From IMG/VR virus record IMGVR_UViG_3300032294_002926: a stretch of 64,000 bases of DNA. One strand, written 5' to 3'. A program made the translations under genes and the position numbers. The stretch comes from a virus. Lineage: Duplodnaviria; Heunggongvirae; Uroviricota; Caudoviricetes. Numbering within the stretch: position 1 is the first letter of the stretch; every line of letters starts with the position of its first letter. The notes under the pieces were generated by a model that saw only the letters and a list, made by a program, of their open reading frames with translations, had not been told where the DNA came from and made no database searches. Shown here in pieces: positions 1 through 64,000 of the stretch.

Positions 1-1
1 T

Positions 2-496
2 GCTCACGCTGGACATTTCAAAGCACTTGTGAATGAACTTCATTTGAAAAAATCTTTTAAACCAGATGTTCTGTTTATTGATTATTTAAATATCTGTTCA
101 TCAAGTCGATTCAAATCAAATTCCAACGTAAATTCATATTCTTATGTAAAATCGATTACAGAAGAAGTGAGAGGAATGGTAGTAGAACTTGATATTCCTC
201 TGATTACAGCTACTCAAACGACTAGATGTTTAGGATTAGATTCTGAAGTAATAAAAAAAGATGATGGAAAAATTAAAATAAAAGATATTAAAGTAGGTGA
301 TGAAATTTTATCTCATTCAGAATTTGTGACAGTTGAACATGTTTATCCCATAGAAACACAAAATGTTTATGAAATTACTACAAAATCAGGAAAAAAAATT
401 ATTTGTTCAGATAAACATATTTTCCCAACTGTTGAAGGTGAAAAGAGTATTAGTTCTGGATTATCTGAAGGTGATAGTTTATTTGTGATAAAATAA
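2..496 (+). CDS. gp41: DnaB-family replicative helicase (T4 gp41-like) N-extein, 5'-truncated by the window edge, fused in frame to an N-terminal split-intein half (IntN ~nt 227-493) and then a stop codon
   Basis: The frame of ORF 29..496 stays open back to nt 2. DnaB motifs DVLFIDYLNI and ELDIPLITATQTTR are followed by a Cys-initiated Hint block CLGLDSEV...KKIICSDKHIFPT of ~89 aa and then TAA. Length and sequence closely match the N-half of the gp41-1 split intein. Confidence 0.8.
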   Translation, partial: AHAGHFKALVNELHLKKSFKPDVLFIDYLNICSSSRFKSNSNVNSYSYVKSITEEVRGMVVELDIPLITATQTTRCLGLDSEVIKKDDGKIKIKDIKVGDEILSHSEFVTVEHVYPIETQNVYEITTKSGKKIICSDKHIFPTVEGEKSISSGLSEGDSLFVIK

Positions 497-549
497 TAAA
501 CAGAAACGCAAATTAAAAAATAATAAATAATTGTGTCGCTGTTAAAAAA

Positions 550-1191
550 ATGGAAGTTAACTACGTTTTAAATAAAATAAAAATTCTAACAGGTTTGGAA
601 TGTTTGGATTTTTATAAAAAAGATATTGAAAAATTAGTCGATTGTCACAATAAAGGAGAGTTTTCTCTTTATACTAAAATGAAAATATTATCAAAACAAA
701 TTTCTATAGGATTACCTGATCCTTATGATAGAATAATTAAATTGAAAAAATATGGAAGAGATTCTTCTTCTATAGAAGCATGTAAACTTAGATATGGAGA
801 TATTGAAGGAGTTAGAGTTTATAATGAAAAGATATTTAAATCTAAACAAACATTAGAAAAATACATTGAAAAATATGGAGAAATTGATGGAAAGATAAAA
901 TATAAAGAATACTGCAAGTCAAAGTCAATGTCTTTGGAAATGTGTATAAAAAGACATGGTGAAACTGAAGGTAAAATAGTATATGAAAAATTTTGGAAAA
1001 ATACTGGATTTGGAACTTCTAAGAGAGCATTTAAAAAAAGGCATGGAAATGACTGGGGAAAATATTACAATCAATTTGTAATAAATCAAGGAAAAAATAA
1101 TACTTTGGATGGAAAAATATTAAAATATGGAGAAGAATTAGGTAAGAAAAAATATAAAGAATTAAATGAAAAAAAAAACAAAATCATCTAA
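550..1191 (+). CDS. Hypothetical protein built from ~25-aa tandem modules (consensus ..YGExEGKIKYxEY..); probably the N-terminal part of a frameshifted free-standing endonuclease gene
   Basis: The repeated YG..EGK..KY.EY motif occurs at least 5 times and continues into the next ORF (1166..1882) in a different frame. The two ORFs overlap at an A10 homopolymer (nt ~1173-1182). Confidence 0.45.
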   Translation: MEVNYVLNKIKILTGLECLDFYKKDIEKLVDCHNKGEFSLYTKMKILSKQISIGLPDPYDRIIKLKKYGRDSSSIEACKLRYGDIEGVRVYNEKIFKSKQTLEKYIEKYGEIDGKIKYKEYCKSKSMSLEMCIKRHGETEGKIVYEKFWKNTGFGTSKRAFKKRHGNDWGKYYNQFVINQGKNNTLDGKILKYGEELGKKKYKELNEKKNKII

Positions 1192-1882
1192 TAAAGAATA
1201 TTTTATAAAAAAATTATTAGAATCTGGTTTTTCTTTTAATGAAATACAAAATATGATAATCGATAGATGGGACAATACATCTTTGAAATCTTTTATTTCT
1301 AGATATGGAGAATTTGAGGGAAAAATAAAATATGAGGAATATATTAAAAAAATCAGAAAATCAAATCCACTTTGTTTGGAGTATTATGAGGAGAGAAATA
1401 TAAAAGAGGATATTGCTTTTGACATTATTTCTACAATACAATGGCAAAATAATAAAAAAATATCTAGATATTCAAAAGAATCTCTGAAATATTTTGACAA
1501 ATTAAATGAAATATTTCAAAATAGAGGTTATGCATGTCTTTATAAAAAAAATGAACTTGGAATAAAACTTACTAAAAAAGAATATGATTTGTATAAAAAA
1601 AATAGATTTTTTTTCTATGATTTTTTCATTCCGGATATAAATTTAATTATAGAATATCATGGTTTTAGATTTCATGATAATATTGATTATGATTCAACCT
1701 TAAACGTATCTGAAAATGAAATACAAAAAATAGAATACAACAGAGATTTTTATAAAAAATGGATAGCAGAATTTAGAGGATATAAAGTTTTCATTCTTAG
1801 ATCTTGGTTTTTGAATGAAGATTTAAATAGATTATTTGAAGAATTAAATTTTACGGAGGAAGAAAAGTGCAAATTAATCTAG
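1166..1882 (+). CDS. Putative homing endonuclease, Vsr/DUF559-like PD-(D/E)xK nuclease domain, lying between the two split-intein halves
   Basis: C-terminal region FFFYDFFIPDINLIIEYHGFRFHDN...RDFYKKWIAEFRGYKVFILRSW fits the Vsr/DUF559 very-short-patch-repair-like endonuclease fold. Its position between IntN and IntC is the arrangement described for fractured gp41 genes. Confidence 0.5.
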   Translation: MKKKTKSSNKEYFIKKLLESGFSFNEIQNMIIDRWDNTSLKSFISRYGEFEGKIKYEEYIKKIRKSNPLCLEYYEERNIKEDIAFDIISTIQWQNNKKISRYSKESLKYFDKLNEIFQNRGYACLYKKNELGIKLTKKEYDLYKKNRFFFYDFFIPDINLIIEYHGFRFHDNIDYDSTLNVSENEIQKIEYNRDFYKKWIAEFRGYKVFILRSWFLNEDLNRLFEELNFTEEEKCKLI

Positions 1883-2307
1883 ATGAAATTATTTCAATCA
1901 AAAAAATAGGAAAAAAAGAGACTATAGATATTACAGTTTCTGGAGATAATTTATTTTTTGCAAATGATATTTTGACTCATAATAGTGGATTTTCATCTTC
2001 GGATGTTGAGATGACTGATATTTCTGAAAGTTTTGGTACAGCAGCAACTGCTGATCTACTTCTTGCTCTTATTACTACAGAAGAATTAGATAATCTTGGT
2101 CAAATTATGATTAAACAACTGAAAAATAGATATGCAGATAAATCAATTAATAAACGTTTTGTCGTAGGAATTGATCGTTCAAAAATGAGACTTTTTGATG
2201 TTGAGCAATCTGCTCAAAAAGATTTAGTTGACTCTGGACAAGAAGAGGAGTATAATACTTCCGAAACAAACAAACCTAAAAAAATATTTGAGGCATTTAA
2301 ATTCTGA
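1867..2307 (+). CDS. gp41: C-terminal split-intein half (IntC, nt 1867-1983, ~39 aa) fused to the gp41 helicase C-extein (nt 1984-2307)
   Basis: Intein blocks F/G: ETIDITVSGDNLFFANDILTHN followed by a +1 Ser. The extein SGFSSSDVEMTDISESFGTAATADLLLALITTEE matches the DnaB helicase C-terminus (SDLRESGSIEQDAD region). Confidence 0.8.
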   Translation: MQINLDEIISIKKIGKKETIDITVSGDNLFFANDILTHNSGFSSSDVEMTDISESFGTAATADLLLALITTEELDNLGQIMIKQLKNRYADKSINKRFVVGIDRSKMRLFDVEQSAQKDLVDSGQEEEYNTSETNKPKKIFEAFKF

Positions 2308-2723
2308 TGGATTCTAAAACTACAATTGAAATAACTGATTATAAAAATTTTGTAAATACTATAACTTCAAAACCGTCTACAAATCTCGACTGTTTAATCT
2401 CAAGATTGAATGAACTTCAAGACCAAGGCGTTAATGTTCCTCAACTTATGACTAGCGCATATGGCATTTCGTCTGAATCTGGTGAATTTACAGAATTGGT
2501 AAAAAAAATAATTTTTCAAGGGAAACCTTATACTGAAGACAATGTAAGACATCTTAAAATTGAATTATCCGATATTCTTTTTTATTTTCAATTAGCTTGT
2601 ATTGCTTTAGATACAACAATTGAAGAAATTATGCAAATTAATTTTGAAAAATTATCTTCTCGTTATCCAGAAGGTACCTTTACTATCAATCGTTCTGAAA
2701 ATCGTAGAGAAGGTGATCTATAA
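2307..2723 (+). CDS. mazG: MazG-like nucleoside triphosphate pyrophosphohydrolase
   Basis: ELSDILFYFQLACIALDTTIEEIMQINFEKL is the typical MazG EExxE/D-helix motif. MazG is a common cyanophage gene. Confidence 0.7.
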   Translation: MDSKTTIEITDYKNFVNTITSKPSTNLDCLISRLNELQDQGVNVPQLMTSAYGISSESGEFTELVKKIIFQGKPYTEDNVRHLKIELSDILFYFQLACIALDTTIEEIMQINFEKLSSRYPEGTFTINRSENRREGDL

Positions 2724-2753
2724 ACATAAATGATCGAATAAATACCATTAAAA

Positions 2754-3155
2754 ATGTCTTTAACCAGTAAAAATAAGGGAAGATCTCTTTCAAGAAATCA
2801 TTTTAATTTTATACTTAAAAGATTTCTTCTCTTTCTGAAAAGAGAACTTCGTATAGCATATGATATACCAATTATTCTTATTGACGACTCGGAGTTCTCT
2901 AAAAAAATAAAAGCATTTGGTGAACTCTCTAATAATATCATATATGTAAGTATTATTAATAGACATCCAGTGGATATTTTAAGAACTATTGCACATGAGT
3001 GTATACATTATAAACAGAATATCGAAGGTAAAAAAGGTAGTTCTCGTCCTGGTAGTTTAATAGAGAATCAAGCAAACGCAAAGGCTGGAGAATTGATAAG
3101 AAAATATGGAGATATTCATCCAGAATTATTTGATTTAACTTCAATTAAATTATAA
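2754..3155 (+). CDS. Hypothetical protein
   Basis: ORF with start codon, compact spacing to neighbours, HExxH-like IAHECIHY. Confidence 0.4.
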   Translation: MSLTSKNKGRSLSRNHFNFILKRFLLFLKRELRIAYDIPIILIDDSEFSKKIKAFGELSNNIIYVSIINRHPVDILRTIAHECIHYKQNIEGKKGSSRPGSLIENQANAKAGELIRKYGDIHPELFDLTSIKL

Positions 3156-3188
3156 TTCTAAATAATTTAGATTTAAATTTTTGAATAT

Positions 3189-4340
3189 ATGCCTCTTGAG
3201 TATAACAAAGGTAACATTTCTGAAGCAGTCTTAGCGGCTGCAATTGGTGCAAGATTTAAAAAAAGATTCCAACAACCTGATTTTAAAAAATCATCTGAAT
3301 CTATTAAAATTGGAATGCTCCCTCAAATTGGTCTAAATGATGTTAAATTAGTTTTACGTGATATAGTCAGAAATCAAGGGAGTTCATATACAGTTTATGA
3401 TTTTGACAGAAAGGAAAAAAAGATTGCTAATATTACAGATAACATAAATTTAAATATTTCTATTCCAGCAAGAGATTTTGAATTTCTTAGATTGGAATCT
3501 AACTGGTCAAAGATCAGTGAAATATTTTCATCTGCATTGAATAAGATTAATAGCGATGGTAAAATTAAATCACAAGCATATGGACTCGCTGTAAATAAAA
3601 AATATGATACAATTAATATTGTGGCACAAGGAACTCAAGGCACAAAAATTGATATAGATGTTTCATTTTTTAGTAGAGATCCATCAAAAAAAATAAGTTC
3701 CGCCTTAAGAGGTAGTCAAATTTCACTTAAATATGATTCTCCTCAATTTGCTCAATCTGTAGGAATAGAGTTTGAAAATTTTGGAAAAATTTTTGATGAA
3801 TTGGGATTAAATGATTATAAACAATATTCAGAATTGTTTTTAAATGAAGTTATGAAAGTTTATCCTGACATTTTAGGTAAAAGATTTTCCGATACGGAAC
3901 AAATAAAATCTTCAAATGAAGTTAAAGCATTGAGAAAAGTTGCAAAAGTAATTTTTGGTAAAATTAATTCTGAATTAAATGTAAAGTTAAAAACTCCAGA
4001 ATTTAAATCCGTTCTTGCTCAATATTGTATAAATAAATCAATTTCAAATCAAAGTGGTGTTGAACTAGTACAATTTACAAAAAAAGGTACATCAGTTACT
4101 CAAAGTTTTAAACCAACTTTTACTGAAAACTTAATTAATTCTGATTTAAAATCTACTTTTATAGATTCTATAGCAGATCCAAAAGTAATCATTCATTTGT
4201 CTGGAAAATCTTCAACAAAACCAGATATGTTAATTCAATTTAGATATAGAACTGATGCATCACAAAAAAATAAAGCAGGGTTTCATAGACTTGTTATGAG
4301 AACTTATGTGGAATCTGGGGATCTTATATATGAACTATAA
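3189..4340 (+). CDS. Hypothetical protein (383 aa)
   Basis: Long ORF with no recognisable motif. Confidence 0.45.
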   Translation: MPLEYNKGNISEAVLAAAIGARFKKRFQQPDFKKSSESIKIGMLPQIGLNDVKLVLRDIVRNQGSSYTVYDFDRKEKKIANITDNINLNISIPARDFEFLRLESNWSKISEIFSSALNKINSDGKIKSQAYGLAVNKKYDTINIVAQGTQGTKIDIDVSFFSRDPSKKISSALRGSQISLKYDSPQFAQSVGIEFENFGKIFDELGLNDYKQYSELFLNEVMKVYPDILGKRFSDTEQIKSSNEVKALRKVAKVIFGKINSELNVKLKTPEFKSVLAQYCINKSISNQSGVELVQFTKKGTSVTQSFKPTFTENLINSDLKSTFIDSIADPKVIIHLSGKSSTKPDMLIQFRYRTDASQKNKAGFHRLVMRTYVESGDLIYEL

Positions 4341-4393
4341 TTCATAAATAGTTGAACGATTTATTATAACTAATAATAATCATTAAATAAATA

Positions 4394-5713
4394 ATGAAAA
4401 CTTTTTTAAACTTCTTATCGGAAAATTCTGCCGCTCAGCAAGCAAAACGTTTTGGTCTTGTTGGTGATGGTCATGGTGGATGGTATGATAGACAAGGTGA
4501 ATTTGTGGCAAAGACTGAAGGTGGTGAAATAAAATTTTACAATAAGCGTCAAATTATTGGTAGTAAAGATCCAAAACAAACAGAAAAAGAAAAAGATATT
4601 CCATCTTCTCAATATAATGATCCAGCATTAATGCAACAAAATTCTGCCCCTCAAGTAGAACCGTCTCCACAGCAACCAGAATCTCCAGATTCACAGCAAA
4701 CAGTATCACAATTTTTACCTATATCAAAAACAAAAGGAACTCTTACAGTTGCTTTTGGTAGATTCAATCCTCCTACTATAGGGCATGAAGAACTTATGAA
4801 TGTTGCCGCAGCAGCAGCATCCAAAGATAAGAATGGTCAATATTTAATTTTCCCATCAAGGAGTCATGATAAGAAAAAAAATCCACTAGATCCTGAAACA
4901 AAAATTGCATTTATGCAAAAATTTTATCCAGATCATTCGGACAATATTGTAAATGATCCCAATATCAGAACAATATTTGATGTCTTAACTATTGCTCATA
5001 ACAATGGTTATTCTGGGGTTAGAATTGTTAGTGGGTCGGATCGAGTTAAAGAATTTGAAAAACTTTCCAATCAATATAATGGTCAACTTTATCAATTTGA
5101 CACTATTGAAGTTATTTCATCTGGAGAAAGAGATCCGGATTCAAAAGGTGTGGAAGGTATGTCTGCATCAAGAATGAGACTAGCAGCATCTGAAGGTGAT
5201 TTCAGAACTTTTAAATCTGGACTACCACAAAATATTAAAACATCAGATGCAAAAGAATTATTTTATAGTTTACGGGGTGCCATGAATATGGCAGAAAATC
5301 ATGATACTTGGGAAATTGCACCAAAGTTTGATTATCAGAATCTTCGTGAACAATATGTTCAAGAAAGTATTTTTAAAATTGGTGAAATGGTTGAAAATTT
5401 AAATACTGGAATGATTGGGAAAATTATTCGCAGAGGTACAAATTACTTGATTTGTGTGACTGAATCTGGACAAATGTTTAAATCCTGGATTAAAGATATT
5501 TCAGAATATACTGAAGTGAAAATGAATAGAAAAATGAGACTTCCTGGGAAACCAAATACTCTTACAGGTACTTCTGGTGCATTTAAACATTTTTCAGATA
5601 TGACTCCTAGTGCAATTGAAGTAGGTAAGAAAAATCTTCAATTTGGTGGCAAACCTTATTTGGGTTATAATGTAAAAGAATTCATAAATAAATATAGAAA
5701 AAATAAAAAATAA
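4394..5713 (+). CDS. Protein with a cytidylyl/adenylyl-transferase-like (HxGH) nucleotidyltransferase domain, preceded by a Q/P-rich linker
   Basis: [18 protein letters not shown] matches the (G)xFxPxHxGH signature of class I nucleotidyltransferases. Confidence 0.5.
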
Positions 5714-5723
5714 AAAGTTTCTT

Positions 5724-7169
5724 ATGAAAAACCACATTGTAGAGGAACTTCCTCAGAGACAAGTTCCACAAGGAAGTATGCCTCGACAAGAAGTTGATCG
5801 AAAAAGAATGAGTGGTAAAACTCCAGAACAAAAAGTAAGGCAAGCAGTATATGATATTCGTTATCGTGCGAGACGTGAAGATATATCTCTTAGTCAAGCA
5901 TATGCACAATATATGCAAAATAGTAATATGAGTCCAAAAGAGAAGACTTTAGTAAGAGAAAAAATCTTTGGTAAAAATGGTGTTCAATCTGAAGATTATG
6001 GATTGAAATCTTTAGTTACTTCTAGTATTGCCAATACTTTATATAAAGTATTTGTTGAAAATGAACAATTAGATGAACCAATTTCTTTGACTTATTTGGA
6101 GGATATGTCGATTCTTGATGATCGTAAATATAAAGTTAAAGTTGTTGATAGAAATGGTAGAAGTTACGTAAGATATGCTACTCGTGAAAAAATTAGAACT
6201 CTTCGTAGTAATCCAAATATCGAGTCTGTAGAAATGGTTAGATATGGTGAACCTTATGAAGGTGAAAGAAAGAGAGGTGAATTAACCGCTGCTGCAACTA
6301 GAGGGGATAAACTTGATCCAGTTGGCAAAGAAGATTCTGATGTAAATAATGATGGTAAAGTTAATTCAACAGATAAGTATTTAAAACATCGTAGAGATGT
6401 CCGTGGGTCTGAAATATCAAAAAGAAAAAAAGTTAAAGAAGAATTTTTACATGAAATTAAGAGAGGCGTCGTAGACGGTTCTAGAAAAAAAATTGATGTT
6501 ATGAAAGGAAAGAACAAGGTAATTGTTGGACCTGAAATTCCTGGAAGTTCTAAAAATTACGGTTCTAGTCTTCAAATGTCTCATTATATTCCTGACGGAA
6601 ATTACGTAAATGAATCTGAAGGATATTCTGAGTTTCTTCGTATGATTAATGAGAAAAAATTAACAAAAAAAGAAAAACAAAAGAAAGAAGAAATTGTAAA
6701 AAGTTTGAAACCACAATATGGTAAAACTTCAAAAACTTATGCCATTGCAACTTCAGTGGCAAAAAGAGTTGCAGAAAATTGTGAAAATAGAGATGATAAT
6801 AAAAAGGAAGATCCAAGAAGTATTCCCACTAAAGTTAATGTAGTTAAAAACAAATTAAGATCAGTGGGACTCAAAATGTCTCATGATCTTGAAGGAAATC
6901 AAATTGATGAATTAAATCGTTTAGAACGCGAACAAGGAAAAGAAAGTGGTGGTAGTGTAAATCCTGCTATTCGATCTGTGAAAAAATCTATTCGTTCTAT
7001 TGAAGGAAAACCCGAAGGTCAACGTAAAAAGGTACGCGGACAAAAACCACCTAGAGCAGGTGAATATGGATCAGAAAGATTATCTCCAAGTCAAATTGTA
7101 GATAGAAGAAAAAGAGATAAAAAATCTGCAGATTCAATGTATCGTGCGAGATCTGGAGAGTCTGATTAA
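5724..7169 (+). CDS. Hypothetical highly charged/basic protein (481 aa)
   Basis: Long ORF, K/R/E-rich, no motif recognised. Confidence 0.45.
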
Positions 7170-7395
7170 TCTAAATACTTATGAATCCATAAATAAGTAA
7201 AAATATGGTATCCTCTACACTTTTTTTAGTTGCAGTTAATAACTTATCTGCGGCAAATTTACAATTAATTTTAGCTATTCTTTTAGCTATTTCGGAAGCC
7301 TTAGGTGCTGACCCTAGAGTAAAAGCAAACGGAATTCTTTCTTTTATTTTAATTCAAGTAAGAGCATTGATTCGTAACCAAAAAAAATAATAAAA

Positions 7396-7419
7396 AGAAT
7401 ATTTAGCATATTCTTTTTA
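7396..7419 (+). terminator. Rho-independent terminator hairpin (agaatat-ttagc-atattct + T-run)
   Basis: Perfect 7-bp stem followed by TTTTT, immediately upstream of a TATAAATA box. Confidence 0.5.
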
Positions 7420-7425
7420 TAAATA
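7418..7425 (+). promoter_or_regulatory. T4-type late promoter box TATAAATA upstream of the 7456 gene
   Basis: Exact TATAAATA ~30 nt upstream of the ATG. Confidence 0.45.
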
Positions 7426-7455
7426 TTTTCAGAAAAGAATTATTAGGTAAAACAC

Positions 7456-8028
7456 ATGTCTCTATGGGGCAAGAAAGATTCAGTTTATTCAGCTGGAACA
7501 ATATCCGTTAATTTATCAACCAATACTGTTACTGGTGCATTAGGTGTAGTTACTTTTACGACTGCAGGAATTGCTACAGGAGACGTAATTACCGTTGGCA
7601 CTGGTGCAACTTATGGTTATGCTGTAGTTACGGGATTTACTTCCACCACGATTTCTATTGCAAATACAGAAAATTTTGTTTCTGGGTTAACGACAGTACC
7701 ATCTGGAACTTCATATAATATTTCTGAAGAACCACTTTATACACTTAAAGATTCTGTATATAGAGCGCCGGAACTAAAAACGACTGGTTTCTCTACAAAT
7801 AGATTTTTCACAGGTGTATTTGGTGTAGATACTACAGAAACTGGAATTGCTCGTACAACAACAGTTGGGGGTAAAGCGGGTGCATATGGAATTGCTCATG
7901 CTGGATGGGTAGGTGTAACTACTTATATTGACACTCATGGCAACTTTAGAGTTAAATCAGAGACATTAGTTGCTGGAAGTAGTATTACTAATGATGCAAA
8001 TGATAATAGTCAATTCCCCAACAGTTAA
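7456..8028 (+). CDS. Hypothetical Gly/Thr/Val-rich protein, possibly structural
   Basis: ORF preceded by a late-promoter box; beta-rich low-complexity composition. Confidence 0.4.
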   Translation: MSLWGKKDSVYSAGTISVNLSTNTVTGALGVVTFTTAGIATGDVITVGTGATYGYAVVTGFTSTTISIANTENFVSGLTTVPSGTSYNISEEPLYTLKDSVYRAPELKTTGFSTNRFFTGVFGVDTTETGIARTTTVGGKAGAYGIAHAGWVGVTTYIDTHGNFRVKSETLVAGSSITNDANDNSQFPNS

Positions 8029-8040
8029 AGACAATTAAAT

Positions 8041-8412
8041 ATGAAATTTAATGAATTGAATGAAAATAATTATTTGTTATTTGCTATAAAATTTTATAAT
8101 AATCCTCAGGCACTGACTTATGAAGATTTTGAGGCGGATTTAAAAAGAATACGTTATATTAAAAGATTATTAAAAAAATATAAAAATAAAGGTGAACTTA
8201 AAACTCATTTAATTCTGAATCACTTAGTTATACTTTTTAATGTTTTTAATGATGCTGCGGTACCTTTATTATTTTATAATTTAGATAAAGATCTTTGGCC
8301 ATGTATTAAAAGTTTTTTAATTTTTATCAATCGTTTCCCAGAATATCCAAAAACTAAAATTCATTCAATAGAAGAAGATATGAACTGTTTGGCTGAATTG
8401 CAAAAAATATAA
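8041..8412 (+). CDS. Hypothetical protein
   Basis: ORF tightly packed with its neighbours. Confidence 0.4.
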   Translation: MKFNELNENNYLLFAIKFYNNPQALTYEDFEADLKRIRYIKRLLKKYKNKGELKTHLILNHLVILFNVFNDAAVPLLFYNLDKDLWPCIKSFLIFINRFPEYPKTKIHSIEEDMNCLAELQKI

Positions 8413-8621
8413 TGGATAAAATAGATAGACTCATTCAAATCATAAGAATCATAAAAGAAGAAGGTGGAATGATTGCTGGGTCAGGTGGATTTACTGGATC
8501 CGCAGATTCTAAAGGTCCAGTTGCTGGATATGATCCCGTTATGGGTTTGACTAAAAGAAAAAAAATAATTGGATTAGGGAAAGGGTCACGTAAAAGGTGG
8601 ATGCAACCAAAATATAAATAA
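8412..8621 (+). CDS. Hypothetical small basic protein
   Basis: ATGA start/stop overlap with the upstream ORF. Confidence 0.3.
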   Translation: MDKIDRLIQIIRIIKEEGGMIAGSGGFTGSADSKGPVAGYDPVMGLTKRKKIIGLGKGSRKRWMQPKYK

Positions 8622-8679
8622 TTATACTACTTGAGTTGTTTATTTTTGTAGTATAAAAACAATAACTCAGGTGTAAAAA

Positions 8680-9117
8680 ATGTTTAGTCAAAACACAATA
8701 ACTAATACTAGAATTGCAGTTTTAGAAGAACGTTTATCCTCATACGAAGCTATGACAAAAAAGATCGATGAAGCAATTCAAGTCATGGGTAAAACAAGTC
8801 AAAATATGAGTAAAATGATTGCAATTCATGAAGAAAGAATTGATCAATGTCATAAAACAGATGATTCTTTAGTCAGTATGATTAACGATCTAAAACTTGA
8901 AAATAAAACTCAACATGACGGCGTTTCACAAAGAATAAAAATTATAGAAGATGAAGTTAAGGATATTTCTAAAATTAAATGGATGACTCTTGGATGTGGT
9001 ACACTTTTAATGGTTTTAGTTGCCGCTTTTGCAAGTCTGGCATCTGGGTTGTGGACTCCTTCTGAAATGAGAATGCAACATCAGGGACACAATCATACAC
9101 TGTCTACTCCAAATTGA
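8680..9117 (+). CDS. Hypothetical coiled-coil protein with a C-terminal transmembrane helix
   Basis: Hydrophobic segment LGCGTLLMVLVAAFASLASGLW near the C-terminus. Confidence 0.4.
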   Translation: MFSQNTITNTRIAVLEERLSSYEAMTKKIDEAIQVMGKTSQNMSKMIAIHEERIDQCHKTDDSLVSMINDLKLENKTQHDGVSQRIKIIEDEVKDISKIKWMTLGCGTLLMVLVAAFASLASGLWTPSEMRMQHQGHNHTLSTPN

Positions 9118-9163
9118 CATCGATTAGAAATCATGGTAAAGTGACATCACTGAAAATTTTTGA

Positions 9164-10135
9164 ATGGATTTTATTGATTCGAAATACATTGGAATAATCT
9201 CACATAATCTTAAAAACTTTAAGAAAGTTAATAACAATACTTATAACTTTAGATGCTGTTTCTGCGGTGATTCTCAAAGAAATAAATCTAAAGCAAGAGG
9301 TTATTTCTATACAGTTAAAAATAATACCAACTTTAAATGCCACAATTGTGGCATGAGTTTATCTTTGAATAATTTTATAAAAACTTTAGATGAATCTATC
9401 CATAAGCAATATGTTTTAGATAAATTTAAAGAAGGGCATTCTGGAAAAAATTTCCCAACACCTGCACCAAAACTTATTTTTAAGAAACCATCTTTTCGGG
9501 AAAAAATAGATTTACCTAAAGCATCTGCAAATGAGTATGCCAAAAATTATTTACTAAAGAGAAAAATAAATCCTGATAATTTTTATTATGCTGAAAAGTT
9601 TAAAGAATGGGTAAACACAAAAAAATCTACTTTTTCTGAAATTAAATATGAAGAATCCAGAATTATAATTCCTTTATATAATTCTAAAAGTGAACTTATA
9701 GGGTTTCAAGGAAGAAGCATTCAATATTCATCAAATAAATATATCACAGTTATGCTTTCTGAAAATGATCCCAAAATATATGGACTTCATAAAGTGGATT
9801 TCGAAAAACCGATATACATCGTTGAAGGTCCCTTTGATTCCGAATTCGTCGAAAACTCCATTGCTATGTGTGGGTCTGATATTGATATTGGGGCGTTTGG
9901 CTGGAGCAATTATATTTGGGTATTTGATAACGAACCTCGCAATCGAGAAATCGTCTCAAAATTATCAAAAACCATTGATAGAGGGGATAAAGTAGTAATT
10001 TGGCCGTCCAACATTCAGCAAAAAGACATCAACGATATTGCATTAAGTGGACTTAATGTTATGAATGTGTTAAAATCAAACATCTATTCTGGTTTAGAAG
10101 CAAAAATCAAATTTAACAATTGGAAAAAAGTATGA
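9164..10135 (+). CDS. DNA primase (T4 gp61-like; Zn-ribbon + Toprim)
   Basis: CCFCGDS...CHNCG zinc ribbon; Toprim motifs IYIVEGPFDS and VFDNEP. Confidence 0.75.
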   Translation: MDFIDSKYIGIISHNLKNFKKVNNNTYNFRCCFCGDSQRNKSKARGYFYTVKNNTNFKCHNCGMSLSLNNFIKTLDESIHKQYVLDKFKEGHSGKNFPTPAPKLIFKKPSFREKIDLPKASANEYAKNYLLKRKINPDNFYYAEKFKEWVNTKKSTFSEIKYEESRIIIPLYNSKSELIGFQGRSIQYSSNKYITVMLSENDPKIYGLHKVDFEKPIYIVEGPFDSEFVENSIAMCGSDIDIGAFGWSNYIWVFDNEPRNREIVSKLSKTIDRGDKVVIWPSNIQQKDINDIALSGLNVMNVLKSNIYSGLEAKIKFNNWKKV

Positions 10136-12867
10136 GTAATAGTACAAGTGTAGTCAAAAGAAACGGGTCTATTGAATATCTTGATTTGAATAAACTTCAT
10201 CTCATGGTTGACGAGGCTTGTAAAGACTTGTCAGGAGTATCTGCAAGTCAAGTCGAAATGACTTCTGGTATTCAATTTTATGATGGAATCACAACAGCAG
10301 AAATTCAAGAAATTTTAATTAAATCTGCATCGGATTTAATTAGTTTAGATCATCCAAATTATCAGTATGTTGCATCTCGTCTATTATTGTTTTCAATTCG
10401 TAAAAGTCTTTATGGTGGACGAATTGATCTTCCGAGTTTATATGACCATATTAAAAAAGTAATTGATTTGGGATTTTATGATTCAAATATTTTGAATCTT
10501 TATACAGAAGAAGAATTTAATGAAATTAATTCTTATATTGATCATGATAGAGATTTCTTGTTCACTTATGCTGGTCTTCGTGAAATTGTAGACAAATATC
10601 TTGTTCAAGATAGAAGTAAAAAACAAGTATTTGAAACTCCTCAATACATGTACATGCTTGTTGCTTTAATTACATTTTCATCTTATCCAAAAGAATCTAG
10701 ATTAAATTATGTGAAGCGTTATTATGATGCTATCAGTAAACATAAAATTAATATTCCTACGCCGATTATGGCAGGAGTAAGAACGAATAAAAAACAATAT
10801 GCAAGTTGCACTCTTCTAGATTGTGGCGATTCTATGGAATCAATTATTGCAACGACAGGAGCATTAATGCGATATGTTGCAGCTAAATCCGGAATTGGAT
10901 TAAATGTAGGAAGAATTCGGGGATTAGGTTCTAAAATTCGTAATGGAGAAGTAGTTCATACCGGAATTGTTCCATTTATTAAAGCATTTGAAGGTGTTTT
11001 GAATTCATGTTGTGTAACTCCAGATACTTGGGTTGAGATATTAGAACCATTGCAAGATCTGAGCACGAAAATGACAAAAACTAAAAAAATTAAAATTAAA
11101 GACCTCCAGATTGGAGAAAAGATTAAGACTAAGGATGAAAATGGAAATATTGTTTTTAAAAGGGTGACTGATAAATTCAATACTATAGTATCTTCAGAGA
11201 ATCAAGTACTTTTAAGATTTACTAATGGGTCAAAATTAAATTGTTCTACTAATCATCCTATTTTGATTCTTGGTGATGGTGGCGAGTTTATAGAGAAATT
11301 GCCAATGGATATTTCTGATTCTGATAAAATTATCACAGAATCGGGTGTTACTAATTTATTATCTATAGATAACTACCAACAAAACGATATCAATTATATA
11401 GATATAACAGTAGAAGATTGCCATACATTCTTTGCTTCAGATACTGAATTCGAAGAAATGATTTTAACTCATAACAGTCAAGGAGGTCTTCGTAAAGGAT
11501 CTGCAACCTTGTTTTTTCCCATTTGGCATCAAGAAATCAAAGAATTAATAGTGCTTAAAAATGAAAAAGGAAATGATGAGAATCGTGCTCGTTCTTTAGA
11601 TTATGCCGTGTCCATCTCAAAAATTTTCTATGAGAGATTTATCAACAATGAAGAAATTACTCTCTTCTCTCCACATGACGTTCTTGGTCTGTATGATGCT
11701 TTTGGTACTGATAGATTTGACGAGTTATATGTTCATTATGAACGAGATGAGTCTATTCCAAAGAAAACTGTTAATGCTCAGGAACTCATTCTTGAGATTT
11801 TAAATGAAAGAAGTGATACTGGTCGAATTTATATTCTGAATATTGATCATGCAAATAGTCATGGTCCATATACAAAAACGATTCGTATGAGTAATCTTTG
11901 TTTAGAAATTTGTTTGTTGACGGATCCTATTGAACATATTGATGATATAAATGGTGCTATTGCTCTTTGCATTCTTTCTGCATTAAATGCAGGAACTATC
12001 AAGAATGAAAAAGAATTGGAAGAATGTTGTGATCTTTCCGTGAGATCTTTGGATGAATTGATTGACATTCAAGAATATCCAGTAAAAGCAGCTGAAATTG
12101 CAACAAAAAGATATAGACCTCTTGGAATTGGCATCATTGGACTTGCACATTATCTTGCAAAATTAGGATATAATTACGAAGATTCTGATGCATGTAATTC
12201 TGTTCATAGGTTGTCAGAAAGTCTTCAATATTATCTTTTGAAAGCATCAAATCAACTTGCAAAAGAAAAAGGTATTTGCGAAGGTTTCAGTGATACGAAA
12301 TATTCACAAGGAATTCTTCCAATTGATACTTATAAAAAAGATGTTGATGAATTTTGTACAGAACCCTTACAACATGACTGGGAATCTTTGAGAAGAAATA
12401 TTATGGAATATGGTTTGAGGAATACAACTCTCACTGCAGCTATGCCATCAGAGACATCATCAAAAACGTCTAATGCCACTAATGGAATTGAACCTCCAAG
12501 AGGATATCTTTCTGTAAAGAGAAAAATCAAACAAATAGTTCCTCAATATTCAACACTCAAAAATAATTACACACTTCTTTGGGATATGAAGTCAAATGAA
12601 GGATACTTTAATATTGTTGCAGTGATGCAAAAATTCTTCGATCAATCTATTAGTGCGAATTGGAGTTATAATCCAGAAAATTATCCAGATAAAAAAGTAC
12701 CAATGAGTGTTGTCGTGAACGATTTTCTTCAAGCATACAAAAAGGGACATAAGACAGCATACTATATGAATACCTATGATGGTAAGAAAGATGATATGCA
12801 ATTAGATGATTTAATAAACGAAATTTTAGAACAAGGGGAAGAATCCTGTGAATCCTGCAAAATCTGA
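10120..12867 (+). CDS. nrdA: Ribonucleoside-diphosphate reductase alpha subunit (class Ia) carrying an in-frame mini-intein
   Basis: N-terminal ATP-cone; active-site regions QYASCTLLDCGDS, NLCLEICLL and GGLRKGSATLFFPIWH. Over 900 aa because of the intein insertion. Confidence 0.9.
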   Translation: MEKSMSNSTSVVKRNGSIEYLDLNKLHLMVDEACKDLSGVSASQVEMTSGIQFYDGITTAEIQEILIKSASDLISLDHPNYQYVASRLLLFSIRKSLYGGRIDLPSLYDHIKKVIDLGFYDSNILNLYTEEEFNEINSYIDHDRDFLFTYAGLREIVDKYLVQDRSKKQVFETPQYMYMLVALITFSSYPKESRLNYVKRYYDAISKHKINIPTPIMAGVRTNKKQYASCTLLDCGDSMESIIATTGALMRYVAAKSGIGLNVGRIRGLGSKIRNGEVVHTGIVPFIKAFEGVLNSCCVTPDTWVEILEPLQDLSTKMTKTKKIKIKDLQIGEKIKTKDENGNIVFKRVTDKFNTIVSSENQVLLRFTNGSKLNCSTNHPILILGDGGEFIEKLPMDISDSDKIITESGVTNLLSIDNYQQNDINYIDITVEDCHTFFASDTEFEEMILTHNSQGGLRKGSATLFFPIWHQEIKELIVLKNEKGNDENRARSLDYAVSISKIFYERFINNEEITLFSPHDVLGLYDAFGTDRFDELYVHYERDESIPKKTVNAQELILEILNERSDTGRIYILNIDHANSHGPYTKTIRMSNLCLEICLLTDPIEHIDDINGAIALCILSALNAGTIKNEKELEECCDLSVRSLDELIDIQEYPVKAAEIATKRYRPLGIGIIGLAHYLAKLGYNYEDSDACNSVHRLSESLQYYLLKASNQLAKEKGICEGFSDTKYSQGILPIDTYKKDVDEFCTEPLQHDWESLRRNIMEYGLRNTTLTAAMPSETSSKTSNATNGIEPPRGYLSVKRKIKQIVPQYSTLKNNYTLLWDMKSNEGYFNIVAVMQKFFDQSISANWSYNPENYPDKKVPMSVVVNDFLQAYKKGHKTAYYMNTYDGKKDDMQLDDLINEILEQGEESCESCKI
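11011..11475 (+). other. Mini-intein (155 aa, no endonuclease domain) inserted in nrdA between ...LNSC and SQGG...
   Basis: Starts CVTPDTWVEIL (block A) and ends ILTHN with +1 Ser (block G). The insertion sits just before the conserved GG(L/I)RxG extein motif. Confidence 0.75.
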
Positions 12868-14011
12868 TATCGAGGGTATGACTGTTTTCAATTCAAACAA
12901 TTCGGATTATACTAAACAAAATATGTTCTTTGGATCTCCTTTAGGAATTCAAAGATATGACATTCATAAGTTTCCGGTCTTTTATAAATTAACTCAAGAT
13001 CAACTTGGTGCTTTCTGGAGACCGGAAGCATATCCACTCACAAAAGATAGAGCGGATTATCAAAAACTTAGGCCAGAACAAAAGCATATTTTTACTTCAA
13101 ATTTGAAGTATCAGATTATGCTTGATTCTGTTCAGGGTAGAGGCCCTGGATTGGCATTTTTACCATATTGTTCATTGCCAGAACTTGAATCAGCAATGAT
13201 TGTCTGGGAATTTATGGAGATGATTCATAGTTATTCATATACTTATATCATTAAAAATGTTTATTCAAATCCTTCTGAAGTATTTGATAAAATTATTGAT
13301 GATGAAAATATTTTGGAAAGATCAAAAACTGTTACAAGTTCTTATGATGATTATATTCAATCAGCACAAAATTATTCATCATCGAATCTTTGGAAATTCA
13401 ATAATGAAGGTGTTCCCTTAGGTAAAGACGAACTTTATGAAGTTAAAAGAAAATTATATCGTGCTGTTGCTAATGTAAATATTTTAGAAGGAATTCGTTT
13501 TTATGTTTCCTTTGCATGTTCATTTGCATTTGGTGAACTTCATTTGATGGAAGGATCGGCAAAGATTATTTCTAAGATTGCTTTAGACGAAAGACTTCAT
13601 CTTTTCCTTACTCAAAATATTCTAACAAAATGGAAAAATGGATCCGATGATCCAGATATGAAAAAAATTGCCATTGAAGAAGAACCTTATTTCTATGAAA
13701 TGTTTAGAAAAACTGCAGATGAAGAAAAGAAATGGGCGCAATATCTTTTTAAAGATGGATCTATGATTGGATTGAATGATAAACTCCTTTGTAATTATGT
13801 TGAATGGATTACAAACCGTAGAATGAAAGCAATTGGATTGAAACCAATTTATGATATTGCAGCAAATAATAATCCTCTTCCTTGGACCGAAGATTGGTTG
13901 AATAGTAAAAATGTACAGAATCCTCCGCAAGAAGAACCTTTAGAGGCTTATATTGTTGGTGGAATTAAGTCGGATGTGAAACCAAATAGTTTTTCTGGAT
14001 TTAAGTTATGA
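12848..14011 (+). CDS. nrdB: Ribonucleoside-diphosphate reductase beta subunit
   Basis: Ferritin-like di-iron ligand regions (EGIRFYVSFACSFAFGELH, ALDERLHL); follows nrdA with an overlapping start. Confidence 0.85.
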   Translation: MNPAKSDIEGMTVFNSNNSDYTKQNMFFGSPLGIQRYDIHKFPVFYKLTQDQLGAFWRPEAYPLTKDRADYQKLRPEQKHIFTSNLKYQIMLDSVQGRGPGLAFLPYCSLPELESAMIVWEFMEMIHSYSYTYIIKNVYSNPSEVFDKIIDDENILERSKTVTSSYDDYIQSAQNYSSSNLWKFNNEGVPLGKDELYEVKRKLYRAVANVNILEGIRFYVSFACSFAFGELHLMEGSAKIISKIALDERLHLFLTQNILTKWKNGSDDPDMKKIAIEEEPYFYEMFRKTADEEKKWAQYLFKDGSMIGLNDKLLCNYVEWITNRRMKAIGLKPIYDIAANNNPLPWTEDWLNSKNVQNPPQEEPLEAYIVGGIKSDVKPNSFSGFKL

Positions 14012-14176
14012 GATAAATGAAACCAACATTACTAATTCAAGATAGTAATTATGATGAATGGTGTGAAGAAGAAATTAGAATAGCACATAAAAATGCTGCA
14101 ACTTTTGATAATTTTATGTTCGGTGATTATGATTACCAGGAATTATGGTTAGATAATACCTCAAACGATACTTTTT

Positions 14177-14200
14177 AAGAGTCTTTTAGACTCTTTTTTT
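14177..14200 (+). terminator. Rho-independent terminator after nrdB
   Basis: aagagtc-tttt-agactct hairpin followed by a T-run. Confidence 0.5.
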
Positions 14201-14209
14201 ATAAATATT

Positions 14210-14217
14210 TTCATAAG
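14210..14217 (+). promoter_or_regulatory. T4-type late promoter box TATAAATA
   Basis: Exact TATAAATA directly after the terminator, upstream of the 14231 ATG. Confidence 0.45.
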
Positions 14218-14230
14218 AATAGATGTAAAA

Positions 14231-15385
14231 ATGTCAAAAATTACTGTTGATGAAGTTAAAGATTTAATGGAAGCATATTCTTCTGTGTATAATGAATCTG
14301 AATTTACAGAAGATGAAACTTGGGAACAGGTGGAAAAATGGGTAAACAATCTTGTAGATGAAGGATATGATCTTAGTGATTATAGTTGGAGCGATATGTA
14401 TGAAGAATATTTGAATGAAATAGCTGTAAATATGGGCGGGAAAAAACAATTGGAAAAGCAGCAAAAAGATAAAGAATTTCGAAGTAAAGTAGATAAATTA
14501 AGGCAGCAAAGATTTGGTGGAAGTAAAAAATCTACTGGATCTTCTGTCGATATTCTTTCAAGAAATCCTATTACTTCAGGAATTGAAAAATATAAATCTG
14601 CTGGACCTCGTGATGTAAAAGGGCGACCACTCAATAATCTTTTTGCAAAAACTAAACCATCTGATACTGCTAAAGAACCGCCATCTACCAAGGGTGGTAC
14701 AACTACTAAAGCACCTCCAGCACCTTCTGCTAAACCATCTGCTCCAGTTAAAGAGGCACCTAAGGCGTCTCCAGCACCTTCTGCTAAACCATCTGCAGCA
14801 CCTGCTGTCAAGACATCACCCACTGCTAAAGCATCTCCAGCACCTTCTGCTAAACCATCTGCTCCTGTTAAAGCGACACCTGCACCTAAAGGTTCTTCTG
14901 ATGTGAAATCATCTGCAAAAGCATCAACAGCGGAAAAAATCTCTAAAGGAATGAATGTTTGGAAACAACAAAAATCTGCTGGTGATATGAAAGGTGCAAC
15001 TGAAACTGGTAAATCGATTTGGGCACTTAAGAATCCAAAACTTGCGGCATCTGCTGCAGAAAGAGAAAGAACTCGTGGTACAAAACAAACTGACAACCCT
15101 CTTATGAGTGGAATGAAATCAAAACTTCCTGATGCACCTAAAGGTCCAGATGTTGTTGCTAAAACGAAAGAAATTGCATCTAAACCAGTGCAACCTACTG
15201 TAGAACCACCAAAAACAAAATCTCCAAGAGAACTTAGATTAAACATGGAGATGGAGCATGATGCCTATAATGTTGTTTTAGAATATCTCTTCTCACAGGG
15301 GCATGTAGATACCTTAGATGAAGCGCATTATGTTATGATGGAAATGACTGCTGAAACTATTCAGAGTATTTGTGAAGATAAGTGA
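14231..15385 (+). CDS. Hypothetical protein with an acidic N-terminus and a Pro/Ala/Lys/Ser-rich repetitive core
   Basis: SPAPSAKPSA units repeated at least 3 times (DNA repeats ~14717-14880); strong terminator downstream at 15408-15434. Confidence 0.5.
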   Translation: MSKITVDEVKDLMEAYSSVYNESEFTEDETWEQVEKWVNNLVDEGYDLSDYSWSDMYEEYLNEIAVNMGGKKQLEKQQKDKEFRSKVDKLRQQRFGGSKKSTGSSVDILSRNPITSGIEKYKSAGPRDVKGRPLNNLFAKTKPSDTAKEPPSTKGGTTTKAPPAPSAKPSAPVKEAPKASPAPSAKPSAAPAVKTSPTAKASPAPSAKPSAPVKATPAPKGSSDVKSSAKASTAEKISKGMNVWKQQKSAGDMKGATETGKSIWALKNPKLAASAAERERTRGTKQTDNPLMSGMKSKLPDAPKGPDVVAKTKEIASKPVQPTVEPPKTKSPRELRLNMEMEHDAYNVVLEYLFSQGHVDTLDEAHYVMMEMTAETIQSICEDK

Positions 15386-15407
15386 GAATTTCCTGACATA
15401 ATATCTT

Positions 15408-15434
15408 AGAGGTCTTGACAAGACCTCTTTTTTA
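15408..15434 (+). terminator. Rho-independent terminator (agaggtctt-gaca-aagacctct + T6)
   Basis: Perfect 9-bp stem and T-run. Confidence 0.6.
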
Positions 15435-15526
15435 TGATTAGAATAGGTTTGTTACCGATGGTGAATACGTTATAACTAAAAACTTTTAGAGACTCTTAAA
15501 AAGCCTTAAGAAAAAAATAAATATTC

Positions 15527-15967
15527 TTATTCATTTACCAAGGAATGTTCTACTAGATTGTAAATGTTACTAACTTCTGATGAGAAATACTTACCTTCTA
15601 TATTTGTATTATAATAATCTTCTTTAAGAATCACGTCTCTTTTAAATTGCTCCATAGTTTCATAATAAGACATTGATTTTTTATGAGGACATAAATGCAA
15701 TATTTCCTTGAAGAACTTATCTTCACCAAGCATTTTTACATCTTCTTTGAGTTCATCACAAGAACTTAGATATTTTTTCCAATCACTTTCTCTCTTTTTT
15801 CTACGACCAGTTTTACGATCCTTTTGTCTCGTCCAGAAATTCTTTTTACCGATATATTTCTTTTGATTTACTACATTTGTAATAAGATAAACAAATCCTT
15901 CCATATGATCTGGCACCTCATTAAAATCTGAATTACGATACTGCCATTCCATGTAAACGAAATACAT
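15527..15967 (-). CDS. GIY-YIG family homing endonuclease (free-standing)
   Basis: GFVYLITNVVNQKKYIGKK is the GIY-...-YIG motif. Opposite strand to its neighbours, typical of an inserted homing endonuclease gene. Confidence 0.6.
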   Translation of the reverse strand: MYFVYMEWQYRNSDFNEVPDHMEGFVYLITNVVNQKKYIGKKNFWTRQKDRKTGRRKKRESDWKKYLSSCDELKEDVKMLGEDKFFKEILHLCPHKKSMSYYETMEQFKRDVILKEDYYNTNIEGKYFSSEVSNIYNLVEHSLVNE

Positions 15968-16248
15968 TTGCTCAAGTAATATTTATGAGTCTTGACAGAA
16001 TCCAGGAAATCATGGTAACGTCATAGCAGTCACTCAAAAAATATGAATTATAGTGAAGTCTTATCGGATACATATGAATGGGTAAATTTAAGAATTGAAA
16101 CTTTGAACTTAAAAAATCGAAAAGAGGATGCAGATTCTTTAAGAATTGAATTTTATGAATGGTTAAACGAGGATATCTCATGTCACGATATTTTCTTTAT
16201 TTAATATTATCTAAAAACTAAATAATTAAGAGTTTCATTTTCATCGAA

Positions 16249-16758
16249 ATGATTGGGCCAAATAAAAGACCACAAGACTTTGGTTTTAAAAAAGGTGATA
16301 GTCATTTAATCGTCAATGATATTAAAGAAACCATTAAAGGATTTAATTTTGAAGGTAAACTTTTATGGGAACTTCCTGCTTTAGCAAGAGGCCAGGGAAG
16401 TGATTATGAATATAAGTATACTAATACAGATACTCCACCAGGTCTTTACAAGATTTCTACCATTTATAAAGATTACGAAAATAATCCAAATCCTGCCTAT
16501 GATCGAACTTTAATGGCATATGGATGGTATAGTTTTGATTTAATCGATTTAGAAGGACAAGAAGGTAGATATTCTCGTGGTGGAATTATGATTCACGGTG
16601 GAGGTTCTGCTTGTGGATGGCCTGGTGCCTGGGATCCTTATCAGACATTATATTCTACTCATGGATGTGTTCGTCTCAAGAATATTCATTTAAGAGATTA
16701 TATTTTACCTCTTACAAAAAAAGGAACCGTTTATGTTTCCGTTTATCAAGAAGGTTGA
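16249..16758 (+). CDS. L,D-transpeptidase (YkuD) catalytic-domain protein
   Basis: IHGGGSACGWPGAWDPYQTLYSTHGCVRLKN gives the H...SHGC(V/I)RL catalytic signature. Confidence 0.65.
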   Translation: MIGPNKRPQDFGFKKGDSHLIVNDIKETIKGFNFEGKLLWELPALARGQGSDYEYKYTNTDTPPGLYKISTIYKDYENNPNPAYDRTLMAYGWYSFDLIDLEGQEGRYSRGGIMIHGGGSACGWPGAWDPYQTLYSTHGCVRLKNIHLRDYILPLTKKGTVYVSVYQEG

Positions 16759-16869
16759 ATCATCTAATTTTAAAAAAGTAATTTTAGACCAAATTCAAAA
16801 ACTTATGAATGAAGGTAATATAGAAGAAGCGGAGTTTCTTTATAAAAAATATTTTTTAGAAAAAAAGAA

Positions 16870-17256
16870 CTAATTTTTAGGATTTCGAATATGAGTATCT
16901 CTGGTAGTAAAATCTCTATTCCTTCCTCTGTTTGATTCAAAACCATGTGATTTATAAAACTTTGCCAGTTTTGCTTTTTTTCCTTTTTCTGGTGCTTGAT
17001 TTAATGTAATTCTTTTTCCTTGCTTATCTGCATATTTTGTCAATCCTTTCATAATTCTTCCTCCAATTCCTTTGTTTCTTTTTTCTGGAGGTAACCAAAT
17101 ATTATTTAAACGAATATCGTCTGTTGAAGTATGATGTGACGCATCTACATTAACTCCACGATGTTTTTTGGAATAAGCAGAAGATATTTTGTTCAAAACT
17201 TCTTTGGGTGATTTTGCTGCTTTTGCTTCCGAGATGAATTGTGAATATGTTTTCAT
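16870..17256 (-). CDS. Basic protein with a GNAT-like acetyltransferase motif; a 36-aa K/G-rich micro-ORF (17262-17370) lies upstream with an ATGA overlap
   Basis: RNKGIGGRIMKGLTKYADKQGKRITL resembles GNAT motif A (R/Q-x-x-G-x-G/A). Confidence 0.4.
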   Translation of the reverse strand: MKTYSQFISEAKAAKSPKEVLNKISSAYSKKHRGVNVDASHHTSTDDIRLNNIWLPPEKRNKGIGGRIMKGLTKYADKQGKRITLNQAPEKGKKAKLAKFYKSHGFESNRGRNRDFTTRDTHIRNPKN

Positions 17257-17586
17257 TTTCTTTTACCACCATTTTTTGCTTTTTTTGCCGTTGCATTGCC
17301 TTGATTTTGTTTATGTCGTTTATCACCAGAATTCCCTTTCTTTCCTTTATTCGGGGATTTTGACATTTTTATGATCACATTGTTACATACTATTTATTTT
17401 AGAGTCCACTTTCATAACTGGTTGACGTTATTGACAGATTCTAAATACTGGTATATTATGAGTTCACTCAGATAAAACTGAGTTTTCGTTATGAGTCATT
17501 GATTGACTTTTAGAGCCGTGGAGATTGCCTTCTGAAAAGAAGGATGTGCGCTTTCTTTATACGGATGTAGAGTTCTATTTACCCTA

Positions 17587-18225
17587 ATGCTTAAAACACT
17601 CACAAATGTAACCGTTGCACTTTTGAGCACGGTTGTAACATCAACGGCAATGCTGCCAACACCTAGTTTTGCAACTTCTTCGAATATTTTACAAGAAGTT
17701 ACATCTAAAGAGACAGGACTACCGAATACCAAAATTGGTGTTCCCGTAAAACCAAAAGCAAAACGATTAATTTGTAAGAGTTGTAATCGAAATGAGATTG
17801 TAACTTTAAATTTCCTTCAGGATCATGGCATCACCGATAAAAAGGCACTGGCCACAATCATGGGAAATATAAGACAAGAATCAACTTTTATTCCAAATAT
17901 ATGTGAAGGTGGATCCAGGGTCCCCTATCATCAGTGTAAATCTGGTGGAGTGGGAATTTTACAATGGACAGACCATACGCGATATTATGGGTTGGGTAGA
18001 TTCGCTGCCCGTATTGGAGGTGATCCATCATCTCTAGACACTCAATTACGTTATATGATGCACGAAATTGATTGGAAAAACATTGAACAACGAATGAAAA
18101 CTCCGGGCGGAAGTATCGAATACTATATGCGTTTAGCACGAACATGGATTCGATGGGGGCATAAAGGTCCAAGAACCGATTATGCTTATGATTATGTAAA
18201 ACGAATAGGTTTCTCTGAAACCTGA
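17587..18225 (+). CDS. Secreted peptidoglycan-hydrolase-like protein (phage-tail-lysozyme-like GNIxxES motif) with a signal peptide
   Basis: N-terminal signal peptide MLKTLTNVTVALLSTVVTSTAMLPTPSFA; ALATIMGNIRQESTFIPN resembles the phage tail lysozyme (PF18013-like) motif. Confidence 0.45.
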   Translation: MLKTLTNVTVALLSTVVTSTAMLPTPSFATSSNILQEVTSKETGLPNTKIGVPVKPKAKRLICKSCNRNEIVTLNFLQDHGITDKKALATIMGNIRQESTFIPNICEGGSRVPYHQCKSGGVGILQWTDHTRYYGLGRFAARIGGDPSSLDTQLRYMMHEIDWKNIEQRMKTPGGSIEYYMRLARTWIRWGHKGPRTDYAYDYVKRIGFSET

Positions 18226-18394
18226 TGTAAATGAGACACTTTTCATGAGTGTCTCACTCCAAGGCGGCAGACTAGAATCTGCATAAGGGGGGATCCAAAT
18301 CCCCCATGCCTACTTGTCAATTGTCTGACTTTATGTTATGATGATGCTGCAATTAAATACGCTCGCGTAGCCCAGCGGAAGAGGCAGTGGACTT

Positions 18395-19233
18395 ATGAAA
18401 AAAATGAGCCTCATTTGAGAAATCTTATGAGTGTAATTCCTCAAATTCGGTGAAACCTGTAAAATGGCAATACCGAGCCAAGCATCGTAAGATGAAGGTG
18501 TAGAGACTATTTTCTAATAATTAAAACCACATCTAGAATGTAGGAAAGAACAATGACAACTAAACGAGCAAAAAGTCTTTTATTAGCTATGTCCATTGGT
18601 GATGGAACAGTTCGCAAGGATAGTCCAGAACTTCAAATTGGTCATAGTGTAAAACAAAAAGATTATTGTCAGCAAAAAGCAAAACTTCTTGGAGAATGCC
18701 TAGAACGAAACATTAATACTCATCAAAAAACATATGGTGATTATGATTGTGTTCGTTTTAGTGTTTATCATCCATATTTAAAATTTGTTAGAAATTGGTT
18801 GTATAAAAACAATCAAAAAACTCTCACTATTAAAGTTTTGAGAAGGCTAACAGACGAAGCAATTGCTATTTGGTATATGGATAATGGAAGTCTTTATACT
18901 AAAAAAAGAAATGGAATTCCTCACGCATTTGAACTTGTTATTTCAACTTGTTGTTCTACAATAGAAGAAGCACAACCAATTTGTGATTTCTTTTATGAAA
19001 GATATGAAGTTAAAATGAAAATTAAAAAAATGAAAGGAGGATTTTCCATTCGTTGCGGAACACAAAATGCTCGTAAGTTAATTTCTATTTTAGAACCTTA
19101 TTGTATGTCTGGAATGGAATATAAGTTCAAACCAATTTTAGAAAACTAGACGGGGAACACCTAAACCGAAAGGTATGGTGAAGATATAGTCCAGACCACA
19201 AACCGAAAGGGTAGTGAAAACTATAGTGGTATG
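18395..19233 (+). mobile_element. Putative group I intron (839 nt) in the tRNA anticodon loop, carrying a LAGLIDADG homing endonuclease ORF
   Basis: Exon halves flank it precisely; terminal G before exon 2; internal repeated aaaccgaaagg elements. Confidence 0.55.
18553..19149 (+). CDS. LAGLIDADG homing endonuclease (two-motif, single-chain) encoded in the tRNA intron
   Basis: LLLAMSIGDGTV (motif 1) and AIAIWYMDNGSL (motif 2). Confidence 0.7.
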   Translation: MTTKRAKSLLLAMSIGDGTVRKDSPELQIGHSVKQKDYCQQKAKLLGECLERNINTHQKTYGDYDCVRFSVYHPYLKFVRNWLYKNNQKTLTIKVLRRLTDEAIAIWYMDNGSLYTKKRNGIPHAFELVISTCCSTIEEAQPICDFFYERYEVKMKIKKMKGGFSIRCGTQNARKLISILEPYCMSGMEYKFKPILEN

Positions 19234-19305
19234 AAAATCCACCCAGGGTCGGTTCGAATCCGACCGCGAGTATTGAACTGGTAAACATAATAAATAACCT
19301 ATGAT

Positions 19306-20013
19306 GTGTTTACCAGTATGAAATATTCATATAATATAGAAGAATTCAAAAAAGCAGTAGAAGAAAGTTATTCTATTGCTCAGGCACTAACAAAATTAGG
19401 TTTATCTCCTAAAGGTGGAAATTATCGTGTGTTTAAAAAATTTAAAAAACTTTATGAAATAGATACTTCACATTTCACTGGTCAAGGTCATTTAAAAGGA
19501 AAAACTCACAACTTTAATACAATACCATTAAGTGAAATACTTGTTAAAAATTATGAGTATAGTTCTAATAGGTTGAGAAAAAGATTAATTTCTGAAGGAT
19601 TAAAACAACACAAATGTGAATGTTGTAAATTAACTAAATGGTTAGGTGAACTTATACCATTAGAACTAGATCATATCGATGGAGATCATTGTAATAATAC
19701 TTTAGAAAATTTAAAAATATTATGTCCCAATTGTCATGCAAAAACTCCAACATATCGAGGTAAAAATAAAAAGAATAAAAACTCTGAAACTACGTCAACA
19801 AAAAAAGTTTATAATTGCTCTTTCTGTCAAATTGAATTAAAGACAAGATGTAAAACTGGTCTCTGTAAATCCTGTTTTTCGAAATCACAAAGAAAAGTGA
19901 AAAGACCTTCAAAAGAACAATTGATTAAAGAAATTCAAGAAAGTTCTTATCTTACTGTAAGTCGAAAATATGGAGTTAGTGATAATGCCATTCGTAAATG
20001 GATTAATAAATAA
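19306..20013 (+). CDS. HNH homing endonuclease (free-standing) with a C-terminal helix-turn-helix-like tail
   Basis: ELDHIDGDHCNNTLENLKILCPNCHA is a classic HNH with Zn-coordinating Cys pairs. Confidence 0.7.
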   Translation: MFTSMKYSYNIEEFKKAVEESYSIAQALTKLGLSPKGGNYRVFKKFKKLYEIDTSHFTGQGHLKGKTHNFNTIPLSEILVKNYEYSSNRLRKRLISEGLKQHKCECCKLTKWLGELIPLELDHIDGDHCNNTLENLKILCPNCHAKTPTYRGKNKKNKNSETTSTKKVYNCSFCQIELKTRCKTGLCKSCFSKSQRKVKRPSKEQLIKEIQESSYLTVSRKYGVSDNAIRKWINK

Positions 20014-20258
20014 AATAGGTCTAAGTCAACTCAGTCCAATAACTAGTATTAAAACAAAGGTAATAATTTTATAATTAAAACCTATTAATTCTATTTACTT
20101 TTGATAACTCTTTCTTTTAGATCCACTTTTTAAACTGACACAAACTACTTGATTCAGAGTAAGAATGGTGGTATTCTTAGAAAGTTGGTGAGGAATTTGT
20201 CATTTTCCATCACCGCTACTTGATTATCTAAAGTTTATACTTTATGATTTTCAATCAT

Positions 20259-20331
20259 GGGCGTATAGTGAAGTGGATCATCACACGGCTCTTCTAAAGC
20301 CTTATCCCTGGTTCGAATCCAGGTACGCCTG
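20259..20331 (+). tRNA. tRNA-Arg (anticodon UCU)
   Basis: Acceptor gggcgta/tacgcct; D-arm gtga-agtggatca-tcac; anticodon loop cuUCUaa; T-arm cctgg-ttcgaat-ccagg. Confidence 0.7.
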
Positions 20332-20392
20332 TTAACAACATAATATAAGTTGTTGATCTTAATTAATCTGAAATATTCATGAGGTTATTTGA

Positions 20393-20716
20393 ATGTCCGA
20401 CAAATTCATTCTATCTTCTAGTCTAAATGATCTGCGTAATCAATGGTTATCTGAACCTGAATATGCAACTCTAGGAATGAGTAGTGTTTATACGCTCTCT
20501 CAGAATAAACTTGACTCAATGCTTGAATCTGCTATAAAATGGGGAGCAATTGAAGCACTTTTTCATTTCGCAGAAAGAATTGGTGATCACACTTATCGCT
20601 ATCAATGTGAAGGAATGACATATGAAGAAAAATCTGATGATTTATTTCAATATGTTCTTCATCTTGAAAAGAGAGCAAAAGAAGAAGTACTGTACAACAT
20701 GAATCATCATGAATAA
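20393..20716 (+). CDS. Hypothetical protein
   Basis: ORF with a start; overlaps the downstream PTH2 gene start. Confidence 0.4.
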   Translation: MSDKFILSSSLNDLRNQWLSEPEYATLGMSSVYTLSQNKLDSMLESAIKWGAIEALFHFAERIGDHTYRYQCEGMTYEEKSDDLFQYVLHLEKRAKEEVLYNMNHHE

Positions 20717-21062
20717 TCTTCAACAAGTTATTGTAATGAGAAAAGATTTGAATATGCGTAAGGGTAAAATGATTGCTCAGGCATGCCACGCATCAGTCAA
20801 ATCTATTCTGGAAAATCAGAATGATGATAGAGTTAAAAACTGGATTGAAAATAATTATACTAAAATCTGCGTTTCCGTAAATTCGGAAAAAGAACTTCTT
20901 TCAGTTTATGAAAAAGCAAAATCATCAAATATGATATGCACATTAGTCGAAGATCTCGGATTCACTGAGTTCAATGGAATTCCCACTCTTACATGTTGTT
21001 CTATTGGACCCGCAACAAAAGATGAACTTCAGACTATTACTGGAGATCTTAAATTACTTTAA
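20709..21062 (+). CDS. Peptidyl-tRNA hydrolase, PTH2 (archaeal/eukaryotic type) family
   Basis: VIVMRKDLNMRKGKMIAQACHAS matches the PTH2 N-terminal core (..VVRTDLGMGKGKIAAQCSHAA..). Confidence 0.7.
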   Translation: MNNLQQVIVMRKDLNMRKGKMIAQACHASVKSILENQNDDRVKNWIENNYTKICVSVNSEKELLSVYEKAKSSNMICTLVEDLGFTEFNGIPTLTCCSIGPATKDELQTITGDLKLL

Positions 21063-21072
21063 ATTTAAATAA

Positions 21073-22254
21073 ATGAGCACATTTATAGGAAAAGATTCTG
21101 AATTGATGAAAGGTGTGATTGAAGTTTTTCCTCAGACCGATAAATTCAATAATCATCTTAGAATTAAACTTGGTTTTGATCCAACATCAGATCGTTTACA
21201 TTTGGGGCATCTAGTTCTTTTAAATAAAATTAAACAATTTCAATCTCATGGGCATCATGCCTGTATTATCATTGGAGATTTTACTGCTAAAGTGGGAGAT
21301 CCTACCGGAAGAAATGAAACAAGACCACAACTTTCTGATGAAGAAATTGATTTCAATGTAAACTCTATTTTAAAAATTATAAAAAAATTTCTTGATCCAG
21401 AAGTAGAAATTTTCAAAAATAGTTCTTGGCTATTTAAACAAACTCCAGATTCTCTATTATCTTTAATGAGTCTCTTTACAGTAAATCAAATGCTTGCCAA
21501 AGAAGACTTTGGAAATCGATATAAAGATGGCAATCCTATTGGAATGCATGAGTTTATGTATCCTCTTCTTCAGGGTCTAGATAGTTTAATTATAAAGTCT
21601 GATGTAGAAATTGGTGGTAGTGATCAAAAATTTAATATTGGTATTGGTCGAGATATACAAAAAAAGTTTAATTCTTCGGAAAAATCTCAAATAGGAATTC
21701 TTATGCCAATTCTTCAAGGAAGAGATGGATCATCTAAAATGTCAAAGTCAAAGAATAACACAATAAATCTTGACGATGAACCTTTAGAAATGTATTCTAA
21801 ATTGGAGAAAATTCCTGATCATATTGTCTTAGATTATTTGAACTTGCTGACAGATGTTCCGCAATCCGAATATCCCAAAGAAAATAGAGAGAGGCAAAGG
21901 TTCATGGCATTTAAAGTGACCGAATCTATACATGGATTAGATAAAACTCAAGAAGCACAAAAAATTTCAGAGAAGATTGTACTTAAAGGTCAAACTTCAG
22001 ATGACATGAATATTCCTGAGATTTATATTCCAGAAAATTTGGAATTTCCTATTCCTTTATGTGTCTTTATGTTTATGATGGGAATGTCTACAAGTATAAG
22101 TGATTCTAAACGTAAGATTCAATCTGGTGCAGTGAGACTTAATGATGAAAAAATTGTGGATGTCGAAAAAATTCTCGATACTGCACAAAGTATGAATGGT
22201 GTTATACTCAGAACAAGCCGAACAAATTTTAAAAAAATTCTTTTGAAATCATGA
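21073..22254 (+). CDS. tyrS: Tyrosyl-tRNA synthetase (class I aaRS) with a C-terminal S4-like domain
   Basis: GFDPTSDRLHLGHLV (HIGH), GDFTAKVGDPTGRN, KMSKSK (KMSKS); C-terminal SDSKRKIQSGAVRLNDEKIVD is S4-like. Confidence 0.8.
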   Translation: MSTFIGKDSELMKGVIEVFPQTDKFNNHLRIKLGFDPTSDRLHLGHLVLLNKIKQFQSHGHHACIIIGDFTAKVGDPTGRNETRPQLSDEEIDFNVNSILKIIKKFLDPEVEIFKNSSWLFKQTPDSLLSLMSLFTVNQMLAKEDFGNRYKDGNPIGMHEFMYPLLQGLDSLIIKSDVEIGGSDQKFNIGIGRDIQKKFNSSEKSQIGILMPILQGRDGSSKMSKSKNNTINLDDEPLEMYSKLEKIPDHIVLDYLNLLTDVPQSEYPKENRERQRFMAFKVTESIHGLDKTQEAQKISEKIVLKGQTSDDMNIPEIYIPENLEFPIPLCVFMFMMGMSTSISDSKRKIQSGAVRLNDEKIVDVEKILDTAQSMNGVILRTSRTNFKKILLKS

Positions 22255-23024
22255 AAGTTTACATATTATCTGATCTTCATTTAGAACACTTCTCGTCATT
22301 TCAGGTTTTTAATCCTGGAGAAGGTGATATTTTAATTTTGGCTGGAGATATTCTTCGTGTAAAACATTTTAAGAAGAATGGATATCTTCATGCGGTATAT
22401 GATAGATTCTTAAATGATTGTAGTGAAAACTATAATCATATTCTTTATGTAATGGGTAATCATGAAAGTTATGGGTATCATTATCAAAAAACAAAGAATA
22501 AATTAAAGAAACATCTCCCATATAATTTTCATTTACTTGATAATGATACTGTTACTATTAATAATTGGAACTTTATTGGATTTACATTATGGACTGATTT
22601 TAGAAATGAAAATCCTTTAGAAATGATGGATGCCCAAGTTACAATGAATGATTATAAAGTAATTCGCTGTGATTCAAGTTTTCGTAAATTAACAGTGAAT
22701 GATACTCTTGAATTTCATAAAAGAAGTAAAGAATATCTCTTAAAACAATTGGAAATTTTTAAAGAGAATGTTTTCGTGATTAGTCATCATACTCCTAGTT
22801 ATCAATCTATACCGGATGAGTATAAAAATTCAGCAAATGGTGCATATAGTAATAATCTAGACGATTTAATTATTACAAATTCTCAGATTAAGTATTTTAT
22901 TCACGGACATACTCATAATTTTTTTGACTATATGATTGAACAATGTAGAGTTATTTGTAATCCAGTGGGTTATCCTGGACAGGTCACTGGTTATGATTCC
23001 AAACTCGTCTTAGAACTGACTTGA
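22251..23024 (+). CDS. Calcineurin-like metallophosphoesterase
   Basis: Metal-ligand motifs SDLHLEH, GDI, GNHE, GHTH. Confidence 0.65.
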   Translation: MKVYILSDLHLEHFSSFQVFNPGEGDILILAGDILRVKHFKKNGYLHAVYDRFLNDCSENYNHILYVMGNHESYGYHYQKTKNKLKKHLPYNFHLLDNDTVTINNWNFIGFTLWTDFRNENPLEMMDAQVTMNDYKVIRCDSSFRKLTVNDTLEFHKRSKEYLLKQLEIFKENVFVISHHTPSYQSIPDEYKNSANGAYSNNLDDLIITNSQIKYFIHGHTHNFFDYMIEQCRVICNPVGYPGQVTGYDSKLVLELT

Positions 23025-23085
23025 CGGGATTGATTTTAAATGGTATTATATGTCAGTGACTTTAAAAACCTACTCTTAAAATTCT

Positions 23086-23565
23086 TTGGTAAAAATCATG
23101 ATCACCAAATCTCAACTTGAACAAAAGATTACTGAACTTGAATCCGAACTTCAGGAATTCAAGTCTCAGTTGAATAATTATTCTGAAATTACACTAGAGA
23201 ACTCCAAACCCGGTGATACTCTATCTAATGGAACTGTAGTGATTCATAAGGAATGCAATCGGATTTTGATTGCAGCACCAAAAGAGACTGTAGTGTACTC
23301 TAAATGGACTCCAGAATTTCCAGAAGTATTTGAATCCCTTAAGTCTCATGGATTCATTCCTTCTCAGTGGCATGTTCCTACTATACAGGAAATGAGACTT
23401 GCTTATGAGAATGCAAAAGAATCTTTCTCCGCCGCCAATTATTGGTCTTCTGCGGAGACTAGTGCTACTTGCGGTTGCATTCTGTACTTTGGCTATGGTA
23501 ATACGTACGGCGGCACTAAGCCGAACACCTTCTGCGTGCGTGCCTTCCGGTGGGTGACAGTTTAA
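23086..23565 (+). CDS. DUF1566 (Lcl C-terminal-like) domain protein with an N-terminal coiled coil; paralog 1
   Basis: WHVPTIQEM...YWSSAETS...FCVRAFRWVTV matches the DUF1566 consensus. Confidence 0.5.
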   Translation: MVKIMITKSQLEQKITELESELQEFKSQLNNYSEITLENSKPGDTLSNGTVVIHKECNRILIAAPKETVVYSKWTPEFPEVFESLKSHGFIPSQWHVPTIQEMRLAYENAKESFSAANYWSSAETSATCGCILYFGYGNTYGGTKPNTFCVRAFRWVTV

Positions 23566-23632
23566 TTACTGTCCTAAGAATTTTCAGAGATCTTTAAGAA
23601 TCACTATACTATCTTTAAATTAAACTTCAATC

Positions 23633-24100
23633 ATGATCACCAAAACTCAACTTGAACAAAAGATTACTGAACTTGAATCCGAACTTCAGGAATTCAAGTC
23701 TCAGTTGAATAATTATTCTGAAATTACACTAGAGAACTCCAAACCCGGTGATACTTTGTCCGATGGAACCGTTGTTATCTTCAAAGAATGTAATCGAATT
23801 CTGATTGCTGCTCCAAAAGAGACTGAAGTGTACTCTAAATGGACTCCAGAGTTCTCAGAAGTCTTTGAATCTCTGAAATCTCATGGATTCACCCCTTCTC
23901 AGTGGCATGTTCCCACGATTGAGGAACTTAAACTCGCATATAAGAATGCAAAAGACTCTTTCTCCTCCGCCTATTATTGGTCTTCTACGGAGATTAGTGC
24001 TGCTATCGGTTGTTCTCTGTACTTTGGCTTTGGTAATACGTACAACTTCACTAAGACGGGCACCTTCTGCGTGCGTGCCTTCCGGTGGGTTACTATTTGA
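23633..24100 (+). CDS. DUF1566 domain protein; tandem paralog 2 (~75% identical to 23086..23565)
   Basis: Near-identical N-terminus ITKTQLEQKITELESELQEFKSQLNNYSEITLENSKPGDTL; C-terminal FCVRAFRWVTI. Confidence 0.5.
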   Translation: MITKTQLEQKITELESELQEFKSQLNNYSEITLENSKPGDTLSDGTVVIFKECNRILIAAPKETEVYSKWTPEFSEVFESLKSHGFTPSQWHVPTIEELKLAYKNAKDSFSSAYYWSSTEISAAIGCSLYFGFGNTYNFTKTGTFCVRAFRWVTI

Positions 24101-24460
24101 TTCTTGTTACTTATTTTTTGAAGTATAATTTTTATACTTTAATTAAATAAATAATATGACAGATTTTCAACTGTATGAATAGCGACAAACTAACAACGAG
24201 TAGCAGGATTCAGAATCTTGATTCAACGCTATCTGCACTGAAATCAACATCATCGGCGCTGCAATCCAGCAATAAGGATTTGTCCTTATCCGTATCACAG
24301 ATGGAGTTGCGGTTGAAGATGCGGGGTCACCGGATACAGAGGACCCAGACAACTAGTGATTGAGATACATCACAAAGAACATTGACAATTAAATATAAAT
24401 CCTTTATTATTGAGTTCGTAATTCAATGCTAGAATAACACCCTTTTAACTCTTTCATTAA

Positions 24461-24534
24461 GCGGAATTCGTCTAATGGTAAGACAAGAGATTCCAAACCT
24501 CTTGATGCGAGTTCGATTCTTGCATTCCGTGCCA
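24461..24534 (+). tRNA. tRNA-Trp (anticodon CCA), with encoded CCA
   Basis: gcggaat..attccgt acceptor; D-arm gtct-aatggta-agac; anticodon loop uuCCAaa; T-arm gcgag-ttcgatt-cttgc. Confidence 0.8.
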
Positions 24535-24535
24535 T

Positions 24536-24609
24536 ACCCAATTAGATCAGCGGACTAGAGTACTTGGTTACGACCCAAGGTGCCCCAGGTTCAAATCCTG
24601 GATTGGGTG
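24536..24609 (+). tRNA. tRNA-Arg (anticodon ACG)
   Basis: Acceptor acccaat/attgggt; anticodon arm cttgg-ttACGac-ccaag; T-arm ccagg-ttcaaat-cctgg. Body closely resembles bacterial tRNA-Arg(ACG). Confidence 0.75.
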
Positions 24610-24656
24610 TAGGGTGTTATGTTTTTCAGTTTCTCGATGCCCTCTAAAAATAGTAG

Positions 24657-24743
24657 AAACTGATATGGAAGTGTGGCAGAGTCTGGTTTATTGCGTTTGT
24701 CTTGAAAACAAATGAGGGTAACACCTCCACTAGTTCGAATCTA
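24657..24743 (+). tRNA. tRNA-Ser (anticodon UGA), type II
   Basis: Acceptor ggaagtg/cacttct; anticodon arm tttgt-cuUGAaa-acaaa; long variable arm; T-arm ctagt-tcgaatc-(ctag). Confidence 0.75.
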
Positions 24744-24759
24744 GTCACTTCTGCTTACT

Positions 24760-25365
24760 TTATAATTTATTAAATATAATATTTTCTATTATATTTAAAA
24801 TCTTTATAAAGTTTTGAATTTTATTGTACTTTATCCAAGATGTATCTATGACGCAAAGTTCAATCTTTTCTTCTAGACAAGACTGAAACTTACGATTATC
24901 GTTATTTTGGATTTGATTCAATTTTTCTTGCCCATATATAGGTTCATAATGAAAAATTCCGTTAAGTTCAAACGCCAATTTGAGTTCAGGTATATAAATG
25001 TCTAATTCGGAATTGATAGCATCTTTTCGATTGAAAAGAAACTCATAGGAATACCTTTTGGTCAATTCTTCTTGTAAGAATAACTCTAGTTTGGAAACTC
25101 TTGTTCCTTGAGTTTTGTGAGTATTGTTATAAGTTGCAGCACAACTTCTGGAACAAAAATCATTTTTTGTTTTCTTTTGGTCTACCGGTCTTTTGTAAAA
25201 TTTTTTTCCGCAGTATTTACACTCTTTTATATTGTTTTTTCTATCACTTCTTTGATGATTATTGAAACAATCTCTGGAGCAAAAATTTCTATTTTTAGTT
25301 CTTTTAATTTCATATGGTGCTTTTTTAAAAATTTTATTACAGTGTAGACATTTTACGTCTATCAT
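24760..25365 (-). CDS. Putative homing endonuclease: N-terminal tandem Cys4 zinc fingers plus a C-terminal Vsr/DUF559-like PD-(D/E)xK domain; same family as ORF 1166..1882
   Basis: CLHCNK..CSRDC and CKYCGK..CSRSC; ELDIYIPELKLAFELNGIFHYEP...IELCVID parallels FIPDINLIIEYHGFRFHDN of the ORF in the intein gap. Opposite strand, embedded among tRNA genes. Confidence 0.55.
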   Translation of the reverse strand: MIDVKCLHCNKIFKKAPYEIKRTKNRNFCSRDCFNNHQRSDRKNNIKECKYCGKKFYKRPVDQKKTKNDFCSRSCAATYNNTHKTQGTRVSKLELFLQEELTKRYSYEFLFNRKDAINSELDIYIPELKLAFELNGIFHYEPIYGQEKLNQIQNNDNRKFQSCLEEKIELCVIDTSWIKYNKIQNFIKILNIIENIIFNKL

Positions 25366-25444
25366 TTATAATATAAGGAAAGTGATGTATTATTTATATA
25401 TTTTCAATTCTTTTACTTTCCGTTAATATTTAAAATTTCATTAT

Positions 25445-25520
25445 GGCGTAGTAGACAAATTGGATAAAGTCTCCACACTTTCAATGTGGATTTTTGAGGG
25501 TTCGAGTCCCTTCTACGCTT
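25445..25520 (+). tRNA. tRNA-Glu (anticodon UUC)
   Basis: Acceptor ggcgtag/ctacgct (G1-U72); anticodon arm ccaca-cuUUCaa-tgtgg perfect; T-arm gaggg-ttcgagt-ccctt. Confidence 0.6.
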
Positions 25521-25642
25521 TTTAGGTTTCTAGATAACCTAAACGTATAAGATTATCGTTAAATCTTCGACGACCTCCTCACAGTGTCGTAATATGCGAG
25601 GTGCTTAACGTTAAGATTGTTCCTCTTTATTGGGGAACTTCA

Positions 25643-25714
25643 CCAGGAGTAAGTCAGAGGTAGACGGCACCGTTTGGGGCGGTGAAGGCATTGGTTCGAT
25701 CCCAATCTTCTGGA
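25643..25714 (+). tRNA. tRNA-Pro (anticodon UGG)
   Basis: C1-G72 acceptor ccaggag/cttctgg; anticodon arm caccg-uuUGGgg-cggtg; T-arm attgg-ttcgatc-ccaat. Confidence 0.65.
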
Positions 25715-25790
25715 CTTGAAGAATACTAGTAAAACTTCAACCGATTTTACATGCGTCGGATAATATTCTAAAATATAGAATGCATTGTGT

Positions 25791-25875
25791 GCTGGAGTTA
25801 GCGTAGAGGTCGAACGCACGGCACTTGTAACGCCGCTCCGAAAGGACACCGCAGGTTCAAATCCTGTCTCCAGCT
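25791..25875 (+). tRNA. tRNA with a long variable arm (type II-like); anticodon loop CUUGUAA, so isotype unresolved (UGU/Thr by register, GUA/Tyr if shifted); anticodon stem has an A31-C39 mismatch
   Basis: Perfect 7-bp acceptor gctggag/ctccagc; T-arm gcagg-ttcaaat-cctgt; 15-nt variable region ctccgaaaggacacc; loop identical to T4 tRNA-Thr CUUGUAA. Confidence 0.5.
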
Positions 25876-26010
25876 TGACTTTTTATCAGAGAGATTTATG
25901 ATGAATTTTTAAAATTTATACATGAATCTTGACTAAAGGTCTCACATATATTATGATTATAAAATCAAAGATAGACTTTGATTAACAACTATTTCTAAGG
26001 AGTTTAGAAA

Positions 26011-27036
26011 ATGAAAAAATACGATGTAATTGTTTTTATTGGTAGATTTCAACCATTTCATAATGCTCATTTAGAGATCATTAAACGAGCAACAGAACTT
26101 GCAGAACACATTGCAATTATTGTTGGATCTGCAAATCAACCCAGAACATTTAAGAATCCTTTCTCTTATGAGGAAAGAGAAGATTTAATCAATAAAACTT
26201 TAATGATGATGAAGATGAACACTAATTACAGTATTCATCCAAACCAAGATACTATTTACAATGACGATTCTTGGGCAACAAGAGTTCAAAATGTTGTAAA
26301 CAAAATTAATCCTTTTGAAAGTTCTAGAATTGGAATCATTGGGCATAAAAAGGACGAGTCTTCTTTCTACCTTGATATGTTTCCTCAATGGAACTTAATT
26401 GAAGTTCCTTTGATTGAAGAATTAAGTGCATCTCAGATTCGTCAACTTTATTTTAAACGAGACTTTAATTCAAATTTTATTAAGAATGTTCTTCCTCAAG
26501 AAGTTCTGGACTTTCTCAATAAATTTTCTCAAACAGAAGATTATCAACAAATTCTGAAAGAGATTAATTTTGTTGAGAAATACAAATCTCAATATGCTTC
26601 TTTCCCATATCCTCCAACCTTCGTGACTGTGGATGCTGTTATAGTGCAATCGGGGCATATTCTAATGATTCGTCGTCGTGCAGAACCTGGAAAAGGACTT
26701 CTTGCTCTACCTGGTGGATTCTTAGACGCTTTGAGTGATAAATCTTTAGAGGATGCTATGATACGGGAGGTAAGGGAAGAAACTCAACTCAAGGTGCCTG
26801 CTCCAGTTCTTCGTGGTAGTATTGAGGAAGCAAAAGTTTTTGATGCTATTGAACGTAGCACAAGAGGTAGAACAATCACTCATGCATTTCACATCAAACT
26901 TCCTAACGGAGAACTTCCAAAAGTGAAGGGAGGAAGTGATGCTACATCTGCAAAGTGGATTCCAATTTCTAAAATCACTCCAAATGAGTGCTTTGAAGAC
27001 CACTATGAAATCATTAATTATTTTACTGGAGTCTAA
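26011..27036 (+). CDS. Bifunctional NMN adenylyltransferase / Nudix ADP-ribose pyrophosphatase (NadM-Nudix, NatV-like)
   Basis: N-terminal VIVFIGRFQPFHNAHLEII (HxGH nucleotidyltransferase); C-terminal Nudix box GGFLDALSDKSLEDAMIREVREETQL. Confidence 0.8.
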   Translation: MKKYDVIVFIGRFQPFHNAHLEIIKRATELAEHIAIIVGSANQPRTFKNPFSYEEREDLINKTLMMMKMNTNYSIHPNQDTIYNDDSWATRVQNVVNKINPFESSRIGIIGHKKDESSFYLDMFPQWNLIEVPLIEELSASQIRQLYFKRDFNSNFIKNVLPQEVLDFLNKFSQTEDYQQILKEINFVEKYKSQYASFPYPPTFVTVDAVIVQSGHILMIRRRAEPGKGLLALPGGFLDALSDKSLEDAMIREVREETQLKVPAPVLRGSIEEAKVFDAIERSTRGRTITHAFHIKLPNGELPKVKGGSDATSAKWIPISKITPNECFEDHYEIINYFTGV

Positions 27037-27567
27037 ATGAAAACCATCAAAGGAGACTTAATCAAACTTGCCGAACAAGGCGAGTTTAATATGATTGTGC
27101 AAGGATGCAATTGCTTTCATACTCAATCTTCTGGGTTGGCAGGACAACTTGTATCAAAGTATCCACAAGTATTAGAAGCAGATAAAACACAATCCAAATA
27201 TGGAGACAAAGAAAAATTAGGAACTTGGAGTGTTGCTGAGATTGGTAATTTTACTGTCATTAACGCATATACTCAATACTCTTTTAGTCGTAAAAAAGAT
27301 GTTTTTGAGTATGATGCTTTCGATAAATTTCTAAATGACTTTACGAATATGATAGAATATTATGATTCAATGGCAAATTTTGACTGGAAACCAGATGGAA
27401 ATAATGTTCGTGTTCGTGAATTTAAAAGATTTAGAATTGGTTTTCCTCAAATCGGTGCTGGACTTGCTGGTGGCGATTGGAGTAGAATTTCCAAGATGAT
27501 TGAAAAGTTTTCAGAAGATGTCTCTGATTATGCTGACGTAACTGTGGTGGAATATCAACCTTACTGA
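27037..27567 (+). CDS. Macro-domain (ADP-ribose binding/processing) protein
   Basis: GDLIKLAEQGEFNMIVQGCNCFHTQSSGLAGQL parallels the macro-domain GDIT..DAIVNAAN..GGGGVAGAI core. Confidence 0.55.
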   Translation: MKTIKGDLIKLAEQGEFNMIVQGCNCFHTQSSGLAGQLVSKYPQVLEADKTQSKYGDKEKLGTWSVAEIGNFTVINAYTQYSFSRKKDVFEYDAFDKFLNDFTNMIEYYDSMANFDWKPDGNNVRVREFKRFRIGFPQIGAGLAGGDWSRISKMIEKFSEDVSDYADVTVVEYQPY

Positions 27568-27711
27568 ATTTTGTTACTAGTTACAAGGAAAATATTGGGT
27601 CCATGTTAAATAACATGTCCTTTGATTAATTTGATAGTCAGGTGTAAAGACTATAAAACACGAACTAACGATAGACGTTAGTTTATTCATTAACATTTTA
27701 AGGAGTTTAAA

Positions 27712-28248
27712 ATGACTATTAATAAAACAATTCTGTTGAACACCGATTCTTACAAGTTTTCGCAATACAATCAATATCCCGAAGGGACTACGAATGTATA
27801 TTCCTATGTAGAAAGTCGTGGAGGTACTTGGAACCAAACTGTTTTCTTCGGACTTCAAATCTTTCTGAAAGAGTATCTGTCTAATCCTATTACTCAGGAT
27901 GATATTGATACCGCAGAACTTATTACTCAAGCACACGGAGAACCTTTCAATCGTGAAGGTTGGGAGTATATTCTTCGTGAACACGGTGGTAAGTTGCCTA
28001 TTCGTATTAAAGCAGTTCCCGAAGGTTCTGTAATTCCTGTAAAGAATGTTCTTGCGACTGTTGAGAACACTGACCCTCAATGTGCCTGGATTACAAGTTA
28101 CATTGAGACTTCACTTCTCAGGAGTATTTGGTATGGAACTACTGTTGCTACCAACTCTTATGAGAGCAAGAGGATTATTCACGATTACTTGGTGAAGACT
28201 GGAGACCCAAGTTTGATTGAGTTCAAACTGCACGATTTCGGTGCTTAA
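27712..28248 (+). CDS. nadV: Nicotinamide phosphoribosyltransferase (NadV/NAMPT), exon 1; reading frame runs into an in-frame stop inside the intron
   Basis: LLNTDSYKFSQY...KLHDFG aligns with the NAMPT N-terminus up to the conserved HDFG(Y/A)RGVSS junction. Confidence 0.8.
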   Translation: MTINKTILLNTDSYKFSQYNQYPEGTTNVYSYVESRGGTWNQTVFFGLQIFLKEYLSNPITQDDIDTAELITQAHGEPFNREGWEYILREHGGKLPIRIKAVPEGSVIPVKNVLATVENTDPQCAWITSYIETSLLRSIWYGTTVATNSYESKRIIHDYLVKTGDPSLIEFKLHDFGA

Positions 28249-29171
28249 TTAACTTCGGGCACCTAACTTTGTGAACTGCTGGAACCCCTAAGTTGCTTAG
28301 GTAATATGGAAATCAGCATCCAAGACTACTATTTTAGTAGTAAGGTTCAGAGACCATCGAAAAGGTTATTTACAAATAACACTTAGTAGAGTACACTCAA
28401 GCGAGTGGAAGCGCAAAGGCGATACTATGTATCGTAAGATATGGTCCAATCTTCATTGAAAAATGAAGCAGTTCATACTCAGCATAAATACTTCCAGACC
28501 AAAATTGTAAAATATTTATGTTGAAACTATTAGAAACTATACCTAGTTTAGAAACATTTAAGGGGTATTCGATTTCAGATGATGGTAGAATCTTTTCACA
28601 TAAGACTAACAAATTTCTGAAAACGAGTATAAGAATGGGAAATGGATGTGCTTATGGAAGAATTGGATTAAACGATTCTAACGGAATCCGTAAAACAATT
28701 TCAATTCATAGACTCGTTTGTTTAGCATTTAAATATAACCCCAACCACAAAAATCTAACTGTGAATCACATAGACGAAAACACTTTTAATAATCATATTG
28801 ATAACTTAGAGTGGATGCCTCTTTCTGAAAACATTAGATATTCTCAGGCAAACAAAAGTTATGTCGGAGACCCAGATAAACTTACATTAGAGTTTAATGA
28901 AGGAAACTACACGGTACAGGAGTTTGCCAAAAAGTATAATACTCCATTAAATACTATGTGGGATATTCTAAACAAATTAGGTTCAGTCAAAAACAACAAA
29001 AAAAGAAGAGTCTTTGGTAAAAAAATACGACTTGAAATTGCTTTAATGAGAAAATCAGGAAAAGCACTAAAAGAAGTATCTGAAAAGTATCAATGTTCTC
29101 AATCTTTTGTTTCTTTAGTTTTTAAAGAGTATGAACGGGGTATGCTTAGCGAACATGCCTGAATAACTCCG
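28246..29171 (+). mobile_element. Putative group I intron (~0.92 kb) splitting nadV, carrying an HNH homing endonuclease ORF
   Basis: The NAMPT alignment breaks after LHDFG(A) and resumes at RGVSSFESAGIGG ~925 nt later. ~270 nt non-coding structured leader; boundaries follow U (5') and G (3'). Confidence 0.55.
28518..29162 (+). CDS. HNH homing endonuclease (HNH_3 / AP2-domain type, I-HmuI-like) inside the nadV intron
   Basis: SIHRLVCLAFKYNPNHKNLTVNHIDENTFNNHIDNLEWMP is the HNH_3 core; C-terminal helix-turn-helix-like basic tail. Confidence 0.7.
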   Translation: MLKLLETIPSLETFKGYSISDDGRIFSHKTNKFLKTSIRMGNGCAYGRIGLNDSNGIRKTISIHRLVCLAFKYNPNHKNLTVNHIDENTFNNHIDNLEWMPLSENIRYSQANKSYVGDPDKLTLEFNEGNYTVQEFAKKYNTPLNTMWDILNKLGSVKNNKKRRVFGKKIRLEIALMRKSGKALKEVSEKYQCSQSFVSLVFKEYERGMLSEHA

Positions 29172-29177
29172 CGAGGA

Positions 29178-30014
29178 GTGTCCTCTTTTGAGTCTGCTGG
29201 TATCGGTGGTCTCGCACACCTTGTAAACTTCAAGGGAACGGATACAGTCACCGCTCTTCTTTACGGTAAAGAATACTACGACATTTATATGGCAGGATTC
29301 TCTATTCCCGCCAGTGAACATAGTACCTGCACCTCTTGGGGTAGGGAAGGTGAAGAAGATTCTTACCGTAATATGGTAAAACTCTACGGCAAACCTGGTT
29401 CTCTATTTGCTTGCGTAAGTGATAGTTATAACATTTACGATGCTTGTCATATGTGGGGCACTGTGTTAAAGGATGATATAATCAACTCTGGTGCAACTCT
29501 TGTAGTTCGCCCAGATAGTGGACATCCACCAGAAGTGGTAATAAATTGCCTTCAACTTTTAGACAAATATTTTGGACACACGATCAATGAGAAAGGATTC
29601 AAAGTTCTTAATTATGTTCGTGTAATTCAGGGTGATGGTATTACTCAAGATACGATTGACCGTATTCTTTATAGAGCAATGACTGCTGGTTATTCTTCAG
29701 ACAACATTGCTTTCGGTCAAGGTGGTAAACTGCTTCAGAGTATTGACCGAGACACTCAAAAGTTTGCTATGAAGTGTTCTTCTATTGAAGTTAACGGAGA
29801 GCAACGCGATGTCTATAAGAGTCCGATTACCGATATGGGTAAAGAATCCAAGAAAGGTCGTGTAACTCTCTATCGTAATGATGAAGGTTACTTCACCGAC
29901 TTGGAAGGTAGGACTGATGCGGTAGAAGTTCTTGAAACTGTATTTGAGAAAGGTGAACTGGTCAAAGAATATACCTTTGATGAGGTTCGTAAAAATGCTT
30001 CGGTGATTATCTAA
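29178..30014 (+). CDS. nadV: Nicotinamide phosphoribosyltransferase (NadV), exon 2 (true exon start ~29172 at Arg-Gly-Val; the tracked ORF starts at an internal GTG)
   Basis: [25 protein letters not shown]... matches the NAMPT C-terminal half through to the end. Confidence 0.8.
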   Translation: [278 protein letters not shown]

Positions 30015-30095
30015 AGACACTTGAGCAACTGGCATAAGGGCACTTTGCGGGTGCCCTTTTTTAATGTATAATGATTTCATATACACAGACACTTT
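30015..30095 (+). repeat. Duplicated intergenic element (copy 1; copy 2 at ~30468-30550): ...aagacacttga(g/a)(c/g)aact...tataatga(t/c)tt(c/t)atacacag..
   Basis: ~70% identical 80-nt blocks following two consecutive genes, each holding a hairpin/terminator and a TATAAT-like box. Confidence 0.45.
30038..30062 (+). terminator. Rho-independent terminator after nadV
   Basis: gggcac-loop-gtgccc followed by T6. Confidence 0.55.
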
Positions 30096-30467
30096 ATGTT
30101 TTTTGCAATCAAACTGAAAGATTTTGATGTATGGTTGGGTAAAAAAAATCTTTCTTATTTTATAACAGACGATGCTCGTTTCACACTTGAACCAGAAAAA
30201 GAAACTATGGAATGTGTATTAAGGTTTGGAGTTTCTGAAAAACGACGAAGAGTATTTTCATCCACTGATGAAATTCGTCGTTCTCTTAGATGTTGTAATA
30301 AAGAAACCGTTGTTAAACCTATTGTTTTGCCACCGAATAGTATTATGCTTAACCGCCAGGTTTTAATCCAAGGAAATTCTTTTGGTAAATTTAGTAAATT
30401 CGTTGTTGTTGAATTGACTAATGATAAAACATATCCACTTGATGATGTGATAAGTGGTCTTGTTTAA
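30096..30467 (+). CDS. Hypothetical protein
   Basis: ORF flanked by duplicated intergenic elements. Confidence 0.4.
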   Translation: MFFAIKLKDFDVWLGKKNLSYFITDDARFTLEPEKETMECVLRFGVSEKRRRVFSSTDEIRRSLRCCNKETVVKPIVLPPNSIMLNRQVLIQGNSFGKFSKFVVVELTNDKTYPLDDVISGLV

Positions 30468-30617
30468 AGACACTTGAAGAACTAACCTAGGATCACCCCA
30501 TAGGTATTCTTTTTGGTTTATAATGACTTTATACACACAGAAACCTATCGACATCTTCATAATTCTTTCACTAAATAAAAAAATATTTGGGCACTCTAAA
30601 GTGTCCATTATTTTTCT

Positions 30618-30690
30618 GCTCGATGACTCAGCTAGTGAAGAGATCTGCCTTACAAGCAGACATTGACAGGGGCAGTACCTGTATCGAGCA
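30618..30690 (+). ncRNA. tRNA-like cloverleaf (anticodon loop cuUACaa, Val-like) with a non-canonical T-loop GGCAGTA; possible degenerate tRNA or tRNA-like regulatory RNA
   Basis: 7-bp acceptor gctcgat/atcgagc; D-arm ctc-agctagtgaa-gag; anticodon arm tctgc/gcaga; T-stem acagg/cctgt; discriminator A. Confidence 0.35.
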
Positions 30691-30785
30691 TTATGATTTA
30701 CTGTGACAGTTGAAGATCTGGTACTTCTGATAAAAAAATGACACCATATCAATTAAAATTGAAAGAGTAAAGGAGAAAAAGTCTC

Positions 30786-31334
30786 ATGATTAAACCTAAA
30801 ATTTTTCTAACGTCGGATACTCATTTTGGACATCATGGCGTTTGTCAATTTCTGAAGAGTGACGGAACAAAACTTCGTCCATGGACTGATATTAAAGACA
30901 TGGACGAGGCATTGATTGATTTTTGGAATGAAACAGTATCTCCAAATGATAAAGTTTATCATCTAGGTGATTTTGTAATCAATCGAAGATCCCTAAACAT
31001 TGCTTCTAAACTAAATGGTAAAAAATGTTTGATAAAAGGAAATCATGATATTTTTAGACTCAATGAATATGCTGAGCATTTTTATGATATTCGTTCATAT
31101 CACATGATGAATATTGATGTACATGATAAAAAAACAAATATCATCATGAGTCATATTCCAATTCATGAACAAGAACTTAAAAGATTTGGCATTAATGTTC
31201 ATGGACATCTTCATGCAAATAGAGTTTTAAACTCTTCAAATGAGATCGATGAAAGATATCAATGTGTTTGTGTTGAACAAACTAACTTTAGACCGATTTC
31301 TTTAGAAGAAGTCATTTCAAAAATTAAAATTTGA
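30786..31334 (+). CDS. Calcineurin-like metallophosphoesterase
   Basis: LTSDTHFGHHG, LGDFV, GNHD, GHLH. Confidence 0.6.
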   Translation: MIKPKIFLTSDTHFGHHGVCQFLKSDGTKLRPWTDIKDMDEALIDFWNETVSPNDKVYHLGDFVINRRSLNIASKLNGKKCLIKGNHDIFRLNEYAEHFYDIRSYHMMNIDVHDKKTNIIMSHIPIHEQELKRFGINVHGHLHANRVLNSSNEIDERYQCVCVEQTNFRPISLEEVISKIKI

Positions 31335-31343
31335 TAATTATTC

Positions 31344-31823
31344 ATGGAATTCGTCGAACCTCATTCTACTATATTAGTTTTAAATAGTTCATATGAACCA
31401 TTGAATTTTGTAAGTTGGAAAAGAGCAATTGTTTTACTTCTTAAAGAAAAAGCAAAATTGATTTCAAAAAGAACAATTCGTTTGATAAATTTTGTAAAAA
31501 TTCCATCTAAGAACTATAGAAATTATTTTCCAACAAAATCTCTAATTCATAAAAGAGATGATTTTCAGTGCCAATATTGCGGTGCTTATAGAAATCTTAC
31601 AATTGATCATGTAATACCCAAATCTAAGGGGGGTGGAGATACTTGGGATAATCTTGTTTGTTGTTGTTATCGTTGTAATATAAAAAAGGGTGATCTTTTA
31701 TTACATGAAACTGATATGATTCTTCATACCAGACCTTATTCACCTCTAAATCCCCTTCATTTGAAAATGGAAAGAAGTATGGTATCTGAATGGAAAGATT
31801 ATCTAATAGCATCAAAAACTTAA
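31344..31823 (+). CDS. HNH endonuclease (McrA/HNH_5-like)
   Basis: CQYCGAYRNLTIDHVIPKSKGGGDTWDNLVCCCYRCNIKKGD. Confidence 0.7.
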   Translation: MEFVEPHSTILVLNSSYEPLNFVSWKRAIVLLLKEKAKLISKRTIRLINFVKIPSKNYRNYFPTKSLIHKRDDFQCQYCGAYRNLTIDHVIPKSKGGGDTWDNLVCCCYRCNIKKGDLLLHETDMILHTRPYSPLNPLHLKMERSMVSEWKDYLIASKT

Positions 31824-32058
31824 TAGAAATTTCATTTTTCATGTGTGCACTTTTAAAACTGTCACACTGTTTTGATTAAACTTAAAATATGGTATATAAT
31901 ACCTAAGCACTATAAGATGAATCTTTGACTTTATCTGATGTGTAACTACCGAATTTTATTTCAATAATTTCTAAAAGTTTATTGAAATAAATATCATGAA
32001 GTAATAATGTCTAATACATAATTACTTCCCTTATACTATCGTTTAGTAAAAAATCTTT

Positions 32059-33561
32059 ATGAAACTTAATTCATTAATTCTTGCATCTGCTGTTCTTGGT
32101 TCAATTTTCCCAGTTTCTTCTAATGCATCTGAATTAAAAATTTCGGAAGTGTCTCAATACTCTTCTGATCAAGTAACAAGCATCTCTCAATTTAGTGATG
32201 TAAAACCAACGGATTGGTCGTATCAAGCACTGAGTAATCTTATTGAAAGGTATGGTTGCGTTGCAGGTTATCCGAATGGAACCTATGCTGGAAGTCAATC
32301 CATGACTCGCTATGAAGCAGCTGCTCTCTTGAATTCTTGCTTGGATAGAGTAACTGAAGTGACTGATGAACTTAAGAGACTTCTCACCGAATTTTCGAAA
32401 GAACTTTCTGTAATTCGAGGTCGAGTTGATGTTGCTGAAGCGAAAATTGGAGTACTTGAATCAAATCAATTTTCTACGACTACCAAACTTCGTGGAGAAT
32501 CTAGTTTTGTTCTTGGTGGTGTTCCAGGTGCTCGTCTCAATCCAACATCTCTTTATCAAAATGGTCAAAATGTAGGAAATACTGCATTTAATTATGATCT
32601 TCGTCTGAATTTTGATACATCGTTTAATGGTGAAGACTTGCTTCGTACTCGTATCCGATCGGGTAATTTTTCTTCTCAACCATTTGGTTCAAGTTCTTCT
32701 ATTCTGAAATTGGATAAAGCAGAAACCACGACTTCCAATTCAGCGATTATTGATCGCCTTTATTATAGTTTTCCCGCTCTTACTAAAGGTTTGACTCTTA
32801 CTGCTGGTCCACTGGTTCGTAATACTGAAATGGCATGGGTGCCTACTGCATATCGTTCGGAAATCTTGGATTTCTTTACTACTGCAGGTGTTCCAGGTGT
32901 TTATAATAAAGCAACTGGTTCTGGATTCGGCGCACAATGGGTTCAACCTGGAAAAAGAGGTTTTGTTGCGGGAGTGAACTATGTTGCTCAGAACGGTTCA
33001 GATTCATCCAAAGGTGTATTTGATGAAACTGGTGGGTTGAATGCAATGGTTCAACTTGGTTATCGTGCTCCTAACTATGGTATTGCATTCGGTTACCGTT
33101 ACGGTACTGAAGGGACAAGAGTTCGTACTTATAATGGTCCTTTGGGTGCAAGTGGTGTTCTTACTCCAGAGCAAACTTCGAACGGATATGGAGTGAATGC
33201 ATACTGGCAACCTTCTCAGGGTGGTACTCTTATGCCATCAATTAGTGCAGGATATGGATGGAATACTGTGAGTGATTCGACTTCGATTTCTAACAGTGCC
33301 ACGAATACATCTACGTGGTTTGCCGGACTCCAATGGAGTGACGTGTTTGTGAGTGGAAATTCTGCTGGCGTTGCATATGGTCAACCCGGAAATTATTCTG
33401 GTTTGAGTGATAAAGCATCTCTTCTTGAAATTTTCTATAAATTTAGAGTTGGGGACAATGTGAGTATCACTCCTGCAATCATCTATGTTCAAAATAATCA
33501 AGCATTTAAAGATGTAGAATCTAGATGGGGTGGGATCGTTCAGACGAAATTTACTTTCTAA
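32059..33561 (+). CDS. Cyanobacterial-type outer-membrane porin: signal peptide + SLH domain + OprB-like beta-barrel
   Basis: Signal peptide MKLNSLILASAVLGSIFPVSSNA; SLH motif FSDVKPTDWSYQALSNLIERYGCVAGYPNGTYAGSQSMTRYEAAALL; C-terminal Gly/aromatic-rich alternating beta-strands ending in a terminal Phe (QTKFTF). Confidence 0.6.
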   Translation: MKLNSLILASAVLGSIFPVSSNASELKISEVSQYSSDQVTSISQFSDVKPTDWSYQALSNLIERYGCVAGYPNGTYAGSQSMTRYEAAALLNSCLDRVTEVTDELKRLLTEFSKELSVIRGRVDVAEAKIGVLESNQFSTTTKLRGESSFVLGGVPGARLNPTSLYQNGQNVGNTAFNYDLRLNFDTSFNGEDLLRTRIRSGNFSSQPFGSSSSILKLDKAETTTSNSAIIDRLYYSFPALTKGLTLTAGPLVRNTEMAWVPTAYRSEILDFFTTAGVPGVYNKATGSGFGAQWVQPGKRGFVAGVNYVAQNGSDSSKGVFDETGGLNAMVQLGYRAPNYGIAFGYRYGTEGTRVRTYNGPLGASGVLTPEQTSNGYGVNAYWQPSQGGTLMPSISAGYGWNTVSDSTSISNSATNTSTWFAGLQWSDVFVSGNSAGVAYGQPGNYSGLSDKASLLEIFYKFRVGDNVSITPAIIYVQNNQAFKDVESRWGGIVQTKFTF

Positions 33562-33581
33562 AGAAAATTTTGTCTTCTTAA

Positions 33582-33610
33582 ACACCCTCTGAATCTGGGG
33601 GGTGTTTTTT
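33582..33610 (+). terminator. Rho-independent terminator after the porin gene
   Basis: acaccc-loop-gggtgt followed by T7. Confidence 0.5.
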
Positions 33611-33618
33611 TATAAATA
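33611..33618 (+). promoter_or_regulatory. T4-type late promoter box TATAAATA upstream of dps
   Basis: Exact match ~15 nt upstream of the ATG at 33634. Confidence 0.4.
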
Positions 33619-33633
33619 CATAAAAAAGGTGAA

Positions 33634-34077
33634 ATGGAAAAACTTTTTAAACTTTTGAGTGATTCTCAATCCACGCTTTTTGTACTTTTTCAAAAAACTT
33701 GGATGTATCATTGGAATGTAGTTGGTTCGGATTTTCAACAATTACATACTCTTTTTGGGGACCAATACGAAAAAATGTTTGAAGAGATTGATTCACTCAC
33801 TGAACATATGAGATACTTGGGTATTAAACCTGTAAGTACTCTTTCTAGAATTGTAGAAGTATCTCATATTGAGCAGGCTTCAAATAGTTCTCAGGAAATT
33901 GATTCCAGAGAAATGGTTAGACAATTAAGAGATGATAATAAAAAAATCATTGATTTATTTTCTAGTGTTTCTGAAGAAGCAGATAAGCAAAAACAATTTG
34001 CAACTTCAAATCTTGTTCAGAGTTTAATGGAAACTCATGGAAAATTTCTGTGGATGTTAAGATCAGTATTAGAGTAA
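33634..34077 (+). CDS. dps: Dps-family ferritin-like protein (DNA protection during starvation)
   Basis: LFVLFQKTWMYHWNVVGSDFQQLHTLFGDQYEKMFEEIDSLTEHMRYLG matches the Dps ferroxidase-site helices. Confidence 0.75.
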   Translation: MEKLFKLLSDSQSTLFVLFQKTWMYHWNVVGSDFQQLHTLFGDQYEKMFEEIDSLTEHMRYLGIKPVSTLSRIVEVSHIEQASNSSQEIDSREMVRQLRDDNKKIIDLFSSVSEEADKQKQFATSNLVQSLMETHGKFLWMLRSVLE

Positions 34078-34086
34078 AAGTGTAAA

Positions 34087-34350
34087 ATGGAAAATTTAAA
34101 AGTTCAGTGTCGTTCTTGTGGCAAAGAAATTCAGGCATATTCAAATAAAACCGTAACTTGCGGATGTTCGAATATGACCACTATTTGTGGTGAGAAAATT
34201 TCCGCGATTGATTTGGCGAATGTTATTATGGTGACAGATCCCAAAAGTTTATTTTCATCGAAAACTAATGTTCTTTCAAATGAAGATATTCAATGGCAAG
34301 AAGAAAGAAAGAAAAGAAAAATTCGTAAAATAGATTTTGAAGAGAGATGA
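34087..34350 (+). CDS. Hypothetical small protein with a CxxC...C zinc-ribbon-like N-terminus
   Basis: CRSCGK...CGCSN..CGE. Confidence 0.35.
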   Translation: MENLKVQCRSCGKEIQAYSNKTVTCGCSNMTTICGEKISAIDLANVIMVTDPKSLFSSKTNVLSNEDIQWQEERKKRKIRKIDFEER

Positions 34351-34577
34351 TTTAAAATGTTTTTGTATCAACATAAACACTAGAAATCAAAATATATTCT
34401 AATATAAATTATTAGTGTATAGATACAAAAACATGGACGATAGAAGTCTCAAAAATTGGATCAAGATCAAAGAAACCTTTGAACAATCCGGTAATACTGA
34501 TAATATGTTTTATAAAAGAGCATGTCAGATAGTTAAAACTGGAAAAGATCCATATGCAAAATTTTTAGGCGAAATTC

Positions 34578-34778
34578 ATGAATGATGATAATGATTTTGT
34601 AACTAGAGACGAAGTTCAGGAGATGATTGATTCTGCAATAAGAATACATAATAGAAATGCCTCAATTATTTCAATGTGTGTTGGTTGGGTAGTTCTTGGA
34701 TTATTCGCTGAAGGTCTTCTTAGATTAATAGGCGTCATTCCTCCTTTATTTCCATGGCTCAAAATTACTCTTCAATAA
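34578..34778 (+). CDS. Hypothetical small membrane protein
   Basis: C-terminal transmembrane helix. Confidence 0.3.
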   Translation: MNDDNDFVTRDEVQEMIDSAIRIHNRNASIISMCVGWVVLGLFAEGLLRLIGVIPPLFPWLKITLQ

Positions 34779-35044
34779 TTTTTTTAATACCATGGTTTGT
34801 TTTTGCATTAATTGCGATTTCAATGTTCATACAAGGTTGGATGATAATGAACTCTAAATATGGATATTCTAAATATCCAAAAATTAAACATCCAGAAATG
34901 AAAAATTATAAAATAGGAGAAGGATTACTGGTGATCAAATTTACAGAAGAAGATTTAAATGAATTACAGGAAAGAATTATAAAATTAAAAATGGATGAAT
35001 TGTTCGAAGAACCTTCGAGTTACGAAGATGAAGACGAAGAATAA
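34754..35044 (+). CDS. Hypothetical small membrane protein with an acidic tail
   Basis: N-terminal transmembrane helix, C-terminal EDEDEE. Confidence 0.35.
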   Translation: MAQNYSSIIFLIPWFVFALIAISMFIQGWMIMNSKYGYSKYPKIKHPEMKNYKIGEGLLVIKFTEEDLNELQERIIKLKMDELFEEPSSYEDEDEE

Positions 35045-35328
35045 TAACGAGTTAATCGCTTCTACAGTTATACTTTTTTTCATATTTGTTCTATTAATTT
35101 ATATTTCACTTAATTTTGGATATGCACGATAAAATATTTCATATTGTAGAAATTCTAGCTAAAAGTCCCGTATGGTTGGGATTATGTGGAATGGGATTAA
35201 TAGTAGTTCCAATTATAGGAATTGCTAGAATTCACAAAAAATGAATCTGACTGTGCCAATTTTTAAATTGGAAGACTTGACAGATTTTCTCAGACGTTCT
35301 ACAATTACTTCGTAAACAAAGCACGACT

Positions 35329-35547
35329 ATGACTCTGACTCAAAAATTCAAGAAAGATGTACGCACTCTTCGTGGTGCTGTAGATGGCGAATTTTATCTT
35401 GATGTGAAGAATCCAAAACTTTATAGAAAACTTCTTCAATACTATAACAAAAAAGGAGTTATATTTTCTGATGATCCTCTTGATAACTATGAAATCGTCA
35501 TGGATCAAATTGACTCTGACCTTCAATCTATTGAAGTTGTGCAATGA
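35329..35547 (+). CDS. Hypothetical small protein
   Basis: ORF; ATGA-type overlap with the next ORF. Confidence 0.3.
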   Translation: MTLTQKFKKDVRTLRGAVDGEFYLDVKNPKLYRKLLQYYNKKGVIFSDDPLDNYEIVMDQIDSDLQSIEVVQ

Positions 35548-35807
35548 AACTAATTCAAAAACCAATTGTTTTAATGGAGAAATTCCCCTACCGATATGTC
35601 GAGGTGGGGGTTCTTGAAATTAATGGTATGCCTGATTATCGAATTCAAAAAATGGATTCCTATACAGGACGATACAAAGACATGTATCTTTTGGATAACA
35701 AAGATCAACTGATTACTGCAATGGATAACTTTTCTTATACCTGTTGGTTGGACCCTGATGGAGTTGCTTGTTATGCTAAGAAAGATGAGGATGATGATGG
35801 CACCTAA
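35544..35807 (+). CDS. Hypothetical small protein
   Basis: ORF. Confidence 0.35.
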   Translation: MKLIQKPIVLMEKFPYRYVEVGVLEINGMPDYRIQKMDSYTGRYKDMYLLDNKDQLITAMDNFSYTCWLDPDGVACYAKKDEDDDGT

Positions 35808-35895
35808 ATAATAATTGATGAATTTATAAAACATAAAAGTTTTATAGATAAATCAATTTTCTAAAAATACAAAAAGTCTTTAAAAGTATTGTTTA

Positions 35896-36141
35896 GTGTT
35901 AAAGCATCTCCTTATAAAAAATACAGATTTATTAAGATACATTGGAAATATTTTTCTTTTATCTGGATATTTCATCCTTTTATGGGGGGATCCCAAAATC
36001 GGATTAATTGCAAAATGTATTGGTAACGCTTGTGTCATACCTTTTGCAATCAAGTATAAATTTTGGGACATTCTTGTTATTTGTGGATTTTATGCCGCAA
36101 TTGAGATTCCGAAACTCATTCAATTAACTTTTCCTAGTTAG
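35896..36141 (+). CDS. Hypothetical small membrane protein
   Basis: Two predicted transmembrane helices. Confidence 0.3.
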   Translation: MLKHLLIKNTDLLRYIGNIFLLSGYFILLWGDPKIGLIAKCIGNACVIPFAIKYKFWDILVICGFYAAIEIPKLIQLTFPS

Positions 36142-36276
36142 TATAAACTAGGTGGTGGAGTCAATGACCCGTTTTGATCCTTTGGCAAGGATCTTTAAAT
36201 ATGTTAAATTGTTTTTAATAATTGAAATTAAATAATGTCTAGAAAATCGGATTCAATAATAATACAGGAGTTGTAA

Positions 36277-37059
36277 GTGATTGGATTTAATTATCTCGGT
36301 CAACATGGTAGATTGGCTAATCAAATGTTTCAATATGCAGCATTGAGGGGGATTGCGGATTATAAAAATTATGAGTTTTGTATTCCACAAACTAATTATA
36401 ATGATAAGTGGAAGGATAATAAGCTTTTTGAAATCTTTGAATTAAAAAATCTTGAGAATATTTGTTATTTACCTGGACAATTTTATCAAGAAAGACAGTA
36501 CCATTATGATGAAGAATATGTTCAAAATTGCCCTGATAATGTAAATTTGCATGGATATTTTCAGACTGAAAAATATTTCAAGCATATCGAGGATAGCATA
36601 AGAGAAGATTTTACTTTTAAGGAATATATACTAGAACCTTGCACTAAAAATTTTAATTTTGATGAAATTATTGCTTTACATGTAAGAAGAACTGATTATG
36701 TCTATAATTCAATAAATCATCCTCTATGTGATATAAATTATTATGATATGGCATTAAAACATTTTGACGATACTATTCCTGTAATGATTTTTTCTGATGA
36801 TATTGAATGGTGTAATATGCAAAATATATTTAAGTCAGATAGATTTTTGGTATCAGAATCATATAATACATATATTGATTTGTGTTTAATGAGTATGTGT
36901 CATTATCATATTATTGCTAATAGTTCTTTTAGTTGGTGGGGTGCATGGTTAGCTAAATCTAAAAAAGTAATAGCTCCCCAAAAATGGTATGGAACTACTG
37001 GCGATACTTCTAAAAATAAAACTCACGATCTTTATTTAAATGAGTGGATTGTTATATGA
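36277..37059 (+). CDS. Glycosyltransferase family 11 (alpha-1,2-fucosyltransferase-like)
   Basis: N-terminal GRLANQMFQYAALRGIA is the GT11 signature (GRLGNQMFQYA). Confidence 0.6.
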   Translation: MIGFNYLGQHGRLANQMFQYAALRGIADYKNYEFCIPQTNYNDKWKDNKLFEIFELKNLENICYLPGQFYQERQYHYDEEYVQNCPDNVNLHGYFQTEKYFKHIEDSIREDFTFKEYILEPCTKNFNFDEIIALHVRRTDYVYNSINHPLCDINYYDMALKHFDDTIPVMIFSDDIEWCNMQNIFKSDRFLVSESYNTYIDLCLMSMCHYHIIANSSFSWWGAWLAKSKKVIAPQKWYGTTGDTSKNKTHDLYLNEWIVI

Positions 37060-37895
37060 GTAATAAAATTGATTTGTCGAAATTAACTTTTTTAATTCCC
37101 ATCAGAATTGATTCTGACGATAGAATTAGAAATATAATTACTGTTCTTTGTTATCTTTTAAAAAATTTTAATACCAATATAATTTTAAAAGAAGTTGATA
37201 ATGAAAAATATTTTCAGAGTTATGCTCTACCTCAGATTAAAGAATTTGTAGAAGATGATATTAATCAATTAGATTATATTTTTGAGAAATCAAATGATCC
37301 TGTTTTTTATAGAATGCAAATCATAAATGAAATGTTGGAACGATCGAAAACTGAAGTTATTGTTAATTATGATTGTGATGTTCTACTAAAACCGGATACT
37401 TATATAAAGTGCTATAATCTAATTATAGATAAAACTTACGATGTAATATATCCTTATGGATTTGGTTATTATCAAAAACAAATTTATGCTAATGATGAAC
37501 TCGTAAGTGAATTTTTAAATAATAATTTTAATTTTTCAATTTTAGAACAACAACAAAATACTGAAATCTCTCAGTATGGACATGTCCAATTTTTTAATAG
37601 AAGAGTTTATATTGAAGGTGGGATGGAAAATGAAAATTTTCGAGGATCTTCACCGGAAGATAAAGAAAGATTTTTTAGATTTAATAAATTAGGATACAAT
37701 GTTGGTAGAATAGATGATCATGTTTATCATTTGGAACATAGTAGAGGCGATAATTCTTGGCCAGTTTCATATCAAAAGAATCCATATATGAAAGAAAATC
37801 TTGAATTGTGGGACTTTTTACAGAGATTGGATAAAAAACAACTTATTAATTACTATACTAGTCAAAAATATTTGAGAAAATATTCTGAGGAATAA
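37044..37895 (+). CDS. Putative glycosyltransferase (family not assigned)
   Basis: Lies within the glycosylation cluster; LTFLIPIRIDSDDR resembles a GT-A N-terminal beta-strand/DxD region. Confidence 0.35.
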   Translation: MDCYMSNKIDLSKLTFLIPIRIDSDDRIRNIITVLCYLLKNFNTNIILKEVDNEKYFQSYALPQIKEFVEDDINQLDYIFEKSNDPVFYRMQIINEMLERSKTEVIVNYDCDVLLKPDTYIKCYNLIIDKTYDVIYPYGFGYYQKQIYANDELVSEFLNNNFNFSILEQQQNTEISQYGHVQFFNRRVYIEGGMENENFRGSSPEDKERFFRFNKLGYNVGRIDDHVYHLEHSRGDNSWPVSYQKNPYMKENLELWDFLQRLDKKQLINYYTSQKYLRKYSEE

Positions 37896-37898
37896 TTT

Positions 37899-39485
37899 AT
37901 GTGGAATTTAGTTACTTTTTCTTATGGCGGAAATATTTTTTCAAATTATCAAAAATTTATTTCCAATTTATTGAAAAGTCAGGGATTAAAATCTTTTGAG
38001 TATGATGTTGAATTTTTAAAAAATACTGAAGTATATAAAAATAACGTAGAATACTTTACAGAAAACAACAAATATGGTTGGTGTTCTTGGAAACCAATTT
38101 TATTACTTGAGACCATGAAAGTATTAGACGATGGAGACAAAATTCTTTTATGTGACGTTGAAGATCTTTTTCATCCAGAAATATTTAATTATGTTGATTC
38201 CGTAATGGAAGATGATCCATGTCTTTTTGTTTTGGGATTTGATAAAAATAAAAAGACTACGAAAAGAGATTGTTTTGTTTTTATGGATTGTGATGATGAA
38301 GATTATTGGAATTCTCCACAACTTGAGGCTGGAGTTACTTTTTGGAAAGTATGTGATGAATCTAAGAGAATCATAAATGAGTGGTTGAAATGGTGTTTAG
38401 ATGAGAGAGTTAATGGAGAAGATTCACATTTCTCTCAAAAAGAAAATTTTCCTGAATTTTCTGGATATTCATCAAAAGATCAAAGTATTTTAACAAATTT
38501 GGCAATAAAAGAAGGTCTTTTTGTCGATAATGGTACTATTAGAAATTACATGGAATGTAATGCTGATTATTGGTATGATAGATATTTTGATAATAAAGTA
38601 AACATATATAGACCCATTGATCAATATATGATTCAAATTCAGAATCAGTGTCCCTATATAAAAGGAAATTTAATTAAACATAGTCTAGTTCTTACAGTTC
38701 ATAATAAAGAGTTTTTAATTAAAAAAGTTATAGATGGAATTGTAAACAACACTACTGGCGATTATGAGTTAATCTTAGTGTTTGATGGATGCATTGATCA
38801 ATCTGAAAAAATTGCTTCTGATATGTTAGAGAACATTGATATAGATTATAAGATATTATATGCATCTGATGTATTCGAAACCAAATCAAATAATATTGGA
38901 TTGAGGGAATGTACTGGTAGATATGCAATTATCATTCAAGATGATATGGTAATTCAGGAACTCGGATGGAATCGTAGAATGCAAAAACCATTCCTAAAGT
39001 TTGATGATGTATTTGCTGTTACTGCTAGAACATCTCACAATTGGATTTATAATGAAGATTCGAAACATATTGGAATGCTTGAGAATCTTGATAATTGCTA
39101 TTGTGATATATTAATACACTGTGATCATTCGGATAAATCTAATACACCAAGAGATACTTTTTCTGTCAGAGGATCTGTAAATAGAGGACCTTTAATGATG
39201 AATCTTGACGATCTTAAAACTTTAAATTATTTTGATGAGGAATACGCTCCGCTTGATATGGATGATCATGATCTTATGTTTAGGGCAAGAACTGAACTTA
39301 ATAAAGTTTGTGGATGTTATTGGATCAATTATCAATCAGAGAGTGAATGGGGTGGTACAAGAATTAATGGATTCCCTGCTCCATGGTATTTAAAATCTCA
39401 ACATAAAAATGTTAAAATATTTTATGATAGATACAAAGATGTTTTGGAATCTTATAGAATTATTGAAAACAGAAAGGTTAGTTAA
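37899..39485 (+). CDS. Large glycosyltransferase with a GT2-like (GT-A fold) domain
   Basis: SLVLTVHNKEFLIKKVIDGIVNNTTGDYELILVFDGCIDQS (GT2 N-terminal signature and DxD). Confidence 0.5.
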   Translation: MWNLVTFSYGGNIFSNYQKFISNLLKSQGLKSFEYDVEFLKNTEVYKNNVEYFTENNKYGWCSWKPILLLETMKVLDDGDKILLCDVEDLFHPEIFNYVDSVMEDDPCLFVLGFDKNKKTTKRDCFVFMDCDDEDYWNSPQLEAGVTFWKVCDESKRIINEWLKWCLDERVNGEDSHFSQKENFPEFSGYSSKDQSILTNLAIKEGLFVDNGTIRNYMECNADYWYDRYFDNKVNIYRPIDQYMIQIQNQCPYIKGNLIKHSLVLTVHNKEFLIKKVIDGIVNNTTGDYELILVFDGCIDQSEKIASDMLENIDIDYKILYASDVFETKSNNIGLRECTGRYAIIIQDDMVIQELGWNRRMQKPFLKFDDVFAVTARTSHNWIYNEDSKHIGMLENLDNCYCDILIHCDHSDKSNTPRDTFSVRGSVNRGPLMMNLDDLKTLNYFDEEYAPLDMDDHDLMFRARTELNKVCGCYWINYQSESEWGGTRINGFPAPWYLKSQHKNVKIFYDRYKDVLESYRIIENRKVS

Positions 39486-39556
39486 AAAATAATAACTCTA
39501 TTTTACTAAATTTATTAAAATGATTAAGGATAAACTTCAAATGGATTTAAATTAAT

Positions 39557-40171
39557 ATGAAAATATCTAGAGAAAGATGGGAATATGCTCAAAGAGCAGA
39601 AATTTCTGAATTGAATGAAAGTACTGATCCTGGAGAAAAAGCATATAAGTATGCTGTAGAAGTAACTTTTAATCTTCTTGGTGCAGATTTACAAAAAGAT
39701 TTCAAAGATAAAGTTATTGTTGAAGTTGGTTGCGGATTTTACCCAGCTCTTCTTTGGACAAAAGATACCAAAAGATCTATTGGCGTCGATCCATTATTTA
39801 ATCAATGGCCTAAAAAATATATTGATAGGTGTAATGAGGCTAGAATTGAAATGATTTCTCATCCATATGAGGATCTTGAGATTGATGAGGATGTTGATGA
39901 AACCTGGTTTTTCAATTGTTTCCAACATGTTATTTCACCTGAAGAACAAATGATAAAATCTATGGAAACTTCTAAAGTTGTCCGTATTTTTGAACCAATT
40001 GGATGGGGGAATGGACTAAATTTAACTGAAAATGATGCTCATCCTCATATTATCACTAAAGAAACTATAATAGATATTATGGGGGATTTTGGATTTGTTT
40101 ATACGGCAAATTCGGTAGAAAAATTTCACCAAGCTGAATGTTATTACGGGACATGGAGTAAAACTAAATGA
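39557..40171 (+). CDS. Putative SAM-dependent methyltransferase-like protein (paralog A)
   Basis: VIVEVGCGFYPALL is a motif I-like glycine loop. Confidence 0.4.
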   Translation: MKISRERWEYAQRAEISELNESTDPGEKAYKYAVEVTFNLLGADLQKDFKDKVIVEVGCGFYPALLWTKDTKRSIGVDPLFNQWPKKYIDRCNEARIEMISHPYEDLEIDEDVDETWFFNCFQHVISPEEQMIKSMETSKVVRIFEPIGWGNGLNLTENDAHPHIITKETIIDIMGDFGFVYTANSVEKFHQAECYYGTWSKTK

Positions 40172-40761
40172 AAATCACTGAAGAACGTTGGGTACAAGCT
40201 CAAGAAGAAGAATTGAGATTGTCTTCTATTAATATTGATCCCAAATATTATGAGATGATGTATTTTACAATGGCAAAATTGATGAATATTGATTTTGATA
40301 CTGATTTTATCGGTAAATCAATAATTGAGATTGGACCAGGACCATTGGGTGTCACTCTCTTAACTGAGAAGTTTTCTAAGGCTATAATTGTTGAACCATT
40401 GATTTATAAATGGGGTCAAGAATACGTAAATCTTTACATGGAAAAAAATATCATTATTGAAACAACTCCTTATGAAAATTTGACAATTGAGGAAAAGGTA
40501 GATGAAACTTGGTTTTTTAATGTTCTTCAACACGTAATTGATCCAGAATTGCAACTAAGAAAAGCGAAAGAGACTTCAAAGGTAGTTAGAATTTTTGAAC
40601 CCATTAATTATCCTATTGAATTAGCCCACCCACATTTGTTGACAAAAGATTTATTTACTGGAATTTTTGGTGAAGATTTTGGCACTACTTACATTGGAAG
40701 TTCAATACCAAATTTTCATACAGCAGATTGTTATTATGGAACTTGGATTAATCCTGGGTGA
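40168..40761 (+). CDS. Putative SAM-dependent methyltransferase-like protein (paralog B, tandem duplicate)
   Basis: IIEIGPGPLGVTLL; shared C-terminus ...ETWFFN..QHVI.PE...K..ETSKVVRIFEPI...HPH..TKE....FG..CYYGTW. Confidence 0.4.
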   Translation: MKITEERWVQAQEEELRLSSINIDPKYYEMMYFTMAKLMNIDFDTDFIGKSIIEIGPGPLGVTLLTEKFSKAIIVEPLIYKWGQEYVNLYMEKNIIIETTPYENLTIEEKVDETWFFNVLQHVIDPELQLRKAKETSKVVRIFEPINYPIELAHPHLLTKDLFTGIFGEDFGTTYIGSSIPNFHTADCYYGTWINPG

Positions 40762-40764
40762 TCT

Positions 40765-41712
40765 ATGTACATAGCATCATGCCCTCTTAGAGTTTCTTTA
40801 TTTGGTGGATCAACAGACAATCCTTATTTTGTGGAAAAATTTGGATATGGATCTGTGATTAGTTTTACTTGTAATCTTAAAACTTATGTAACTATTAGTC
40901 AAGATAAATTTGGATTTAATAGTTATCAGCGCAAATATATTGTCAATTACTCAATAAGAGAAGAAGTGTCCAATATTCATGAGATAAAAAATGATGTGGT
41001 TAGAGTAGTTCTTGATTATTTCAATATGCCTCCAGTTCAAGTAACGCTTACAAGTGATGCATATTCTCAAGGTAGTGGTCTCGCATCTTCATCTTCTTAT
41101 ATTATTAGTTTGATTAAGGCATGTATTCTTTTTCTTGACATTCGTATGACGGATATAGAGATCTGTAAACTTGCCTATGAATTAGAATTGAAATTTAATT
41201 CATATTGTGGATATCAAGATCCTTACGGTTGTGGGATTGGTGGATTTAAAAAAATTGAATTTATTAGGGGTGGAGGTGTTAAATATGATTTTCTCTCCAC
41301 TAAAATGTTTAATAATTATGATGCTCATTTAGTTTTTACTGGAGTTACAAGAAACTCAAAAAATGTTTTAAAAGATATTACAGATAATATCGATAAAGCA
41401 AAACCACTTTTGGGTACACTTGACAAATCCTATAATGCAATTATGCAAGATGATTATGGAACTTTTTTAAATTATCTGAATAAAAGTTGGATTCAAAAAA
41501 AACATACTAGTTCAACTATTACTGAAAACTTAATTATTAAAAATATGGATCAATTTTTGAGTGAAAATGGGACTGTAATATCTCATAAATTATGTGGTGC
41601 GGGTAATGGTGGATTTTTTCTTGTTTTCTCTGAAAAAGGAAACTTGAATATTTCCTATCAATCTGTTAAAATAGATGTAACACCTAATGGAGTTTCTGGG
41701 AAAATGCTATGA
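40765..41712 (+). CDS. GHMP-family sugar kinase (D-glycero-D-manno-heptose 7-phosphate kinase HddA-like)
   Basis: PLRVSLFGGSTDNPYF N-terminal motif; SQGSGLASSSS ATP-binding P-loop of GHMP kinases. Confidence 0.6.
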   Translation: MYIASCPLRVSLFGGSTDNPYFVEKFGYGSVISFTCNLKTYVTISQDKFGFNSYQRKYIVNYSIREEVSNIHEIKNDVVRVVLDYFNMPPVQVTLTSDAYSQGSGLASSSSYIISLIKACILFLDIRMTDIEICKLAYELELKFNSYCGYQDPYGCGIGGFKKIEFIRGGGVKYDFLSTKMFNNYDAHLVFTGVTRNSKNVLKDITDNIDKAKPLLGTLDKSYNAIMQDDYGTFLNYLNKSWIQKKHTSSTITENLIIKNMDQFLSENGTVISHKLCGAGNGGFFLVFSEKGNLNISYQSVKIDVTPNGVSGKML

Positions 41713-42212
41713 ATCCATTTATAGAATATATTGAAGCACTTCAGGGTGCTCATATAGAAGAAGAGTTTGAAAAATTTTATAATGCATTTATCTCTTATTC
41801 AAGAATTATTATTCTCGGTAATGGCGGAAGTAATTCTGTGGCGTCTCATATTTCGCAAGATTATATGAAGTTTCATGGAAAAAAGGTATCTATTCTTTCT
41901 GATCCTTCAATGCTAACCATGTTGACAAATGATTTTGGATATGAGAATGCTTATCAAAAGTTTTTAGAGTATTATGTTGAAAAAGATACACTTGTAATTA
42001 TTGTGAGTTCTGGTGGGGAGTCTAAAAATATGATAAATTCTCAGAAATGGTGTGAAAAAAACAATGTTCCATATGGGGTTCTGACTGGTTTTAAACCGGA
42101 TAATACACTAAGAAAAACTTCAACAAATTCTCTATGGAATTACTATATTAGTAGTTATGATTATGGTGTCGTAGAATGTGTACATCAAATTTTTCTTCAC
42201 GGAGTAGTATGA
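41709..42212 (+). CDS. gmhA: Sedoheptulose-7-phosphate isomerase (SIS domain, GmhA)
   Basis: ILGNGGSNSVASHISQD matches GNGGSAADAQH of GmhA. Confidence 0.65.
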   Translation: MNPFIEYIEALQGAHIEEEFEKFYNAFISYSRIIILGNGGSNSVASHISQDYMKFHGKKVSILSDPSMLTMLTNDFGYENAYQKFLEYYVEKDTLVIIVSSGGESKNMINSQKWCEKNNVPYGVLTGFKPDNTLRKTSTNSLWNYYISSYDYGVVECVHQIFLHGVV

Positions 42213-42964
42213 GATATTGTTTTGATATTGATGGTACTCTTTGTGATACTCCAAATAATGAATTCGGCAAACCTGATTATATGAACGCAAAACCTGTTTC
42301 ATTTATGGTGGAACAAGTTAACCGTTTATATCATGAAGGTCATTATATTATTATGCAAACTGCAAGAGGTAAAGGATCCGGTATAGATCATACGGACCTT
42401 ACTAAAAGTCAATTAGATGAATGGGGGTACAAATATCATGAGTTATTTCCCATGTTCTCTAAACCAACTGCAGATATTTTTGTAGATGATAAAGCAATAA
42501 ATGTGGAAGATTGGAAAAAAATGCAACCATTGAAGTCCGGAATTATTGCTGGTGCATTCGATATAATTCACCCTGGATATATCCGTATATTTAAAGAATC
42601 TAAATTTTATTGTAATCATTTAACTGTGGCACTTCATGAAGATCCTTCTACAGAAAGATTAATTAAATTAAAACCAGTTCAAACAGTAGAAGAAAGAAAA
42701 GAAATACTTCAAAGTATTAAATACATTGATAAAATAGTTACATATAAAGTAGAAAATGAATATCTTGACTATTTGAAGAGTGGTAATTATAATGTTAGAT
42801 TCTTGGGTACAGATTATAAGACAAAAATTTATTCTGGATCAGAGATACCAATTGATATTGTGTGGTTGGACAGAGAATCGCATGATTATTCTTCAACTAG
42901 ATTGAAGAATCAAATTTATGAATCCATAAAAGCAAAAAAAGAACAAATTAAAAAATATGACTAA
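42176..42964 (+). CDS. Bifunctional HAD-like phosphatase / heptose-1-phosphate nucleotidyltransferase (cytidylyltransferase fold, HldE domain II-like)
   Basis: N-terminal FDIDGTLCD (HAD motif I); C-terminal IIAGAFDIIHPGYIRIFKESK (GxFDxxHxGH nucleotidyltransferase). Confidence 0.55.
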   Translation: MCTSNFSSRSSMRYCFDIDGTLCDTPNNEFGKPDYMNAKPVSFMVEQVNRLYHEGHYIIMQTARGKGSGIDHTDLTKSQLDEWGYKYHELFPMFSKPTADIFVDDKAINVEDWKKMQPLKSGIIAGAFDIIHPGYIRIFKESKFYCNHLTVALHEDPSTERLIKLKPVQTVEERKEILQSIKYIDKIVTYKVENEYLDYLKSGNYNVRFLGTDYKTKIYSGSEIPIDIVWLDRESHDYSSTRLKNQIYESIKAKKEQIKKYD

Positions 42965-43856
42965 AAGTTTAGTAACTGGTGGTGCTGGATTTATTGGATC
43001 TAATTTAGTAGATTCATTAATTGATCTCGGGCATGAAGTTATTGTAATTGATAATGAGAGTGCTGAGTGTAATGAAAAATTTTATTGGAATGATAAAGCA
43101 AAAAATTATAAATTAGATATTTGTGATTACGAATTTACTAGAGACTTGTATAATGATGTAGATTATGTCTTTCATCTTGCAGCTGAATCAAGACTTCAAC
43201 CTGCAATTTTAAATCCAATTAATGCAGTGATAAAAAATACTGTAGGTACTTGTACTGTTCTTCAATGTTCTAGAGAGTCTGGAGTTAAAAAGGTAATGTA
43301 TTCATCTACATCTTCTGCTTATGGTCTGAACAAATTTCCAAATTATGAAACTGATCCCAATGATTGTTTGAATCCATATTCAGTATCAAAAGTTTCTGGT
43401 GAAGAACTTTGCAAACTTTATACGAAAATGTATGGATTGAAAACAATTATTTTTAGATATTTTAACGTTTACGGTGATCGATCTCCAACTACAGGACAAT
43501 ATGCACCAGTTATTGGAATTTTTAAGAGGCAAAAAGAAAATAATCAATCATTGACTATCGTTGGTGATGGTCTTCAACGTCGAGATTTTGTAAATGTTAA
43601 AGATGTTGTTGATGCAAATATTATGGTAATGTCTGCTGATATTGCAGATTTTTGTTATGGTGAAGTTTATAATATTGGTAGTGGAGTAAATATTTCAATT
43701 TTAGAAATTGCTAAAATGATATCCGATGATTATATTCATCTTCCATCAAGAGACGGTGAAGCAAGGACAACACTTGCTAATATTGATAAGATGAAAAAAA
43801 CTTTTGGATGGTATCCAAAAATAAACATACTGGATTGGATTAATGGACAAAAATAA
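42957..43856 (+). CDS. NAD-dependent sugar-nucleotide epimerase/dehydratase (SDR family)
   Basis: LVTGGAGFIGSNLVDSL Rossmann motif; YSVSK catalytic YxxxK. Confidence 0.75.
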   Translation: MTKSLVTGGAGFIGSNLVDSLIDLGHEVIVIDNESAECNEKFYWNDKAKNYKLDICDYEFTRDLYNDVDYVFHLAAESRLQPAILNPINAVIKNTVGTCTVLQCSRESGVKKVMYSSTSSAYGLNKFPNYETDPNDCLNPYSVSKVSGEELCKLYTKMYGLKTIIFRYFNVYGDRSPTTGQYAPVIGIFKRQKENNQSLTIVGDGLQRRDFVNVKDVVDANIMVMSADIADFCYGEVYNIGSGVNISILEIAKMISDDYIHLPSRDGEARTTLANIDKMKKTFGWYPKINILDWINGQK

Positions 43857-44634
43857 ATCAGCATATAAACTTCAAAATCTTCCTCCGATTTATTATATTA
43901 ATCTGGATGATCAACCAGAAAGAAAAGAATATATGGAAGAACAGTTTAAATATTGGGAAATTGAAAATTACACTCGTATCTCAGCGTATGATGGTCGTAA
44001 TGATGACCTAAGTGACTTTCTTAAAGGGAAATACCCAGATGGAATGTCTTCTGGTGAAGTTGGATGTACATTATCACACTTAAAAGCAATTCAACATTGG
44101 TATGATACTACTGATTCATCTTATGCTCTTTTTTTAGAGGATGATGTAAATTTTGATTTGGTCAAATTTTGGAATTTTACTTGGAAAGATTTTATTTCTA
44201 AGATTCCTTATGATTGGGATGTAATTCAATTGGCAATTATTTGCACTGGTGATCTTCATATTAAACTTCACAAAAGATTTATAAATGATTTTTCTACTGC
44301 TGCTTATATTTTAACGAGACATCATGCAGAAAAACTTCTTAAGTTTCATGTTAAAAATGGAAAGTATAAATTAGATCAAGGAGTTAGACCTAGAGCAGTT
44401 GCAGATGATCTAATTTATAACTCAGGTAATACTTTTTCTATTCCTTTGTTTCTTTATAGAATTGAATTGGGTTCATCTATTCATCAAGAACACATTGATG
44501 TTTATCATCGTTCTAGTCATCAAGGATTGTTGCAATTTTGGCAGAATCAAGGATTCAATATGAAAATTGATGATTTGATGAATTATGACCCATATCTAGG
44601 TCGGATCACAGGAACATTTGAATTAAATCAATGA
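43843..44634 (+). CDS. Glycosyltransferase family 25 (LPS/LOS glycosyltransferase)
   Basis: IYYINLDDQPERKEYMEEQF matches the GT25 N-terminus. Confidence 0.6.
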   Translation: MDKNKSAYKLQNLPPIYYINLDDQPERKEYMEEQFKYWEIENYTRISAYDGRNDDLSDFLKGKYPDGMSSGEVGCTLSHLKAIQHWYDTTDSSYALFLEDDVNFDLVKFWNFTWKDFISKIPYDWDVIQLAIICTGDLHIKLHKRFINDFSTAAYILTRHHAEKLLKFHVKNGKYKLDQGVRPRAVADDLIYNSGNTFSIPLFLYRIELGSSIHQEHIDVYHRSSHQGLLQFWQNQGFNMKIDDLMNYDPYLGRITGTFELNQ

Positions 44635-44647
44635 TGTATCAGCAAAT

Positions 44648-44929
44648 GTGAACATTGGGATTCTTGACAGGATTTTTTTCTTAGGGTATGATACTCGGGT
44701 AAATCTTCACAAAAGGTTAATGACTGTTACAAAAAATGAAAATCAGCAAATGAATGTGTTTGCGAAAGAACCTCCAATGTATATTTCAAACGAGGATATG
44801 ACTCGATACGAACAGCAACCCTATGCAGAAAGATCGGAAATTATGAATTCTCGATTTGCAATGATCGGAGTTGTTTCAGGTGTAATTTCTTATATAATTA
44901 CCGGTAAATTTTTCTTTGGCGTATTTTAA
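44648..44929 (+). CDS. hli: High-light-inducible protein (HLIP, one-helix CAB-like)
   Basis: AERSEIMNSRFAMIGVVSGVISYIITG core motif (E..N.R.AM.G). Confidence 0.75.
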   Translation: MNIGILDRIFFLGYDTRVNLHKRLMTVTKNENQQMNVFAKEPPMYISNEDMTRYEQQPYAERSEIMNSRFAMIGVVSGVISYIITGKFFFGVF

Positions 44930-44946
44930 TTAAGGAGTAAAGTATT

Positions 44947-45066
44947 ATGAAATTTGGTTTTACTAAACAAGCAGAACTTCTGAATGGAAGAATTGCGATG
45001 ATTTCTTTTTTGATTATGACTGGAGTGTATCTCAAAACTGGTCATCTGTTGCCAGGAATCTTTTGA
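44947..45066 (+). CDS. hli: High-light-inducible protein (39 aa) not in the ORF track
   Basis: MKFGFTKQAELLNGRIAMISFLIMTGVYLKTGHLLPGIF: AE..NGR.AM helix plus the G..LPG tail typical of cyanophage HLIPs. Confidence 0.7.
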   Translation: MKFGFTKQAELLNGRIAMISFLIMTGVYLKTGHLLPGIF

Positions 45067-45097
45067 TGTATTATAATTCCCTTTTAAGGGAGGCGTT

Positions 45098-45259
45098 ATG
45101 CCTAGAAATAATTTAACAAAAGATGAAATTCGCTGTCAAGTTTTAAAAATAAAAAATCAATTAGATCAAGAAAACGTTAATTTTACTTCCGATCCAAAAG
45201 GACTAGTTCATAAATATTTGGATTTGGTTCTCTCTAAAATAGAAGAATATCGAAATTAA
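45098..45259 (+). CDS. Hypothetical small protein (53 aa)
   Basis: GGAGG ribosome-binding site 6 nt upstream of the ATG. Confidence 0.35.
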   Translation: MPRNNLTKDEIRCQVLKIKNQLDQENVNFTSDPKGLVHKYLDLVLSKIEEYRN

Positions 45260-45538
45260 TTTTTTTCCTTGGAATGAATCCAAGTTTTTAATTCATGTAA
45301 ATATGATCTTAACATCTCTGCCTTCTCTAGATGCCATGAATTCTTGGTCTTGAAATACTGAGTGTTATGATTGTCAATTGCTTTCAAAATCTGATGTATT
45401 GGAGCATTCCAAGGTTCCCTAACCGGAGTATTGAACTCTCTCGGCATTGTTTTAAGATCATATTTACTTTATTTATTTAAAAACTTGACATGAGTTTAAA
45501 TTTATTCTAGTGTAAAAAGATGAACTTAAAAATTAATT

Positions 45539-45859
45539 ATGAATTCTATTATTGCTTGTAATCCCAACACATCACCAAAGACTCTAGAATCTCTAGTGAC
45601 TGATGAGGACTGGTGTGTTCGTTATGAAGTTGCTCGTAATCCCAACACATCATCAGAGACTCTAGAATCTCTAGCGACTGATAAGGATTGGAGTGTTCGT
45701 GTGGGAGTTGCTTCTAATCCCAACACATCATCAAAGACTCTAGAATCTCTAGCGACTGATGAAGATTGGGAGATTCGTATGTTAGTTGGCGAAAATCCAA
45801 AGTCATCAGAACTTGCACGACGACTGGTTCTGATGACAAATAATAAACCGTCCACCTGA
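45539..45859 (+). CDS. HEAT-repeat (PBS-lyase HEAT-like) protein, three ~33-aa repeats
   Basis: Repeated D(E/K)DW.VR..VA.NPNTSS.TLESLAT units. Confidence 0.55.
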   Translation: MNSIIACNPNTSPKTLESLVTDEDWCVRYEVARNPNTSSETLESLATDKDWSVRVGVASNPNTSSKTLESLATDEDWEIRMLVGENPKSSELARRLVLMTNNKPST

Positions 45860-45911
45860 GTTCTTCAGAACTCTCAGGTGTCTTATACTTTTTTAATTCA
45901 ACTCTTGAGTT

Positions 45912-46268
45912 ATGTATTTTTATCAAAAAATCGAACTTGCTGAAAATCCCAACACACCATTAAAAACTCTAGAAATCTTAGCGACTGATCATGATTGGCG
46001 TGTTCGTGATGGAGTTGCTTCTAATCCCAGCACATCATCAAAAATTCTAGAATTTTTAGCAACTGATGAGGACTGGTGTGTTCGTTATGAAGTTGCTGAA
46101 AATCCCAACACATCATCAAAGACTCTAGAATCTCTAGCGACTGATACCGATTTTTATATTCGTAGCGAAGTTGCTTATAATCCCAACTCAACTGAACTTG
46201 CAAGAAGACTGGTTCTGATGACAAATAATCGATCAGTAAGTAAACTGTCACAGTGCTCATCAAACTAA
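45912..46268 (+). CDS. HEAT-repeat (PBS-lyase HEAT-like) protein, tandem paralog
   Basis: Same repeat unit and the same C-terminal ELARRLVLMTNN. Confidence 0.55.
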   Translation: MYFYQKIELAENPNTPLKTLEILATDHDWRVRDGVASNPSTSSKILEFLATDEDWCVRYEVAENPNTSSKTLESLATDTDFYIRSEVAYNPNSTELARRLVLMTNNRSVSKLSQCSSN

Positions 46269-46341
46269 GAAATTTTCGTTCTATAATTCATTCGTTTAAA
46301 GTTGATTCAGCAGAAAACATAGTCTTCCACTTTCTTTTTCT

Positions 46342-47856
46342 GTGAAAATCGACCAATTCACAATCAACTTGGAGAACATCATGACTTTTATTACTGCATT
46401 AGAAAATGAACTGAATACCACCGAGACTTTGAATGGAGCAAAAGCATATTCTTCGACTTTGAATTATTGCCTAGATCTTTTTGGTAAGATCGGATCATGT
46501 CGTAATGATATGAATCAAGCAAAGAAACTCTTTGCTCGCGCTTATCAAGTAAATCCTGAAACTGCTACTCGTATTTTGTTCTGGGTGCGCGATATTCGGG
46601 GTGGGCAAGGTGAACGTGAAGTTTTTCGTCAACTATTTAAATATCTTGTAGAACAGGATTCACAAATTGCCGTAAAACTTGTTTCTCTAGTGCCTGAATA
46701 TGGTCGTTGGGATGATCTTCTTATTCTGGAGGATACTTCTGCATGGGAAGCAGTTCTTGATCTTATCAAAACTCAATTACTTCAAGATGTTGCAGTTCTT
46801 GCTGATCAATCATCTAATCAAGTAAGTTTAATTAGCAAATGGTTGCCTTCAATCAATGCTTCTAGTAAAGACAGTAAGCGTTTAGGGCGTAAGATTGCAT
46901 CTTATCTTGGTATGACAGAACGTCAGTATCGTCAAACTCTGTCGAAACTCCGTAATCATATTAAGATTATTGAAACTGCAATGTGTTCTAGAGAATGGTC
47001 TGCAATTGACTATTCAAAAGTACCTTCTCGTGCTTCATTTATGTACCGTAAGGCATTTGCAAAGCAGGATGCAACTCGTTATGCTCAGTATCTGAGTTCT
47101 GTTGAAAAGGGTGAAGCAAAAATCAACGCTGCAACTCTTTATCCTTATGATATTGTTTATCAGTATCTCCACAACGGTGCTCGTAACGATAAGACTATTG
47201 ATCTTCAATGGAATGCTCTGCCTAATTATATGGGAGATCAAACTTTCAACGGTCTAGTAGTTGCAGATGTTTCAGGGTCTATGTATGGTATGCCTATGGC
47301 AGTTTCCATCTCTCTTGCGATGTATATTGCAGAACGCAATACCTCTCCTGCTTGGAAAAATAAGTTTCTAACTTTTTCTGCACAACCTAAATTGCAAACT
47401 ATTGTTGGTTCTACGATTGGAAAACGTATTGAGAATCTTTCCCGTGCTGATTGGGATATGAATACTGATTTGATTGCAGTATTTAAAACTATTCTAAGCG
47501 CAGCTGAGAAAAACTCTGTTGCATCCGAAGACATGCCTCAGAAATTGATTATTGTTTCTGATATGCAATTTGATCGATGCTGCTTTTCTAATAAGAGAAC
47601 TAATTTTGAGCAAATTCAAAAACTCTATCGTAAGGCGGGTTATGAGATGCCTCAATTGGTATTCTGGAATGTGAATTCTCATTCAAACGTTCCTATTACC
47701 TCTCACGATACTGGTACTTGTCTTGTGTCCGGTTGTAGTCCTTCTATTCTTAAAACCGTACTTACTGGTGGTACTCTGTCACCTGTTGACATTATGAACG
47801 ATGCGGTGTATAATAACAGGTATGATGAGATCGGTCGAGTCTTTAACACCCCTTAA
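46342..47856 (+). CDS. von Willebrand factor A (vWA/MIDAS) domain protein
   Basis: LVVADVSGSMYG is a MIDAS DxSxS motif preceded by a hydrophobic beta-strand. Confidence 0.5.
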   Translation: MKIDQFTINLENIMTFITALENELNTTETLNGAKAYSSTLNYCLDLFGKIGSCRNDMNQAKKLFARAYQVNPETATRILFWVRDIRGGQGEREVFRQLFKYLVEQDSQIAVKLVSLVPEYGRWDDLLILEDTSAWEAVLDLIKTQLLQDVAVLADQSSNQVSLISKWLPSINASSKDSKRLGRKIASYLGMTERQYRQTLSKLRNHIKIIETAMCSREWSAIDYSKVPSRASFMYRKAFAKQDATRYAQYLSSVEKGEAKINAATLYPYDIVYQYLHNGARNDKTIDLQWNALPNYMGDQTFNGLVVADVSGSMYGMPMAVSISLAMYIAERNTSPAWKNKFLTFSAQPKLQTIVGSTIGKRIENLSRADWDMNTDLIAVFKTILSAAEKNSVASEDMPQKLIIVSDMQFDRCCFSNKRTNFEQIQKLYRKAGYEMPQLVFWNVNSHSNVPITSHDTGTCLVSGCSPSILKTVLTGGTLSPVDIMNDAVYNNRYDEIGRVFNTP

Positions 47857-47894
47857 TAGGGGTTGACAAACTCAGATTTTCATCTTATAATCTC

Positions 47895-48012
47895 TTTAGA
47901 TGGTTCAGCAATCAAATCTCTTTTTTGGATAAAGATCAAACACCATCTAGTTAATACGTATATTTCCTCTAATTTGCACCCATAGATAGTTCAGCAATCA
48001 AACTCTTTTATC
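47895..48012 (+). repeat. Intergenic direct repeats: gat(g/a)gttcagcaatcaaa(t)ctctttt twice, ~85 nt apart
   Basis: Copies at ~47900-47925 and ~47986-48011, upstream of the tRNA-like element. Confidence 0.4.
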
Positions 48013-48069
48013 CGTTTTGGAAACTTTCAAAAGAACAACTACTATCTAGTTTTTAAAACTTCCTTCATC

Positions 48070-48189
48070 CGGGGGGTGGCCTAATTGGAAAAGGCAACAG
48101 TTAAAAATTTATCTAGATTATAGATAATAACAGCAATTAATAAACCACTAAGAAACAGTTTATTGTAGGTTCGAGTCCTACTCCCCCGA
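48070..48189 (+). ncRNA. tRNA-like element (120 nt) with canonical acceptor, D-arm and T-arm but a ~50-nt AT-rich insertion in place of a recognisable anticodon arm
   Basis: cgggggg/tcccccg acceptor; D-arm gcct-aattggaaa-aggc; T-arm gtagg-ttcgagt-cctac; no complementary anticodon stem found. Confidence 0.3.
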
Positions 48190-48489
48190 ATAAAGATGAG
48201 ACAGCAATTTAATACACAACATATATTCTCATATTTGTTTTAAATTCTCATCTTGTTTACACTCAAAAAGTGTCTTTTGATTATTGGAGGTACATATTTT
48301 TTATTTTATCATAATTTTTGTTTTTTATATAATGTTTACAAGTAACCGTTGGTATTTTAGGTAATAGGCACTTATTATCTAAGATACCAATTTTTTTTTT
48401 TAGAAAGAGTAAACTTCTCTTTGGATTCTTAAACAATCTGAATAAAGTTAAAAAGTATTTTCACTATTTTTGATATAACTTATTTTTTT

Positions 48490-50025
48490 ATGAAATTCAA
48501 TCACAAAATTGCAAGTCTAATCATTCCTGCAGTTATTGCTTCTTCTTCTTCTTTTCTTCCAGTAGAAAGTGTGAAAGCAGATGTAGTTCCTCTAAACACG
48601 CAATCACAGGTATCTAAAGCATCAGAATCTCCAGTATTCTTTATTCTTAAATATGCATTGTTGTTTGGAGGTGTATCAGGAACTTTGTTGATTTTGATAT
48701 CTTTCTTTTTCAGAAAAGTTGTCAATACCAACATGGTCCATATTGTTCAGAATGGTAAAACTACAGTTCCTTATGGATCAAATTTGCCTAATGGAAATGT
48801 TTATTATGAAATTCCTTCCTGGGTTCCAAAGTTTGGTGTTTCTGTTATCAAACTTCCGGTAAATAATTTTGATCTGTCTCTTCAAGATTATGAAGCTTAT
48901 GATGAAGATAGAGTTCCTTTTTTGGTAGATGTTACGGCATTTTTTAGAATCATTGATCCCACTGTTGCATCTCAAAGAATTTCTAACATCTCAAGTCTTG
49001 AACAGCAATTGACACTCATCGTTCAGGGTGCTGTGAGAAGGGTTCTCGCCTCTGAGAAAATTGATAACATCATGACTCAAAGATCTACTTTTGGTGAGAG
49101 TTTTTCGAATGAAGTTAGAGATCAATTAGCTGAATGGGGAGTAAGTTCTGTGAGAAATATGGAACTTATGGACATTCGTGATTCTCCTAAATCTTCGGTA
49201 ATTTCTAATATTATGGCTAAAAAGATCTCAGAGATTGAGAAAGATAGTCGTATTACTGTTGCTGAGAATAATCGTCTAGCAACTGTTGCTGAAGTTGAAA
49301 ATAAGCGTACATCTGAAATTTCTTCAGTGGAAGCAAATCGTGAAATCGCACTCAGTAAACAACTTGCTGAACAACAAGTTGGAGAAAGATCTGCTGAGAA
49401 AGATAAAGTAATTGGTATAGCACAAGAACAATCAAAGCAACAAGTTCTTCTGCAACAAGCTGAGACCAAAGAAAAGGATCTTGCAGTTCAGAGAGTTCAA
49501 GAAATCAAATCCGCTGAAATTACACGAGACAGAGCACTTGTTCAGGCTGAAGAATTGCAAAAAGTTGCTAAAATTAGTAAAGAAACTGCATTGATTGAGG
49601 CATCTCAGCAAAAAGAAACTTCTATTCTTATTGCTGATGGTAAGTTGGAATCCGAGAAAAGAAACGCTGAAGCTATTCAGACTACTGGTATTGCTAAGGC
49701 AGAAGCTGATAAAGCTATGCAACTTGCACCAGTTAGTGCTCAAATTGCTCTTTCACAAGAGATTGGTAATAATGAATCTTATCAGAAGTATCTTGTTCTC
49801 GTTGAAGCACTTAAATCTTATATGTCTGTAGGTGTTGAACAAGCTAAGGCACTTCAATCTGCGGAAGTTAAGGTTATTGCCAATGGTGGATCTACCTCTG
49901 ATGGTGTGAAAAATGTGATGGATCTCTTTAGTTCTAAAGGTGGAACTTCTCTTGCATCTGCATTTGAAGCATTTGCTCAAAGTGATCTTGGGGCAGATTT
50001 GTTGAATAAAATTACTCAATCTTGA
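48490..50025 (+). CDS. SPFH/Band-7 (flotillin-like) membrane protein with a long C-terminal coiled coil
   Basis: Signal/anchor plus a second transmembrane helix; SPFH core PFLVDVTAFFRIIDP...; extended E/A/Q/K-rich coiled-coil tail as in flotillins. Confidence 0.6.
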   Translation: MKFNHKIASLIIPAVIASSSSFLPVESVKADVVPLNTQSQVSKASESPVFFILKYALLFGGVSGTLLILISFFFRKVVNTNMVHIVQNGKTTVPYGSNLPNGNVYYEIPSWVPKFGVSVIKLPVNNFDLSLQDYEAYDEDRVPFLVDVTAFFRIIDPTVASQRISNISSLEQQLTLIVQGAVRRVLASEKIDNIMTQRSTFGESFSNEVRDQLAEWGVSSVRNMELMDIRDSPKSSVISNIMAKKISEIEKDSRITVAENNRLATVAEVENKRTSEISSVEANREIALSKQLAEQQVGERSAEKDKVIGIAQEQSKQQVLLQQAETKEKDLAVQRVQEIKSAEITRDRALVQAEELQKVAKISKETALIEASQQKETSILIADGKLESEKRNAEAIQTTGIAKAEADKAMQLAPVSAQIALSQEIGNNESYQKYLVLVEALKSYMSVGVEQAKALQSAEVKVIANGGSTSDGVKNVMDLFSSKGGTSLASAFEAFAQSDLGADLLNKITQS

Positions 50026-50125
50026 TATTTGTAGGAAGCGAACACCTCTCTTTGGGTTCTTTGAGAAACTGAATGAAGTGAAAGAGGAGAATTACTTGCG
50101 CTTTAGACTCTCCCTCCTACCCCAT

Positions 50126-50197
50126 ATTCGGGTAGTCTAGTGGTCAGGACGAGCAGACAATGCATATGGAGTTCGGGTTCGATTCCCGATCCGAATA
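50126..50197 (+). pseudogene. Degenerate tRNA-like sequence (Glu/Asp-type D-arm, canonical T-arm, no pairable anticodon stem)
   Basis: Acceptor attcggg/tccgaat; D-arm gtc-tagtggtcag-gac; T-arm tcggg-ttcgatt-cccga; central region agcag-acaatgc-atatg cannot pair. Confidence 0.3.
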
Positions 50198-50221
50198 TTT
50201 GACTAAATATTTATTATCTTT

Positions 50222-50292
50222 GCGGATATAGTGTAGTGGTAACATATGATCCTTCCAAGTTCCAGTCACGGGTTCGAATCCCGTTATCCGCT
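50222..50292 (+). tRNA. tRNA-Gly (anticodon UCC)-like, homologous to T4 tRNA-Gly, with a weak anticodon stem (3/5 pairs)
   Basis: gcggata...tatccgc acceptor identical to T4 tRNA-Gly ends; anticodon loop cuUCCaa; T-arm acggg-ttcgaat-cccgt. Confidence 0.5.
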
Positions 50293-50517
50293 TTCAAATC
50301 TCATGAGTCCGCTGAGTACAAATACGGATTGTCAGGATCTCATGATGGTGTTATGATAAGTACATCGGAAAAAAGGAAAACCTGATTCTGATACTCCCGT
50401 TAACCGAGACCTATGGGGAGTCTAAACACGTCTCTTATCTTGCCTTCTCTTGAGGGTGGAGAAGGAAAATAACGTAAAGAATCTTCCCTAGATTCACTTT
50501 ATTTTCTTTAAATTCTT

Positions 50518-51597
50518 ATGACTGCTACAATTGCTACACGTTCACAAAGTAACGCTTGGGAAGATTTTTGCCAGTGGGTTACTTCAACCAATAATAGGTT
50601 GTACGTTGGGTGGTCGGGAACCATTATGATTCCTTGCCTTCTTGCTGCTACTATTTGCTTTATTCTTGCTTTTATTGCAGCACCTCCCGTTGACATAGAT
50701 GGCATTAGAGAACCTGTTGCTGGGTCTCTTATGTGGGGGAATAACATTATCTCGGGTAATGTTATTCCAAGTTCTAATGCTATCGGACTTCATTTTTATC
50801 CTATCTGGGAAGCACAATCTCTTGAAGAATGGTGTTACAACGGAGGTGAATATCAACTCATCATCTTCCATTTTCTAATTGGTATTTGGATGTATGCTAT
50901 GAGAGAGTGGGAACTTTCTTACCGTCTTGGAATGCGCCCTTGGATTTTTGTTGCATATTCTGCTCCTGCCATTGCAGCAACTGCGGTATTTCTTCTTTAT
51001 CCTATTGGTCAAGGTTCTTTCTCTGATGGTATGCCTCTGGGTATTTCTGGAACCTTTAATTTTATGCTTGTCTTCCAAGCAGAACATAATATCCTTATGC
51101 ACCCCTTCCATCAAATGGGAGTTATCGGTGTTTTCGGTGGTGCTTTTGCTGGAGCAATGCATGGTTCCCTCGTAACCTCTTCAATTGTTCGTGAAACCAC
51201 TGAGACTGAATCTCAGAACTATGGTTACAAGTTCGGACAAGAGGAAGAAACTTATAACATTGTTGCTGCACATGGTTATTTCGGTCGTCTTATTTTCCAA
51301 TATGCGTCCTTCAATAACTCACGTTCACTACATTTCTTCCTTGCTGCACTTCCTGTAATTGGCATTTGGTTTACTTCTCTTGGCATTGCCACTATGAGTT
51401 ATAACCTCAACGGGTTTAACTTCCAACATAGTGTTCAAGATGCACAAGGACGAGTTATTCCTACTTGGGCAGATGTTCTCGGAAGAGCAAATTTGGGTCT
51501 AGAAGTCATCCACGAACGTAACGCACACAATTTTGCATTGGATTTGGCGACAGTATCAACTACAGAAGTAGCACTCATTGCACCTGAAATTGGTTGA
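50518..51597 (+). CDS. psbA: Photosystem II reaction-centre protein D1, full length and uninterrupted
   Basis: 359-aa product with diagnostic D1 motifs ([10 protein letters not shown]..., [26 protein letters not shown], ...ALIAPEIG). Confidence 0.95.
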
Positions 51598-51622
51598 TAA
51601 AATAGTGTAATCTCTTTATATA

Positions 51623-51661
51623 ATCTCTCTTATGGTGTATAATCATAAGAGAGATTTTTTG
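51623..51661 (+). terminator. Rho-independent terminator after psbA
   Basis: 12-bp stem atctctcttatg/cataagagagat followed by T6. Confidence 0.6.
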
Positions 51662-51669
51662 TTTATAAA

Positions 51670-52266
51670 ATGATAACATATATTGCAACAAATACTTTGA
51701 ATGGAAAGTTTTATATTGGAAGCACTTTTAATTTTGAAAGAAGAAAACAAGAACATTTAGAATCAAAAAATAATTATCCATTTCAAAACTCTCTCCGTAA
51801 AAATCCAGATAAGTTTGAATGGGAAACTTACATTGATGAATATGATGAACCAATTTTAGAGCAATCATTATTGGATGTGTGGTGGGGGAAGTCGCAATGT
51901 TATAATATAAATCAATATGCTTCTCGTCCACCAGACCCAACGGGAAGAATTCTTAGTAAAGTGTCAAAAGATAAAATAAGTAAAAAATTAAAGGGTAGAG
52001 TAATAAATGAAAAAACTAGAAAGGCAGTTTCATACTCAAATAAAACTAGACATCTTAATGAAGAAACTTTAAAGATAAAATCTGATGCTATACTTGGAGA
52101 AAAGAACCCATTTTATGGAAAAAAACATAGTGAAGAAACTATTCGTAATTTATCCGAAAAAAGAAAAGGTTTAAAATGGTGGTATAATGAGAAAACTAAA
52201 AAAACTTGTATGTCTAAAGAATTGCCGGGTGAAGGATGGAGACGGGGTAGAAAATACTCATCTTGA
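51670..52266 (+). CDS. GIY-YIG homing endonuclease with NUMOD3-like DNA-binding repeats, immediately downstream of psbA
   Basis: MITYIATNTLNGKFYIGST (GIY-YIG); repeated ..KNPFYGKKHSEETIRNLSEKRKG.. NUMOD3-like units. Confidence 0.65.
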   Translation: MITYIATNTLNGKFYIGSTFNFERRKQEHLESKNNYPFQNSLRKNPDKFEWETYIDEYDEPILEQSLLDVWWGKSQCYNINQYASRPPDPTGRILSKVSKDKISKKLKGRVINEKTRKAVSYSNKTRHLNEETLKIKSDAILGEKNPFYGKKHSEETIRNLSEKRKGLKWWYNEKTKKTCMSKELPGEGWRRGRKYSS

Positions 52267-52309
52267 CATAAGACCCCCAACCCTGCTAAGATATTCATAA
52301 ATTCCAAAT

Positions 52310-53182
52310 ATGCCTCAAATTCAAAAACCTCTTCTTGCTGGAAAATTTGATGCTTCTAAAGCAAAATTTCCATATATTGTAACGCCAAAGATTGATGGTG
52401 TTCGATTCTTAATGGTCAACGGTGTTGCAGTATCTCGTACATTTAAACCTATTCGGAATGTTTATATTCAGAATTTACTTCAACAATATTTACCTGATGG
52501 AGTTGATGGAGAAATTACATCTGGAGACACGTTTCAGTCTTCTACATCTGCAGTGATGACAATCGAAGGATCTTCGAATTTTAAGGTATGGTTGTTTGAT
52601 TATGTAAATCCAGAAAATGATATAATTGAACCTTTTATGAAACGTTTGAAGAAGATGCCAACTCTTCCTTCCACTCCATTTGAGTATGAGATTCTTTATG
52701 GATCTTTGAAAAATACAATTGAAGAAGTGGAGGATTTTGAAAAAATATGTCTTCTCAAAGGATATGAAGGAGTGATGTTGCGGTCTCCTTCAGGAACTTA
52801 TAAGTTCGGTCGTTCTACTATCAACGATAATATTCTTTTAAAACTTAAAAGATTTGAAGATTCTGAAGCAATTCTTATTGATATAGAAGAGAAGATGAGT
52901 AATCAAAACCCGGAAAAACTTGATGCCTTTGGATATATTAAAAGATCCTCTGCATTGGATGGTATGATTTCTATGAATACTACTGGCGCTCTTATAGTTA
53001 AGGATGAGCATAATCAATTTAAAATTGGTAGTGGATTGGATGATAAAATGAGAGAAGAAATATGGAATAATAAGAGTTCTTATATCGGGAAAATTGTAAA
53101 GTACAAATATTTTCCAGTAGGAGTGAAAGAACTTCCAAGGCATCCTGTGTTTCTTGGGTTTCGTGATAAAGAAGATTTCTGA
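52310..53182 (+). CDS. ATP-dependent DNA ligase-like nucleotidyltransferase (small T7/Chlorella-virus type)
   Basis: Motif I KIDGVR; motif III GVDGEIT; motif IV WLFDYV; motif V ILLKLKRF. Confidence 0.55.
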   Translation: MPQIQKPLLAGKFDASKAKFPYIVTPKIDGVRFLMVNGVAVSRTFKPIRNVYIQNLLQQYLPDGVDGEITSGDTFQSSTSAVMTIEGSSNFKVWLFDYVNPENDIIEPFMKRLKKMPTLPSTPFEYEILYGSLKNTIEEVEDFEKICLLKGYEGVMLRSPSGTYKFGRSTINDNILLKLKRFEDSEAILIDIEEKMSNQNPEKLDAFGYIKRSSALDGMISMNTTGALIVKDEHNQFKIGSGLDDKMREEIWNNKSSYIGKIVKYKYFPVGVKELPRHPVFLGFRDKEDF

Positions 53183-53220
53183 TAATATATAATATTATTC
53201 CTTAGACGATGTGAGGTATT

Positions 53221-54048
53221 ATGACCATTGAAGATAAAATAAAAGAATTTCAAAAATGTAAAGATGATCCAATATATTTTATCAATACTTACGTGAAATG
53301 TGCATCACCACAATCATCACAATCAATAGTAAAACTTTATGATTATCAAGAAGATATCATAAGAAGATATCATAATAATCGATTTACTATTGTAAAAGGC
53401 TGTAGACAATCTGGAAAATCATTCACTGGAATTTTATATATTCTTCATTATATTCTTTTTAATGAAAATGTAATTGTAGGACTTTTTTCTCATAATCGAT
53501 CAGCTGCTGTAGATCTGTTAACTAGACTATCAGACATTTATCTAGAACTTCCGAGTTGGATGAGAATGGAAGTGATTAAATATAACAAAACAGAACTTGA
53601 ACTTGGAAATGGATCTAAAATCTGTGCATCATCTGTGAATCTAACTTCAGCACATGCAACTATTTTTGATTTAATTTTTCTTGATGAATTTGCATTTGTG
53701 AATGATGAGATTGCAGGAAATTTTTGGGAAATGATGATTCCCACAGTTTTTTCTAGAAGAACAAAACTTATTGTTTCTTCGACTCCTTTTTATAGTCATA
53801 AACTGACTGTAGATGATGAAGGTAACATCATTACTATTAAAGTTCCAACTCTTTTTTATGTTTTATGGATTGATGCAATATTTGGAAGAAATACCTTTAT
53901 TCCTTATGAGATTTCTTGGAGGATTTTACTTCCTGAAAAGGATGAGCAATGGAAAGAAAAACAAATTGCTTATATTGGTAAAGACAAATTCGACAATGAA
54001 TATGAATGTAAATTTTTAGACAATGTTTCAACTTCTAATATTTTTTGA
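53221..54048 (+). CDS. Terminase large subunit (T4 gp17-like) ATPase domain only; the nuclease domain is absent
   Basis: DYQEDIIRRYHNNRFTIVKGCRQSGKSFTGI (Walker A), LIFLDEFAFV (Walker B), IVSSTPF (motif III) align to T4 gp17 residues ~130-290. The ORF ends where the gp17 nuclease domain should begin, with no continuation in any frame. Confidence 0.65.
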   Translation: MTIEDKIKEFQKCKDDPIYFINTYVKCASPQSSQSIVKLYDYQEDIIRRYHNNRFTIVKGCRQSGKSFTGILYILHYILFNENVIVGLFSHNRSAAVDLLTRLSDIYLELPSWMRMEVIKYNKTELELGNGSKICASSVNLTSAHATIFDLIFLDEFAFVNDEIAGNFWEMMIPTVFSRRTKLIVSSTPFYSHKLTVDDEGNIITIKVPTLFYVLWIDAIFGRNTFIPYEISWRILLPEKDEQWKEKQIAYIGKDKFDNEYECKFLDNVSTSNIF

Positions 54049-54087
54049 ACTCTTTGGACTGTTCCTTTTCATTATGTCTCTGTTTCC

Positions 54088-54116
54088 TTGACATAATTCT
54101 GAATACTCGCTAAAAT
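54088..54116 (+). promoter_or_regulatory. Sigma-70-like promoter (TTGACA-17 nt-TAAAAT)
   Basis: ttgaca taattctgaatactcgc taaaat ~75 nt upstream of the 54195 ATG. Confidence 0.4.
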
Positions 54117-54194
54117 ACTTATAGATTCGTGATGCAAATGAATTATCGGAAAGAAACACTTAGAGAATATACTGAAAGAGACTGAAAAAATATT

Positions 54195-54896
54195 ATGTAC
54201 GATGCAACTTTTATAAGCGATGTTCATCTCGGATCTCCTAGATGTAACACGAAAAAGTTTTTAAAATTTTTGAAAGAACTTCAAACTAAAAAACTAATAA
54301 TGGTGGGTGATATTATAGACATCTATTGTATGGAGAAATATAATACTCGCTGGACAAAAGAACATACTGAATGTGTTCATCAGATTTTAGAACTTCTCAA
54401 AAAAGGCACGGAAGTTGTTTATATTCTTGGAAATCATGAGGCACAAATTCGTAGATACTGTAATTTTTCTCATGAAAATTTTAAGATGGTGAATGAATAT
54501 ACTCATATGGATTCAAGAGGAAATAAGATTCTTTGTGTTCATGGAGATAAGTATTCGCAGTATTCATCTGGTTCCTGGAAACAATTGTTATTTAATAAAG
54601 GATATGAATATATTACTCCAATGAGTGTATTTTTAGAAAAATTTTTAAAAATTTCTTTGATTCATATTCTTAAAAATACGTCTCGTGGTAGAAAATATAT
54701 TAATCATTATGAGACTGATATTGCATCATATGGTGTTCGAAGAGAAGAGAAATATAATGGAATAATTTGTGGACATATTCATCACGCAAAGATTCGAGAA
54801 TTTGGTACAATCACGTATATGTGTTGTGGAGACTGGTGTGATCAATGTACGTATATTACAGAAATGAATGGCGAATATAAATTATTATTTTATTGA
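54195..54896 (+). CDS. Calcineurin-like metallophosphoesterase (LpxH-like layout)
   Basis: ISDVHLGSP, MVGDIID, GNHE, HGD, GHIH motifs. Confidence 0.6.
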   Translation: MYDATFISDVHLGSPRCNTKKFLKFLKELQTKKLIMVGDIIDIYCMEKYNTRWTKEHTECVHQILELLKKGTEVVYILGNHEAQIRRYCNFSHENFKMVNEYTHMDSRGNKILCVHGDKYSQYSSGSWKQLLFNKGYEYITPMSVFLEKFLKISLIHILKNTSRGRKYINHYETDIASYGVRREEKYNGIICGHIHHAKIREFGTITYMCCGDWCDQCTYITEMNGEYKLLFY

Positions 54897-54936
54897 TTCA
54901 AATAGTACAATAAATAATCATAAGTCTCGGTAACTT

Positions 54937-55272
54937 ATGGATCTTCTCCATTCTCCCTCAGAGTATTTGTTTAATTTACACACAACAAGTTCGGCAGAAG
55001 CAAAAAAAATATGGAGAAATCAAATAAAACAAAGATGGAATTACAAATGTGCTTATTGTGATTCAGAGAAAAATCTGACAATCGATCATATTATACCTCA
55101 GTCGAAGGGTGGAACAAATTTTACAACAAATGTTCTTTGCTGTTGTCATTCTTGTAATCAATCAAAAAATCATACTCCTTGGGAAGAATGGTATACATCT
55201 CAGAGTTTTTTCTGTGAGAATCGATTCTCTAAAATTAAAAAATGGATGAATATGAATCTACCTGAAAATTAA
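54937..55272 (+). CDS. HNH endonuclease (McrA/HNH_5-like; paralog of 31344..31823)
   Basis: CAYCDSEKNLTIDHIIPQSKGGTNFTTNVLCCCHSCNQSKNH. Confidence 0.7.
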   Translation: MDLLHSPSEYLFNLHTTSSAEAKKIWRNQIKQRWNYKCAYCDSEKNLTIDHIIPQSKGGTNFTTNVLCCCHSCNQSKNHTPWEEWYTSQSFFCENRFSKIKKWMNMNLPEN

Positions 55273-55342
55273 TTTTTAACGAATAAAAACATGAATAAAT
55301 ATATGAAAGCACTTTTAATATTGAGAGCGATATCGAACAATA

Positions 55343-58300
55343 ATGTCAACACGTATTAGACTAAAGAGGTCTTCTGTACCCGGAAAAATACCTTTACCAG
55401 GTCAACTAAAAAATGCGGAAGTCGCTTATAATACGTATGATGGTGAATTATATGGAAAAAGAGAAAGAGTAGGAATTGGAACTGATATTGTTCGCATTGG
55501 ATCAGGTGCAACAGTTACAAATATTCTTTATGTTACAGAAGATGGAAAAGACGAAAACACAGGTAAAAAACTCGGAGACGCAAAAGCGACAATTAAAGGA
55601 GCAATCGCAGCAGCAACAACAGGAACAGTTATTAAAGTTAGTGCTGGATCTTATATAGAAGATAATCCTTTAATCATACCGGAACAAGTTTCTATTGTAG
55701 GAGATTCTCTTCGAGAAGTGTCAGTATCTCCATTAAATGCGAATCAAGATTTATTCTATGTTTCAAATGGAAATTATGTTGCAGAAATGTCTTATACTGG
55801 ATCATTGAATTCGGGTAAGGCAATTTTTGCATTTAATTCAGAACAAATTGGATATTTTGATCAGTCTCCATATATTCAGAATTGTACGAATTTTATTCCT
55901 AATAGTATTGGTTTAAAAATTGATGGTAACAATGCAATAGGACCATTAAAATCAATGGTTCTAGATAGTTATACTCAATATAATCAAGGAGGTATTGGTG
56001 TTTCTATCACCAATGAAGGATATGCTCAATTGGTATCCTTGTTTACAATTTGTTGTGATGTTGCAGTTTATTGTGGATCAGGTGCAGCATGTGATCTTAC
56101 AAACTCAAATTCTTCTTTTGGTAACTATGCTTTAGTTGCAAATGGTACAAGCCCAAAAAAATATTCTGGAATTATTACACAAAATTCATTAGAAAATGAT
56201 GACACCTTTGTTATAGATTTAAATACGCCAACTTTAAATGTCACAAATGCTTTATATGATAATACTTCTGGAATTTTAACTGCATATACAAGTACTCCTC
56301 ATAACTTTTCAGTTGGAATGGGAGTTTCTTTATCCAATTTACAATTTACTTGTCAGGGAATTGGAGGAATAAACACTTATCCAAGTGGAAAATATGGTTA
56401 TATTTTTGAAGTTAAAACTGTTGCTCCAGGAAGATATGTAGACTCTTATAATTTAATTCAAAATAATAAATTAGAAATTCAGGATAAATCTTTAGCGGCA
56501 ATTGCATTAAATCATCCAGATTTCATTTTTCCAGGAAATTCATCATCTGATTTAAGATATCGATATTATGATTCTTATCGTTTGATTCAAAAAAATAAAC
56601 AAGAAATTGTAGATAAATCTCTTGCTTCTATTGCAGTTGGATTTCCTTCTAATTTTAAATTTCCGGATGATCCAGTTCCATTTGAAAGAAATCGTTTTTA
56701 TGATGCATCTGGATTAATTCAAAGAAATAAACAAGAAATTATTGATAAATCAATTGGGGCAATTGCAATTGCTCATACGAATTTTTATTTTCCAGGAGAT
56801 TTTCAAACAAATTCAAGATCTCGTTATTTTGATTCTTATCGTTTAATTCAAAAAAATAAGAATGTAATTGTTTCTATTGCATGGACAAATACTGTTTCAG
56901 TTTATCCTGAAATTTCAAGCACTCAGAATAAATGTAAAAGGGATTTAGATTTTTTTGTAGATGCAATTTCTGCTGATGTTTTAACGGGTGGTAATAATTA
57001 TTCTAGAGAGTTTACTTTACAATACTTTAATAATGGATCTTTAATTGTAAATGGATTATTGGGTGAGCAGACTCAATCAAATTATGCTTTTAATCAAGTT
57101 AGAAATTTGATGAAAAATGCAGTCACAAATACTCTTGTTGGTGCAGCATATAGTGATCTTTCAATTACTCCAGATTCCTTAACTGGTTTCAATACTTCTC
57201 CAAATTCTTGTGCAGACGTAAGATCAAATATTGATAATCTAGTTTCAATTGTAACTACCTCTATAGGATCAGGTAATACAAGTTCTCTACCTTCTCCAAA
57301 TTTTGGATATTTTGTTGGTATAGGTAGTACAAGTTCTCCAGGTGGATTAAAATGTGCGAGAGATCTTGGTTTTATGATTGAAGCAATCTCTACGGATATT
57401 TTTACTGGTGGAAATAAGTATTCGAGAGATTTTACTCTTCAATATTTCAACAATAATTCTCCAATTTCAAATGGATTATTGGGTGAAGAATCACAATCTA
57501 TTACTGCATTTCTTTCTGCAAGTGAATTTGCGAAGAAAGCAGTTACGAATCAATTGAACATTAAAAATTTGGGAATTAGTTCCGGTCCTGCAATTTACAA
57601 TGGTCCTGGTATTGCTTATACTGTCTATGCTTCAGGTAATCCAGATTCTTGTGCAGATGTAAGATCGAATATTGATAATTTAGTTGGAATTATTACCACT
57701 GTAATTGGTGCAGGTAGTACCGTTAGTCTTCAGATTTTTAATGAAAATCTTGGAATTTCAACTACAAATATTTGTGCAAGAGATTTATCATATCTTGTAG
57801 ATGCGATTTCTACTGATATTTTTACAGGAGGTAACAAGTACTCTAGAGACTTTACTGATTTTTATTTCAATGGGGCATCTTCTGTTGGAATTGGTACAAG
57901 TGAAAGACTTCAATCTGTATATGCATTTAATACTTTGGGTACTTATGCAAAAAAAGCAATTACGAATCAATTGAATTATAAAGAAATTGGAATTAGTTCT
58001 GGACCTGCAAATTATAATTCCGGTGGACCAAATATTCCTGTATTACCTTCAGGAAATTCTGAATCCTGTACTGATGTTCAAAGTGCAATTAATACTCTTG
58101 TGGGAATTGTAACAACTGTTATCGGAAGTGGATCACAGTCTTTTCTGAATACTTTTAGTGAAAATTCAGGCACTTTCTCATTAGGTATTAGTAAATGTTA
58201 TAGAGATATTGGTTATTTAATTGATGCATTATCTTTGGATGTGCGAGATTATACAAATGAGAATATTCGCGACTTTATAAGTGGATATTTTAATGCAAAT

Positions 58301-59338
58301 GGTGTTCCCATTTTAAACGGAATTTCCGGTGAAGTTATAGAATCAAAAACTGCTTTTAATGCTGTAAGAGATTATGCAAAGAAGGCAATCACAAATCAAT
58401 TAAATTATCAAGATCTTACTTTACAAGGAGATCCAACAAATAAAGATGTTAATTCATGTGCAAATGTACAAAGTTTTATTGATAACTTAATTGCAACGGT
58501 AAACTCAGACTCGGTTGGAATTGGAACTACTCAATTGTCATTACCTTCTGTTTCAATGGCAAGTACAGTATTTACTTGTAATGTTGGAGTTTCTACTACA
58601 CCAAATCAAGTTTATGTCTCTGGTGGGACCGCAAGAATTAATACAGTTCGTCCATTTGATGGACAGGTGATATACTTTGGTGATCTTTATTATACTGTTG
58701 GAAACATTCAAATTTTAAATAACGGTTCTGGATATATCACTAGTCCAATTATTGAAATTCAAGAACCCGACGTATCTTGGGGAATTCCTGCTACTTCTGT
58801 TGCGGAAATTCGAAATGGATCTTTGACAAATATTGAAATTGTTTCGAGTGGTAGAGGATATAAAAATGTTCCGAAAATTACGATTAGTTCTCCTGATGTG
58901 GGTGTGAATACTGCTACTGCAATTGTTGAATTAATTCCTACTTATTATTCTATTCTTTCTTCCACTCCTGTATCCTCTGGAATTTGTACAGTTACAATTA
59001 ATCAAACTTTACCGTACGCTTTAAATTCTGGTACAAGAGTTGACATATATAAACAAAGTAGAATTTTAGCTTCCGGTCACTCTTTAGAATATATTGGTTC
59101 TGGAGTTAATATTTCAAGTGCTCTTCCCGCAGGAGGAGGTGTTCCAATTCAAGAAAATGAAACTGTATCTAAAAACGGAGGAATAGTGATATACACAACT
59201 ACAGATCAATCTGGTAATTTTAGAATTGGTGATGGAGTTGTTATTAATCAACAGACTGGAACAATTTCTGGTGATTTCTATTCTAAGAGTTTATTCTCAA
59301 CAGTTACACCATTTATCTTAGCATTAGGAGGAGAGTAA
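55343..59338 (+). CDS. Giant structural protein (1331 aa) with two internal tandem-repeat arrays; putative tail fibre/baseplate component
   Basis: Four ~42-aa repeats (YxDSYxLIQxNKxEIxDKSLAxIA...FPG) and five ~125-aa repeats (C.RDL.F..DAIS.D..TGGN.YSR.FT..YFN...NGLLGE..QS..AF.....AKKA.TNQLN...SGP..YN...SC.DV.S.I..LV.I.T). Confidence 0.6.
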   Translation: MSTRIRLKRSSVPGKIPLPGQLKNAEVAYNTYDGELYGKRERVGIGTDIVRIGSGATVTNILYVTEDGKDENTGKKLGDAKATIKGAIAAATTGTVIKVSAGSYIEDNPLIIPEQVSIVGDSLREVSVSPLNANQDLFYVSNGNYVAEMSYTGSLNSGKAIFAFNSEQIGYFDQSPYIQNCTNFIPNSIGLKIDGNNAIGPLKSMVLDSYTQYNQGGIGVSITNEGYAQLVSLFTICCDVAVYCGSGAACDLTNSNSSFGNYALVANGTSPKKYSGIITQNSLENDDTFVIDLNTPTLNVTNALYDNTSGILTAYTSTPHNFSVGMGVSLSNLQFTCQGIGGINTYPSGKYGYIFEVKTVAPGRYVDSYNLIQNNKLEIQDKSLAAIALNHPDFIFPGNSSSDLRYRYYDSYRLIQKNKQEIVDKSLASIAVGFPSNFKFPDDPVPFERNRFYDASGLIQRNKQEIIDKSIGAIAIAHTNFYFPGDFQTNSRSRYFDSYRLIQKNKNVIVSIAWTNTVSVYPEISSTQNKCKRDLDFFVDAISADVLTGGNNYSREFTLQYFNNGSLIVNGLLGEQTQSNYAFNQVRNLMKNAVTNTLVGAAYSDLSITPDSLTGFNTSPNSCADVRSNIDNLVSIVTTSIGSGNTSSLPSPNFGYFVGIGSTSSPGGLKCARDLGFMIEAISTDIFTGGNKYSRDFTLQYFNNNSPISNGLLGEESQSITAFLSASEFAKKAVTNQLNIKNLGISSGPAIYNGPGIAYTVYASGNPDSCADVRSNIDNLVGIITTVIGAGSTVSLQIFNENLGISTTNICARDLSYLVDAISTDIFTGGNKYSRDFTDFYFNGASSVGIGTSERLQSVYAFNTLGTYAKKAITNQLNYKEIGISSGPANYNSGGPNIPVLPSGNSESCTDVQSAINTLVGIVTTVIGSGSQSFLNTFSENSGTFSLGISKCYRDIGYLIDALSLDVRDYTNENIRDFISGYFNANGVPILNGISGEVIESKTAFNAVRDYAKKAITNQLNYQDLTLQGDPTNKDVNSCANVQSFIDNLIATVNSDSVGIGTTQLSLPSVSMASTVFTCNVGVSTTPNQVYVSGGTARINTVRPFDGQVIYFGDLYYTVGNIQILNNGSGYITSPIIEIQEPDVSWGIPATSVAEIRNGSLTNIEIVSSGRGYKNVPKITISSPDVGVNTATAIVELIPTYYSILSSTPVSSGICTVTINQTLPYALNSGTRVDIYKQSRILASGHSLEYIGSGVNISSALPAGGGVPIQENETVSKNGGIVIYTTTDQSGNFRIGDGVVINQQTGTISGDFYSKSLFSTVTPFILALGGE

Positions 59339-59339
59339 C

Positions 59340-59669
59340 ATGGCTTTAGCACTTAATATATTCAAAACAGTTACAAAAGTTGTGACTCTTACTCCTTCAA
59401 TTGTTTATACTGCTCCTGTAGGTTATACTGGTGTGGTTCTTTTGTCTCAGGTGACAAATACAGGTCCAGTTACATATGATGTGACTTTATTACATCGAAG
59501 AGGTAATGTTGATAGTGAAATTGCATATCAATTACCGGTGGAATCTCATGACACTCTTAATTTAATTCGGGGGAAATTGTGTCTTGAGAGTGGAGATAAA
59601 TTAGTATTGTATGGTAATAATGACACTCATTTAAAATTTGTTGTAAGTATTTTAGCTACACTTAATTAA
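59340..59669 (+). CDS. Hypothetical small protein (possible structural accessory)
   Basis: ATGA-type junction with the upstream giant ORF. Confidence 0.35.
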   Translation: MALALNIFKTVTKVVTLTPSIVYTAPVGYTGVVLLSQVTNTGPVTYDVTLLHRRGNVDSEIAYQLPVESHDTLNLIRGKLCLESGDKLVLYGNNDTHLKFVVSILATLN

Positions 59670-59677
59670 TTTTTAAT

Positions 59678-62600
59678 ATGCCCGAAAGATATCTAAGTAA
59701 TCGTCAAAAAAATCTCAAAGTTGGTATCAGTTCTTACACTGAGAATCAAACAGTAGTTCAGATTACTGGAAATGTTGGAATAGGAACAACATATTCTGGA
59801 GGACGATCTCTTTATGCAATTGGAGATGGAGAATTTACTGGTGTTCTTACTGCAAAGAATTTCATAGGAAACGTGACGGGTGATTCCGTATCTGTAACTT
59901 CTCTGAACGTTTCAGGAATTTCAACTTTAGGTACGGTAAGAATTTCTAGTGGAATTATTACATCAACTGTAGGAGTTGTTACTTATTATGGAGATGGTTC
60001 CAATTTAACTGGAGTTATTGCACAATCTCTTGTTGGAGTTGTTTCTTATTCTGATAGATCTGGAATTGCAACTTATTCTAATTTTGCAGGAATTGCTACG
60101 TATTCAGATACTTCTGGAATTGCTACTTATTCTAATTTTGCAGGCATTTCTACTTATTCTGAAAAATCTGGAGTATCCACTGCATTAGAAACTCCGAGAA
60201 CTTTTCAAATTACAGGAGATATTGTTGCGTCTCCAGTAATATTTGATGGTACAAATAATGTTTCACTTGCAGCGACAATTCAACCAAATAGTGTTGAATT
60301 GGGTCAAGATACGACTGGGGATTATGTTAAAGATATTTCTGGTACATCTCAGCAAATTGTTGTCACAAATGGGACCGGTGAAGGATCTACTTCAATAATA
60401 AGTCTTCCAACAAATTTATTCGCACCTCAAGATTTAACTGTTACAAGAGATTTACAAGTAAATAGAAATTTAAATGTTTCTGGAAATATTACTATTGGTG
60501 GTACTTCAGCAATCATTTATGCAACGGAATTAAGAGTTTCTGATTCAGATATTATTCTTGGATTTAGAAGTGATGTAAATGGAAATGATGTATCAAATGA
60601 TAATACTGCGAATCACGGAGGTGTTGCTTTAGCTTCTACTGAAGGTAGTCCTTTAGTGAATTTGTATATACCTGGAATTGAAGAAATTTCACCCACATAT
60701 AAAAAAATTATGTGGTTTAAAGAGGGTACTTTTTCTGGACTTGGGACTGATGCTTGGTTATTTAATTATGCAGTTGGTATTGGATCCACTCAATTTCCTA
60801 ATGGAACTAGACTTGCAGTTGGAGAAATTAAATTCACGGAAAAAGATTTATCTATCATAAGAAATATTAATTCTTATGGTATTATTACTGCAAGTAATTT
60901 TTATGGAGATGGTTCGAATTTAACGGGAATTGTCGCTTCTTCTATTGTTGGAATTGTCTCTTATGCAGATAGATCTGGAACTTCAACAAATGTATCAGGA
61001 GGAATTGCATCTGTAACTTCTCTAAATGTTTCAGGAATTTCAACTTTAGGTACGGTAAGAATTTCTGATGGAATTATCACATCAACTGTAGGAATTGTCA
61101 CTTATTATGGAGATGGTTCTAATTTAATTGGAGTTGCTGCATCTTCTCTTGTCGGATTTGCTTCGTATTCTGATAGATCTGGAATTGCAACTTATTCTGA
61201 TTTTTCAGGCATCTCTACTTATTCTAATTTTGCGGGAATTGCTACTTTTTCGAATAGATCTGGAATTGCAACTTATTCTGATTTTTCAGGCATCTCTACT
61301 TATTCTAATTTTGCGGGGATATCTACTTATTCTAATTTCTCAGGTATTGCTACTTTCTCGAATAGATCGGGAATTGCAACCTACTCTGATTTTTCAGGCA
61401 TCGCCACTTTCTCAAATAGATCTGGAGTTGCAACTTATTCTAATTTTGCTGGAATTGCAACCTACTCTGATTTTTCAGGTATCGCCACTTTCTCAAATAG
61501 ATCTGGAGTTGCAACTTATTCTAATTTTGCGGGAATTGCTACATATTCTGATTTTTCAGGTATCGCCACTTTCTCGAATAGATCGGGAATTGCAACCTAC
61601 TCTGATTTTTCTGGAATTGCTACTTTTTCAAGCAGATCTGGAATTGCTACATATTCAGATAGATCAGGAATTGCAACAAATGTATCAGGGGGAATTGCAT
61701 CTGTAACTTCTCTGAATGTTTCAGGAATTTCAACTTTAGGAACGGTAAGAATTTCTAGTGGAATTATTACATCAACTGTAGGAGTTGTTACTTATTATGG
61801 AGATGGTTCCAATTTAACGGGAATTGCTGTCACTATAGCAGTTGGAGTCACAACAAATGCTGATTATGCAACATCCTCTGGAGTAATTGCAACAACAAAT
61901 CTAAATCAATCTTTTAATATTCCATATCTTTTAAACAGTAGCGGATCTATATCCACGACTTATGTTTCACCATCAACTCTAACTTTTAATCCATCTACCA
62001 ATAATTTAGGTATAGGTACTAATATTCCTTTACAGAGAATTCAAGTTAATTCTAGAAATCAATTTATACCAAGTATTGTATCGATTGCTTCTTCTATTGG
62101 TATTTCTACAACTTTTATTACAGGTGTTAGCACTTCAGGTCTTTCTATTGGATTGGAATTACAACAAATTAATAATATTATTTCCTCTGGGACGACAATA
62201 ACATCTATTGGAATCAATACAATTGGAATAGGAACTACATCATTAAATAGTACTGCATTAGGTATAACTACTCTCACTTTTGGATCTAGAAGTGATTCTA
62301 GAGTGATTACATTCACTTCTGATGGTTCTATTGGAATAGGAACCACAAATCCTACTGTGAATTCTAAATTAGATGTATTTGGGTCTTTATTTTTAAGTTC
62401 TCCTGTTGGAACTGCGATAACGAATAAGGTAAGATTATCTTCTGTTCCTAGAGATAATGGAACTTTTGAAGTTGCTGGATTATATGGAAATCTTTCTAGT
62501 AATACTGGAAATCAATTATTTACAGCAAACAATACGAAAACAGGCGACTTTTTTAGAGTTACTGATTGGGATTCTACTTTAGGATTATCAACTTATTTAA

Positions 62601-64000
62601 GTGTTTCTAACACTGGTATTACTAGAGTTGATAAAATTTCAATTGGAAGAACTTCAGTAAATTCTTTTTATTCTCACGATTTATATAATAGATTAAATCT
62701 CAGATCTGCTTTTTCTACAACTACAAACTATATGTTTGTTGCTCCGAAAACATTAGACAGCGGATCAATCAGTTTTAATGCACCAGTAGGCGCTGCACAA
62801 ACAAATCAAGAAACTCAGATATTTAGTATTACTAATAATCTCACTTCTAGTATTTTTAGAGTAAATGATATTAATAGATCACCTATTTTTGAGGCAAGTT
62901 CTTCTGGGAATGTTGGCATAGGTATTACAAATCCTCTTGTCAGATTTCAAGTAAATGATAGAAATAATTTTATTCCAAGTTTTGTTGCAACAGCATCTAC
63001 AATTGGAGTAACAACAACAATAATTACCGGAGTTTCAACTGTTGGAATTTCGACGAATTTATCGATTCGAGATATTTTTGGTATTATTCGTGATAATACC
63101 ATTATTACTTCAGTAGGTATAAGTCAAATTGGAATTAATACAACTACATTAAATACTGGAATACAAACTAATATAAATTTAACTTTTGGTACCAGATCTG
63201 ATACTGGAATTGTTGCAATTACTTCTACTGGAAATGTGGGACTAGGTACAACCAGTCCTCAAGTAAAATTAGATGTATATGGATCAGCAAGAATTAATTC
63301 TGTAGGTTCTACTGCATTTCAACAGATTACTGCATCTCATTTTGCAAGAACTGGAGTTAATACAGTTAATCCAATTCGAGGATCACTTGTTCTTGATGGT
63401 ATTATAGATGCAACTACACTTAATGGTGGTCAATTAATAAGTATTCTGAATGATAACAATAGTCTATTATCTATTAATAGATATTCCAAATCTTTTCCGT
63501 CCGTTCAATCTGTTTTAGAAGTAACTCAATCTGGTAATATTGGTATCGGTACTACTTTACCAACTAATCTAATTGAGATTAATTCTACGAATGTATTTGT
63601 TACAACGGTTATTGCTTATGGTTCGACAATTGGAATTACAACGACTACGATAATTGGTATTAATACTAGTGGACTTAGAACAGGACTTGAAGTACAATCA
63701 TTAGTTTCTGGTATTGTTACTTCTGGGACCACTGTTACATCTATTGGTAGCAGTTCAATTGGTATTGGTAGAAGTACTTTGAATACTGGAATACAAACTA
63801 ATATTCCTTTTGTTTTCGGTACCAGAGATAATAATAGAGTTATTTCTATAACGTCACAAGGGTCTGTGGGACTAGGTACAACCAGTCCTCAAGTAAAATT
63901 AGATGTATATGGATCAGCGAAGATTAATTCTGTAGGTTCTGCTACATCTCAGCAAATTACTATATCTCATGAGGCCAGAACTGCACTTAATGCCATTAAT
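59678..64000 (+). CDS. Very large repeat-rich fibre-like protein, 3'-truncated by the window edge (>1440 aa)
   Basis: The open frame runs from ATG 59678 to the window end. It is Gly/Ser/Thr/Ile/Val-rich. ~27-aa (81-nt) units RSGIATYSDFSGISTYSNFAGIATFSN repeat ~7 times (61140-61700). The module VTYYGDGSNLTG...SLNVSGISTLGTVRISSGIITSTVG repeats 3 times. Modules like IGI.T..P..LQVNDRNNFIPS recur. Confidence 0.6.
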   Translation, partial: MPERYLSNRQKNLKVGISSYTENQTVVQITGNVGIGTTYSGGRSLYAIGDGEFTGVLTAKNFIGNVTGDSVSVTSLNVSGISTLGTVRISSGIITSTVGVVTYYGDGSNLTGVIAQSLVGVVSYSDRSGIATYSNFAGIATYSDTSGIATYSNFAGISTYSEKSGVSTALETPRTFQITGDIVASPVIFDGTNNVSLAATIQPNSVELGQDTTGDYVKDISGTSQQIVVTNGTGEGSTSIISLPTNLFAPQDLTVTRDLQVNRNLNVSGNITIGGTSAIIYATELRVSDSDIILGFRSDVNGNDVSNDNTANHGGVALASTEGSPLVNLYIPGIEEISPTYKKIMWFKEGTFSGLGTDAWLFNYAVGIGSTQFPNGTRLAVGEIKFTEKDLSIIRNINSYGIITASNFYGDGSNLTGIVASSIVGIVSYADRSGTSTNVSGGIASVTSLNVSGISTLGTVRISDGIITSTVGIVTYYGDGSNLIGVAASSLVGFASYSDRSGIATYSDFSGISTYSNFAGIATFSNRSGIATYSDFSGISTYSNFAGISTYSNFSGIATFSNRSGIATYSDFSGIATFSNRSGVATYSNFAGIATYSDFSGIATFSNRSGVATYSNFAGIATYSDFSGIATFSNRSGIATYSDFSGIATFSSRSGIATYSDRSGIATNVSGGIASVTSLNVSGISTLGTVRISSGIITSTVGVVTYYGDGSNLTGIAVTIAVGVTTNADYATSSGVIATTNLNQSFNIPYLLNSSGSISTTYVSPSTLTFNPSTNNLGIGTNIPLQRIQVNSRNQFIPSIVSIASSIGISTTFITGVSTSGLSIGLELQQINNIISSGTTITSIGINTIGIGTTSLNSTALGITTLTFGSRSDSRVITFTSDGSIGIGTTNPTVNSKLDVFGSLFLSSPVGTAITNKVRLSSVPRDNGTFEVAGLYGNLSSNTGNQLFTANNTKTGDFFRVTDWDSTLGLSTYLSVSNTGITRVDKISIGRTSVNSFYSHDLYNRLNLRSAFSTTTNYMFVAPKTLDSGSISFNAPVGAAQTNQETQIFSITNNLTSSIFRVNDINRSPIFEASSSGNVGIGITNPLVRFQVNDRNNFIPSFVATASTIGVTTTIITGVSTVGISTNLSIRDIFGIIRDNTIITSVGISQIGINTTTLNTGIQTNINLTFGTRSDTGIVAITSTGNVGLGTTSPQVKLDVYGSARINSVGSTAFQQITASHFARTGVNTVNPIRGSLVLDGIIDATTLNGGQLISILNDNNSLLSINRYSKSFPSVQSVLEVTQSGNIGIGTTLPTNLIEINSTNVFVTTVIAYGSTIGITTTTIIGINTSGLRTGLEVQSLVSGIVTSGTTVTSIGSSSIGIGRSTLNTGIQTNIPFVFGTRDNNRVISITSQGSVGLGTTSPQVKLDVYGSAKINSVGSATSQQITISHEARTALNAIN

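Follow-up and report, generated by a model that had tools for sequence, protein, structure and literature searches.

A fractured gp41 helicase gene with a predicted split intein and a frameshifted Vsr-like endonuclease gene in an uncultured T4-like cyanophage

The gp41 helicase gene at the start of the window, the 64,000-nucleotide stretch of viral DNA analyzed here (record IMGVR_UViG_3300032294_002926), is very probably a fractured gene in which a split intein and an endonuclease gene form a mobile unit and the helicase would be restored by protein trans-splicing. The window belongs to an uncultured, Kyanoviridae-like T4-like cyanophage with a G+C content of 32%. The original prediction had divided the gp41/DnaB helicase into two polypeptides encoded at 2 to 496 and 1867 to 2307, and all of its coordinates were confirmed. 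Table 1 shows that the N-terminal part with IntN, a spacer, the endonuclease gene, and IntC with the C-terminal part follow one another on one strand, which is the order of a fractured gene. The same layout was reported in 2009 from ocean (GOS) metagenomes (Dassa et al. 2009, PMC2677866). The basic fractured arrangement is thus not new; what is new here is the evidence for its recent mobility.

Table 1. Features of the fractured gp41 locus in the window
Feature	Position	Strand	Details
N-extein, 3' end of gp41/DnaB helicase	2..226	+	last 75 of 352 codons; frame 2
Motif H3, end of N-extein (...ATQTTR)	within 2..226	+	
IntN, 89 aa (CLGLDSEV...SLFVIK)	227..496	+	Cys1 227-229; coding 227-493; TAA 494-496
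Spacer between IntN and endonuclease gene	497..549	+	53 nt
RNA hairpin in spacer	499-543	+	-9.7 kcal/mol; z -4.2; 0/200 shuffles as good
Endonuclease gene, 5' part (ORF1), 213 aa	550..1191	+	N-terminal region; PHROG 22677
Endonuclease gene, 3' part (ORF2), 238 aa	1166..1882	+	sixth repeat, helical region, nuclease domain
A10 homopolymer with +1 frameshift	1169..1178	+	deletion of one A gives a 443-aa ORF
Vsr-like PD-(D/E)xK nuclease domain (predicted)	about 1523-1879	+	C-terminal in ORF2
Shine-Dalgarno-like GGAGGA	1855..1860	+	6 nt 5' of IntC GTG, inside endonuclease gene 3' end; sequence reading
IntC, 39 aa (MQINL...ETIDITVSGDNLFFANDILTHN; also read ...NDILTHN)	1867..1983	+	GTG start at 1867
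gp41 C-extein, 107 aa plus stop	1984..2307	+	Ser+1, then GFSSSDV...

In the proposed mechanism, gp41 would be made as a 441-aa N-extein-IntN protein and a 146-aa IntC-C-extein protein, the latter translated from its own GTG codon behind the GGAGGA site. The intein halves would then associate and trans-splice through Cys1, the block B Ser-x-x-His, the block F Asp, the His-Asn pair, and Ser+1, joining ...ATQTTR to SGFSSSDV... in a 459-aa helicase in which motif H3 would derive from the N-piece and the C-piece would supply motif H4 as well as the arginine finger. The DNA between the halves would be a free-standing Vsr-like (EDxHD-type) homing endonuclease gene, and the split intein and this gene would move jointly into gp41 alleles without an intein when phages co-infect a cell. 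In the window, an extra A in the A10 run breaks the 443-aa ORF into the two shorter ones.

We then analyzed the helicase halves. Read in frame 2 from base 2, the window encodes ...AHAGHFKALVNELHLKK...ATQTTR, and Cys1 follows directly. The start of the N-piece lies upstream of the window, and its full length of 441 aa is found at 7305-8630 of L001, an independent Logan assembly of the same phage. The N-extein matched the DnaB-like helicases of PHROG 19 (E 3.7e-16) and also Pfam DnaB_C, while the C-extein, with Ser+1 at 1984-1986 and its stop codon at 2305-2307, matched PHROG 19 at E 5.5e-20. Going by the DnaB family in general, we place motif H4 and the arginine-finger region (KNRY) in the C-extein. 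The N-piece or the C-piece alone gave only partial DnaB_C or helicase matches, and the domain was complete after the exteins were joined: DnaB_C extended across residues 171-387 of the product spliced in silico (E 2.4e-19), with the junction 352/353 inside the match. The joined exteins (459 aa; ...ATQTTR + SGFSSSDV..., junction peptide ...ATQTTRSGFSSSDVEMTD...) aligned by tblastn in a single piece over 100% of their length with the intact gp41 of S-SRM01 (71%) and P-SSM2 (68%). Natural uninterrupted alleles (P0132-P0134) are also 459 aa long, identical in length to the spliced product. One of them, P0133, apparently differs from it only by T350S and G354S, both of them junction residues, when the alignment is read by eye, and the list of nucleotide mismatches is consistent with this. 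The predicted fractured gp41 was therefore upheld, since the joined exteins run colinearly with gp41 in its intact form and DnaB_C bridges the junction. From these sequences we infer that helicase function would depend on protein trans-splicing.

The intein halves also proved to be as predicted, an IntN of about 89 residues followed by a stop codon and an IntC of about 39 residues that leads into Ser+1 and the remaining helicase sequence. The fused halves matched the gp41-1 intein (PDB 6qaz) at E 6.2e-29, so the match is not due to chance, and they also matched the DnaB inteins 4o1r and 1mi8; the Pfam Intein_splicing and Hint matches to IntN were under Pfam's curated cut-off. The residues for splicing are present, namely Cys1, S61-D-K-H64 in block B, the Asp in block F (ETIDITV...), the His-Asn pair in block G (...ILTHN), and Ser+1, and all of them align with their counterparts in gp41-1. 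The block F Asp, the His-Asn pair, and Ser+1 are conserved in every IntC piece retrieved. With these residues in place and the match to 6qaz, membership in the split-intein family was confirmed at the sequence level. Between the window and L008, a contig of a divergent phage, the dN/dS ratio was 0.2 for IntN and 0.06 for IntC. No further copy of the intein or of the endonuclease gene was found elsewhere in the window.

The alignment with gp41-1 that had been proposed as a check showed homology, with 47% identity overall (43% in IntN and 57% in IntC). The description of the halves as nearly colinear with gp41-1 held, with only 1- and 2-residue indels separating the two inteins, but the identity is just 47% and the insertion site is shifted. 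The two inteins share the split point, with fragments of 89 and 39 aa in the window and 88 and 37 aa in gp41-1, and the Cys1/Ser+1 nucleophile pair. Unlike gp41-1, the window intein is flanked by Arg at -1, Gly at +2, and Phe at +3. The strand charges of the proposed "charge zipper" of gp41-1 are opposite in the window, where IntN has -2 vs +5 in gp41-1 and the IntC core reads KKIGKK vs EELDERE. Its insertion point, R352/S353 in P-SSM2 numbering (TTR/SGFSSSDV), lies three codons upstream of that of gp41-1, which is Y355/S356 (355/356 in P-SSM2 gp41, TRSGY/SSSDV), and all related IntC pieces found read THN/SG.. like the window. Allelic split inteins are very similar according to Dassa et al. 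(2009, PMC2677866), who give 89-100% protein identity for the loci gp41-1 to gp41-7. Because of the 47% identity and the insertion point three codons upstream, the window intein, judged by its sequence, is not an allele of gp41-1. In protein engineering gp41-1 is in wide use, and it ranks with the fastest of the split inteins; the window intein is a candidate orthogonal partner to it, given the 47% identity, the different junction residues, and the apparently inverted charge pattern.

The original prediction had placed two putative nuclease ORFs between the intein halves. A nuclease gene does lie there, but the two ORFs, on one strand and in different frames, are parts of one frameshifted gene of 443 aa. 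ORF1 holds five of six ~27-aa "RYGExEGxxKY" repeats, and this repeat part is presumed to be the DNA-binding region. At the A10 position the intact homologues read GAAAAAAAATC, with a shorter, interrupted A run (A8-T-C or A7), and about 28 homologue clusters are exactly 443 aa long with 100% coverage of the repaired ORF; the A10 run is shared by L001-L003. The C-terminal domain is predicted to have the Vsr-type PD-(D/E)xK fold. Among 60 sequences, D152, E163, and H170 (ORF2 numbering) are invariant and D194 is found in at least 90%; by spacing, not by structural superposition, these residues correspond to D51, the family Glu at the F62 position, H69, and D97 of Vsr. In a profile search of the PDB, 3r3p and Vsr gave marginal scores (E 0.016-0.04), equalled by an unrelated interferon chain. 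Pfam contained no family for ORF1, ORF2, or the repaired ORF, and distant homologues alone matched MTES_1575/DUF559. An intact ORF, as in Vsr-like/EDxHD endonucleases, was not found because of the +1 frameshift. We regard the two ORFs as a single Vsr-like (EDxHD-type) homing endonuclease gene with a +1 frameshift in the A10 run. The dN/dS ratios of ORF1 and ORF2 relative to intact homologues, 0.15-0.2, reflect past constraint and not constraint since the frameshift. Present-day homing by the window copy is doubtful because the endonuclease ORF is broken.

In the fractured genes of Dassa et al. (2009, PMC2677866), the spacer is 27-51 nt long, hairpins occur in the 5' untranslated region of the endonuclease gene, often with the late promoter TATAAATA, and the IntC start typically overlaps the end of this gene by 6-69 bp. 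In the window, the overlap is 16 nt (1867-1882), and the loop of the spacer hairpin contains AATAATAAATAA / AATAAATA, which departs from the T4-type late promoter at a single position. The exact promoter sequence was not found in the spacer, and the window has six such sites vs 10.8 expected, so they are not enriched. A perfect 13-bp stem (z -7.5) occupies the equivalent spot of L008, and the hairpin was not found at the spacer of L010. A scan of positions 1-2800 for sigma-70 promoters and terminators gave no excess over shuffled controls and nothing significant in the locus. An Rfam scan of positions 1-3000 was empty at E up to 1, which excludes group I introns and known riboswitches.

Part of the evidence for recent mobility comes from two contigs (L014 and L015): their flanks are 99.4% identical to the window, their gp41 is uninterrupted, and the whole element is absent. 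Of the 28 mismatches between these contigs and the window, six lie in the 15 nt that surround the insertion point from -9 to +5, a clustering with a binomial P of 7e-11. The consensus target of empty gp41 genes reads CAAACGACTAGAAGTGGATTT and the L014 variant CAATCAACGAGAAGTTCGTTT, and the substitution cluster in the intein-less alleles L014-L017 changes TQTTR SGF to TQSTR SSF. Between the window and L008, dS was 0.46-0.64 (about 0.55) in IntN, the endonuclease gene, and IntC vs 2.6-3.7 in the exteins, and this shared low dS fits a single co-transferred unit. The G+C content is 22-25% in the element and 28-31% in the exteins. At the insertion site of the window, L006 carries a contiguous mini-intein that is 73% identical. 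From these comparisons we infer that the element was gained recently in the window lineage, reading the difference from L014 as gain in the one and not loss in the other. The cluster of six substitutions may mark a co-conversion tract, or it may be a target that resists cleavage.

That the stop codon at 494-496 or the entire insertion is an error or a chimera, the helicase being truly continuous, is effectively refuted. Related contigs do hold 459-aa alleles with no interruption at an identity of 90% or more, and a mixed population could misassemble; however, positions 1-5608 of the window are base-for-base identical to the independent assembly L001, and exact copies of the N-piece, the C-piece, and both nuclease ORFs were found on 9-11 contigs of JGI, Logan, and ENA origin. 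The layout of a gp41 N-piece (441-442 aa, with the length of 441 aa conserved), an endonuclease gene (443-447 aa), and IntC is found again in L008-L011 and L018-L021, which come from divergent phages, and the intein and endonuclease encoded by the inserted DNA are complete and conserved. It is also very unlikely that the intein halves are non-covalent dimerization domains of a two-chain helicase that works without splicing, as in the split NrdA of Aeh1, whose parts come together through interaction domains (PMC3045599). Split phage genes that work without splicing do exist, as Aeh1 NrdA and the SbcD-like locus of Dassa et al. indicate. Association alone, however, would need none of the splicing residues, all of which are kept across homologues down to 47% identity, and the homologue gp41-1 trans-splices efficiently.

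For the A10 frameshift, the most likely reading, which we hold with moderate confidence, is a degeneration stage of the homing cycle, in which the element would have become established in the lineage and the leftover empty alleles would carry an altered target sequence. The frameshift could instead be regulatory, with slippage of the RNA polymerase, or else a +1 shift of the ribosome, yielding a little full-length 443-aa enzyme in controlled amount and so limiting its toxicity. Runs of at least nine A in bacteria are prone to transcriptional slippage, and the frameshift lies exactly within a run of ten. Both halves are open, a second lesion is absent, their dN/dS ratios are low, and the frameshifted allele is the sole one seen in the lineage (9-10 contigs). 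Yet these ratios date from before the frameshift, a single recent lesion is also how early pseudogenization would look, and the close homologue clusters, about 28, are all uninterrupted, so dependence on slippage is not a trait of the family; we consider regulation possible but less probable than degeneration. It is unlikely that the endonuclease targets a contiguous intein (step II of Dassa et al.) and not empty gp41, so that intein and endonuclease would have separate histories of mobility. The mini-intein of L006 is the state expected before such an invasion, the NrdA intein occurs with and without an inserted ORF in the same phage, and the model of Dassa et al. takes this route; but the polymorphism in the window lineage is between the whole element and an empty site in DNA that is 99.4% identical, and IntN, the endonuclease gene, and IntC are alike in their low dS to L008 (~0.5-0.6). 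Over evolutionary time, invasion of an intein and invasion of an empty site are compatible. Going further than the fractured-gene reading, we suggest only tentatively that a homing cycle is under way in wild cyanophages, in which the element would have entered recently, the L014-L017 cluster would be a selected cleavage-resistant target, the endonuclease gene, left without targets to cut, would be decaying or throttled to slippage-level expression, and the intein, with its opposite charges and its own insertion site, would be a naturally orthogonal relative of gp41-1, the fastest split intein known.

The window sequence itself was found solely on metagenome-assembled contigs. In INPHARED, the GenBank phage collection, no record carried this intein or endonuclease gene, and megablast of positions 1-6000 against GenBank phages gave no match. 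The repaired endonuclease had one tblastn match among the phage records, with 18% coverage and without the fractured layout. The search for the same arrangement among GenBank phages, as proposed earlier, thus found none. The novelty ascribed to the locus, as a genomic context for an intein seen before only in metagenomic reads, was overstated, as Dassa et al. had described the arrangement and it is present on many long metagenome contigs in public data. The fused intein retrieved by tblastn, from 50,697 phage records, only the PaV-LD DnaB (34%) and a Shigella phage fragment, which we rejected as unrelated inteins.

Comparison with known systems placed the locus nearest to those of gp41-1 to -7. 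Like them, it has a cyanophage-type gp41 host gene in the UvsX-2OG-gp41 neighbourhood, which Dassa et al. (2009, PMC2677866) had also reported, and the same order of N-extein-IntN, spacer with a predicted hairpin, endonuclease gene, and overlapping IntC-C-extein on one strand; unlike in the gp41-1 loci, the endonuclease gene is frameshifted. The endonuclease resembles the I-Bth0305I/EDxHD family (Taylor et al. [quoted passage not shown] It differs from I-Bth0305I, a 30.9-kDa enzyme, in its far greater length (443 aa when repaired), in its broken ORF, and apparently in its N-terminal region, with six ~27-aa RYGExEG repeats where I-Bth0305I has two NUMOD-2 motifs; its similarity to 3r3p is marginal.

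Aeh1 nrdA/mobE (Crona et al., PMC3045599) is likewise an essential phage replication gene split by a free-standing endonuclease gene, and it shares the overlapping downstream start and the upstream hairpin, which is predicted in the window (cited in Dassa et al. 2009, PMC2677866). In contrast to the window, which has a complete split intein, Aeh1 nrdA has no intein, and its fragments assemble non-covalently. The gp41-7 locus (Dassa et al. 2009) and the split DnaE inteins, where the endonuclease gene is lost and the halves are adjacent or unlinked, represent later stages of the proposed pathway, whereas the window gp41 retains its endonuclease gene and, with one frameshift, stands at an earlier stage of decay. 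In closely related phages, the gp41 site is found empty, with a contiguous mini-intein, fractured with an intact endonuclease gene, and fractured with a frameshifted one. A split gene that has lost the endonuclease is visible in the neighbouring polymerase gene, so that several stages of the Dassa pathway are present in public assemblies. Natural sequences thereby allow direct tests of the homing cycle, of co-conversion tracts, and of possible resistance at the target site. An intein also splits the gp43 DNA polymerase gene of L001, where the gap is only 40 nt and holds no endonuclease gene. The NrdA intein of the same contig is interrupted by a 366-aa ORF in which Pfam finds nothing and which, read by eye, looks GIY-YIG-like.

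The gp41 helicase gene, whose start lies upstream of the window, was found as two pieces with two nuclease reading frames between them. The table gives their positions; the coordinates and lengths given in the original prediction agreed with our reading of the sequence. The full N-piece is 441 aa in L001, an independent public assembly identical to the window across 1-5608. Of the DnaB-family motifs, H3 (ATQTTR) ends the N-extein, whereas H4 and the arginine-finger region (KNRY) are in the C-extein. Since these motifs are divided between the pieces, neither half should work alone as a helicase.

Features of the fractured gp41 locus and of empty gp41 alleles (window positions unless a contig is named)
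Feature	Position	Strand	Details
N-extein end, DnaB/gp41-type helicase	2-226	+, frame 2	reads ...AHAGHFKALVNELHLKKSFKPDVLFIDYLN...PLITATQTTR
IntN, 89 aa	Cys1 227-229; TAA stop 494-496	+	in frame with N-extein; ends ...SLFVIK
Nuclease ORF1, 213 aa	550-1191	+	frame differs from ORF2
Nuclease ORF2, 238 aa	1166-1882	+	frame differs from ORF1
GGAGGA	1855-1860	+	six bases before GTG 1867
C-piece ORF, 146 aa	1867-2307	+	GTG start at 1867; stop 2305-2307
IntC, 39 aa	from 1867	+	MQINLDEIISIKKIGKKETIDITVSGDNLFFANDILTHN; N-terminal part of C-piece
Ser+1	1984-1986	+	then 106 more helicase residues in C-piece
Empty (intein-less) gp41 alleles	L014 2395-3774; L015 2381-3760; L016/L017 10001-11380

An assembly or sequencing artefact was excluded as the source of this arrangement: the exact N-piece, ORF1, ORF2 and C-piece recur on 9-11 contigs, drawn from JGI, Logan and ENA (longest 236 kb), and the three-gene layout is repeated in divergent phage contigs (L008-L011, L018-L021), with an N-piece of 441-442 aa, an endonuclease of 443-447 aa and a C-piece opening with IntC.

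When fused, the window intein halves matched the gp41-1 intein crystal structure (6qaz) with an E value of 6.2e-29, while DnaB inteins were matched more weakly. When aligned globally with gp41-1 as published (PMC7895425), the window intein proved to have retained Cys1, S-x-x-H of block B, Asp of block F, the terminal His-Asn and Ser+1. Joining ...ATQTTR to SGFSSSDV... in silico gave a 459-aa protein that aligned over its full length, as a single tblastn piece, with gp41 of two phages in which it is uninterrupted, Synechococcus phage S-SRM01 (71%) and Prochlorococcus phage P-SSM2 (68%). Pfam DnaB_C crosses the junction of this joined product (residues 171-387), and the cluster that the N-piece forms at 90% identity includes natural uninterrupted 459-aa alleles (P0132-P0134). 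The structural match and the colinear product thus bear out in substance the prediction that gp41 is fractured by a putative split intein of the gp41-1 family. The halves had also been described as nearly colinear with gp41-1; this holds for the split point, which is the same, and for the indels (one of 1 residue, one of 2 residues), but the window intein is only 47% identical to gp41-1 (IntN, 43%; IntC, 57%) and occupies another insertion site. Between the window and L008, dN/dS was 0.2 for IntN and 0.06 for IntC. The window intein sequence was not printed in any paper of the literature searched.

The published flanks of gp41-1 are TRSGY/intein/SSSDV (PMC7895425; slashes mark junctions here and below), and Dassa et al. 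(2009, PMC2677866) put its break at position 356 of P-SSM2 gp41. The local P-SSM2 sequence is T348 Q T T R352 S353 G F355 A356, so that the window intein, between R352 and S353, lies three codons upstream of the gp41-1 site. All ~25 related IntC pieces retrieved read THN/SG..., and R352/S353 thus defines a large, distinct group. In gp41-1, charged strands have been proposed to form a 'charge zipper' (PMC7895425). In aligned strand segments that we picked from the gp41-1 sequence, the charge is opposite in sign both in IntN (IETQNVYE, -2, in the window versus KSKKKSYK, +5) and in the IntC core (KKIGKK versus EELDERE). The inverted pattern is shared by the window, L008 and L006, and not by L010. 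The window copy is of value chiefly as a gp41-1 relative that is a candidate for orthogonality, and as one member of a natural series in which intein/endonuclease homing can be studied.

The prediction of two ORFs of a putative nuclease was right in placing a nuclease between the halves, but these represent one 443-aa gene split by one extra A. ORF1 and ORF2 overlap at a run of ten A residues (1169-1178), and removal of one A restores a 443-aa ORF with ~28 homologue clusters of exactly that length (55-82% identity, 100% coverage). The closest intact copies have GAAAAAAAATC where the window has GAAAAAAAAAAC. In its N-terminal two-thirds the repaired protein has a ~27-aa repeat (type SLxxxIxRYGExEGxxKYxEY) in six copies, and its more distant relatives bear the source name Vsr/mismatch endonuclease. 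The AlphaFold2 model of ORF2 was confident (pLDDT 94.8). In all of 60 sequences D152, E163 and H170 are unchanged, and D194 is in nearly all; the spacing of these residues fits Vsr D51, the family-specific Glu at the Vsr F62 position, H69 and D97. These features assign the predicted nuclease to the Vsr-like/EDxHD homing endonuclease family, members of which were carried by half of the fractured loci of Dassa et al. (PMC2677866). The frameshift was found in each copy of the window's lineage seen so far. Since dN/dS against intact homologues was 0.15-0.2 in both endonuclease halves, the lesion would be either recent or tolerated.

Empty alleles bear on the mobility of the element. In L014 and L015, gp41 is uninterrupted and the flanks are 99.4% identical to those of the window. 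L015 differs from the window flanks at 28 of 4441 nt, and six of these mismatches fall within 15 nt around the insertion point (binomial P 7e-11), where the window has CAA ACG ACT AGA/AGT GGA and the empty allele CAA TCA ACG AGA AGT TCG (protein TTR/SG versus STR SS; TQTTR SGF versus TQSTR SSF). L016/L017, which are empty alleles at a greater distance, share all six changes; the consensus TT(N)R SGF is retained in P-SSM2, S-SRM01 and all intein-bearing alleles. The cluster may represent either a cleavage-resistant empty site or a short tract of co-conversion. Relative to L008, the window has a dS of 0.57 in IntN, 0.46-0.64 in the endonuclease gene and 0.55 in IntC; these values are alike and far below those of the exteins (3.7 and 2.6), which argues that intein and endonuclease moved between phage lineages as a single composite unit. 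The G+C content is 22-25% in the element, 28-31% in the exteins and 32% in the window. L006 has a contiguous mini-intein at the same site, 73% identical to that of the window. With L006, L014-L017 and the intact and frameshifted copies, empty, contiguous, fractured-intact and fractured-frameshifted states are thus represented at one site, and these four states correspond to steps in the model of Dassa et al.

A hairpin at 499-543 (z -4.2) is predicted in the 53-nt spacer between the IntN stop and ORF1. The stem at the matching place in L008 is perfect over 13 bp (z -7.5); the same fold analysis found no hairpin in the L010 spacer. The window's hairpin loop contains AATAAATA, which differs at one position from the T4-type late promoter. 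The first 16 nt of IntC also belong to the 3' end of the endonuclease gene, an overlap that falls in the range of 6-69 bp given for fractured genes (Dassa et al. 2009, PMC2677866).

The source phage is a T4-like cyanophage, and the neighbor genes encode gp45, RegA, Hsp20, gp43, UvsX, a 2OG oxygenase, gp41, MazG, a cytidylyltransferase, a DnaG-like primase and NrdA/B. No record with the window's intein or endonuclease was found in the GenBank phage collection searched. The novelty of the genomic context was overstated: systems of this kind were described in 2009, and many examples are present in public metagenome assemblies. The window copy is a new member, set apart by its distinct insertion site and its probably decaying endonuclease gene.

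Other intein-bearing or split genes were also observed. The window nrdA (10120-12867) contains a contiguous 155-aa mini-intein at 11011-11475 (VLNSC/CVTPDTW...EEMILTHN/SQGG). In the otherwise nearly identical L001 (18266-20441), this intein is broken 11 residues past Cys1 by a 366-aa ORF, leaving a very short IntN (CVTPDTWVEILDESDD, then a stop) and a long IntC beginning MAKTKKIKIKDLQ. The ORF is present in one sequence and absent from the other, and this polymorphism gives rise to an intein split in an atypical way. Upstream of the window, whose base 1 corresponds to L001 8135, the gp43 DNA polymerase (L001 2080-5098) is divided by a split intein into 679 and 312 aa (...MDTDS/VLGG... and ...FFANDICVHN/SCFLNF). 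The halves are just 40 nt apart, and the gap holds no endonuclease gene; gp43 of L016/L017 is uninterrupted (830 aa). UvsX is likewise in two pieces (L001 5109-6749): an 88-aa N-piece ends STGK/CARGSEKIIIYCDEETADKIKKMI and a stop, a 24-aa IntN, and after a 171-nt gap a 400-aa piece opens with a long IntC (...YIANSKSGIYHHN/TFFALAV). The UvsX intein is contiguous in L006 and absent from L016. With gp43, uvsX, gp41 and nrdA, four replication/recombination genes of one phage are thus intein-bearing. In L018 (1-1520), from a more distantly related phage whose gp41 is fractured in the same way, a 290-aa ORF bearing an I-TevI DNA-binding domain splits uvsX in two.

In L007 (4888-8004; IMG/VR 3300035698_009224), a related gp41 is fractured 14 residues farther downstream (...NTAE/C...LTKN/SFGLPATAD). 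Its Vsr-like endonuclease gene is an intact single ORF (375 aa), Lys replaces the penultimate His of the intein, and the IntC piece has a long N-terminal extension. The protein P0099 (141 aa; 4 contigs, longest 21 kb) is a middle piece of IntC, a 15-aa extein (CGQNATDYEINEVSE) and IntN. Judging from this order, some phages evidently fracture gp41 at both R352/S353 and the downstream L007-type site; if so, two trans-splicing events, one on each side of a 15-residue fragment, would be needed to make the helicase. In the window, residues 314-372 (~60 aa) of a 439-aa cytidylyltransferase-like protein (4394-5713) match phrog_4808, annotated as ribonucleotide reductase alpha subunit (E 7e-15), and this stretch may be a shared small domain.

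What the first reader, a model, noticed from the sequence alone, without database searches (positions are those of the whole stretch)
18361..19272. tRNA gene interrupted in the anticodon loop by an ~0.84-kb intron carrying a LAGLIDADG endonuclease; spliced product has a UAA anticodon on a class I body
Two tRNA halves 839 nt apart reconstitute a perfect cloverleaf: 7-bp acceptor, anticodon stem gtgga/tccac, canonical T-arm. The interruption is between U34 and A35, the position of the ancient cyanobacterial/plastid tRNA-Leu(UAA) group I intron. The intron follows a U and ends with G. Unlike tRNA-Leu, the body has only a 5-nt variable region. The isotype is therefore ambiguous: it could be a Leu-decoding class I oddity, a Lys/other tRNA whose anticodon changed, or a suppressor-like species. 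The intron ORF has both LAGLIDADG motifs (LLAMSIGDG / IWYMDNGS). I am not aware of intron-containing tRNAs in cyanophages (training-knowledge recollection only).
Basis: partly seen in the sequence, partly recalled or inferred. Interest (0 to 1): 0.8.

Follow-up and report, generated by a model that had tools for sequence, protein, structure and literature searches.

The report
Intron-split leucine tRNA in a cyanophage
A cyanophage leucine-tRNA gene is split by a self-splicing group I intron that carries one homing-endonuclease gene and is followed by a second, and dozens of uncultured phage contigs carry the same intron even though reviews say phage introns avoid tRNA genes.

Summary
Exons 18361-18394 and 19234-19272 join into a 73-nt cloverleaf with anticodon UAA. 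The 839-nt insert (18395-19233) is a group I intron at position 34/35, with a U.G wobble at the 5' splice site and a terminal G.

The tRNA is not an oddity. It belongs to a phage family of short-variable-arm tRNA-Leu(UAA) genes: 46 distinct intronless sequences on 106 viral-contig sites, and an intronless copy in Synechococcus phage S-SRM01.

About 65 viral contigs carry ORF-less 196-216-nt versions of this intron in tRNA-Leu(UAA) genes. The best is 98% identical to the window's intron once its ORF is removed.

The LAGLIDADG gene lies in a 639-nt cassette (18510-19148), inserted between the 5' strand of P7 and the 3' strand of P3. The same cassette sits at the same core site in introns of tRNA-Asn and tRNA-Arg genes. 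It therefore probably moves between introns.

In this copy Asn111 replaces the catalytic Asp of motif 2, so the enzyme is probably impaired.

A free-standing HNH endonuclease gene (19306-20013) follows the tRNA. Homologues follow 21 of 58 intron-bearing loci but only 2 of 88 intronless ones. This is the layout described for collaborative homing.

Splicing, charging with leucine and both cleavage specificities are inferred, not shown.

The parts
18361..18394 (+). tRNA-Leu(UAA) 5' exon, tRNA positions 1-34, ending in U34
   Evidence: ARAGORN with introns allowed. Identical to the 5' exon of the ORF-less-intron orthologues L088 and L055.
18395..19233 (+). Group I intron, 839 nt, inserted between tRNA positions 34 and 35
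   Evidence: Rfam Intron_gpI 41.8 bits, E 4.7e-9. With the cassette removed it is 98% identical to the ORF-less introns L039 and L083, and L039 scores 62.4 bits. Covariation supports P1-P9.
18390..18410 (+). P1: the last exon bases GGACUU plus the first intron base pair with the internal guide UGAGCC (18405-18410); the U34.G wobble marks the 5' splice site
   Evidence: Rfam alignment. The U.G pair is invariant in 39 of 39 sequences.
18411..18430 (+). P2 hairpin with a GAAA loop
   Evidence: All 6 pairs show compensatory changes.
18437..18442 (+). P3 5' strand (UUCCUC)
   Evidence: Pairs with 19152-19157. Four of 6 pairs have compensatory changes and 100% of cells are paired.
18447..18499 (+). 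P4-P5-P6/P6a domain
   Evidence: P4 and P5 are invariant; P6a shows compensatory changes.
18503..18509 (+). P7 5' strand (GAGACUA, with a bulged A)
   Evidence: Pairs with 19187-19192. One compensatory pair and 100% of cells paired.
18510..19148 (+). 639-nt endonuclease-gene cassette inserted between the P7 5' strand and the P3 3' strand; the boundaries are ambiguous by the 4-nt repeat ACTA; the ends UUUUCUAA and UUAGAAAA can pair
   Evidence: Absent from 38 ORF-less homologues at exactly this point. The same cassette lies at the same site in L089, L092-L099, L100-L107 and L108. The terminal inverted repeat is conserved in all 5 variants.
18553..19149 (+). LAGLIDADG homing-endonuclease ORF, 198 aa, I-SceI-like; motif 1 GDG at residues 16-18; motif 2 has Asn111 (AAT, 18883-18885) at the catalytic Asp position; the G of the stop codon TAG is the first base after the cassette
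   Evidence: Pfam PF03161, E 1.8e-23. PDB I-SceI 1R7M, E 6.5e-5, with N111 aligned to D145. Homologue alignment. D44 and D145 are the I-SceI active-site residues (PMC3258161).
19152..19157 (+). P3 3' strand (GGGGAA)
   Evidence: Covariation with 18437-18442. This replaces the local P3' guess from Rfam inside the cassette.
19158..19180 (+). P8 hairpin with a GAAA loop
   Evidence: Four pairs with compensatory changes.
19187..19192 (+). P7 3' strand (UAGUCC)
19196..19233 (+). P9 three-way junction (two GAAA-capped hairpins) and the terminal G at 19233
   Evidence: P9b has 4 of 4 pairs compensatory; the terminal G is invariant.
19234..19272 (+). tRNA-Leu(UAA) 3' exon, positions 35-73, with a 5-nt variable loop and discriminator A73; no encoded CCA
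19306..20013 (+). Free-standing HNH endonuclease gene, 33 nt after the tRNA (GTG start; an ATG lies at 19318)
   Evidence: PHROG 10822 'HNH endonuclease', E 9.8e-54. Pfam HNH_3 is weak at 18.7 bits. Homologues of 45-80% identity lie immediately 3' of 21 of 58 intron-bearing tRNA-Leu loci against 2 of 88 intronless loci.

Best explanation
This is a working phage tRNA-Leu(UAA) gene of the short-variable-arm type. It carries three stacked selfish elements.

(1) A compact group I intron of the bacterial tRNA-Leu(UAA) 34/35 type interrupts the anticodon. After transcription it should fold into P1-P9 and excise itself by the usual two guanosine-initiated transesterifications. That would join U34 to A35 and give a 73-nt tRNA that reads UUA/UUG, which make up half of the Leu codons in this 32%-GC phage.

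(2) A 639-nt cassette encoding an I-SceI-like LAGLIDADG endonuclease has been inserted into the DNA of the intron's catalytic core, between the P7 5' strand and the P3 3' strand. An 8-bp terminal inverted repeat can loop it out of the RNA. The same cassette occupies the same core site in introns of different tRNA genes, so it most likely homes to the conserved core sequence of ORF-less introns rather than to a tRNA exon junction. In this copy the motif-2 catalytic Asp is Asn, so the enzyme is probably inactive or only nicks.

(3) A free-standing HNH endonuclease gene sits 33 nt downstream. It most likely drives 'collaborative homing': it would cut intronless tRNA-Leu alleles in co-infecting phages, and repair would copy the intron and the HNH gene together.

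Shown here: the anatomy, the homology, the covariation, and the distribution and association statistics. Inferred: splicing, leucylation, and both cleavage specificities.
For: Exons and cloverleaf.

Group I core: Rfam E 4.7e-9. The ORF-less twin L039 passes the gathering score at 62.4 bits. On 39 sequences, 96.6% of cells are paired against 28-41% for slid controls, and 28 of 58 pairs have compensatory changes, including P3 formed across the cassette and the P7 pseudoknot.

Same insertion site as bacterial tRNA-Leu introns: 34/35 (PMC13011429). The 20-nt core sequence is shared with tRNA introns, mostly in tRNA-Leu(UAA), in more than 120 bacterial species.

tRNA family: 46 distinct intronless 73-nt sequences on 106 sites, stems 98-100% paired with many compensatory changes, A73 in 47 of 47. 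Intronless orthologue in S-SRM01, listed as Leu TAA. E. coli LeuRS needs A73 and D/T-loop tertiary contacts but not the long arm (PMC9976931). UUA and UUG are 49.6% of Leu codons.

Cassette: precise presence/absence against 38 ORF-less introns. It lies at the same site in introns of class II tRNA-Leu (92% aa identity), tRNA-Asn(GUU) (89% and 79%) and tRNA-Arg(UCU) (71%). Cassette identity always exceeds that of the flanking intron: 92 against 86/81, 88 against 76/75, 82 against 62/75, and 76 against 54/52 percent.

N111 at the I-SceI D145 position.

HNH linkage: 21 of 58 against 2 of 88, Fisher p 3.6e-8, on both tRNA body types. HNH homologues lie inside the intron in L053, L215 and L222. The collaborative-homing and endonuclease-gene-invasion models are described in PMC3984707.
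Against: No RNA or enzymology data exist for this locus.

The window's own intron is below Rfam's gathering score.

A 639-nt insert between P7 and P3' is an unusual place for an ORF and could slow or block folding. The closing stem is A/U-rich and weak (-6.5 kcal/mol, about 2 SD better than shuffles), and it overlaps coding sequence, so its conservation may be due to the protein.

The short variable arm departs from the rule that Leu tRNAs carry a long arm outside animal mitochondria. Charging by a cyanobacterial LeuRS is untested.

The loci counted for the HNH association are related metagenomic contigs, not independent events. In addition, 37 of 58 intron-bearing loci lack the HNH gene.

I found no convincing similarity between the exon junction and the cassette flanks. 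No target site has been demonstrated for either enzyme.
Confidence: 0.8

Rival explanations
1. The gene is a dead relic. The cassette in the catalytic core prevents folding, the intron no longer splices, and no functional tRNA-Leu(UAA) is made from this copy.
For: The ORF lies between two core helices rather than in a peripheral loop. The endonuclease has lost a catalytic residue, which suggests the element is already decaying. The Rfam score is below the gathering threshold. The closing stem is weak.
Against: Every core helix is intact, and the intron without its cassette is 98% identical to ORF-less introns. The 5' exon is identical to that of intron-bearing orthologues, and the single 3'-exon difference turns a G.U into a G-C in the anticodon stem. 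The ORF is uninterrupted. Introns carrying the cassette at this site persist in four tRNA contexts and many samples: P0001 on 22 contigs and P0006 on 25. UUA/UUG codons are heavily used.
Confidence: 0.12
2. The LAGLIDADG enzyme performs classical homing. It recognises the intronless tRNA anticodon region and moves the whole intron, and its presence in several tRNAs reflects diverged specificities or ectopic transposition of whole introns.
For: This is the usual behaviour of intron-encoded endonucleases. [quoted passage not shown] The anticodon arms of the Leu and Asn hosts share GGACU...AAUCC.
Against: The host exons are only 46-63% identical, while the cassettes are 76-92% identical and always more similar than the flanking intron RNA-coding sequence. 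The insertion sites differ (34/35, 35/36, 36/37), but the cassette site within the core is the same. The cassette occurs in two different tRNA-Leu intron variants that differ in P6a.
Confidence: 0.3
3. The spliced RNA is not a leucine acceptor. A class I body with anticodon UAA is charged with another amino acid, or it serves a non-decoding role such as a decoy or a nuclease-resistant substitute.
For: It has no long variable arm, which reviews treat as universal for tRNA-Leu outside animal mitochondria. It has an unusual conserved G1.U72. G15 and G48 do not form the A15-U48 pair that is important in E. coli tRNA-Leu.
Against: A73 is invariant, A14 and G18G19 are present, and the D stem has 3 bp as in Leu tRNAs. 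E. coli LeuRS charges variants lacking the variable arm, and human mitochondrial tRNA-Leu(UUR) has no long arm. The synthetases that ignore the anticodon are Ala, Ser and Leu; the tRNA has no G3.U70 and no long arm. The same intron family sits in both short-arm and long-arm phage tRNA-Leu(UAA) genes.
Confidence: 0.12
4. The HNH gene is merely a neighbour. It is a free-standing endonuclease that happens to insert next to tRNA genes, with no functional link to the intron.
For: Thirty-seven of 58 intron-bearing loci lack it. Free-standing endonuclease genes are scattered through this window, for example GIY-YIG beside psbA.
Against: It is enriched roughly 24-fold next to intron-bearing alleles compared with intronless ones, p 3.6e-8. 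Its spacing from the tRNA is constant and it accompanies two different tRNA bodies. Homology between loci ends exactly at the HNH stop codon. HNH homologues lie inside the intron in three loci.
Confidence: 0.2

Closest known systems
[quoted passage not shown]
   Same: Same host anticodon. Same insertion site, 34/35. Same P1 logic, with GGACUU paired to a UGAGCC-type guide. It shares the core sequence AAGGUGNAGAGACUNGACGG.
   Different: It sits in a phage genome. It is more compact: 200 nt without the ORF, against 202-336 nt for the bacterial tRNA-Leu(UAA) introns retrieved. It is at most 75% identical to any bacterial intron retrieved. The host tRNA lacks the long variable arm. It carries an endonuclease gene; a survey of 333 bacterial tRNA introns found only 12 with endonuclease genes and no LAGLIDADG gene in a tRNA-Leu intron.
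LAGLIDADG (PF03161) genes in cyanobacterial tRNA-Arg(CCU) introns
   Same: Same Pfam family, inside a tRNA group I intron.
   Different: Different tRNA and insertion site (36/37). I did not compare their position within the intron. The gene here is in a phage, and its cassette is shared among Leu, Asn and Arg introns.
I-SceI (yeast mitochondrial 21S rRNA intron endonuclease, PDB 1R7M)
   Same: Closest solved structure by sequence (E 6.5e-5). A single chain with two motifs.
   Different: Only the C-terminal 120 residues align. The residue aligned with I-SceI Asp145 is Asn in the window copy.
Collaborative (trans) homing: the ORF-less psbA intron plus the free-standing endonuclease F-CphI in cyanophages, and T4 mobE with the defunct I-TevIII
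   Same: A free-standing endonuclease gene lies beside an intron-containing gene, and an intron endonuclease is apparently impaired, as in the mobE/I-TevIII case (PMC3984707; PMC2790892 title). The endonuclease gene is associated with presence of the intron.
   Different: The host gene is a tRNA, not a protein-coding gene. No cleavage data exist. Here the intron also contains a second, unrelated endonuclease gene.
Endonuclease-gene invasion of an intron (I-TevII in the T4 sunY intron, Loizos et al. 1994)
   Same: The endonuclease gene appears to have entered a pre-existing ORF-less intron by cutting intron DNA.
   Different: Here the inferred target is the conserved catalytic-core sequence shared by many introns, which would allow spread between introns in different genes. 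I found no similarity between the cassette flanks and the exon junction.
tRNA introns of Lak megaphages (Devoto et al.)
   Same: Introns in phage tRNA genes, reported there as the first such case.
   Different: Those are described as 'enigmatic' and were not assigned to group I. The present intron is a clear group I ribozyme with endonuclease genes in and beside it.

Membership tests
Group I intron (Rfam RF00028) | P1 helix with a U.G wobble at the 5' splice site | tested here: met
   Rfam alignment. U.G in 39 of 39 family members.
Group I intron (Rfam RF00028) | Terminal guanosine at the 3' end of the intron | tested here: met
   G19233; the column is invariant in alignment A1.
Group I intron (Rfam RF00028) | Conserved core P3-P9 including the P3/P7 pseudoknot | tested here: met
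   96.6% of cells paired, and 28 of 58 pairs have compensatory changes, including P3 and P7.
Group I intron (Rfam RF00028) | Score at or above Rfam's gathering threshold (50 bits) | tested here: not met
   41.8 bits for the window, because the cassette splits the model. The 98%-identical ORF-less intron L039 scores 62.4 bits.
Group I intron (Rfam RF00028) | Guanosine-dependent self-splicing | not testable with these tools
   Needs an in vitro splicing assay.
tRNA-Leu(UAA) intron lineage (IC3) | Insertion between positions 34 and 35 of a UAA anticodon | tested here: met
   The site is given as 34/35 in PMC13011429.
tRNA-Leu(UAA) intron lineage (IC3) | Sequence kinship with bacterial tRNA-Leu introns | tested here: met
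   The shared 20-nt core occurs in more than 120 bacterial species; ARAGORN called 53 of the retrieved introns in tRNA-Leu(UAA). Overall identity is at most 75%.
tRNA-Leu(UAA) intron lineage (IC3) | Assignment to subgroup IC3 by subgroup-specific models | not tested
   No subgroup covariance models were available.
LAGLIDADG homing endonuclease (PF03161, I-SceI-like) | Pfam match above the curated cut-off | tested here: met
   83.8 bits against a cut-off of 25.
LAGLIDADG homing endonuclease (PF03161, I-SceI-like) | An acidic catalytic residue at the end of each of the two motifs | tested here: not met
   Motif 1 has D17. Motif 2 has N111, where I-SceI has D145 and 11 of 12 homologues have D.
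LAGLIDADG homing endonuclease (PF03161, I-SceI-like) | Site-specific DNA cleavage | not testable with these tools
   Needs the purified protein and candidate target DNAs.
Bacterial-type tRNA-Leu | Leu anticodon and discriminator A73 | tested here: met
   UAA and A73. A73 in 47 of 47 family members.
Bacterial-type tRNA-Leu | Long variable arm (class II shape) | tested here: not met
   The variable loop is 5 nt.
Bacterial-type tRNA-Leu | D-loop elements A14, G18G19 and a 3-bp D stem | tested here: met
   Read from the sequence and the ARAGORN drawing. The A15-U48 pair of E. coli tRNA-Leu is not present (G15, G48).
Bacterial-type tRNA-Leu | Charging by LeuRS | not testable with these tools
   Needs an aminoacylation assay.
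Collaborative homing pair (free-standing endonuclease plus intron) | A free-standing endonuclease gene adjacent to the intron-containing gene | tested here: met
   HNH ORF 19306-20013, 33 nt after the tRNA.
Collaborative homing pair (free-standing endonuclease plus intron) | The endonuclease gene is inherited together with the intron | tested here: met
   21 of 58 intron-bearing loci against 2 of 88 intronless loci. The contigs are not independent.
Collaborative homing pair (free-standing endonuclease plus intron) | The enzyme cuts the intronless allele at the intron insertion site and spares the intron-containing allele | not testable with these tools
   Needs a cleavage assay.
HNH endonuclease | Profile match to HNH families | tested here: inconclusive
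   PHROG 10822, E 9.8e-54. Pfam HNH_3 scores 18.7 bits, below its 24.8 cut-off. The motif DHIDGDHCNN...N...CPNCH is visible in the translation.

The most novel reading that the evidence does not exclude
The LAGLIDADG cassette is a parasite of introns rather than of genes. Its target would be the DNA encoding the most conserved part of the ribozyme (the P7/P3 junction, GAAGGTGTAGAGACT/GACGG). That would let it jump between ORF-less group I introns in any tRNA gene, in phages and possibly in bacteria. Together with the linked HNH gene, phage-borne tRNA-Leu(UAA) introns would then be a vehicle for horizontal spread of the 'ancient' tRNA-Leu intron. A further reading is not excluded: the phage tRNA-Leu without a long arm may be a substitute that escapes host nucleases that cut tRNA variable arms. 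One such defence, Septu acting on tRNA-Tyr, is mentioned in the abstract of PMC13096335.
Probability: 0.4. Interest if true: 0.8.

Novelty: new variant of a known kind. Interest (0 to 1): 0.7.

Why it matters
A 2014 review states that all phage introns seen to date are in protein-coding genes, despite the many phage-encoded tRNA genes (PMC3984707). [quoted passage not shown]

This locus and its roughly 65 relatives show that the classic tRNA-Leu(UAA) intron is common in uncultured phages. It moves there between unrelated tRNA-Leu bodies: introns are 98% identical where exons are about 47% identical. It is also accompanied by two kinds of endonuclease gene.

That supplies a concrete, testable vector for lateral spread of an intron long debated as either ancient and vertically inherited or mobile.

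The cassette at the P7/P3 junction offers a natural test of whether an endonuclease can target ribozyme-core DNA.

The short-arm tRNA-Leu family is an exception to the textbook class II rule, and LeuRS recognition of it can be tested.

In practice, standard tRNA annotation misses these genes.

Tried and rejected
1. Other splice junctions. Shifting the junction within the repeated ATGAAAA would give GAA or UAU anticodons. I rejected this because those junctions lose either the U.G pair in P1 or the terminal G (sequence).

2. Rfam's local alignment took AAUGUAGGAAA (18535-18545, just upstream of the ORF start) as the P3 3' strand. I rejected this because 38 ORF-less homologues lack that segment, and P3 covaries with GGGGAA at 19152-19157.

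3. The suppressor reading. Anticodon UAA pairs with UUA/UUG, not with a stop codon.

4. Close relatives among sequenced phages. Megablast of the locus found nothing, and 25 kb of the window gave only a ribonucleotide-reductase match of about 76% identity to Synechococcus phages B3 and B23. No cultured phage in the collection has this intron in a tRNA-Leu gene.

5. A Loizos-type similarity between the exon junction and the cassette flanks. By eye only GACU plus a few A residues match, so I make no claim.

6. A tRNA remnant upstream (18260-18320). ARAGORN finds none, even at relaxed thresholds.

7. A cyanobacterial origin of the phage intron. This is unresolved: the best bacterial match (75%) is a Rhodospirillaceae MAG, and cyanobacterial introns reach about 66%. 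Global identities are distorted by length differences.

8. Literature. Eight full-text searches found no paper describing group I introns in phage tRNA-Leu genes. Subscription-only papers are not covered.
Full report
**1. The observation**

The sequence at 18361-19272 is as described. ARAGORN in default mode and Rfam at gathering thresholds list the other tRNAs of the window and nothing at this locus.

With introns allowed, ARAGORN calls tRNA-Leu(taa) at 18361-19272 with an 839-nt intron at position 35. The hand-spliced 73-nt sequence folds into a standard cloverleaf:
- a 7-bp acceptor stem beginning with G1.U72;
- a 3-bp D stem;
- anticodon stem GUGGA/UCCAC with loop CUUAAAA;
- a 5-nt variable loop;
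- T arm GUCGG-UUCGAAU-CCGAC;
- discriminator A73, with no encoded CCA.

The window is from a cyanophage. It has psbA (Photo_RC, E 5.6e-85) preceded by a PhotoRC-II motif. It is 32% G+C. It has no close relative among 50,697 phage records.

**2. The insert is a group I intron**

A permissive Rfam scan gives Intron_gpI at 18385-18555 with 41.8 bits and E 4.7e-9. The alignment pairs the exon end GGACUU with an internal guide UGAGCC and puts the conserved U.G wobble at U34. A second, weaker match covers the 3' part, including GAAGAUAUAGUCC. The score is below Rfam's 50-bit threshold only because a 639-nt block splits the model.

To test the fold, I scanned viral contigs for a 37-nt stretch of the P4-P6 region and obtained 84 loci. 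In about 65 of them the match lies in a split tRNA gene, nearly always tRNA-Leu(UAA) interrupted at 34/35. ARAGORN's 'Tyr(ata)' calls are a 2-nt misplacement of the boundary in long-arm tRNA-Leu(UAA) genes.

I aligned 38 distinct ORF-less introns (196-216 nt) with the window's intron minus its cassette. I then scored a hand-drawn P1-P9 structure that includes the P7 pseudoknot:
- 96.6% of cells are paired, against 28-41% when partners are slid by 1-3 columns;
- 28 of 58 pairs show changes on both sides;
- none of 500 shuffles reaches any observed measure.

P3 is formed by 18437-18442 with 19152-19157, that is, across the cassette, and 4 of its 6 pairs have compensatory changes. The terminal G (19233) and the U.G pair are invariant.

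With the cassette removed, the window's intron is 98% identical to the ORF-less introns of L039 and L083. L039 scores 62.4 bits in Rfam.

**3. Which tRNA**

The short variable loop is not peculiar to this locus. A blastn search with the spliced tRNA finds an 88%-identical intronless copy in the freshwater Synechococcus phage S-SRM01. That phage's paper lists it as Leu TAA, 73 nt (PMC8557907). The search also finds 73-74-nt genes annotated tRNA-Leu in S-CREM1 and in phages of Streptomyces, Pseudomonas, Lactobacillus and Rhodococcus.

A pattern scan found 107 viral-contig stretches with the intronless form. These gave 46 distinct 73-nt sequences from 106 sites. In these 46 plus the window copy:
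- the acceptor, anticodon and T stems are 98-100% paired, with many compensatory changes;
- A73 is invariant;
- G1.U72 is present in 44 of 47.

This is a selected, functional tRNA family.

Its D arm (GCC-CAGCGGAAGA-GGC) resembles that of long-arm phage tRNA-Leu(UAA) genes carrying the same intron.

According to a recent review, E. coli LeuRS depends on A73 and D/T-loop tertiary contacts and not on the anticodon or the long arm. Variants without the arm remain active, and human mitochondrial tRNA-Leu(UUR) has no long arm (PMC9976931).

UUA and UUG supply 31.6% and 18.0% of the Leu codons in 45 long ORFs of the window.

Leucine identity is therefore the best inference, but it has not been tested. 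The 'suppressor' idea fails because anticodon UAA reads UUA/UUG.

**4. Where the endonuclease gene sits**

Alignment with ORF-less orthologues, including L088 and L055, which have the same 5' exon, shows one clean insertion. It lies between GUAGAGACUA (the P7 5' strand) and GACGGGGAAC (the P3 3' strand). It spans 18510-19148, and a 4-nt ACTA repeat makes the ends ambiguous.

The ORF (18553-19149) fills most of the cassette. Its stop codon TAG uses the first base after the cassette. The cassette ends, UUUUCUAA and UUAGAAAA, can pair. This 8-9-bp stem is conserved in all five cassette variants examined, but it is weak at -6.5 kcal/mol.

The protein matches PF03161 and a PHROG of LAGLIDADG homing endonucleases. 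Its closest solved relative is I-SceI.

In the HMMER alignment, residues D110-N111-G112 face I-SceI D144-D145-G146. D44 and D145 are the I-SceI active-site residues, and substitutions there are used to inactivate the enzyme (PMC3258161). Eleven of 12 aligned homologues have Asp at this position. The window copy has Asn (AAT at 18883-18885). This copy is therefore probably inactive or at best a nickase.

**5. The cassette moves between introns**

Protein searches found 25 homologues. I then read the surrounding DNA. The same cassette lies at the same core position in four other settings:

| Host gene | Intron site | Loci | Protein identity to window |
|---|---|---|---|
| Long-arm tRNA-Leu(UAA) | 34/35 | L092-L099 | 92% |
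| tRNA-Asn(GUU) | 35/36 | L089, on a 232-kb viral contig | 89% |
| tRNA-Asn(GUU) | 35/36 | L100-L107 | 79% |
| tRNA-Arg(UCU) | 36/37 | L108 | 71% |

Nucleotide identity to the window, by segment:

| Locus | Cassette | 5' intron part | 3' intron part |
|---|---|---|---|
| L092 | 92% | 86% | 81% |
| L089 | 88% | 76% | 75% |
| L100 | 82% | 62% | 75% |
| L108 | 76% | 54% | 52% |

Exon identity across these four loci is only 46-63%. A protein-coding block that is more conserved than the ribozyme around it, in different host genes, is best explained by transfer of the cassette alone.

The flanking core sequence is the most conserved part of the family. The 20-mer AAGGTGNAGAGACTNGACGG occurs in tRNA introns of more than 120 bacterial species. 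I therefore infer that the enzyme recognises intron-core DNA. This is the endonuclease-gene-invasion route described for I-TevII (PMC3984707). It is an inference, and no target has been shown.

**6. The neighbouring HNH gene**

ORF 19306-20013 begins 33 nt after the tRNA. It matches a PHROG of HNH endonucleases (E 9.8e-54). Its Pfam HNH_3 match is weak.

A tblastn search of the fetched loci finds homologues of 45-80% identity starting 67-110 nt after the 3' splice site in 21 of 58 intron-bearing tRNA-Leu(UAA) loci that have enough downstream sequence. These include both short-arm and long-arm tRNA bodies.

Among the intronless short-arm loci, 88 have at least 900 nt of downstream sequence. Only 2 intronless loci have such a gene downstream, and one of those has just 677 nt of downstream sequence. 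Fisher's p is 3.6e-8. The caveat is that the contigs are related to one another.

Homology between the window and these loci is confined to 18329-20015, ending at the HNH stop codon. In L053, L215 and L222 the HNH-like sequence lies inside a long tRNA-Leu intron. This agrees with the report of HNH genes in Bacteroidota tRNA-Leu introns.

This is the layout described as collaborative or trans homing, including the case of T4 mobE with a defunct intron endonuclease.

**7. Mobility of the intron itself**

The closest ORF-less introns (98%) sit in long-arm tRNA-Leu genes whose exons are about 47% identical to the window's exons. Introns in the orthologous short-arm tRNA are below 93% identical. 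The intron has therefore been exchanged between different phage tRNA-Leu(UAA) genes, which share the anticodon arm sequence GACUUAAAAUC.

**8. Comparison with what is known**

The kind is known: a group I intron at 34/35 of tRNA-Leu(UAA). Four points appear to be new relative to the literature I could search.
- The host is a phage. A 2014 review says that all phage introns seen to date are in protein-coding genes. Lak megaphage tRNA introns were reported in 2018 as the first in phage tRNAs, and they remained 'enigmatic'.
- A LAGLIDADG gene lies in a tRNA-Leu intron. Among 333 bacterial tRNA introns, LAGLIDADG genes were seen only in tRNA-Arg(CCU) introns.
- The gene sits at the P7/P3 junction, and the cassette is shared among introns of several tRNAs.
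- The intron-bearing tRNA is linked to a free-standing HNH gene.

One GenBank record (Microcoleus phage My-WqHQDG) already annotates a 286-nt tRNA-Arg that holds a 213-nt intron. Uncultured huge phages LR756501, LR756503 and LR756511 carry related introns. In LR756501 I confirmed that the host gene is a long-arm tRNA-Leu(UAA) with a 205-nt ORF-less intron.

No cultured phage in the collection has this intron in a tRNA-Leu gene.

**9. Verdict**

I rate the anatomy as near certain. I rate splicing and leucine decoding as likely (about 0.8). I rate HNH collaborative homing as likely, and core targeting by the cassette as plausible (about 0.4-0.5).

Novelty: a new variant of a known kind. Interest: 0.7.

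Noticed in passing
window 28184-28468, with ORFs 27712-28248, 28518-29162 and 29178-30014: A second group I intron (Rfam 61.3 bits) splits a nicotinamide phosphoribosyltransferase gene (NAMPT_N upstream, NAPRTase downstream). It is followed by a NUMOD4/HNH_3 endonuclease-like ORF.
   Followed up: partly
window 50381-52266: A PhotoRC-II motif, then psbA (50518-51597), then a free-standing GIY-YIG/NUMOD3 endonuclease gene (51670-52266). This is another endonuclease gene beside a conserved gene.
   Followed up: partly
window 48070-48189: A tRNA-like gene (Rfam tRNA 39.7 bits) has 53 nt where the 7-nt anticodon loop should be. The insertion is too short to be a group I intron, and neither the isotype nor the removal mechanism is clear.
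   Followed up: partly
window 25792-25874: tRNA-Thr(UGU) carries an inserted hairpin-like variable arm (uccgaaaggacA), a class-II-like shape on a Thr anticodon. This is the converse of the armless tRNA-Leu.
   Followed up: no
L229-L335 and window 18361/19271: The short-arm phage tRNA-Leu(UAA) family has a conserved G1.U72 wobble (44 of 47 distinct sequences). The same wobble occurs in the long-arm phage tRNA-Leu genes L001 and L020. Its meaning is unknown.
   Followed up: no
L002 1313-1598 (Microcoleus phage My-WqHQDG, OR578706): An annotated 286-nt tRNA-Arg(CCU) contains a 213-nt intron at 36/37 whose 3' part resembles the window's intron. A PD-(D/E)XK nuclease gene lies immediately upstream.
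   Followed up: partly
L053 10461-11243; L215; L222: tRNA-Leu(UAA) introns of 695, 847 and 687 nt contain HNH-like sequence related to the window's free-standing HNH gene. These could be the 'endonuclease moved into the intron' stage of the same pathway.
   Followed up: partly
L018 (KT997847) and Pelagibacter phage HTVC120P capsid gene: The same P4-P6 core sequence (75-91% identity) also occurs in introns of phage protein-coding genes (HTVC120P capsid; Klebsiella phage terminase). This intron lineage is therefore not confined to tRNA genes.
   Followed up: no
window 18535-18552: The ribosome-binding region of the endonuclease ORF (AGGAAAG) is complementary to the P3 5' strand UUCCU, which is why Rfam mistook it for P3'. 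It could compete with P3 or mask the ribosome-binding site, but this was not tested.
   Followed up: no

What the first reader, a model, noticed from the sequence alone, without database searches (positions are those of the whole stretch)
19306..25880. Translation module: tyrosyl-tRNA synthetase + PTH2 peptidyl-tRNA hydrolase + at least 8 tRNA genes in one locus
A complete class I TyrRS (HIGH, KMSKS, S4 tail) sits next to a PTH2-type peptidyl-tRNA hydrolase. Both are flanked by tRNA-Arg(UCU), Trp, Arg(ACG), Ser, Glu, Pro, a type II tRNA and the intron-containing tRNA. Aminoacyl-tRNA synthetases are essentially unreported in cyanophages; they are known mainly from giant viruses and a few jumbo phages. 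PTH2 is the archaeal/eukaryotic-type enzyme. Together they suggest the phage buffers host translation, for example against tRNA-targeting defences or AT-rich codon demand.
Basis: partly seen in the sequence, partly recalled or inferred. Interest (0 to 1): 0.8.

Follow-up and report, generated by a model that had tools for sequence, protein, structure and literature searches.

The report
Cyanophage tyrosyl-tRNA synthetase, PTH2 and tRNAs
A large T4-like virus of cyanobacteria carries an apparently working tyrosine-charging enzyme copied long ago from cyanobacteria, a tRNA-recycling enzyme and eight tRNA genes; this is real and new for this virus family, but the same kind of kit is already known from other very large phages.

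Summary
ORF 21073-22254 is a full-length bacterial-type TyrRS (TIGR00234 336 bits, HLGH and KMSKS present, 69 of 72 near-invariant positions kept, model aligns end to end with T. thermophilus TyrRS). ORF 20709-21062 is a PTH2 hydrolase with its catalytic Lys/Asp/Thr. Eight tRNAs lie at 18361-25875, one split by a group I intron carrying a LAGLIDADG gene. There is no tRNA-Tyr: the 85-nt type II tRNA has anticodon UGU.

The window is a Kyanoviridae cyanomyovirus (psbA, synteny with S-SRM01). The module sits in a 13.8-kb accessory island rich in homing endonucleases that S-SRM01 lacks.

The TyrRS belongs to a phage-only clade (99.5% bootstrap) nested within cyanobacterial TyrRS. That clade also occurs in other uncultured cyanomyoviruses at different genome positions, and is unrelated to the Rak2-like jumbo-phage TyrRS. 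No cultured cyanophage in GenBank has it.

The most likely function is keeping up the supply of charged tRNA during infection. The tRNAs match the phage's A-ending codons. Tyrosine demand alone does not predict which phages carry TyrRS, so a counter-defence role stays open.

Verdict: new member of a known kind, moderate interest.

The parts
18361..18394 (+). tRNA-Leu(UAA), 5' exon
   Evidence: In silico splicing gives a tRNA with anticodon UAA.
18395..19233 (+). Group I intron in the anticodon loop of tRNA-Leu(UAA)
   Evidence: Rfam Intron_gpI at 18385-18555, 41.8 bits, E = 4e-9, covering P1-P7. A weak second piece lies at 18985-19215. The ORF displaces the 3' part of the intron.
18553..19149 (+). 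LAGLIDADG homing endonuclease inside the intron
   Evidence: PF03161, 83.8 bits.
19234..19272 (+). tRNA-Leu(UAA), 3' exon; only a 5-nt variable loop
   Evidence: T-loop motif at 19251.
19306..20013 (+). Free-standing HNH homing endonuclease
   Evidence: phrog_10822, 183.6 bits; weak Pfam HNH_3 hit.
20258..20332 (+). tRNA-Arg(UCU)
   Evidence: ARAGORN; Rfam 58.6 bits. AGA is 56% of Arg codons.
20393..20716 (+). 107-aa ORF of unknown function; overlaps the PTH2 start by 8 nt
   Evidence: No family hit. The only homologue among 5.8 billion proteins is its own 97% variant. It is present in the independent contigs.
20709..21062 (+). PTH2-type peptidyl-tRNA hydrolase
   Evidence: PF01981 117.9 bits and TIGR00283 112 bits. 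89 bits to PDB 2zv3. K20, D82 and T86 align with K18, D86 and T90 of S. solfataricus Pth2, PDB 1xty.
21073..22254 (+). Tyrosyl-tRNA synthetase, bacterial type 2, in the cyanophage clade
   Evidence: Family and motif evidence. Model pLDDT 85.3 with a full-length match to 9sdf and 1h3e. Tree.
22251..23024 (+). Calcineurin-like metallophosphoesterase; its start overlaps the TyrRS stop (ATGA)
   Evidence: PF00149, 42 bits; phrog_1649, 194.8 bits. Co-linear with TyrRS in all identical contigs.
24461..24534 (+). tRNA-Trp(CCA)
   Evidence: A sigma-70-like site with an 11/12 match lies at 24382-24410.
24535..24610 (+). tRNA-Arg(ACG)
24667..24754 (+). tRNA-Ser(UGA), type II
24760..25365 (-). Zinc-finger/endonuclease-like ORF on the opposite strand, within the tRNA cluster
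   Evidence: zf-FCS, 27 bits; PHROG HNH/homing-endonuclease families.
25445..25520 (+). tRNA-Glu(UUC)
   Evidence: GAA is 82% of Glu codons.
25643..25715 (+). tRNA-Pro(UGG)
25791..25875 (+). 85-nt type II tRNA with anticodon UGU (Thr by anticodon); not tRNA-Tyr
   Evidence: ARAGORN structure: 3-bp variable stem with a GAAA loop, G1-C72, C2-G71, U73. Rfam 39 bits.

Best explanation
This is an accessory 'translation supply' block in a roughly 236-kb T4-like cyanomyovirus (Kyanoviridae). It sits in a 13.8-kb hyperplastic island, rich in homing endonucleases, between a lysozyme-like gene and a porin gene.

Shown here:
- The TyrRS is a complete, catalytically intact class I enzyme. Its lineage was captured from cyanobacteria and has since evolved as a phage-only clade.
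- The PTH2 keeps its catalytic residues.
- The tRNAs carry anticodons for the A-ending codons this 32%-GC phage prefers.

Inferred:
- The block is transcribed early by host RNA polymerase, from sigma-70-like sites upstream of the tRNAs.
- The tRNAs add decoding capacity.
- The TyrRS aminoacylates host tRNA-Tyr(GUA), because no phage tRNA-Tyr is present in the window. The enzyme retains the Asp that reads G34 and the C-terminal arm-binding domain. This would keep Tyr-tRNA available once host gene expression declines, for a proteome that is about 4.8% Tyr.
- PTH2 frees tRNAs trapped as peptidyl-tRNA or N-blocked aminoacyl-tRNA so they can be recharged.

Net effect: the pool of charged tRNA, a limiting host resource, is kept up by the phage itself.
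For: - Enzyme integrity. D249 aligns with T. thermophilus D259.
- Not an assembly artefact: the same ORF107-PTH2-TyrRS-phosphoesterase order is found on 9 contigs from several samples. The block is flanked by genes collinear with S-SRM01. TyrRS GC3 is 0.193 and PTH2 GC3 is 0.237, against a window mean of 0.197.
- Long-term selection: the phage clade spans 45-61% identity yet keeps the near-invariant residues. Phage-clade monophyly has 99.5% bootstrap support, and the clade nests within cyanobacteria at 100%.
- Codon match: AGA is 56% of Arg, GAA 82% of Glu, GGA 44% of Gly, CCA 44% of Pro and TTA 30% of Leu. Tyr is 4.84% of residues, against about 2.0-2.4% in a small cyanobacterial sample.
- Carriers with long contigs are 236-280 kb. 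[quoted passage not shown]
- Related phages place TyrRS near tRNA arrays, CCA-adding enzyme and RNA ligases.
Against: - Tyrosine demand does not predict carriage. S-SRM01 lacks TyrRS yet has 4.46% Tyr, while TyrRS-carrying contigs at 47-50% GC have only 2.8-3.5% Tyr.
- TyrRS and PTH2 are adjacent only here. In L096 they lie 8 kb apart. In L094 TyrRS sits next to psbA. In L112 and L114, PTH2 occurs with no TyrRS in the stretches retrieved. They are therefore not an obligate pair.
- Why Tyr, rather than any other amino acid, is unexplained.
- No activity, expression-timing or host data are available.
- The promoter-like sites are not more frequent than in shuffled sequence (51 against 40.8 +/- 6.9).
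- The cyanobacterial Tyr estimate comes from a small, non-random sample.
Confidence: 0.58

Rival explanations
1. Counter-defence is the main selective driver. The island would protect or rebuild the tRNA pool against host abortive-infection effectors: anticodon nucleases that destroy tRNA-Tyr or other tRNAs, GNAT toxins that acetylate aminoacyl-tRNA, and enzymes that block the 3' CCA end. In this reading the phage tRNAs replace cleaved host tRNAs, PTH2 strips N-blocked aminoacyl-tRNA, extra TyrRS recharges or shields tRNA-Tyr, and the coupled phosphoesterase heals modified ends.
For: - Retron-Eco7 degrades tRNA-Tyr, and T5 escapes by over-expressing its own tRNA-Tyr (PMC11555353).
- Phage tRNAs are reported to evade tRNA-targeting defences (PMC10264068).
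- Pth detoxifies TacT-acetylated aminoacyl-tRNA (PMC4942678).
- PTH2 in jumbo phages has been proposed to rescue ribosomes holding cleaved tRNAs (PMC7824862).
- The island also holds an NAD salvage block (NAMPT, NMNAT-Nudix, Macro-like).
- Relatives place TyrRS beside RNA ligases and a CCA-adding enzyme.
- Sporadic carriage that is independent of Tyr content fits an arms-race gene better than a supply gene.
Against: - The window holds no tRNA-Tyr. That would be the obvious counter to a tRNA-Tyr nuclease, and only L007 has one.
- No RNA ligase or PNK was found in the island ORFs scanned.
- PADLOC gives no informative hit.
- No tRNA-Tyr-targeting system is known to me in picocyanobacteria.
- All of the support is by analogy with E. 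coli and Salmonella systems.
Confidence: 0.27
2. The block is passive cargo. TyrRS and PTH2 are carried along in a hotspot of homing endonucleases and introns and persist with little or no benefit to the phage.
For: - Six endonuclease genes and two group I introns lie in or beside the island.
- TyrRS sits at different positions in related phages.
- The island is absent from the closest cultured relative.
Against: - 69 of 72 near-invariant TyrRS residues and all motifs are kept across a clade that has diverged to 45-61% identity.
- Composition is fully ameliorated to the phage genome.
- Reading frames are intact on 9 independent contigs.
- PTH2 is conserved at 66-79% in relatives.
Confidence: 0.1
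3. The TyrRS moonlights as a group I intron splicing cofactor, as the fungal mitochondrial CYT-18 TyrRS does. It would help the phage's own introns, one of which sits in a tRNA 1.8 kb upstream.
For: - At least two group I introns are in the window.
- CYT-18 structures appear among the fold matches, but no better than other TyrRS (rank 48-50).
Against: - Relative to cyanobacterial TyrRS, the phage clade has short deletions and only a single-residue insertion. CYT-18 activity depends on fungal-specific insertions and an N-terminal extension (my own knowledge).
- Related TyrRS-carrying loci (L094, L096) gave no sign of an accompanying intron, although this was not scanned systematically.
Confidence: 0.03

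Closest known systems
Cyanobacterial TyrRS (Prochlorococcus, Synechococcus, Pseudanabaena; TIGR00234, T. thermophilus-like type 2)
   Same: - 40-45% identity over the full length.
- Same motifs and the same C-terminal domain.
- The phage clade nests inside the cyanobacterial radiation.
   Different: - The phage copies form their own clade (99.5% bootstrap).
- They are 377-404 aa against about 400-417 aa.
- They have short deletions before HIGH and near residue 110.
TyrRS of Rak2-like jumbo phages (GAP32, Serratia BF, CBB, fHe-Yen9-04; phrog_9270)
   Same: A phage-encoded class I TyrRS in a genome over 200 kb that also carries tRNA genes.
   Different: - Only 26-29% identity and about 420 aa, annotated as Listeria-like.
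- Excluded from the cyanophage clade in 100% of bootstraps, so an independent capture.
- Neighboured by GroES rather than by PTH2 or tRNAs.
aaRS and tRNA sets of huge phages (Al-Shayeb et al. 2020, PMC7162821)
   Same: [quoted passage not shown]
   Different: Those phages carry up to 15 aaRS and 67 tRNAs and belong to other clades. Here a single aaRS sits in a Kyanoviridae genome.
Phage PTH2 (mycobacteriophages Myrna/Baka, Sinorhizobium phiM12 group, jumbo phages; PMC7824862)
   Same: 50-55% identity, the same about 115-aa single-domain enzyme, phrog_1866.
   Different: Closer copies (66-79%) exist only in uncultured S-SRM01-like cyanophage contigs.
Microcystis jumbo phage PhiMa05 (PMC8093824)
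   Same: A cyanophage over 200 kb reported with aaRS-like genes.
   Different: - Not a member of Kyanoviridae.
- The genes are annotated as TrpRS, ThrRS and LysRS at 25-30% identity.
- No TyrRS match to it was found.
T5 tRNA-Tyr against retron-Eco7 (PMC11555353)
   Same: A phage countermeasure centred on the tyrosine branch of translation.
   Different: T5 supplies the tRNA. This phage supplies the synthetase and, within the window, no tRNA-Tyr.
Mimivirus TyrRS (my own knowledge)
   Same: A virus-encoded, active TyrRS.
   Different: It is the archaeal/eukaryal type in a eukaryotic virus, and is unrelated in origin.

Membership tests
Class I tyrosyl-tRNA synthetase, bacterial type (TIGR00234 / PF00579) | Whole-protein score above the curated equivalog cut-off | tested here: met
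   TIGR00234 scores 336.2 bits against a cut-off of 113.8, covering residues 21-390. TrpRS and archaeal TyrRS models fall far below their cut-offs.
Class I tyrosyl-tRNA synthetase, bacterial type (TIGR00234 / PF00579) | HIGH and KMSKS signature motifs | tested here: met
   H43-L-G-H46 and K222-M-S-K-S226 are invariant in an 18-sequence alignment.
Class I tyrosyl-tRNA synthetase, bacterial type (TIGR00234 / PF00579) | Tyrosine-pocket residues (Asp78, Tyr169, Gln173, Asp176 in B. stearothermophilus numbering, from my own knowledge) | tested here: met
   D76, Y163, Q167 and D170 are invariant. 69 of 72 near-invariant columns across 179 sequences are kept.
Class I tyrosyl-tRNA synthetase, bacterial type (TIGR00234 / PF00579) | Anticodon-binding helical domain plus a C-terminal S4-like domain that binds the long variable arm | tested here: met
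   - Pfam SYY_C-terminal is below threshold (24.4 against 27 bits).
- The model has pLDDT 79-94 over residues 320-393.
- It aligns over about 406 columns with the T. thermophilus TyrRS-tRNATyr complexes 9sdf and 1h3e.
- D249 aligns with T. thermophilus D259.
Class I tyrosyl-tRNA synthetase, bacterial type (TIGR00234 / PF00579) | Tyrosylation of tRNA-Tyr | not testable with these tools
   Needs an aminoacylation assay or a complementation test.
PTH2 peptidyl-tRNA hydrolase (PF01981 / TIGR00283) | Profile score above curated cut-offs | tested here: met
   PF01981 scores 117.9 against 23 and TIGR00283 112 against 82. NF003314 scores 117.2, just below its cut-off of 126.
PTH2 peptidyl-tRNA hydrolase (PF01981 / TIGR00283) | Catalytic Lys, Asp and Thr (K18, D86, T90 of S. 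solfataricus Pth2, from my own knowledge) | tested here: met
   K20, D82 and T86 align with them in the phmmer alignment to 1xty.
PTH2 peptidyl-tRNA hydrolase (PF01981 / TIGR00283) | Hydrolysis of peptidyl-tRNA | not testable with these tools
   Needs an enzyme assay or pth(ts) complementation.
Kyanoviridae (T4-like cyanomyoviruses) | Collinear T4-like replication and nucleotide-metabolism module, plus cyanophage photosynthesis genes | tested here: met
   - 17 window genes from 29 to 18225 are collinear with S-SRM01 at 36-79% aa identity.
- psbA (Photo_RC, 285 bits) is preceded by the PhotoRC-II motif.
- T4-type tail-fibre PHROG families match.
T4-type tRNA repair system (Pnkp + RNA ligase) | Polynucleotide kinase/phosphatase and RNA ligase genes present with the tRNAs | tested here: not met
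   None was found among the ORFs of the island and its flanks that were scanned. RNA ligases do occur beside TyrRS or PTH2 in relatives L009, L011 and L114. The rest of the roughly 236-kb genome was not seen.
CYT-18-type splicing TyrRS | Lineage-specific insertions and an N-terminal extension that bind group I introns (my own knowledge) | tested here: not met
   The phage clade has deletions and only a 1-residue insertion relative to cyanobacterial TyrRS.

The most novel reading that the evidence does not exclude
The cyanophage TyrRS clade, PTH2, the coupled phosphoesterase and the unusual tRNAs (a type II tRNA with a UGU anticodon, and a short-armed intron-bearing tRNA-Leu(UAA)) together form an anti-defence system. 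It would keep translation running when cyanobacterial abortive-infection effectors attack tRNA-Tyr or aminoacyl-tRNAs. That would make a synthetase itself a counter-defence gene.
Probability: 0.2. Interest if true: 0.7.

Novelty: new member of a known kind. Interest (0 to 1): 0.42.

Why it matters
Cyanomyoviruses are among the most abundant and best-studied marine and freshwater phages. Their known auxiliary genes are mostly metabolic (photosynthesis, carbon, phosphate).

Some of the largest members carry a long-lived, phage-specific lineage of a core translation enzyme taken from cyanobacteria, together with PTH2. This extends the 'translation take-over' theme of huge phages into this family.

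It also gives a tractable case for asking why TyrRS in particular is captured repeatedly by unrelated viruses: Rak2-like phages, mimiviruses and now cyanophages.

The phage clade could serve as a marker for cyanobacterial hosts of uncultured large phages.

Tried and rejected
- Megablast of the locus against GenBank phages: no match.
- Single-protein scan of IMG/VR with the TyrRS: no match. Only the alignment-based scan worked.
- 85-nt tRNA as tRNA-Tyr: rejected. The only well-paired anticodon stem gives UGU, the discriminator is U, and the acceptor has the G1-C72/C2-G71 pairs typical of Thr.
- 18-mer from that tRNA searched in IMG/VR: three hits, all unrelated 55%-GC contigs with no tRNA.
- ORF107: no family in Pfam, NCBIfam, PHROGs or PADLOC. 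No homologue beyond its own variant. No similarity to the ORF that precedes PTH2 in L096.
- Tyrosine demand as the explanation for TyrRS carriage: weakened, because S-SRM01 without TyrRS has similar Tyr content and GC-richer carriers have less.
- T4 late-promoter motif TATAAATA: not enriched and absent from the block.
- Sigma-70-like sites: not above shuffled expectation overall.
- 'Acinetobacter phage MD-2021a', the best GenBank 'phage' TyrRS hit: it is bacterial chromosome.
- Assembly chimera or contamination: rejected.

Full report

Yes.

- ORF 21073-22254 (393 aa) matches the tyrS equivalog model TIGR00234 at 336 bits (cut-off 113.8) over residues 21-390, and PF00579 at 236 bits.
- ORF 20709-21062 (117 aa) matches PF01981 (PTH2) at 118 bits and TIGR00283 at 112 bits (cut-off 82).
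- ARAGORN and Rfam agree on seven tRNAs between 20258 and 25875.
- A focused Rfam scan finds the 5' core (P1-P7) of a group I intron at 18385-18555, starting inside the anticodon loop (41.8 bits, E = 4e-9). The LAGLIDADG ORF 18553-19149 is inserted before the 3' part.
- That makes eight tRNAs in 7.5 kb. The T-loop motif occurs 9 times in the window against 0.17 expected by chance.

One correction. The 85-nt tRNA at 25791-25875 has a long variable arm but anticodon UGU, a U discriminator and G1-C72/C2-G71. It is not tRNA-Tyr, and no tRNA-Tyr exists anywhere in the 64-kb window.

**2. What genome is this?**

- The window is about 32% GC with nearly all genes on one strand.
- It encodes nrdA/nrdB, T4-type tail-fibre proteins and psbA preceded by the PhotoRC-II motif.
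- Its genes from 29 to 18225 are collinear with Synechococcus phage S-SRM01 (Kyanoviridae, 241 kb) at 36-79% amino-acid identity. Collinearity resumes at the porin gene at 32059.
- There is no near-identical genome among the GenBank phages.
- The segment from 18.3 to 32.0 kb is therefore an accessory island. It takes the place of about 2.3 kb in S-SRM01.

The island contains:
- the intron-bearing tRNA-Leu, a free-standing HNH endonuclease and tRNA-Arg(UCU);
- a tightly packed four-gene block: an orphan 107-aa ORF, PTH2, TyrRS and a metallophosphoesterase, with 8-nt and 4-nt overlaps and one 10-nt gap;
- two Lcl_C-domain paralogues;
- six more tRNAs with another endonuclease-like gene on the opposite strand;
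- an NMNAT-Nudix fusion and a Macro-like protein;
- a NAMPT gene split by a second group I intron, followed by an HNH gene.

The same four-gene order is found on nine independent contigs from several samples, the longest 235,951 bp. The GC3 of TyrRS (0.193) and PTH2 (0.237) matches the window mean of 0.197. This is not a chimera or contamination.

**3. Are the enzymes intact?**

TyrRS:
- It has HLGH (43-46) and KMSKS (222-226).
- It has D76, Y163, Q167 and D170, the counterparts of the B. stearothermophilus tyrosine-pocket residues (that mapping is from my own knowledge).
- All of these are invariant in an 18-sequence alignment.
- Of 72 columns that are near-invariant across 179 TyrRS sequences, it departs at three: V74, T292 and D358.
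- Its best solved relatives are the type 2 bacterial enzymes of Acinetobacter and Thermus thermophilus.
- D249 aligns with T. thermophilus D259, which, as I recall, reads G34 of the anticodon.
- An AlphaFold model (pLDDT 85.3; 79-94 over the C-terminal 70 residues) aligns over about 406 columns with T. thermophilus TyrRS bound to tRNA-Tyr, PDB 9sdf and 1h3e. So the arm-binding tail is present even though the Pfam hit is sub-threshold.

PTH2:
- It aligns end to end with archaeal Pth2 structures.
- K20, D82 and T86 fall on K18, D86 and T90 of the Sulfolobus enzyme (the role of those residues is from my own knowledge).

**4. Where did the genes come from?**

In a search of 5.8 billion proteins, the TyrRS has:
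- an identical copy;
- one 61% relative on a phage-like contig (L006);
- a cloud of 377-404-aa proteins at 45-50% identity;
- cyanobacterial enzymes at 40-45%.

Contexts of the 45-50% group are phage-like. They consist of runs of small orphan ORFs, methyltransferase, RNA ligases and a CCA-adding enzyme, on contigs of 117-280 kb. Some are plainly relatives of this phage:
- L094 has psbA (81%), then TyrRS (49%), then homologues of window genes at 54.2-55.3 kb.
- L096 has nrdB (78%), TyrRS (46%) and, 8 kb further on, PTH2 (66%).
- The L009/L010 contigs (about 243 kb) resemble Synechococcus phages B3 and B23 (Kyanoviridae, about 244 kb), which themselves lack TyrRS.

The nearest named cellular genomes are all cyanobacteria.

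A neighbour-joining tree (179 sequences, 383 columns, 200 bootstraps) gives:

| Grouping | Bootstrap support |
|---|---|
| Phage clade with no named cellular member | 99.5% |
| Window plus L006 as sisters | 100% |
| Phage clade plus all cyanobacteria, excluding other bacteria | 100% |
| Picocyanobacteria as the nearest cells | 56% |

The TyrRS of Rak2-like jumbo phages (GAP32, Serratia BF) lies far away and is excluded in 100% of replicates.

So the gene descends from the host lineage, but as an old, separate, phage-borne clade. It moves among large cyanomyoviruses and sits at different genome positions.

No Synechococcus, Prochlorococcus or 'Cyanophage' record among the GenBank phages matched it.

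PTH2 has 50-55% relatives in mycobacteriophages, the Sinorhizobium phiM12 group and jumbo phages. It has 66-79% relatives in uncultured S-SRM01-like contigs, where it sits beside ferritin and Lcl_C genes as it does here.

**5. How does it most likely work?**

Shown:
- The tRNA anticodons fit the phage's own codon preferences. AGA is 56% of Arg, GAA 82% of Glu, GGA 44% of Gly, CCA 44% of Pro and TTA 30% of Leu.
- Tyr is 4.84% of residues (87% TAT), against roughly 2.0-2.4% in a small sample of cyanobacterial flanking genes.

Inferred:
- The best sigma-70-like sites lie just upstream of tRNA-Leu, tRNA-Arg, the Trp-Arg-Ser group, tRNA-Glu and the type II tRNA. No T4 late-promoter motif is in the block. 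This suggests early transcription. The site count is not above shuffled expectation, so this evidence is weak.
- The TyrRS would charge host tRNA-Tyr(GUA).
- PTH2 would recycle tRNAs trapped as peptidyl-tRNA or N-blocked aminoacyl-tRNA.
- Together with the tRNAs, the phage would hold up the pool of charged tRNA as host expression fades.

This agrees with what is reported for phages over 200 kb: more translation genes with larger genome size, and aaRS related to but distinct from host enzymes (PMC7162821).

Against a pure 'tyrosine demand' reading:
- S-SRM01 has 4.46% Tyr and no TyrRS, while GC-richer carriers have only 2.8-3.5% Tyr.
- TyrRS and PTH2 are adjacent only in this phage.

**6. Rivals.**

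- **Counter-defence (0.27).** This fits the sporadic distribution, the NAD-salvage neighbours and the RNA ligase and CCA-enzyme neighbours in relatives. It also fits published cases: retron-Eco7 destroying tRNA-Tyr with T5 supplying tRNA-Tyr (PMC11555353), Pth reversing TacT acetylation (PMC4942678), and PTH2 proposed for rescue of ribosomes with cleaved tRNAs (PMC7824862). But the window lacks a tRNA-Tyr and any RNA ligase or PNK, PADLOC is uninformative, and every link is by analogy.
- **Passive hitch-hiking in an endonuclease-rich hotspot (0.10).** This is contradicted by long-term residue conservation and full compositional amelioration.
- **A CYT-18-like splicing role (0.03).** This is unlikely, because the phage clade has deletions rather than insertions relative to cyanobacterial enzymes.

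**7. Comparison and novelty.**

Phage-encoded TyrRS (phrog_9270), PTH2 (phrog_1866) and tRNA arrays are established in jumbo and huge phages (PMC7162821, PMC7824862). aaRS-like genes have been annotated in the Microcystis jumbo phage PhiMa05 (PMC8093824), and PTH2 in putative Microcystis viruses (PMC12542629).

Three things appear new:
- these genes in Kyanoviridae;
- a monophyletic, cyanobacterium-derived, phage-only TyrRS clade that is independent of the Rak2-like one;
- the tight ORF107-PTH2-TyrRS-phosphoesterase block.

I found no paper describing TyrRS in a cyanophage. This is a new member of a known kind, of moderate interest.

Noticed in passing
window 27712-30014: The NAMPT gene appears split. 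The NAMPT_N part is at 27712-28248, a group I intron at 28184-28468 (Rfam 61 bits), an HNH/NUMOD4 endonuclease ORF at 28518-29162, and the NAPRTase-domain part at 29178-30014. With the NMNAT-Nudix fusion (26011-27036) and a Macro-like protein (27037-27567), this forms an NAD-salvage block next to the tRNA cluster.
   Followed up: partly
window 18361-19272: The spliced tRNA with anticodon UAA (Leu) has only a 5-nt variable loop, which is a type I shape. Bacterial tRNA-Leu normally has a long variable arm. I found no paper on a group I intron in a phage-encoded tRNA gene.
   Followed up: partly
window 25791-25875: An 85-nt tRNA combines a long variable arm (3-bp stem, GAAA loop) with anticodon UGU, G1-C72/C2-G71 and U73. 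Which synthetase charges it is unclear. An exact 18-mer search in IMG/VR found no relative.
   Followed up: partly
window 46342-48189: A 120-nt tRNA-like RNA at 48070-48189 has good acceptor, D and T arms but a large insert in the anticodon arm. It lies about 200 nt after a DUF2828/DUF7788 gene (phrog_850, 'RNA-binding protein'). This may be a Ro/Y-RNA-like pair.
   Followed up: no
window 50125-50198: ARAGORN calls a tRNA-His with the unusual anticodon AUG. The anticodon stem has two mismatches and the Rfam score is modest (40.5 bits), so this may be a degenerate or non-canonical tRNA. It sits with tRNA-Gly(UCC) just upstream of the PhotoRC-II motif and psbA.
   Followed up: partly
window 10120-12867: nrdA is 915 aa against 766 aa in S-SRM01. 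Weak HINT/intein hits fall at residues 322-453, between the N-terminal and barrel domains, so a mini-intein is likely.
   Followed up: partly
window 23086-24100: Two tandem Lcl_C-domain paralogues (159 and 155 aa) have GC3 of 0.38-0.41, about 3 sd above the other window genes. That suggests a more recent acquisition. A homologue sits next to PTH2 in L114.
   Followed up: partly
window 15527-31823: Homing-endonuclease genes are unusually dense: GIY-YIG SegE-like 15527-15967(-), LAGLIDADG 18553-19149, HNH 19306-20013, endonuclease-like 24760-25365(-), HNH 28518-29162 and HNH 31344-31823.
   Followed up: partly
L114 1711-2928 and 9179-10366: A related cyanophage contig carries an EF-Ts-domain gene, an RNA ligase and ClpS within 9 kb of its PTH2. 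These are further translation and proteostasis genes in this lineage.
   Followed up: no
L121 (GenBank CAKLQH020000026.1): The best GenBank 'phage' match to the TyrRS, 'Acinetobacter phage MD-2021a', has tyrS flanked by erpA, anmK and a dehalogenase. This is bacterial chromosome filed as phage.
   Followed up: yes
L006 1-3575: The closest relative of the window's TyrRS (61% identity) lies on a 56%-GC phage-like contig next to an AcrF31-family gene. The window is 32% GC, so the pair spans very different genome compositions.
   Followed up: no
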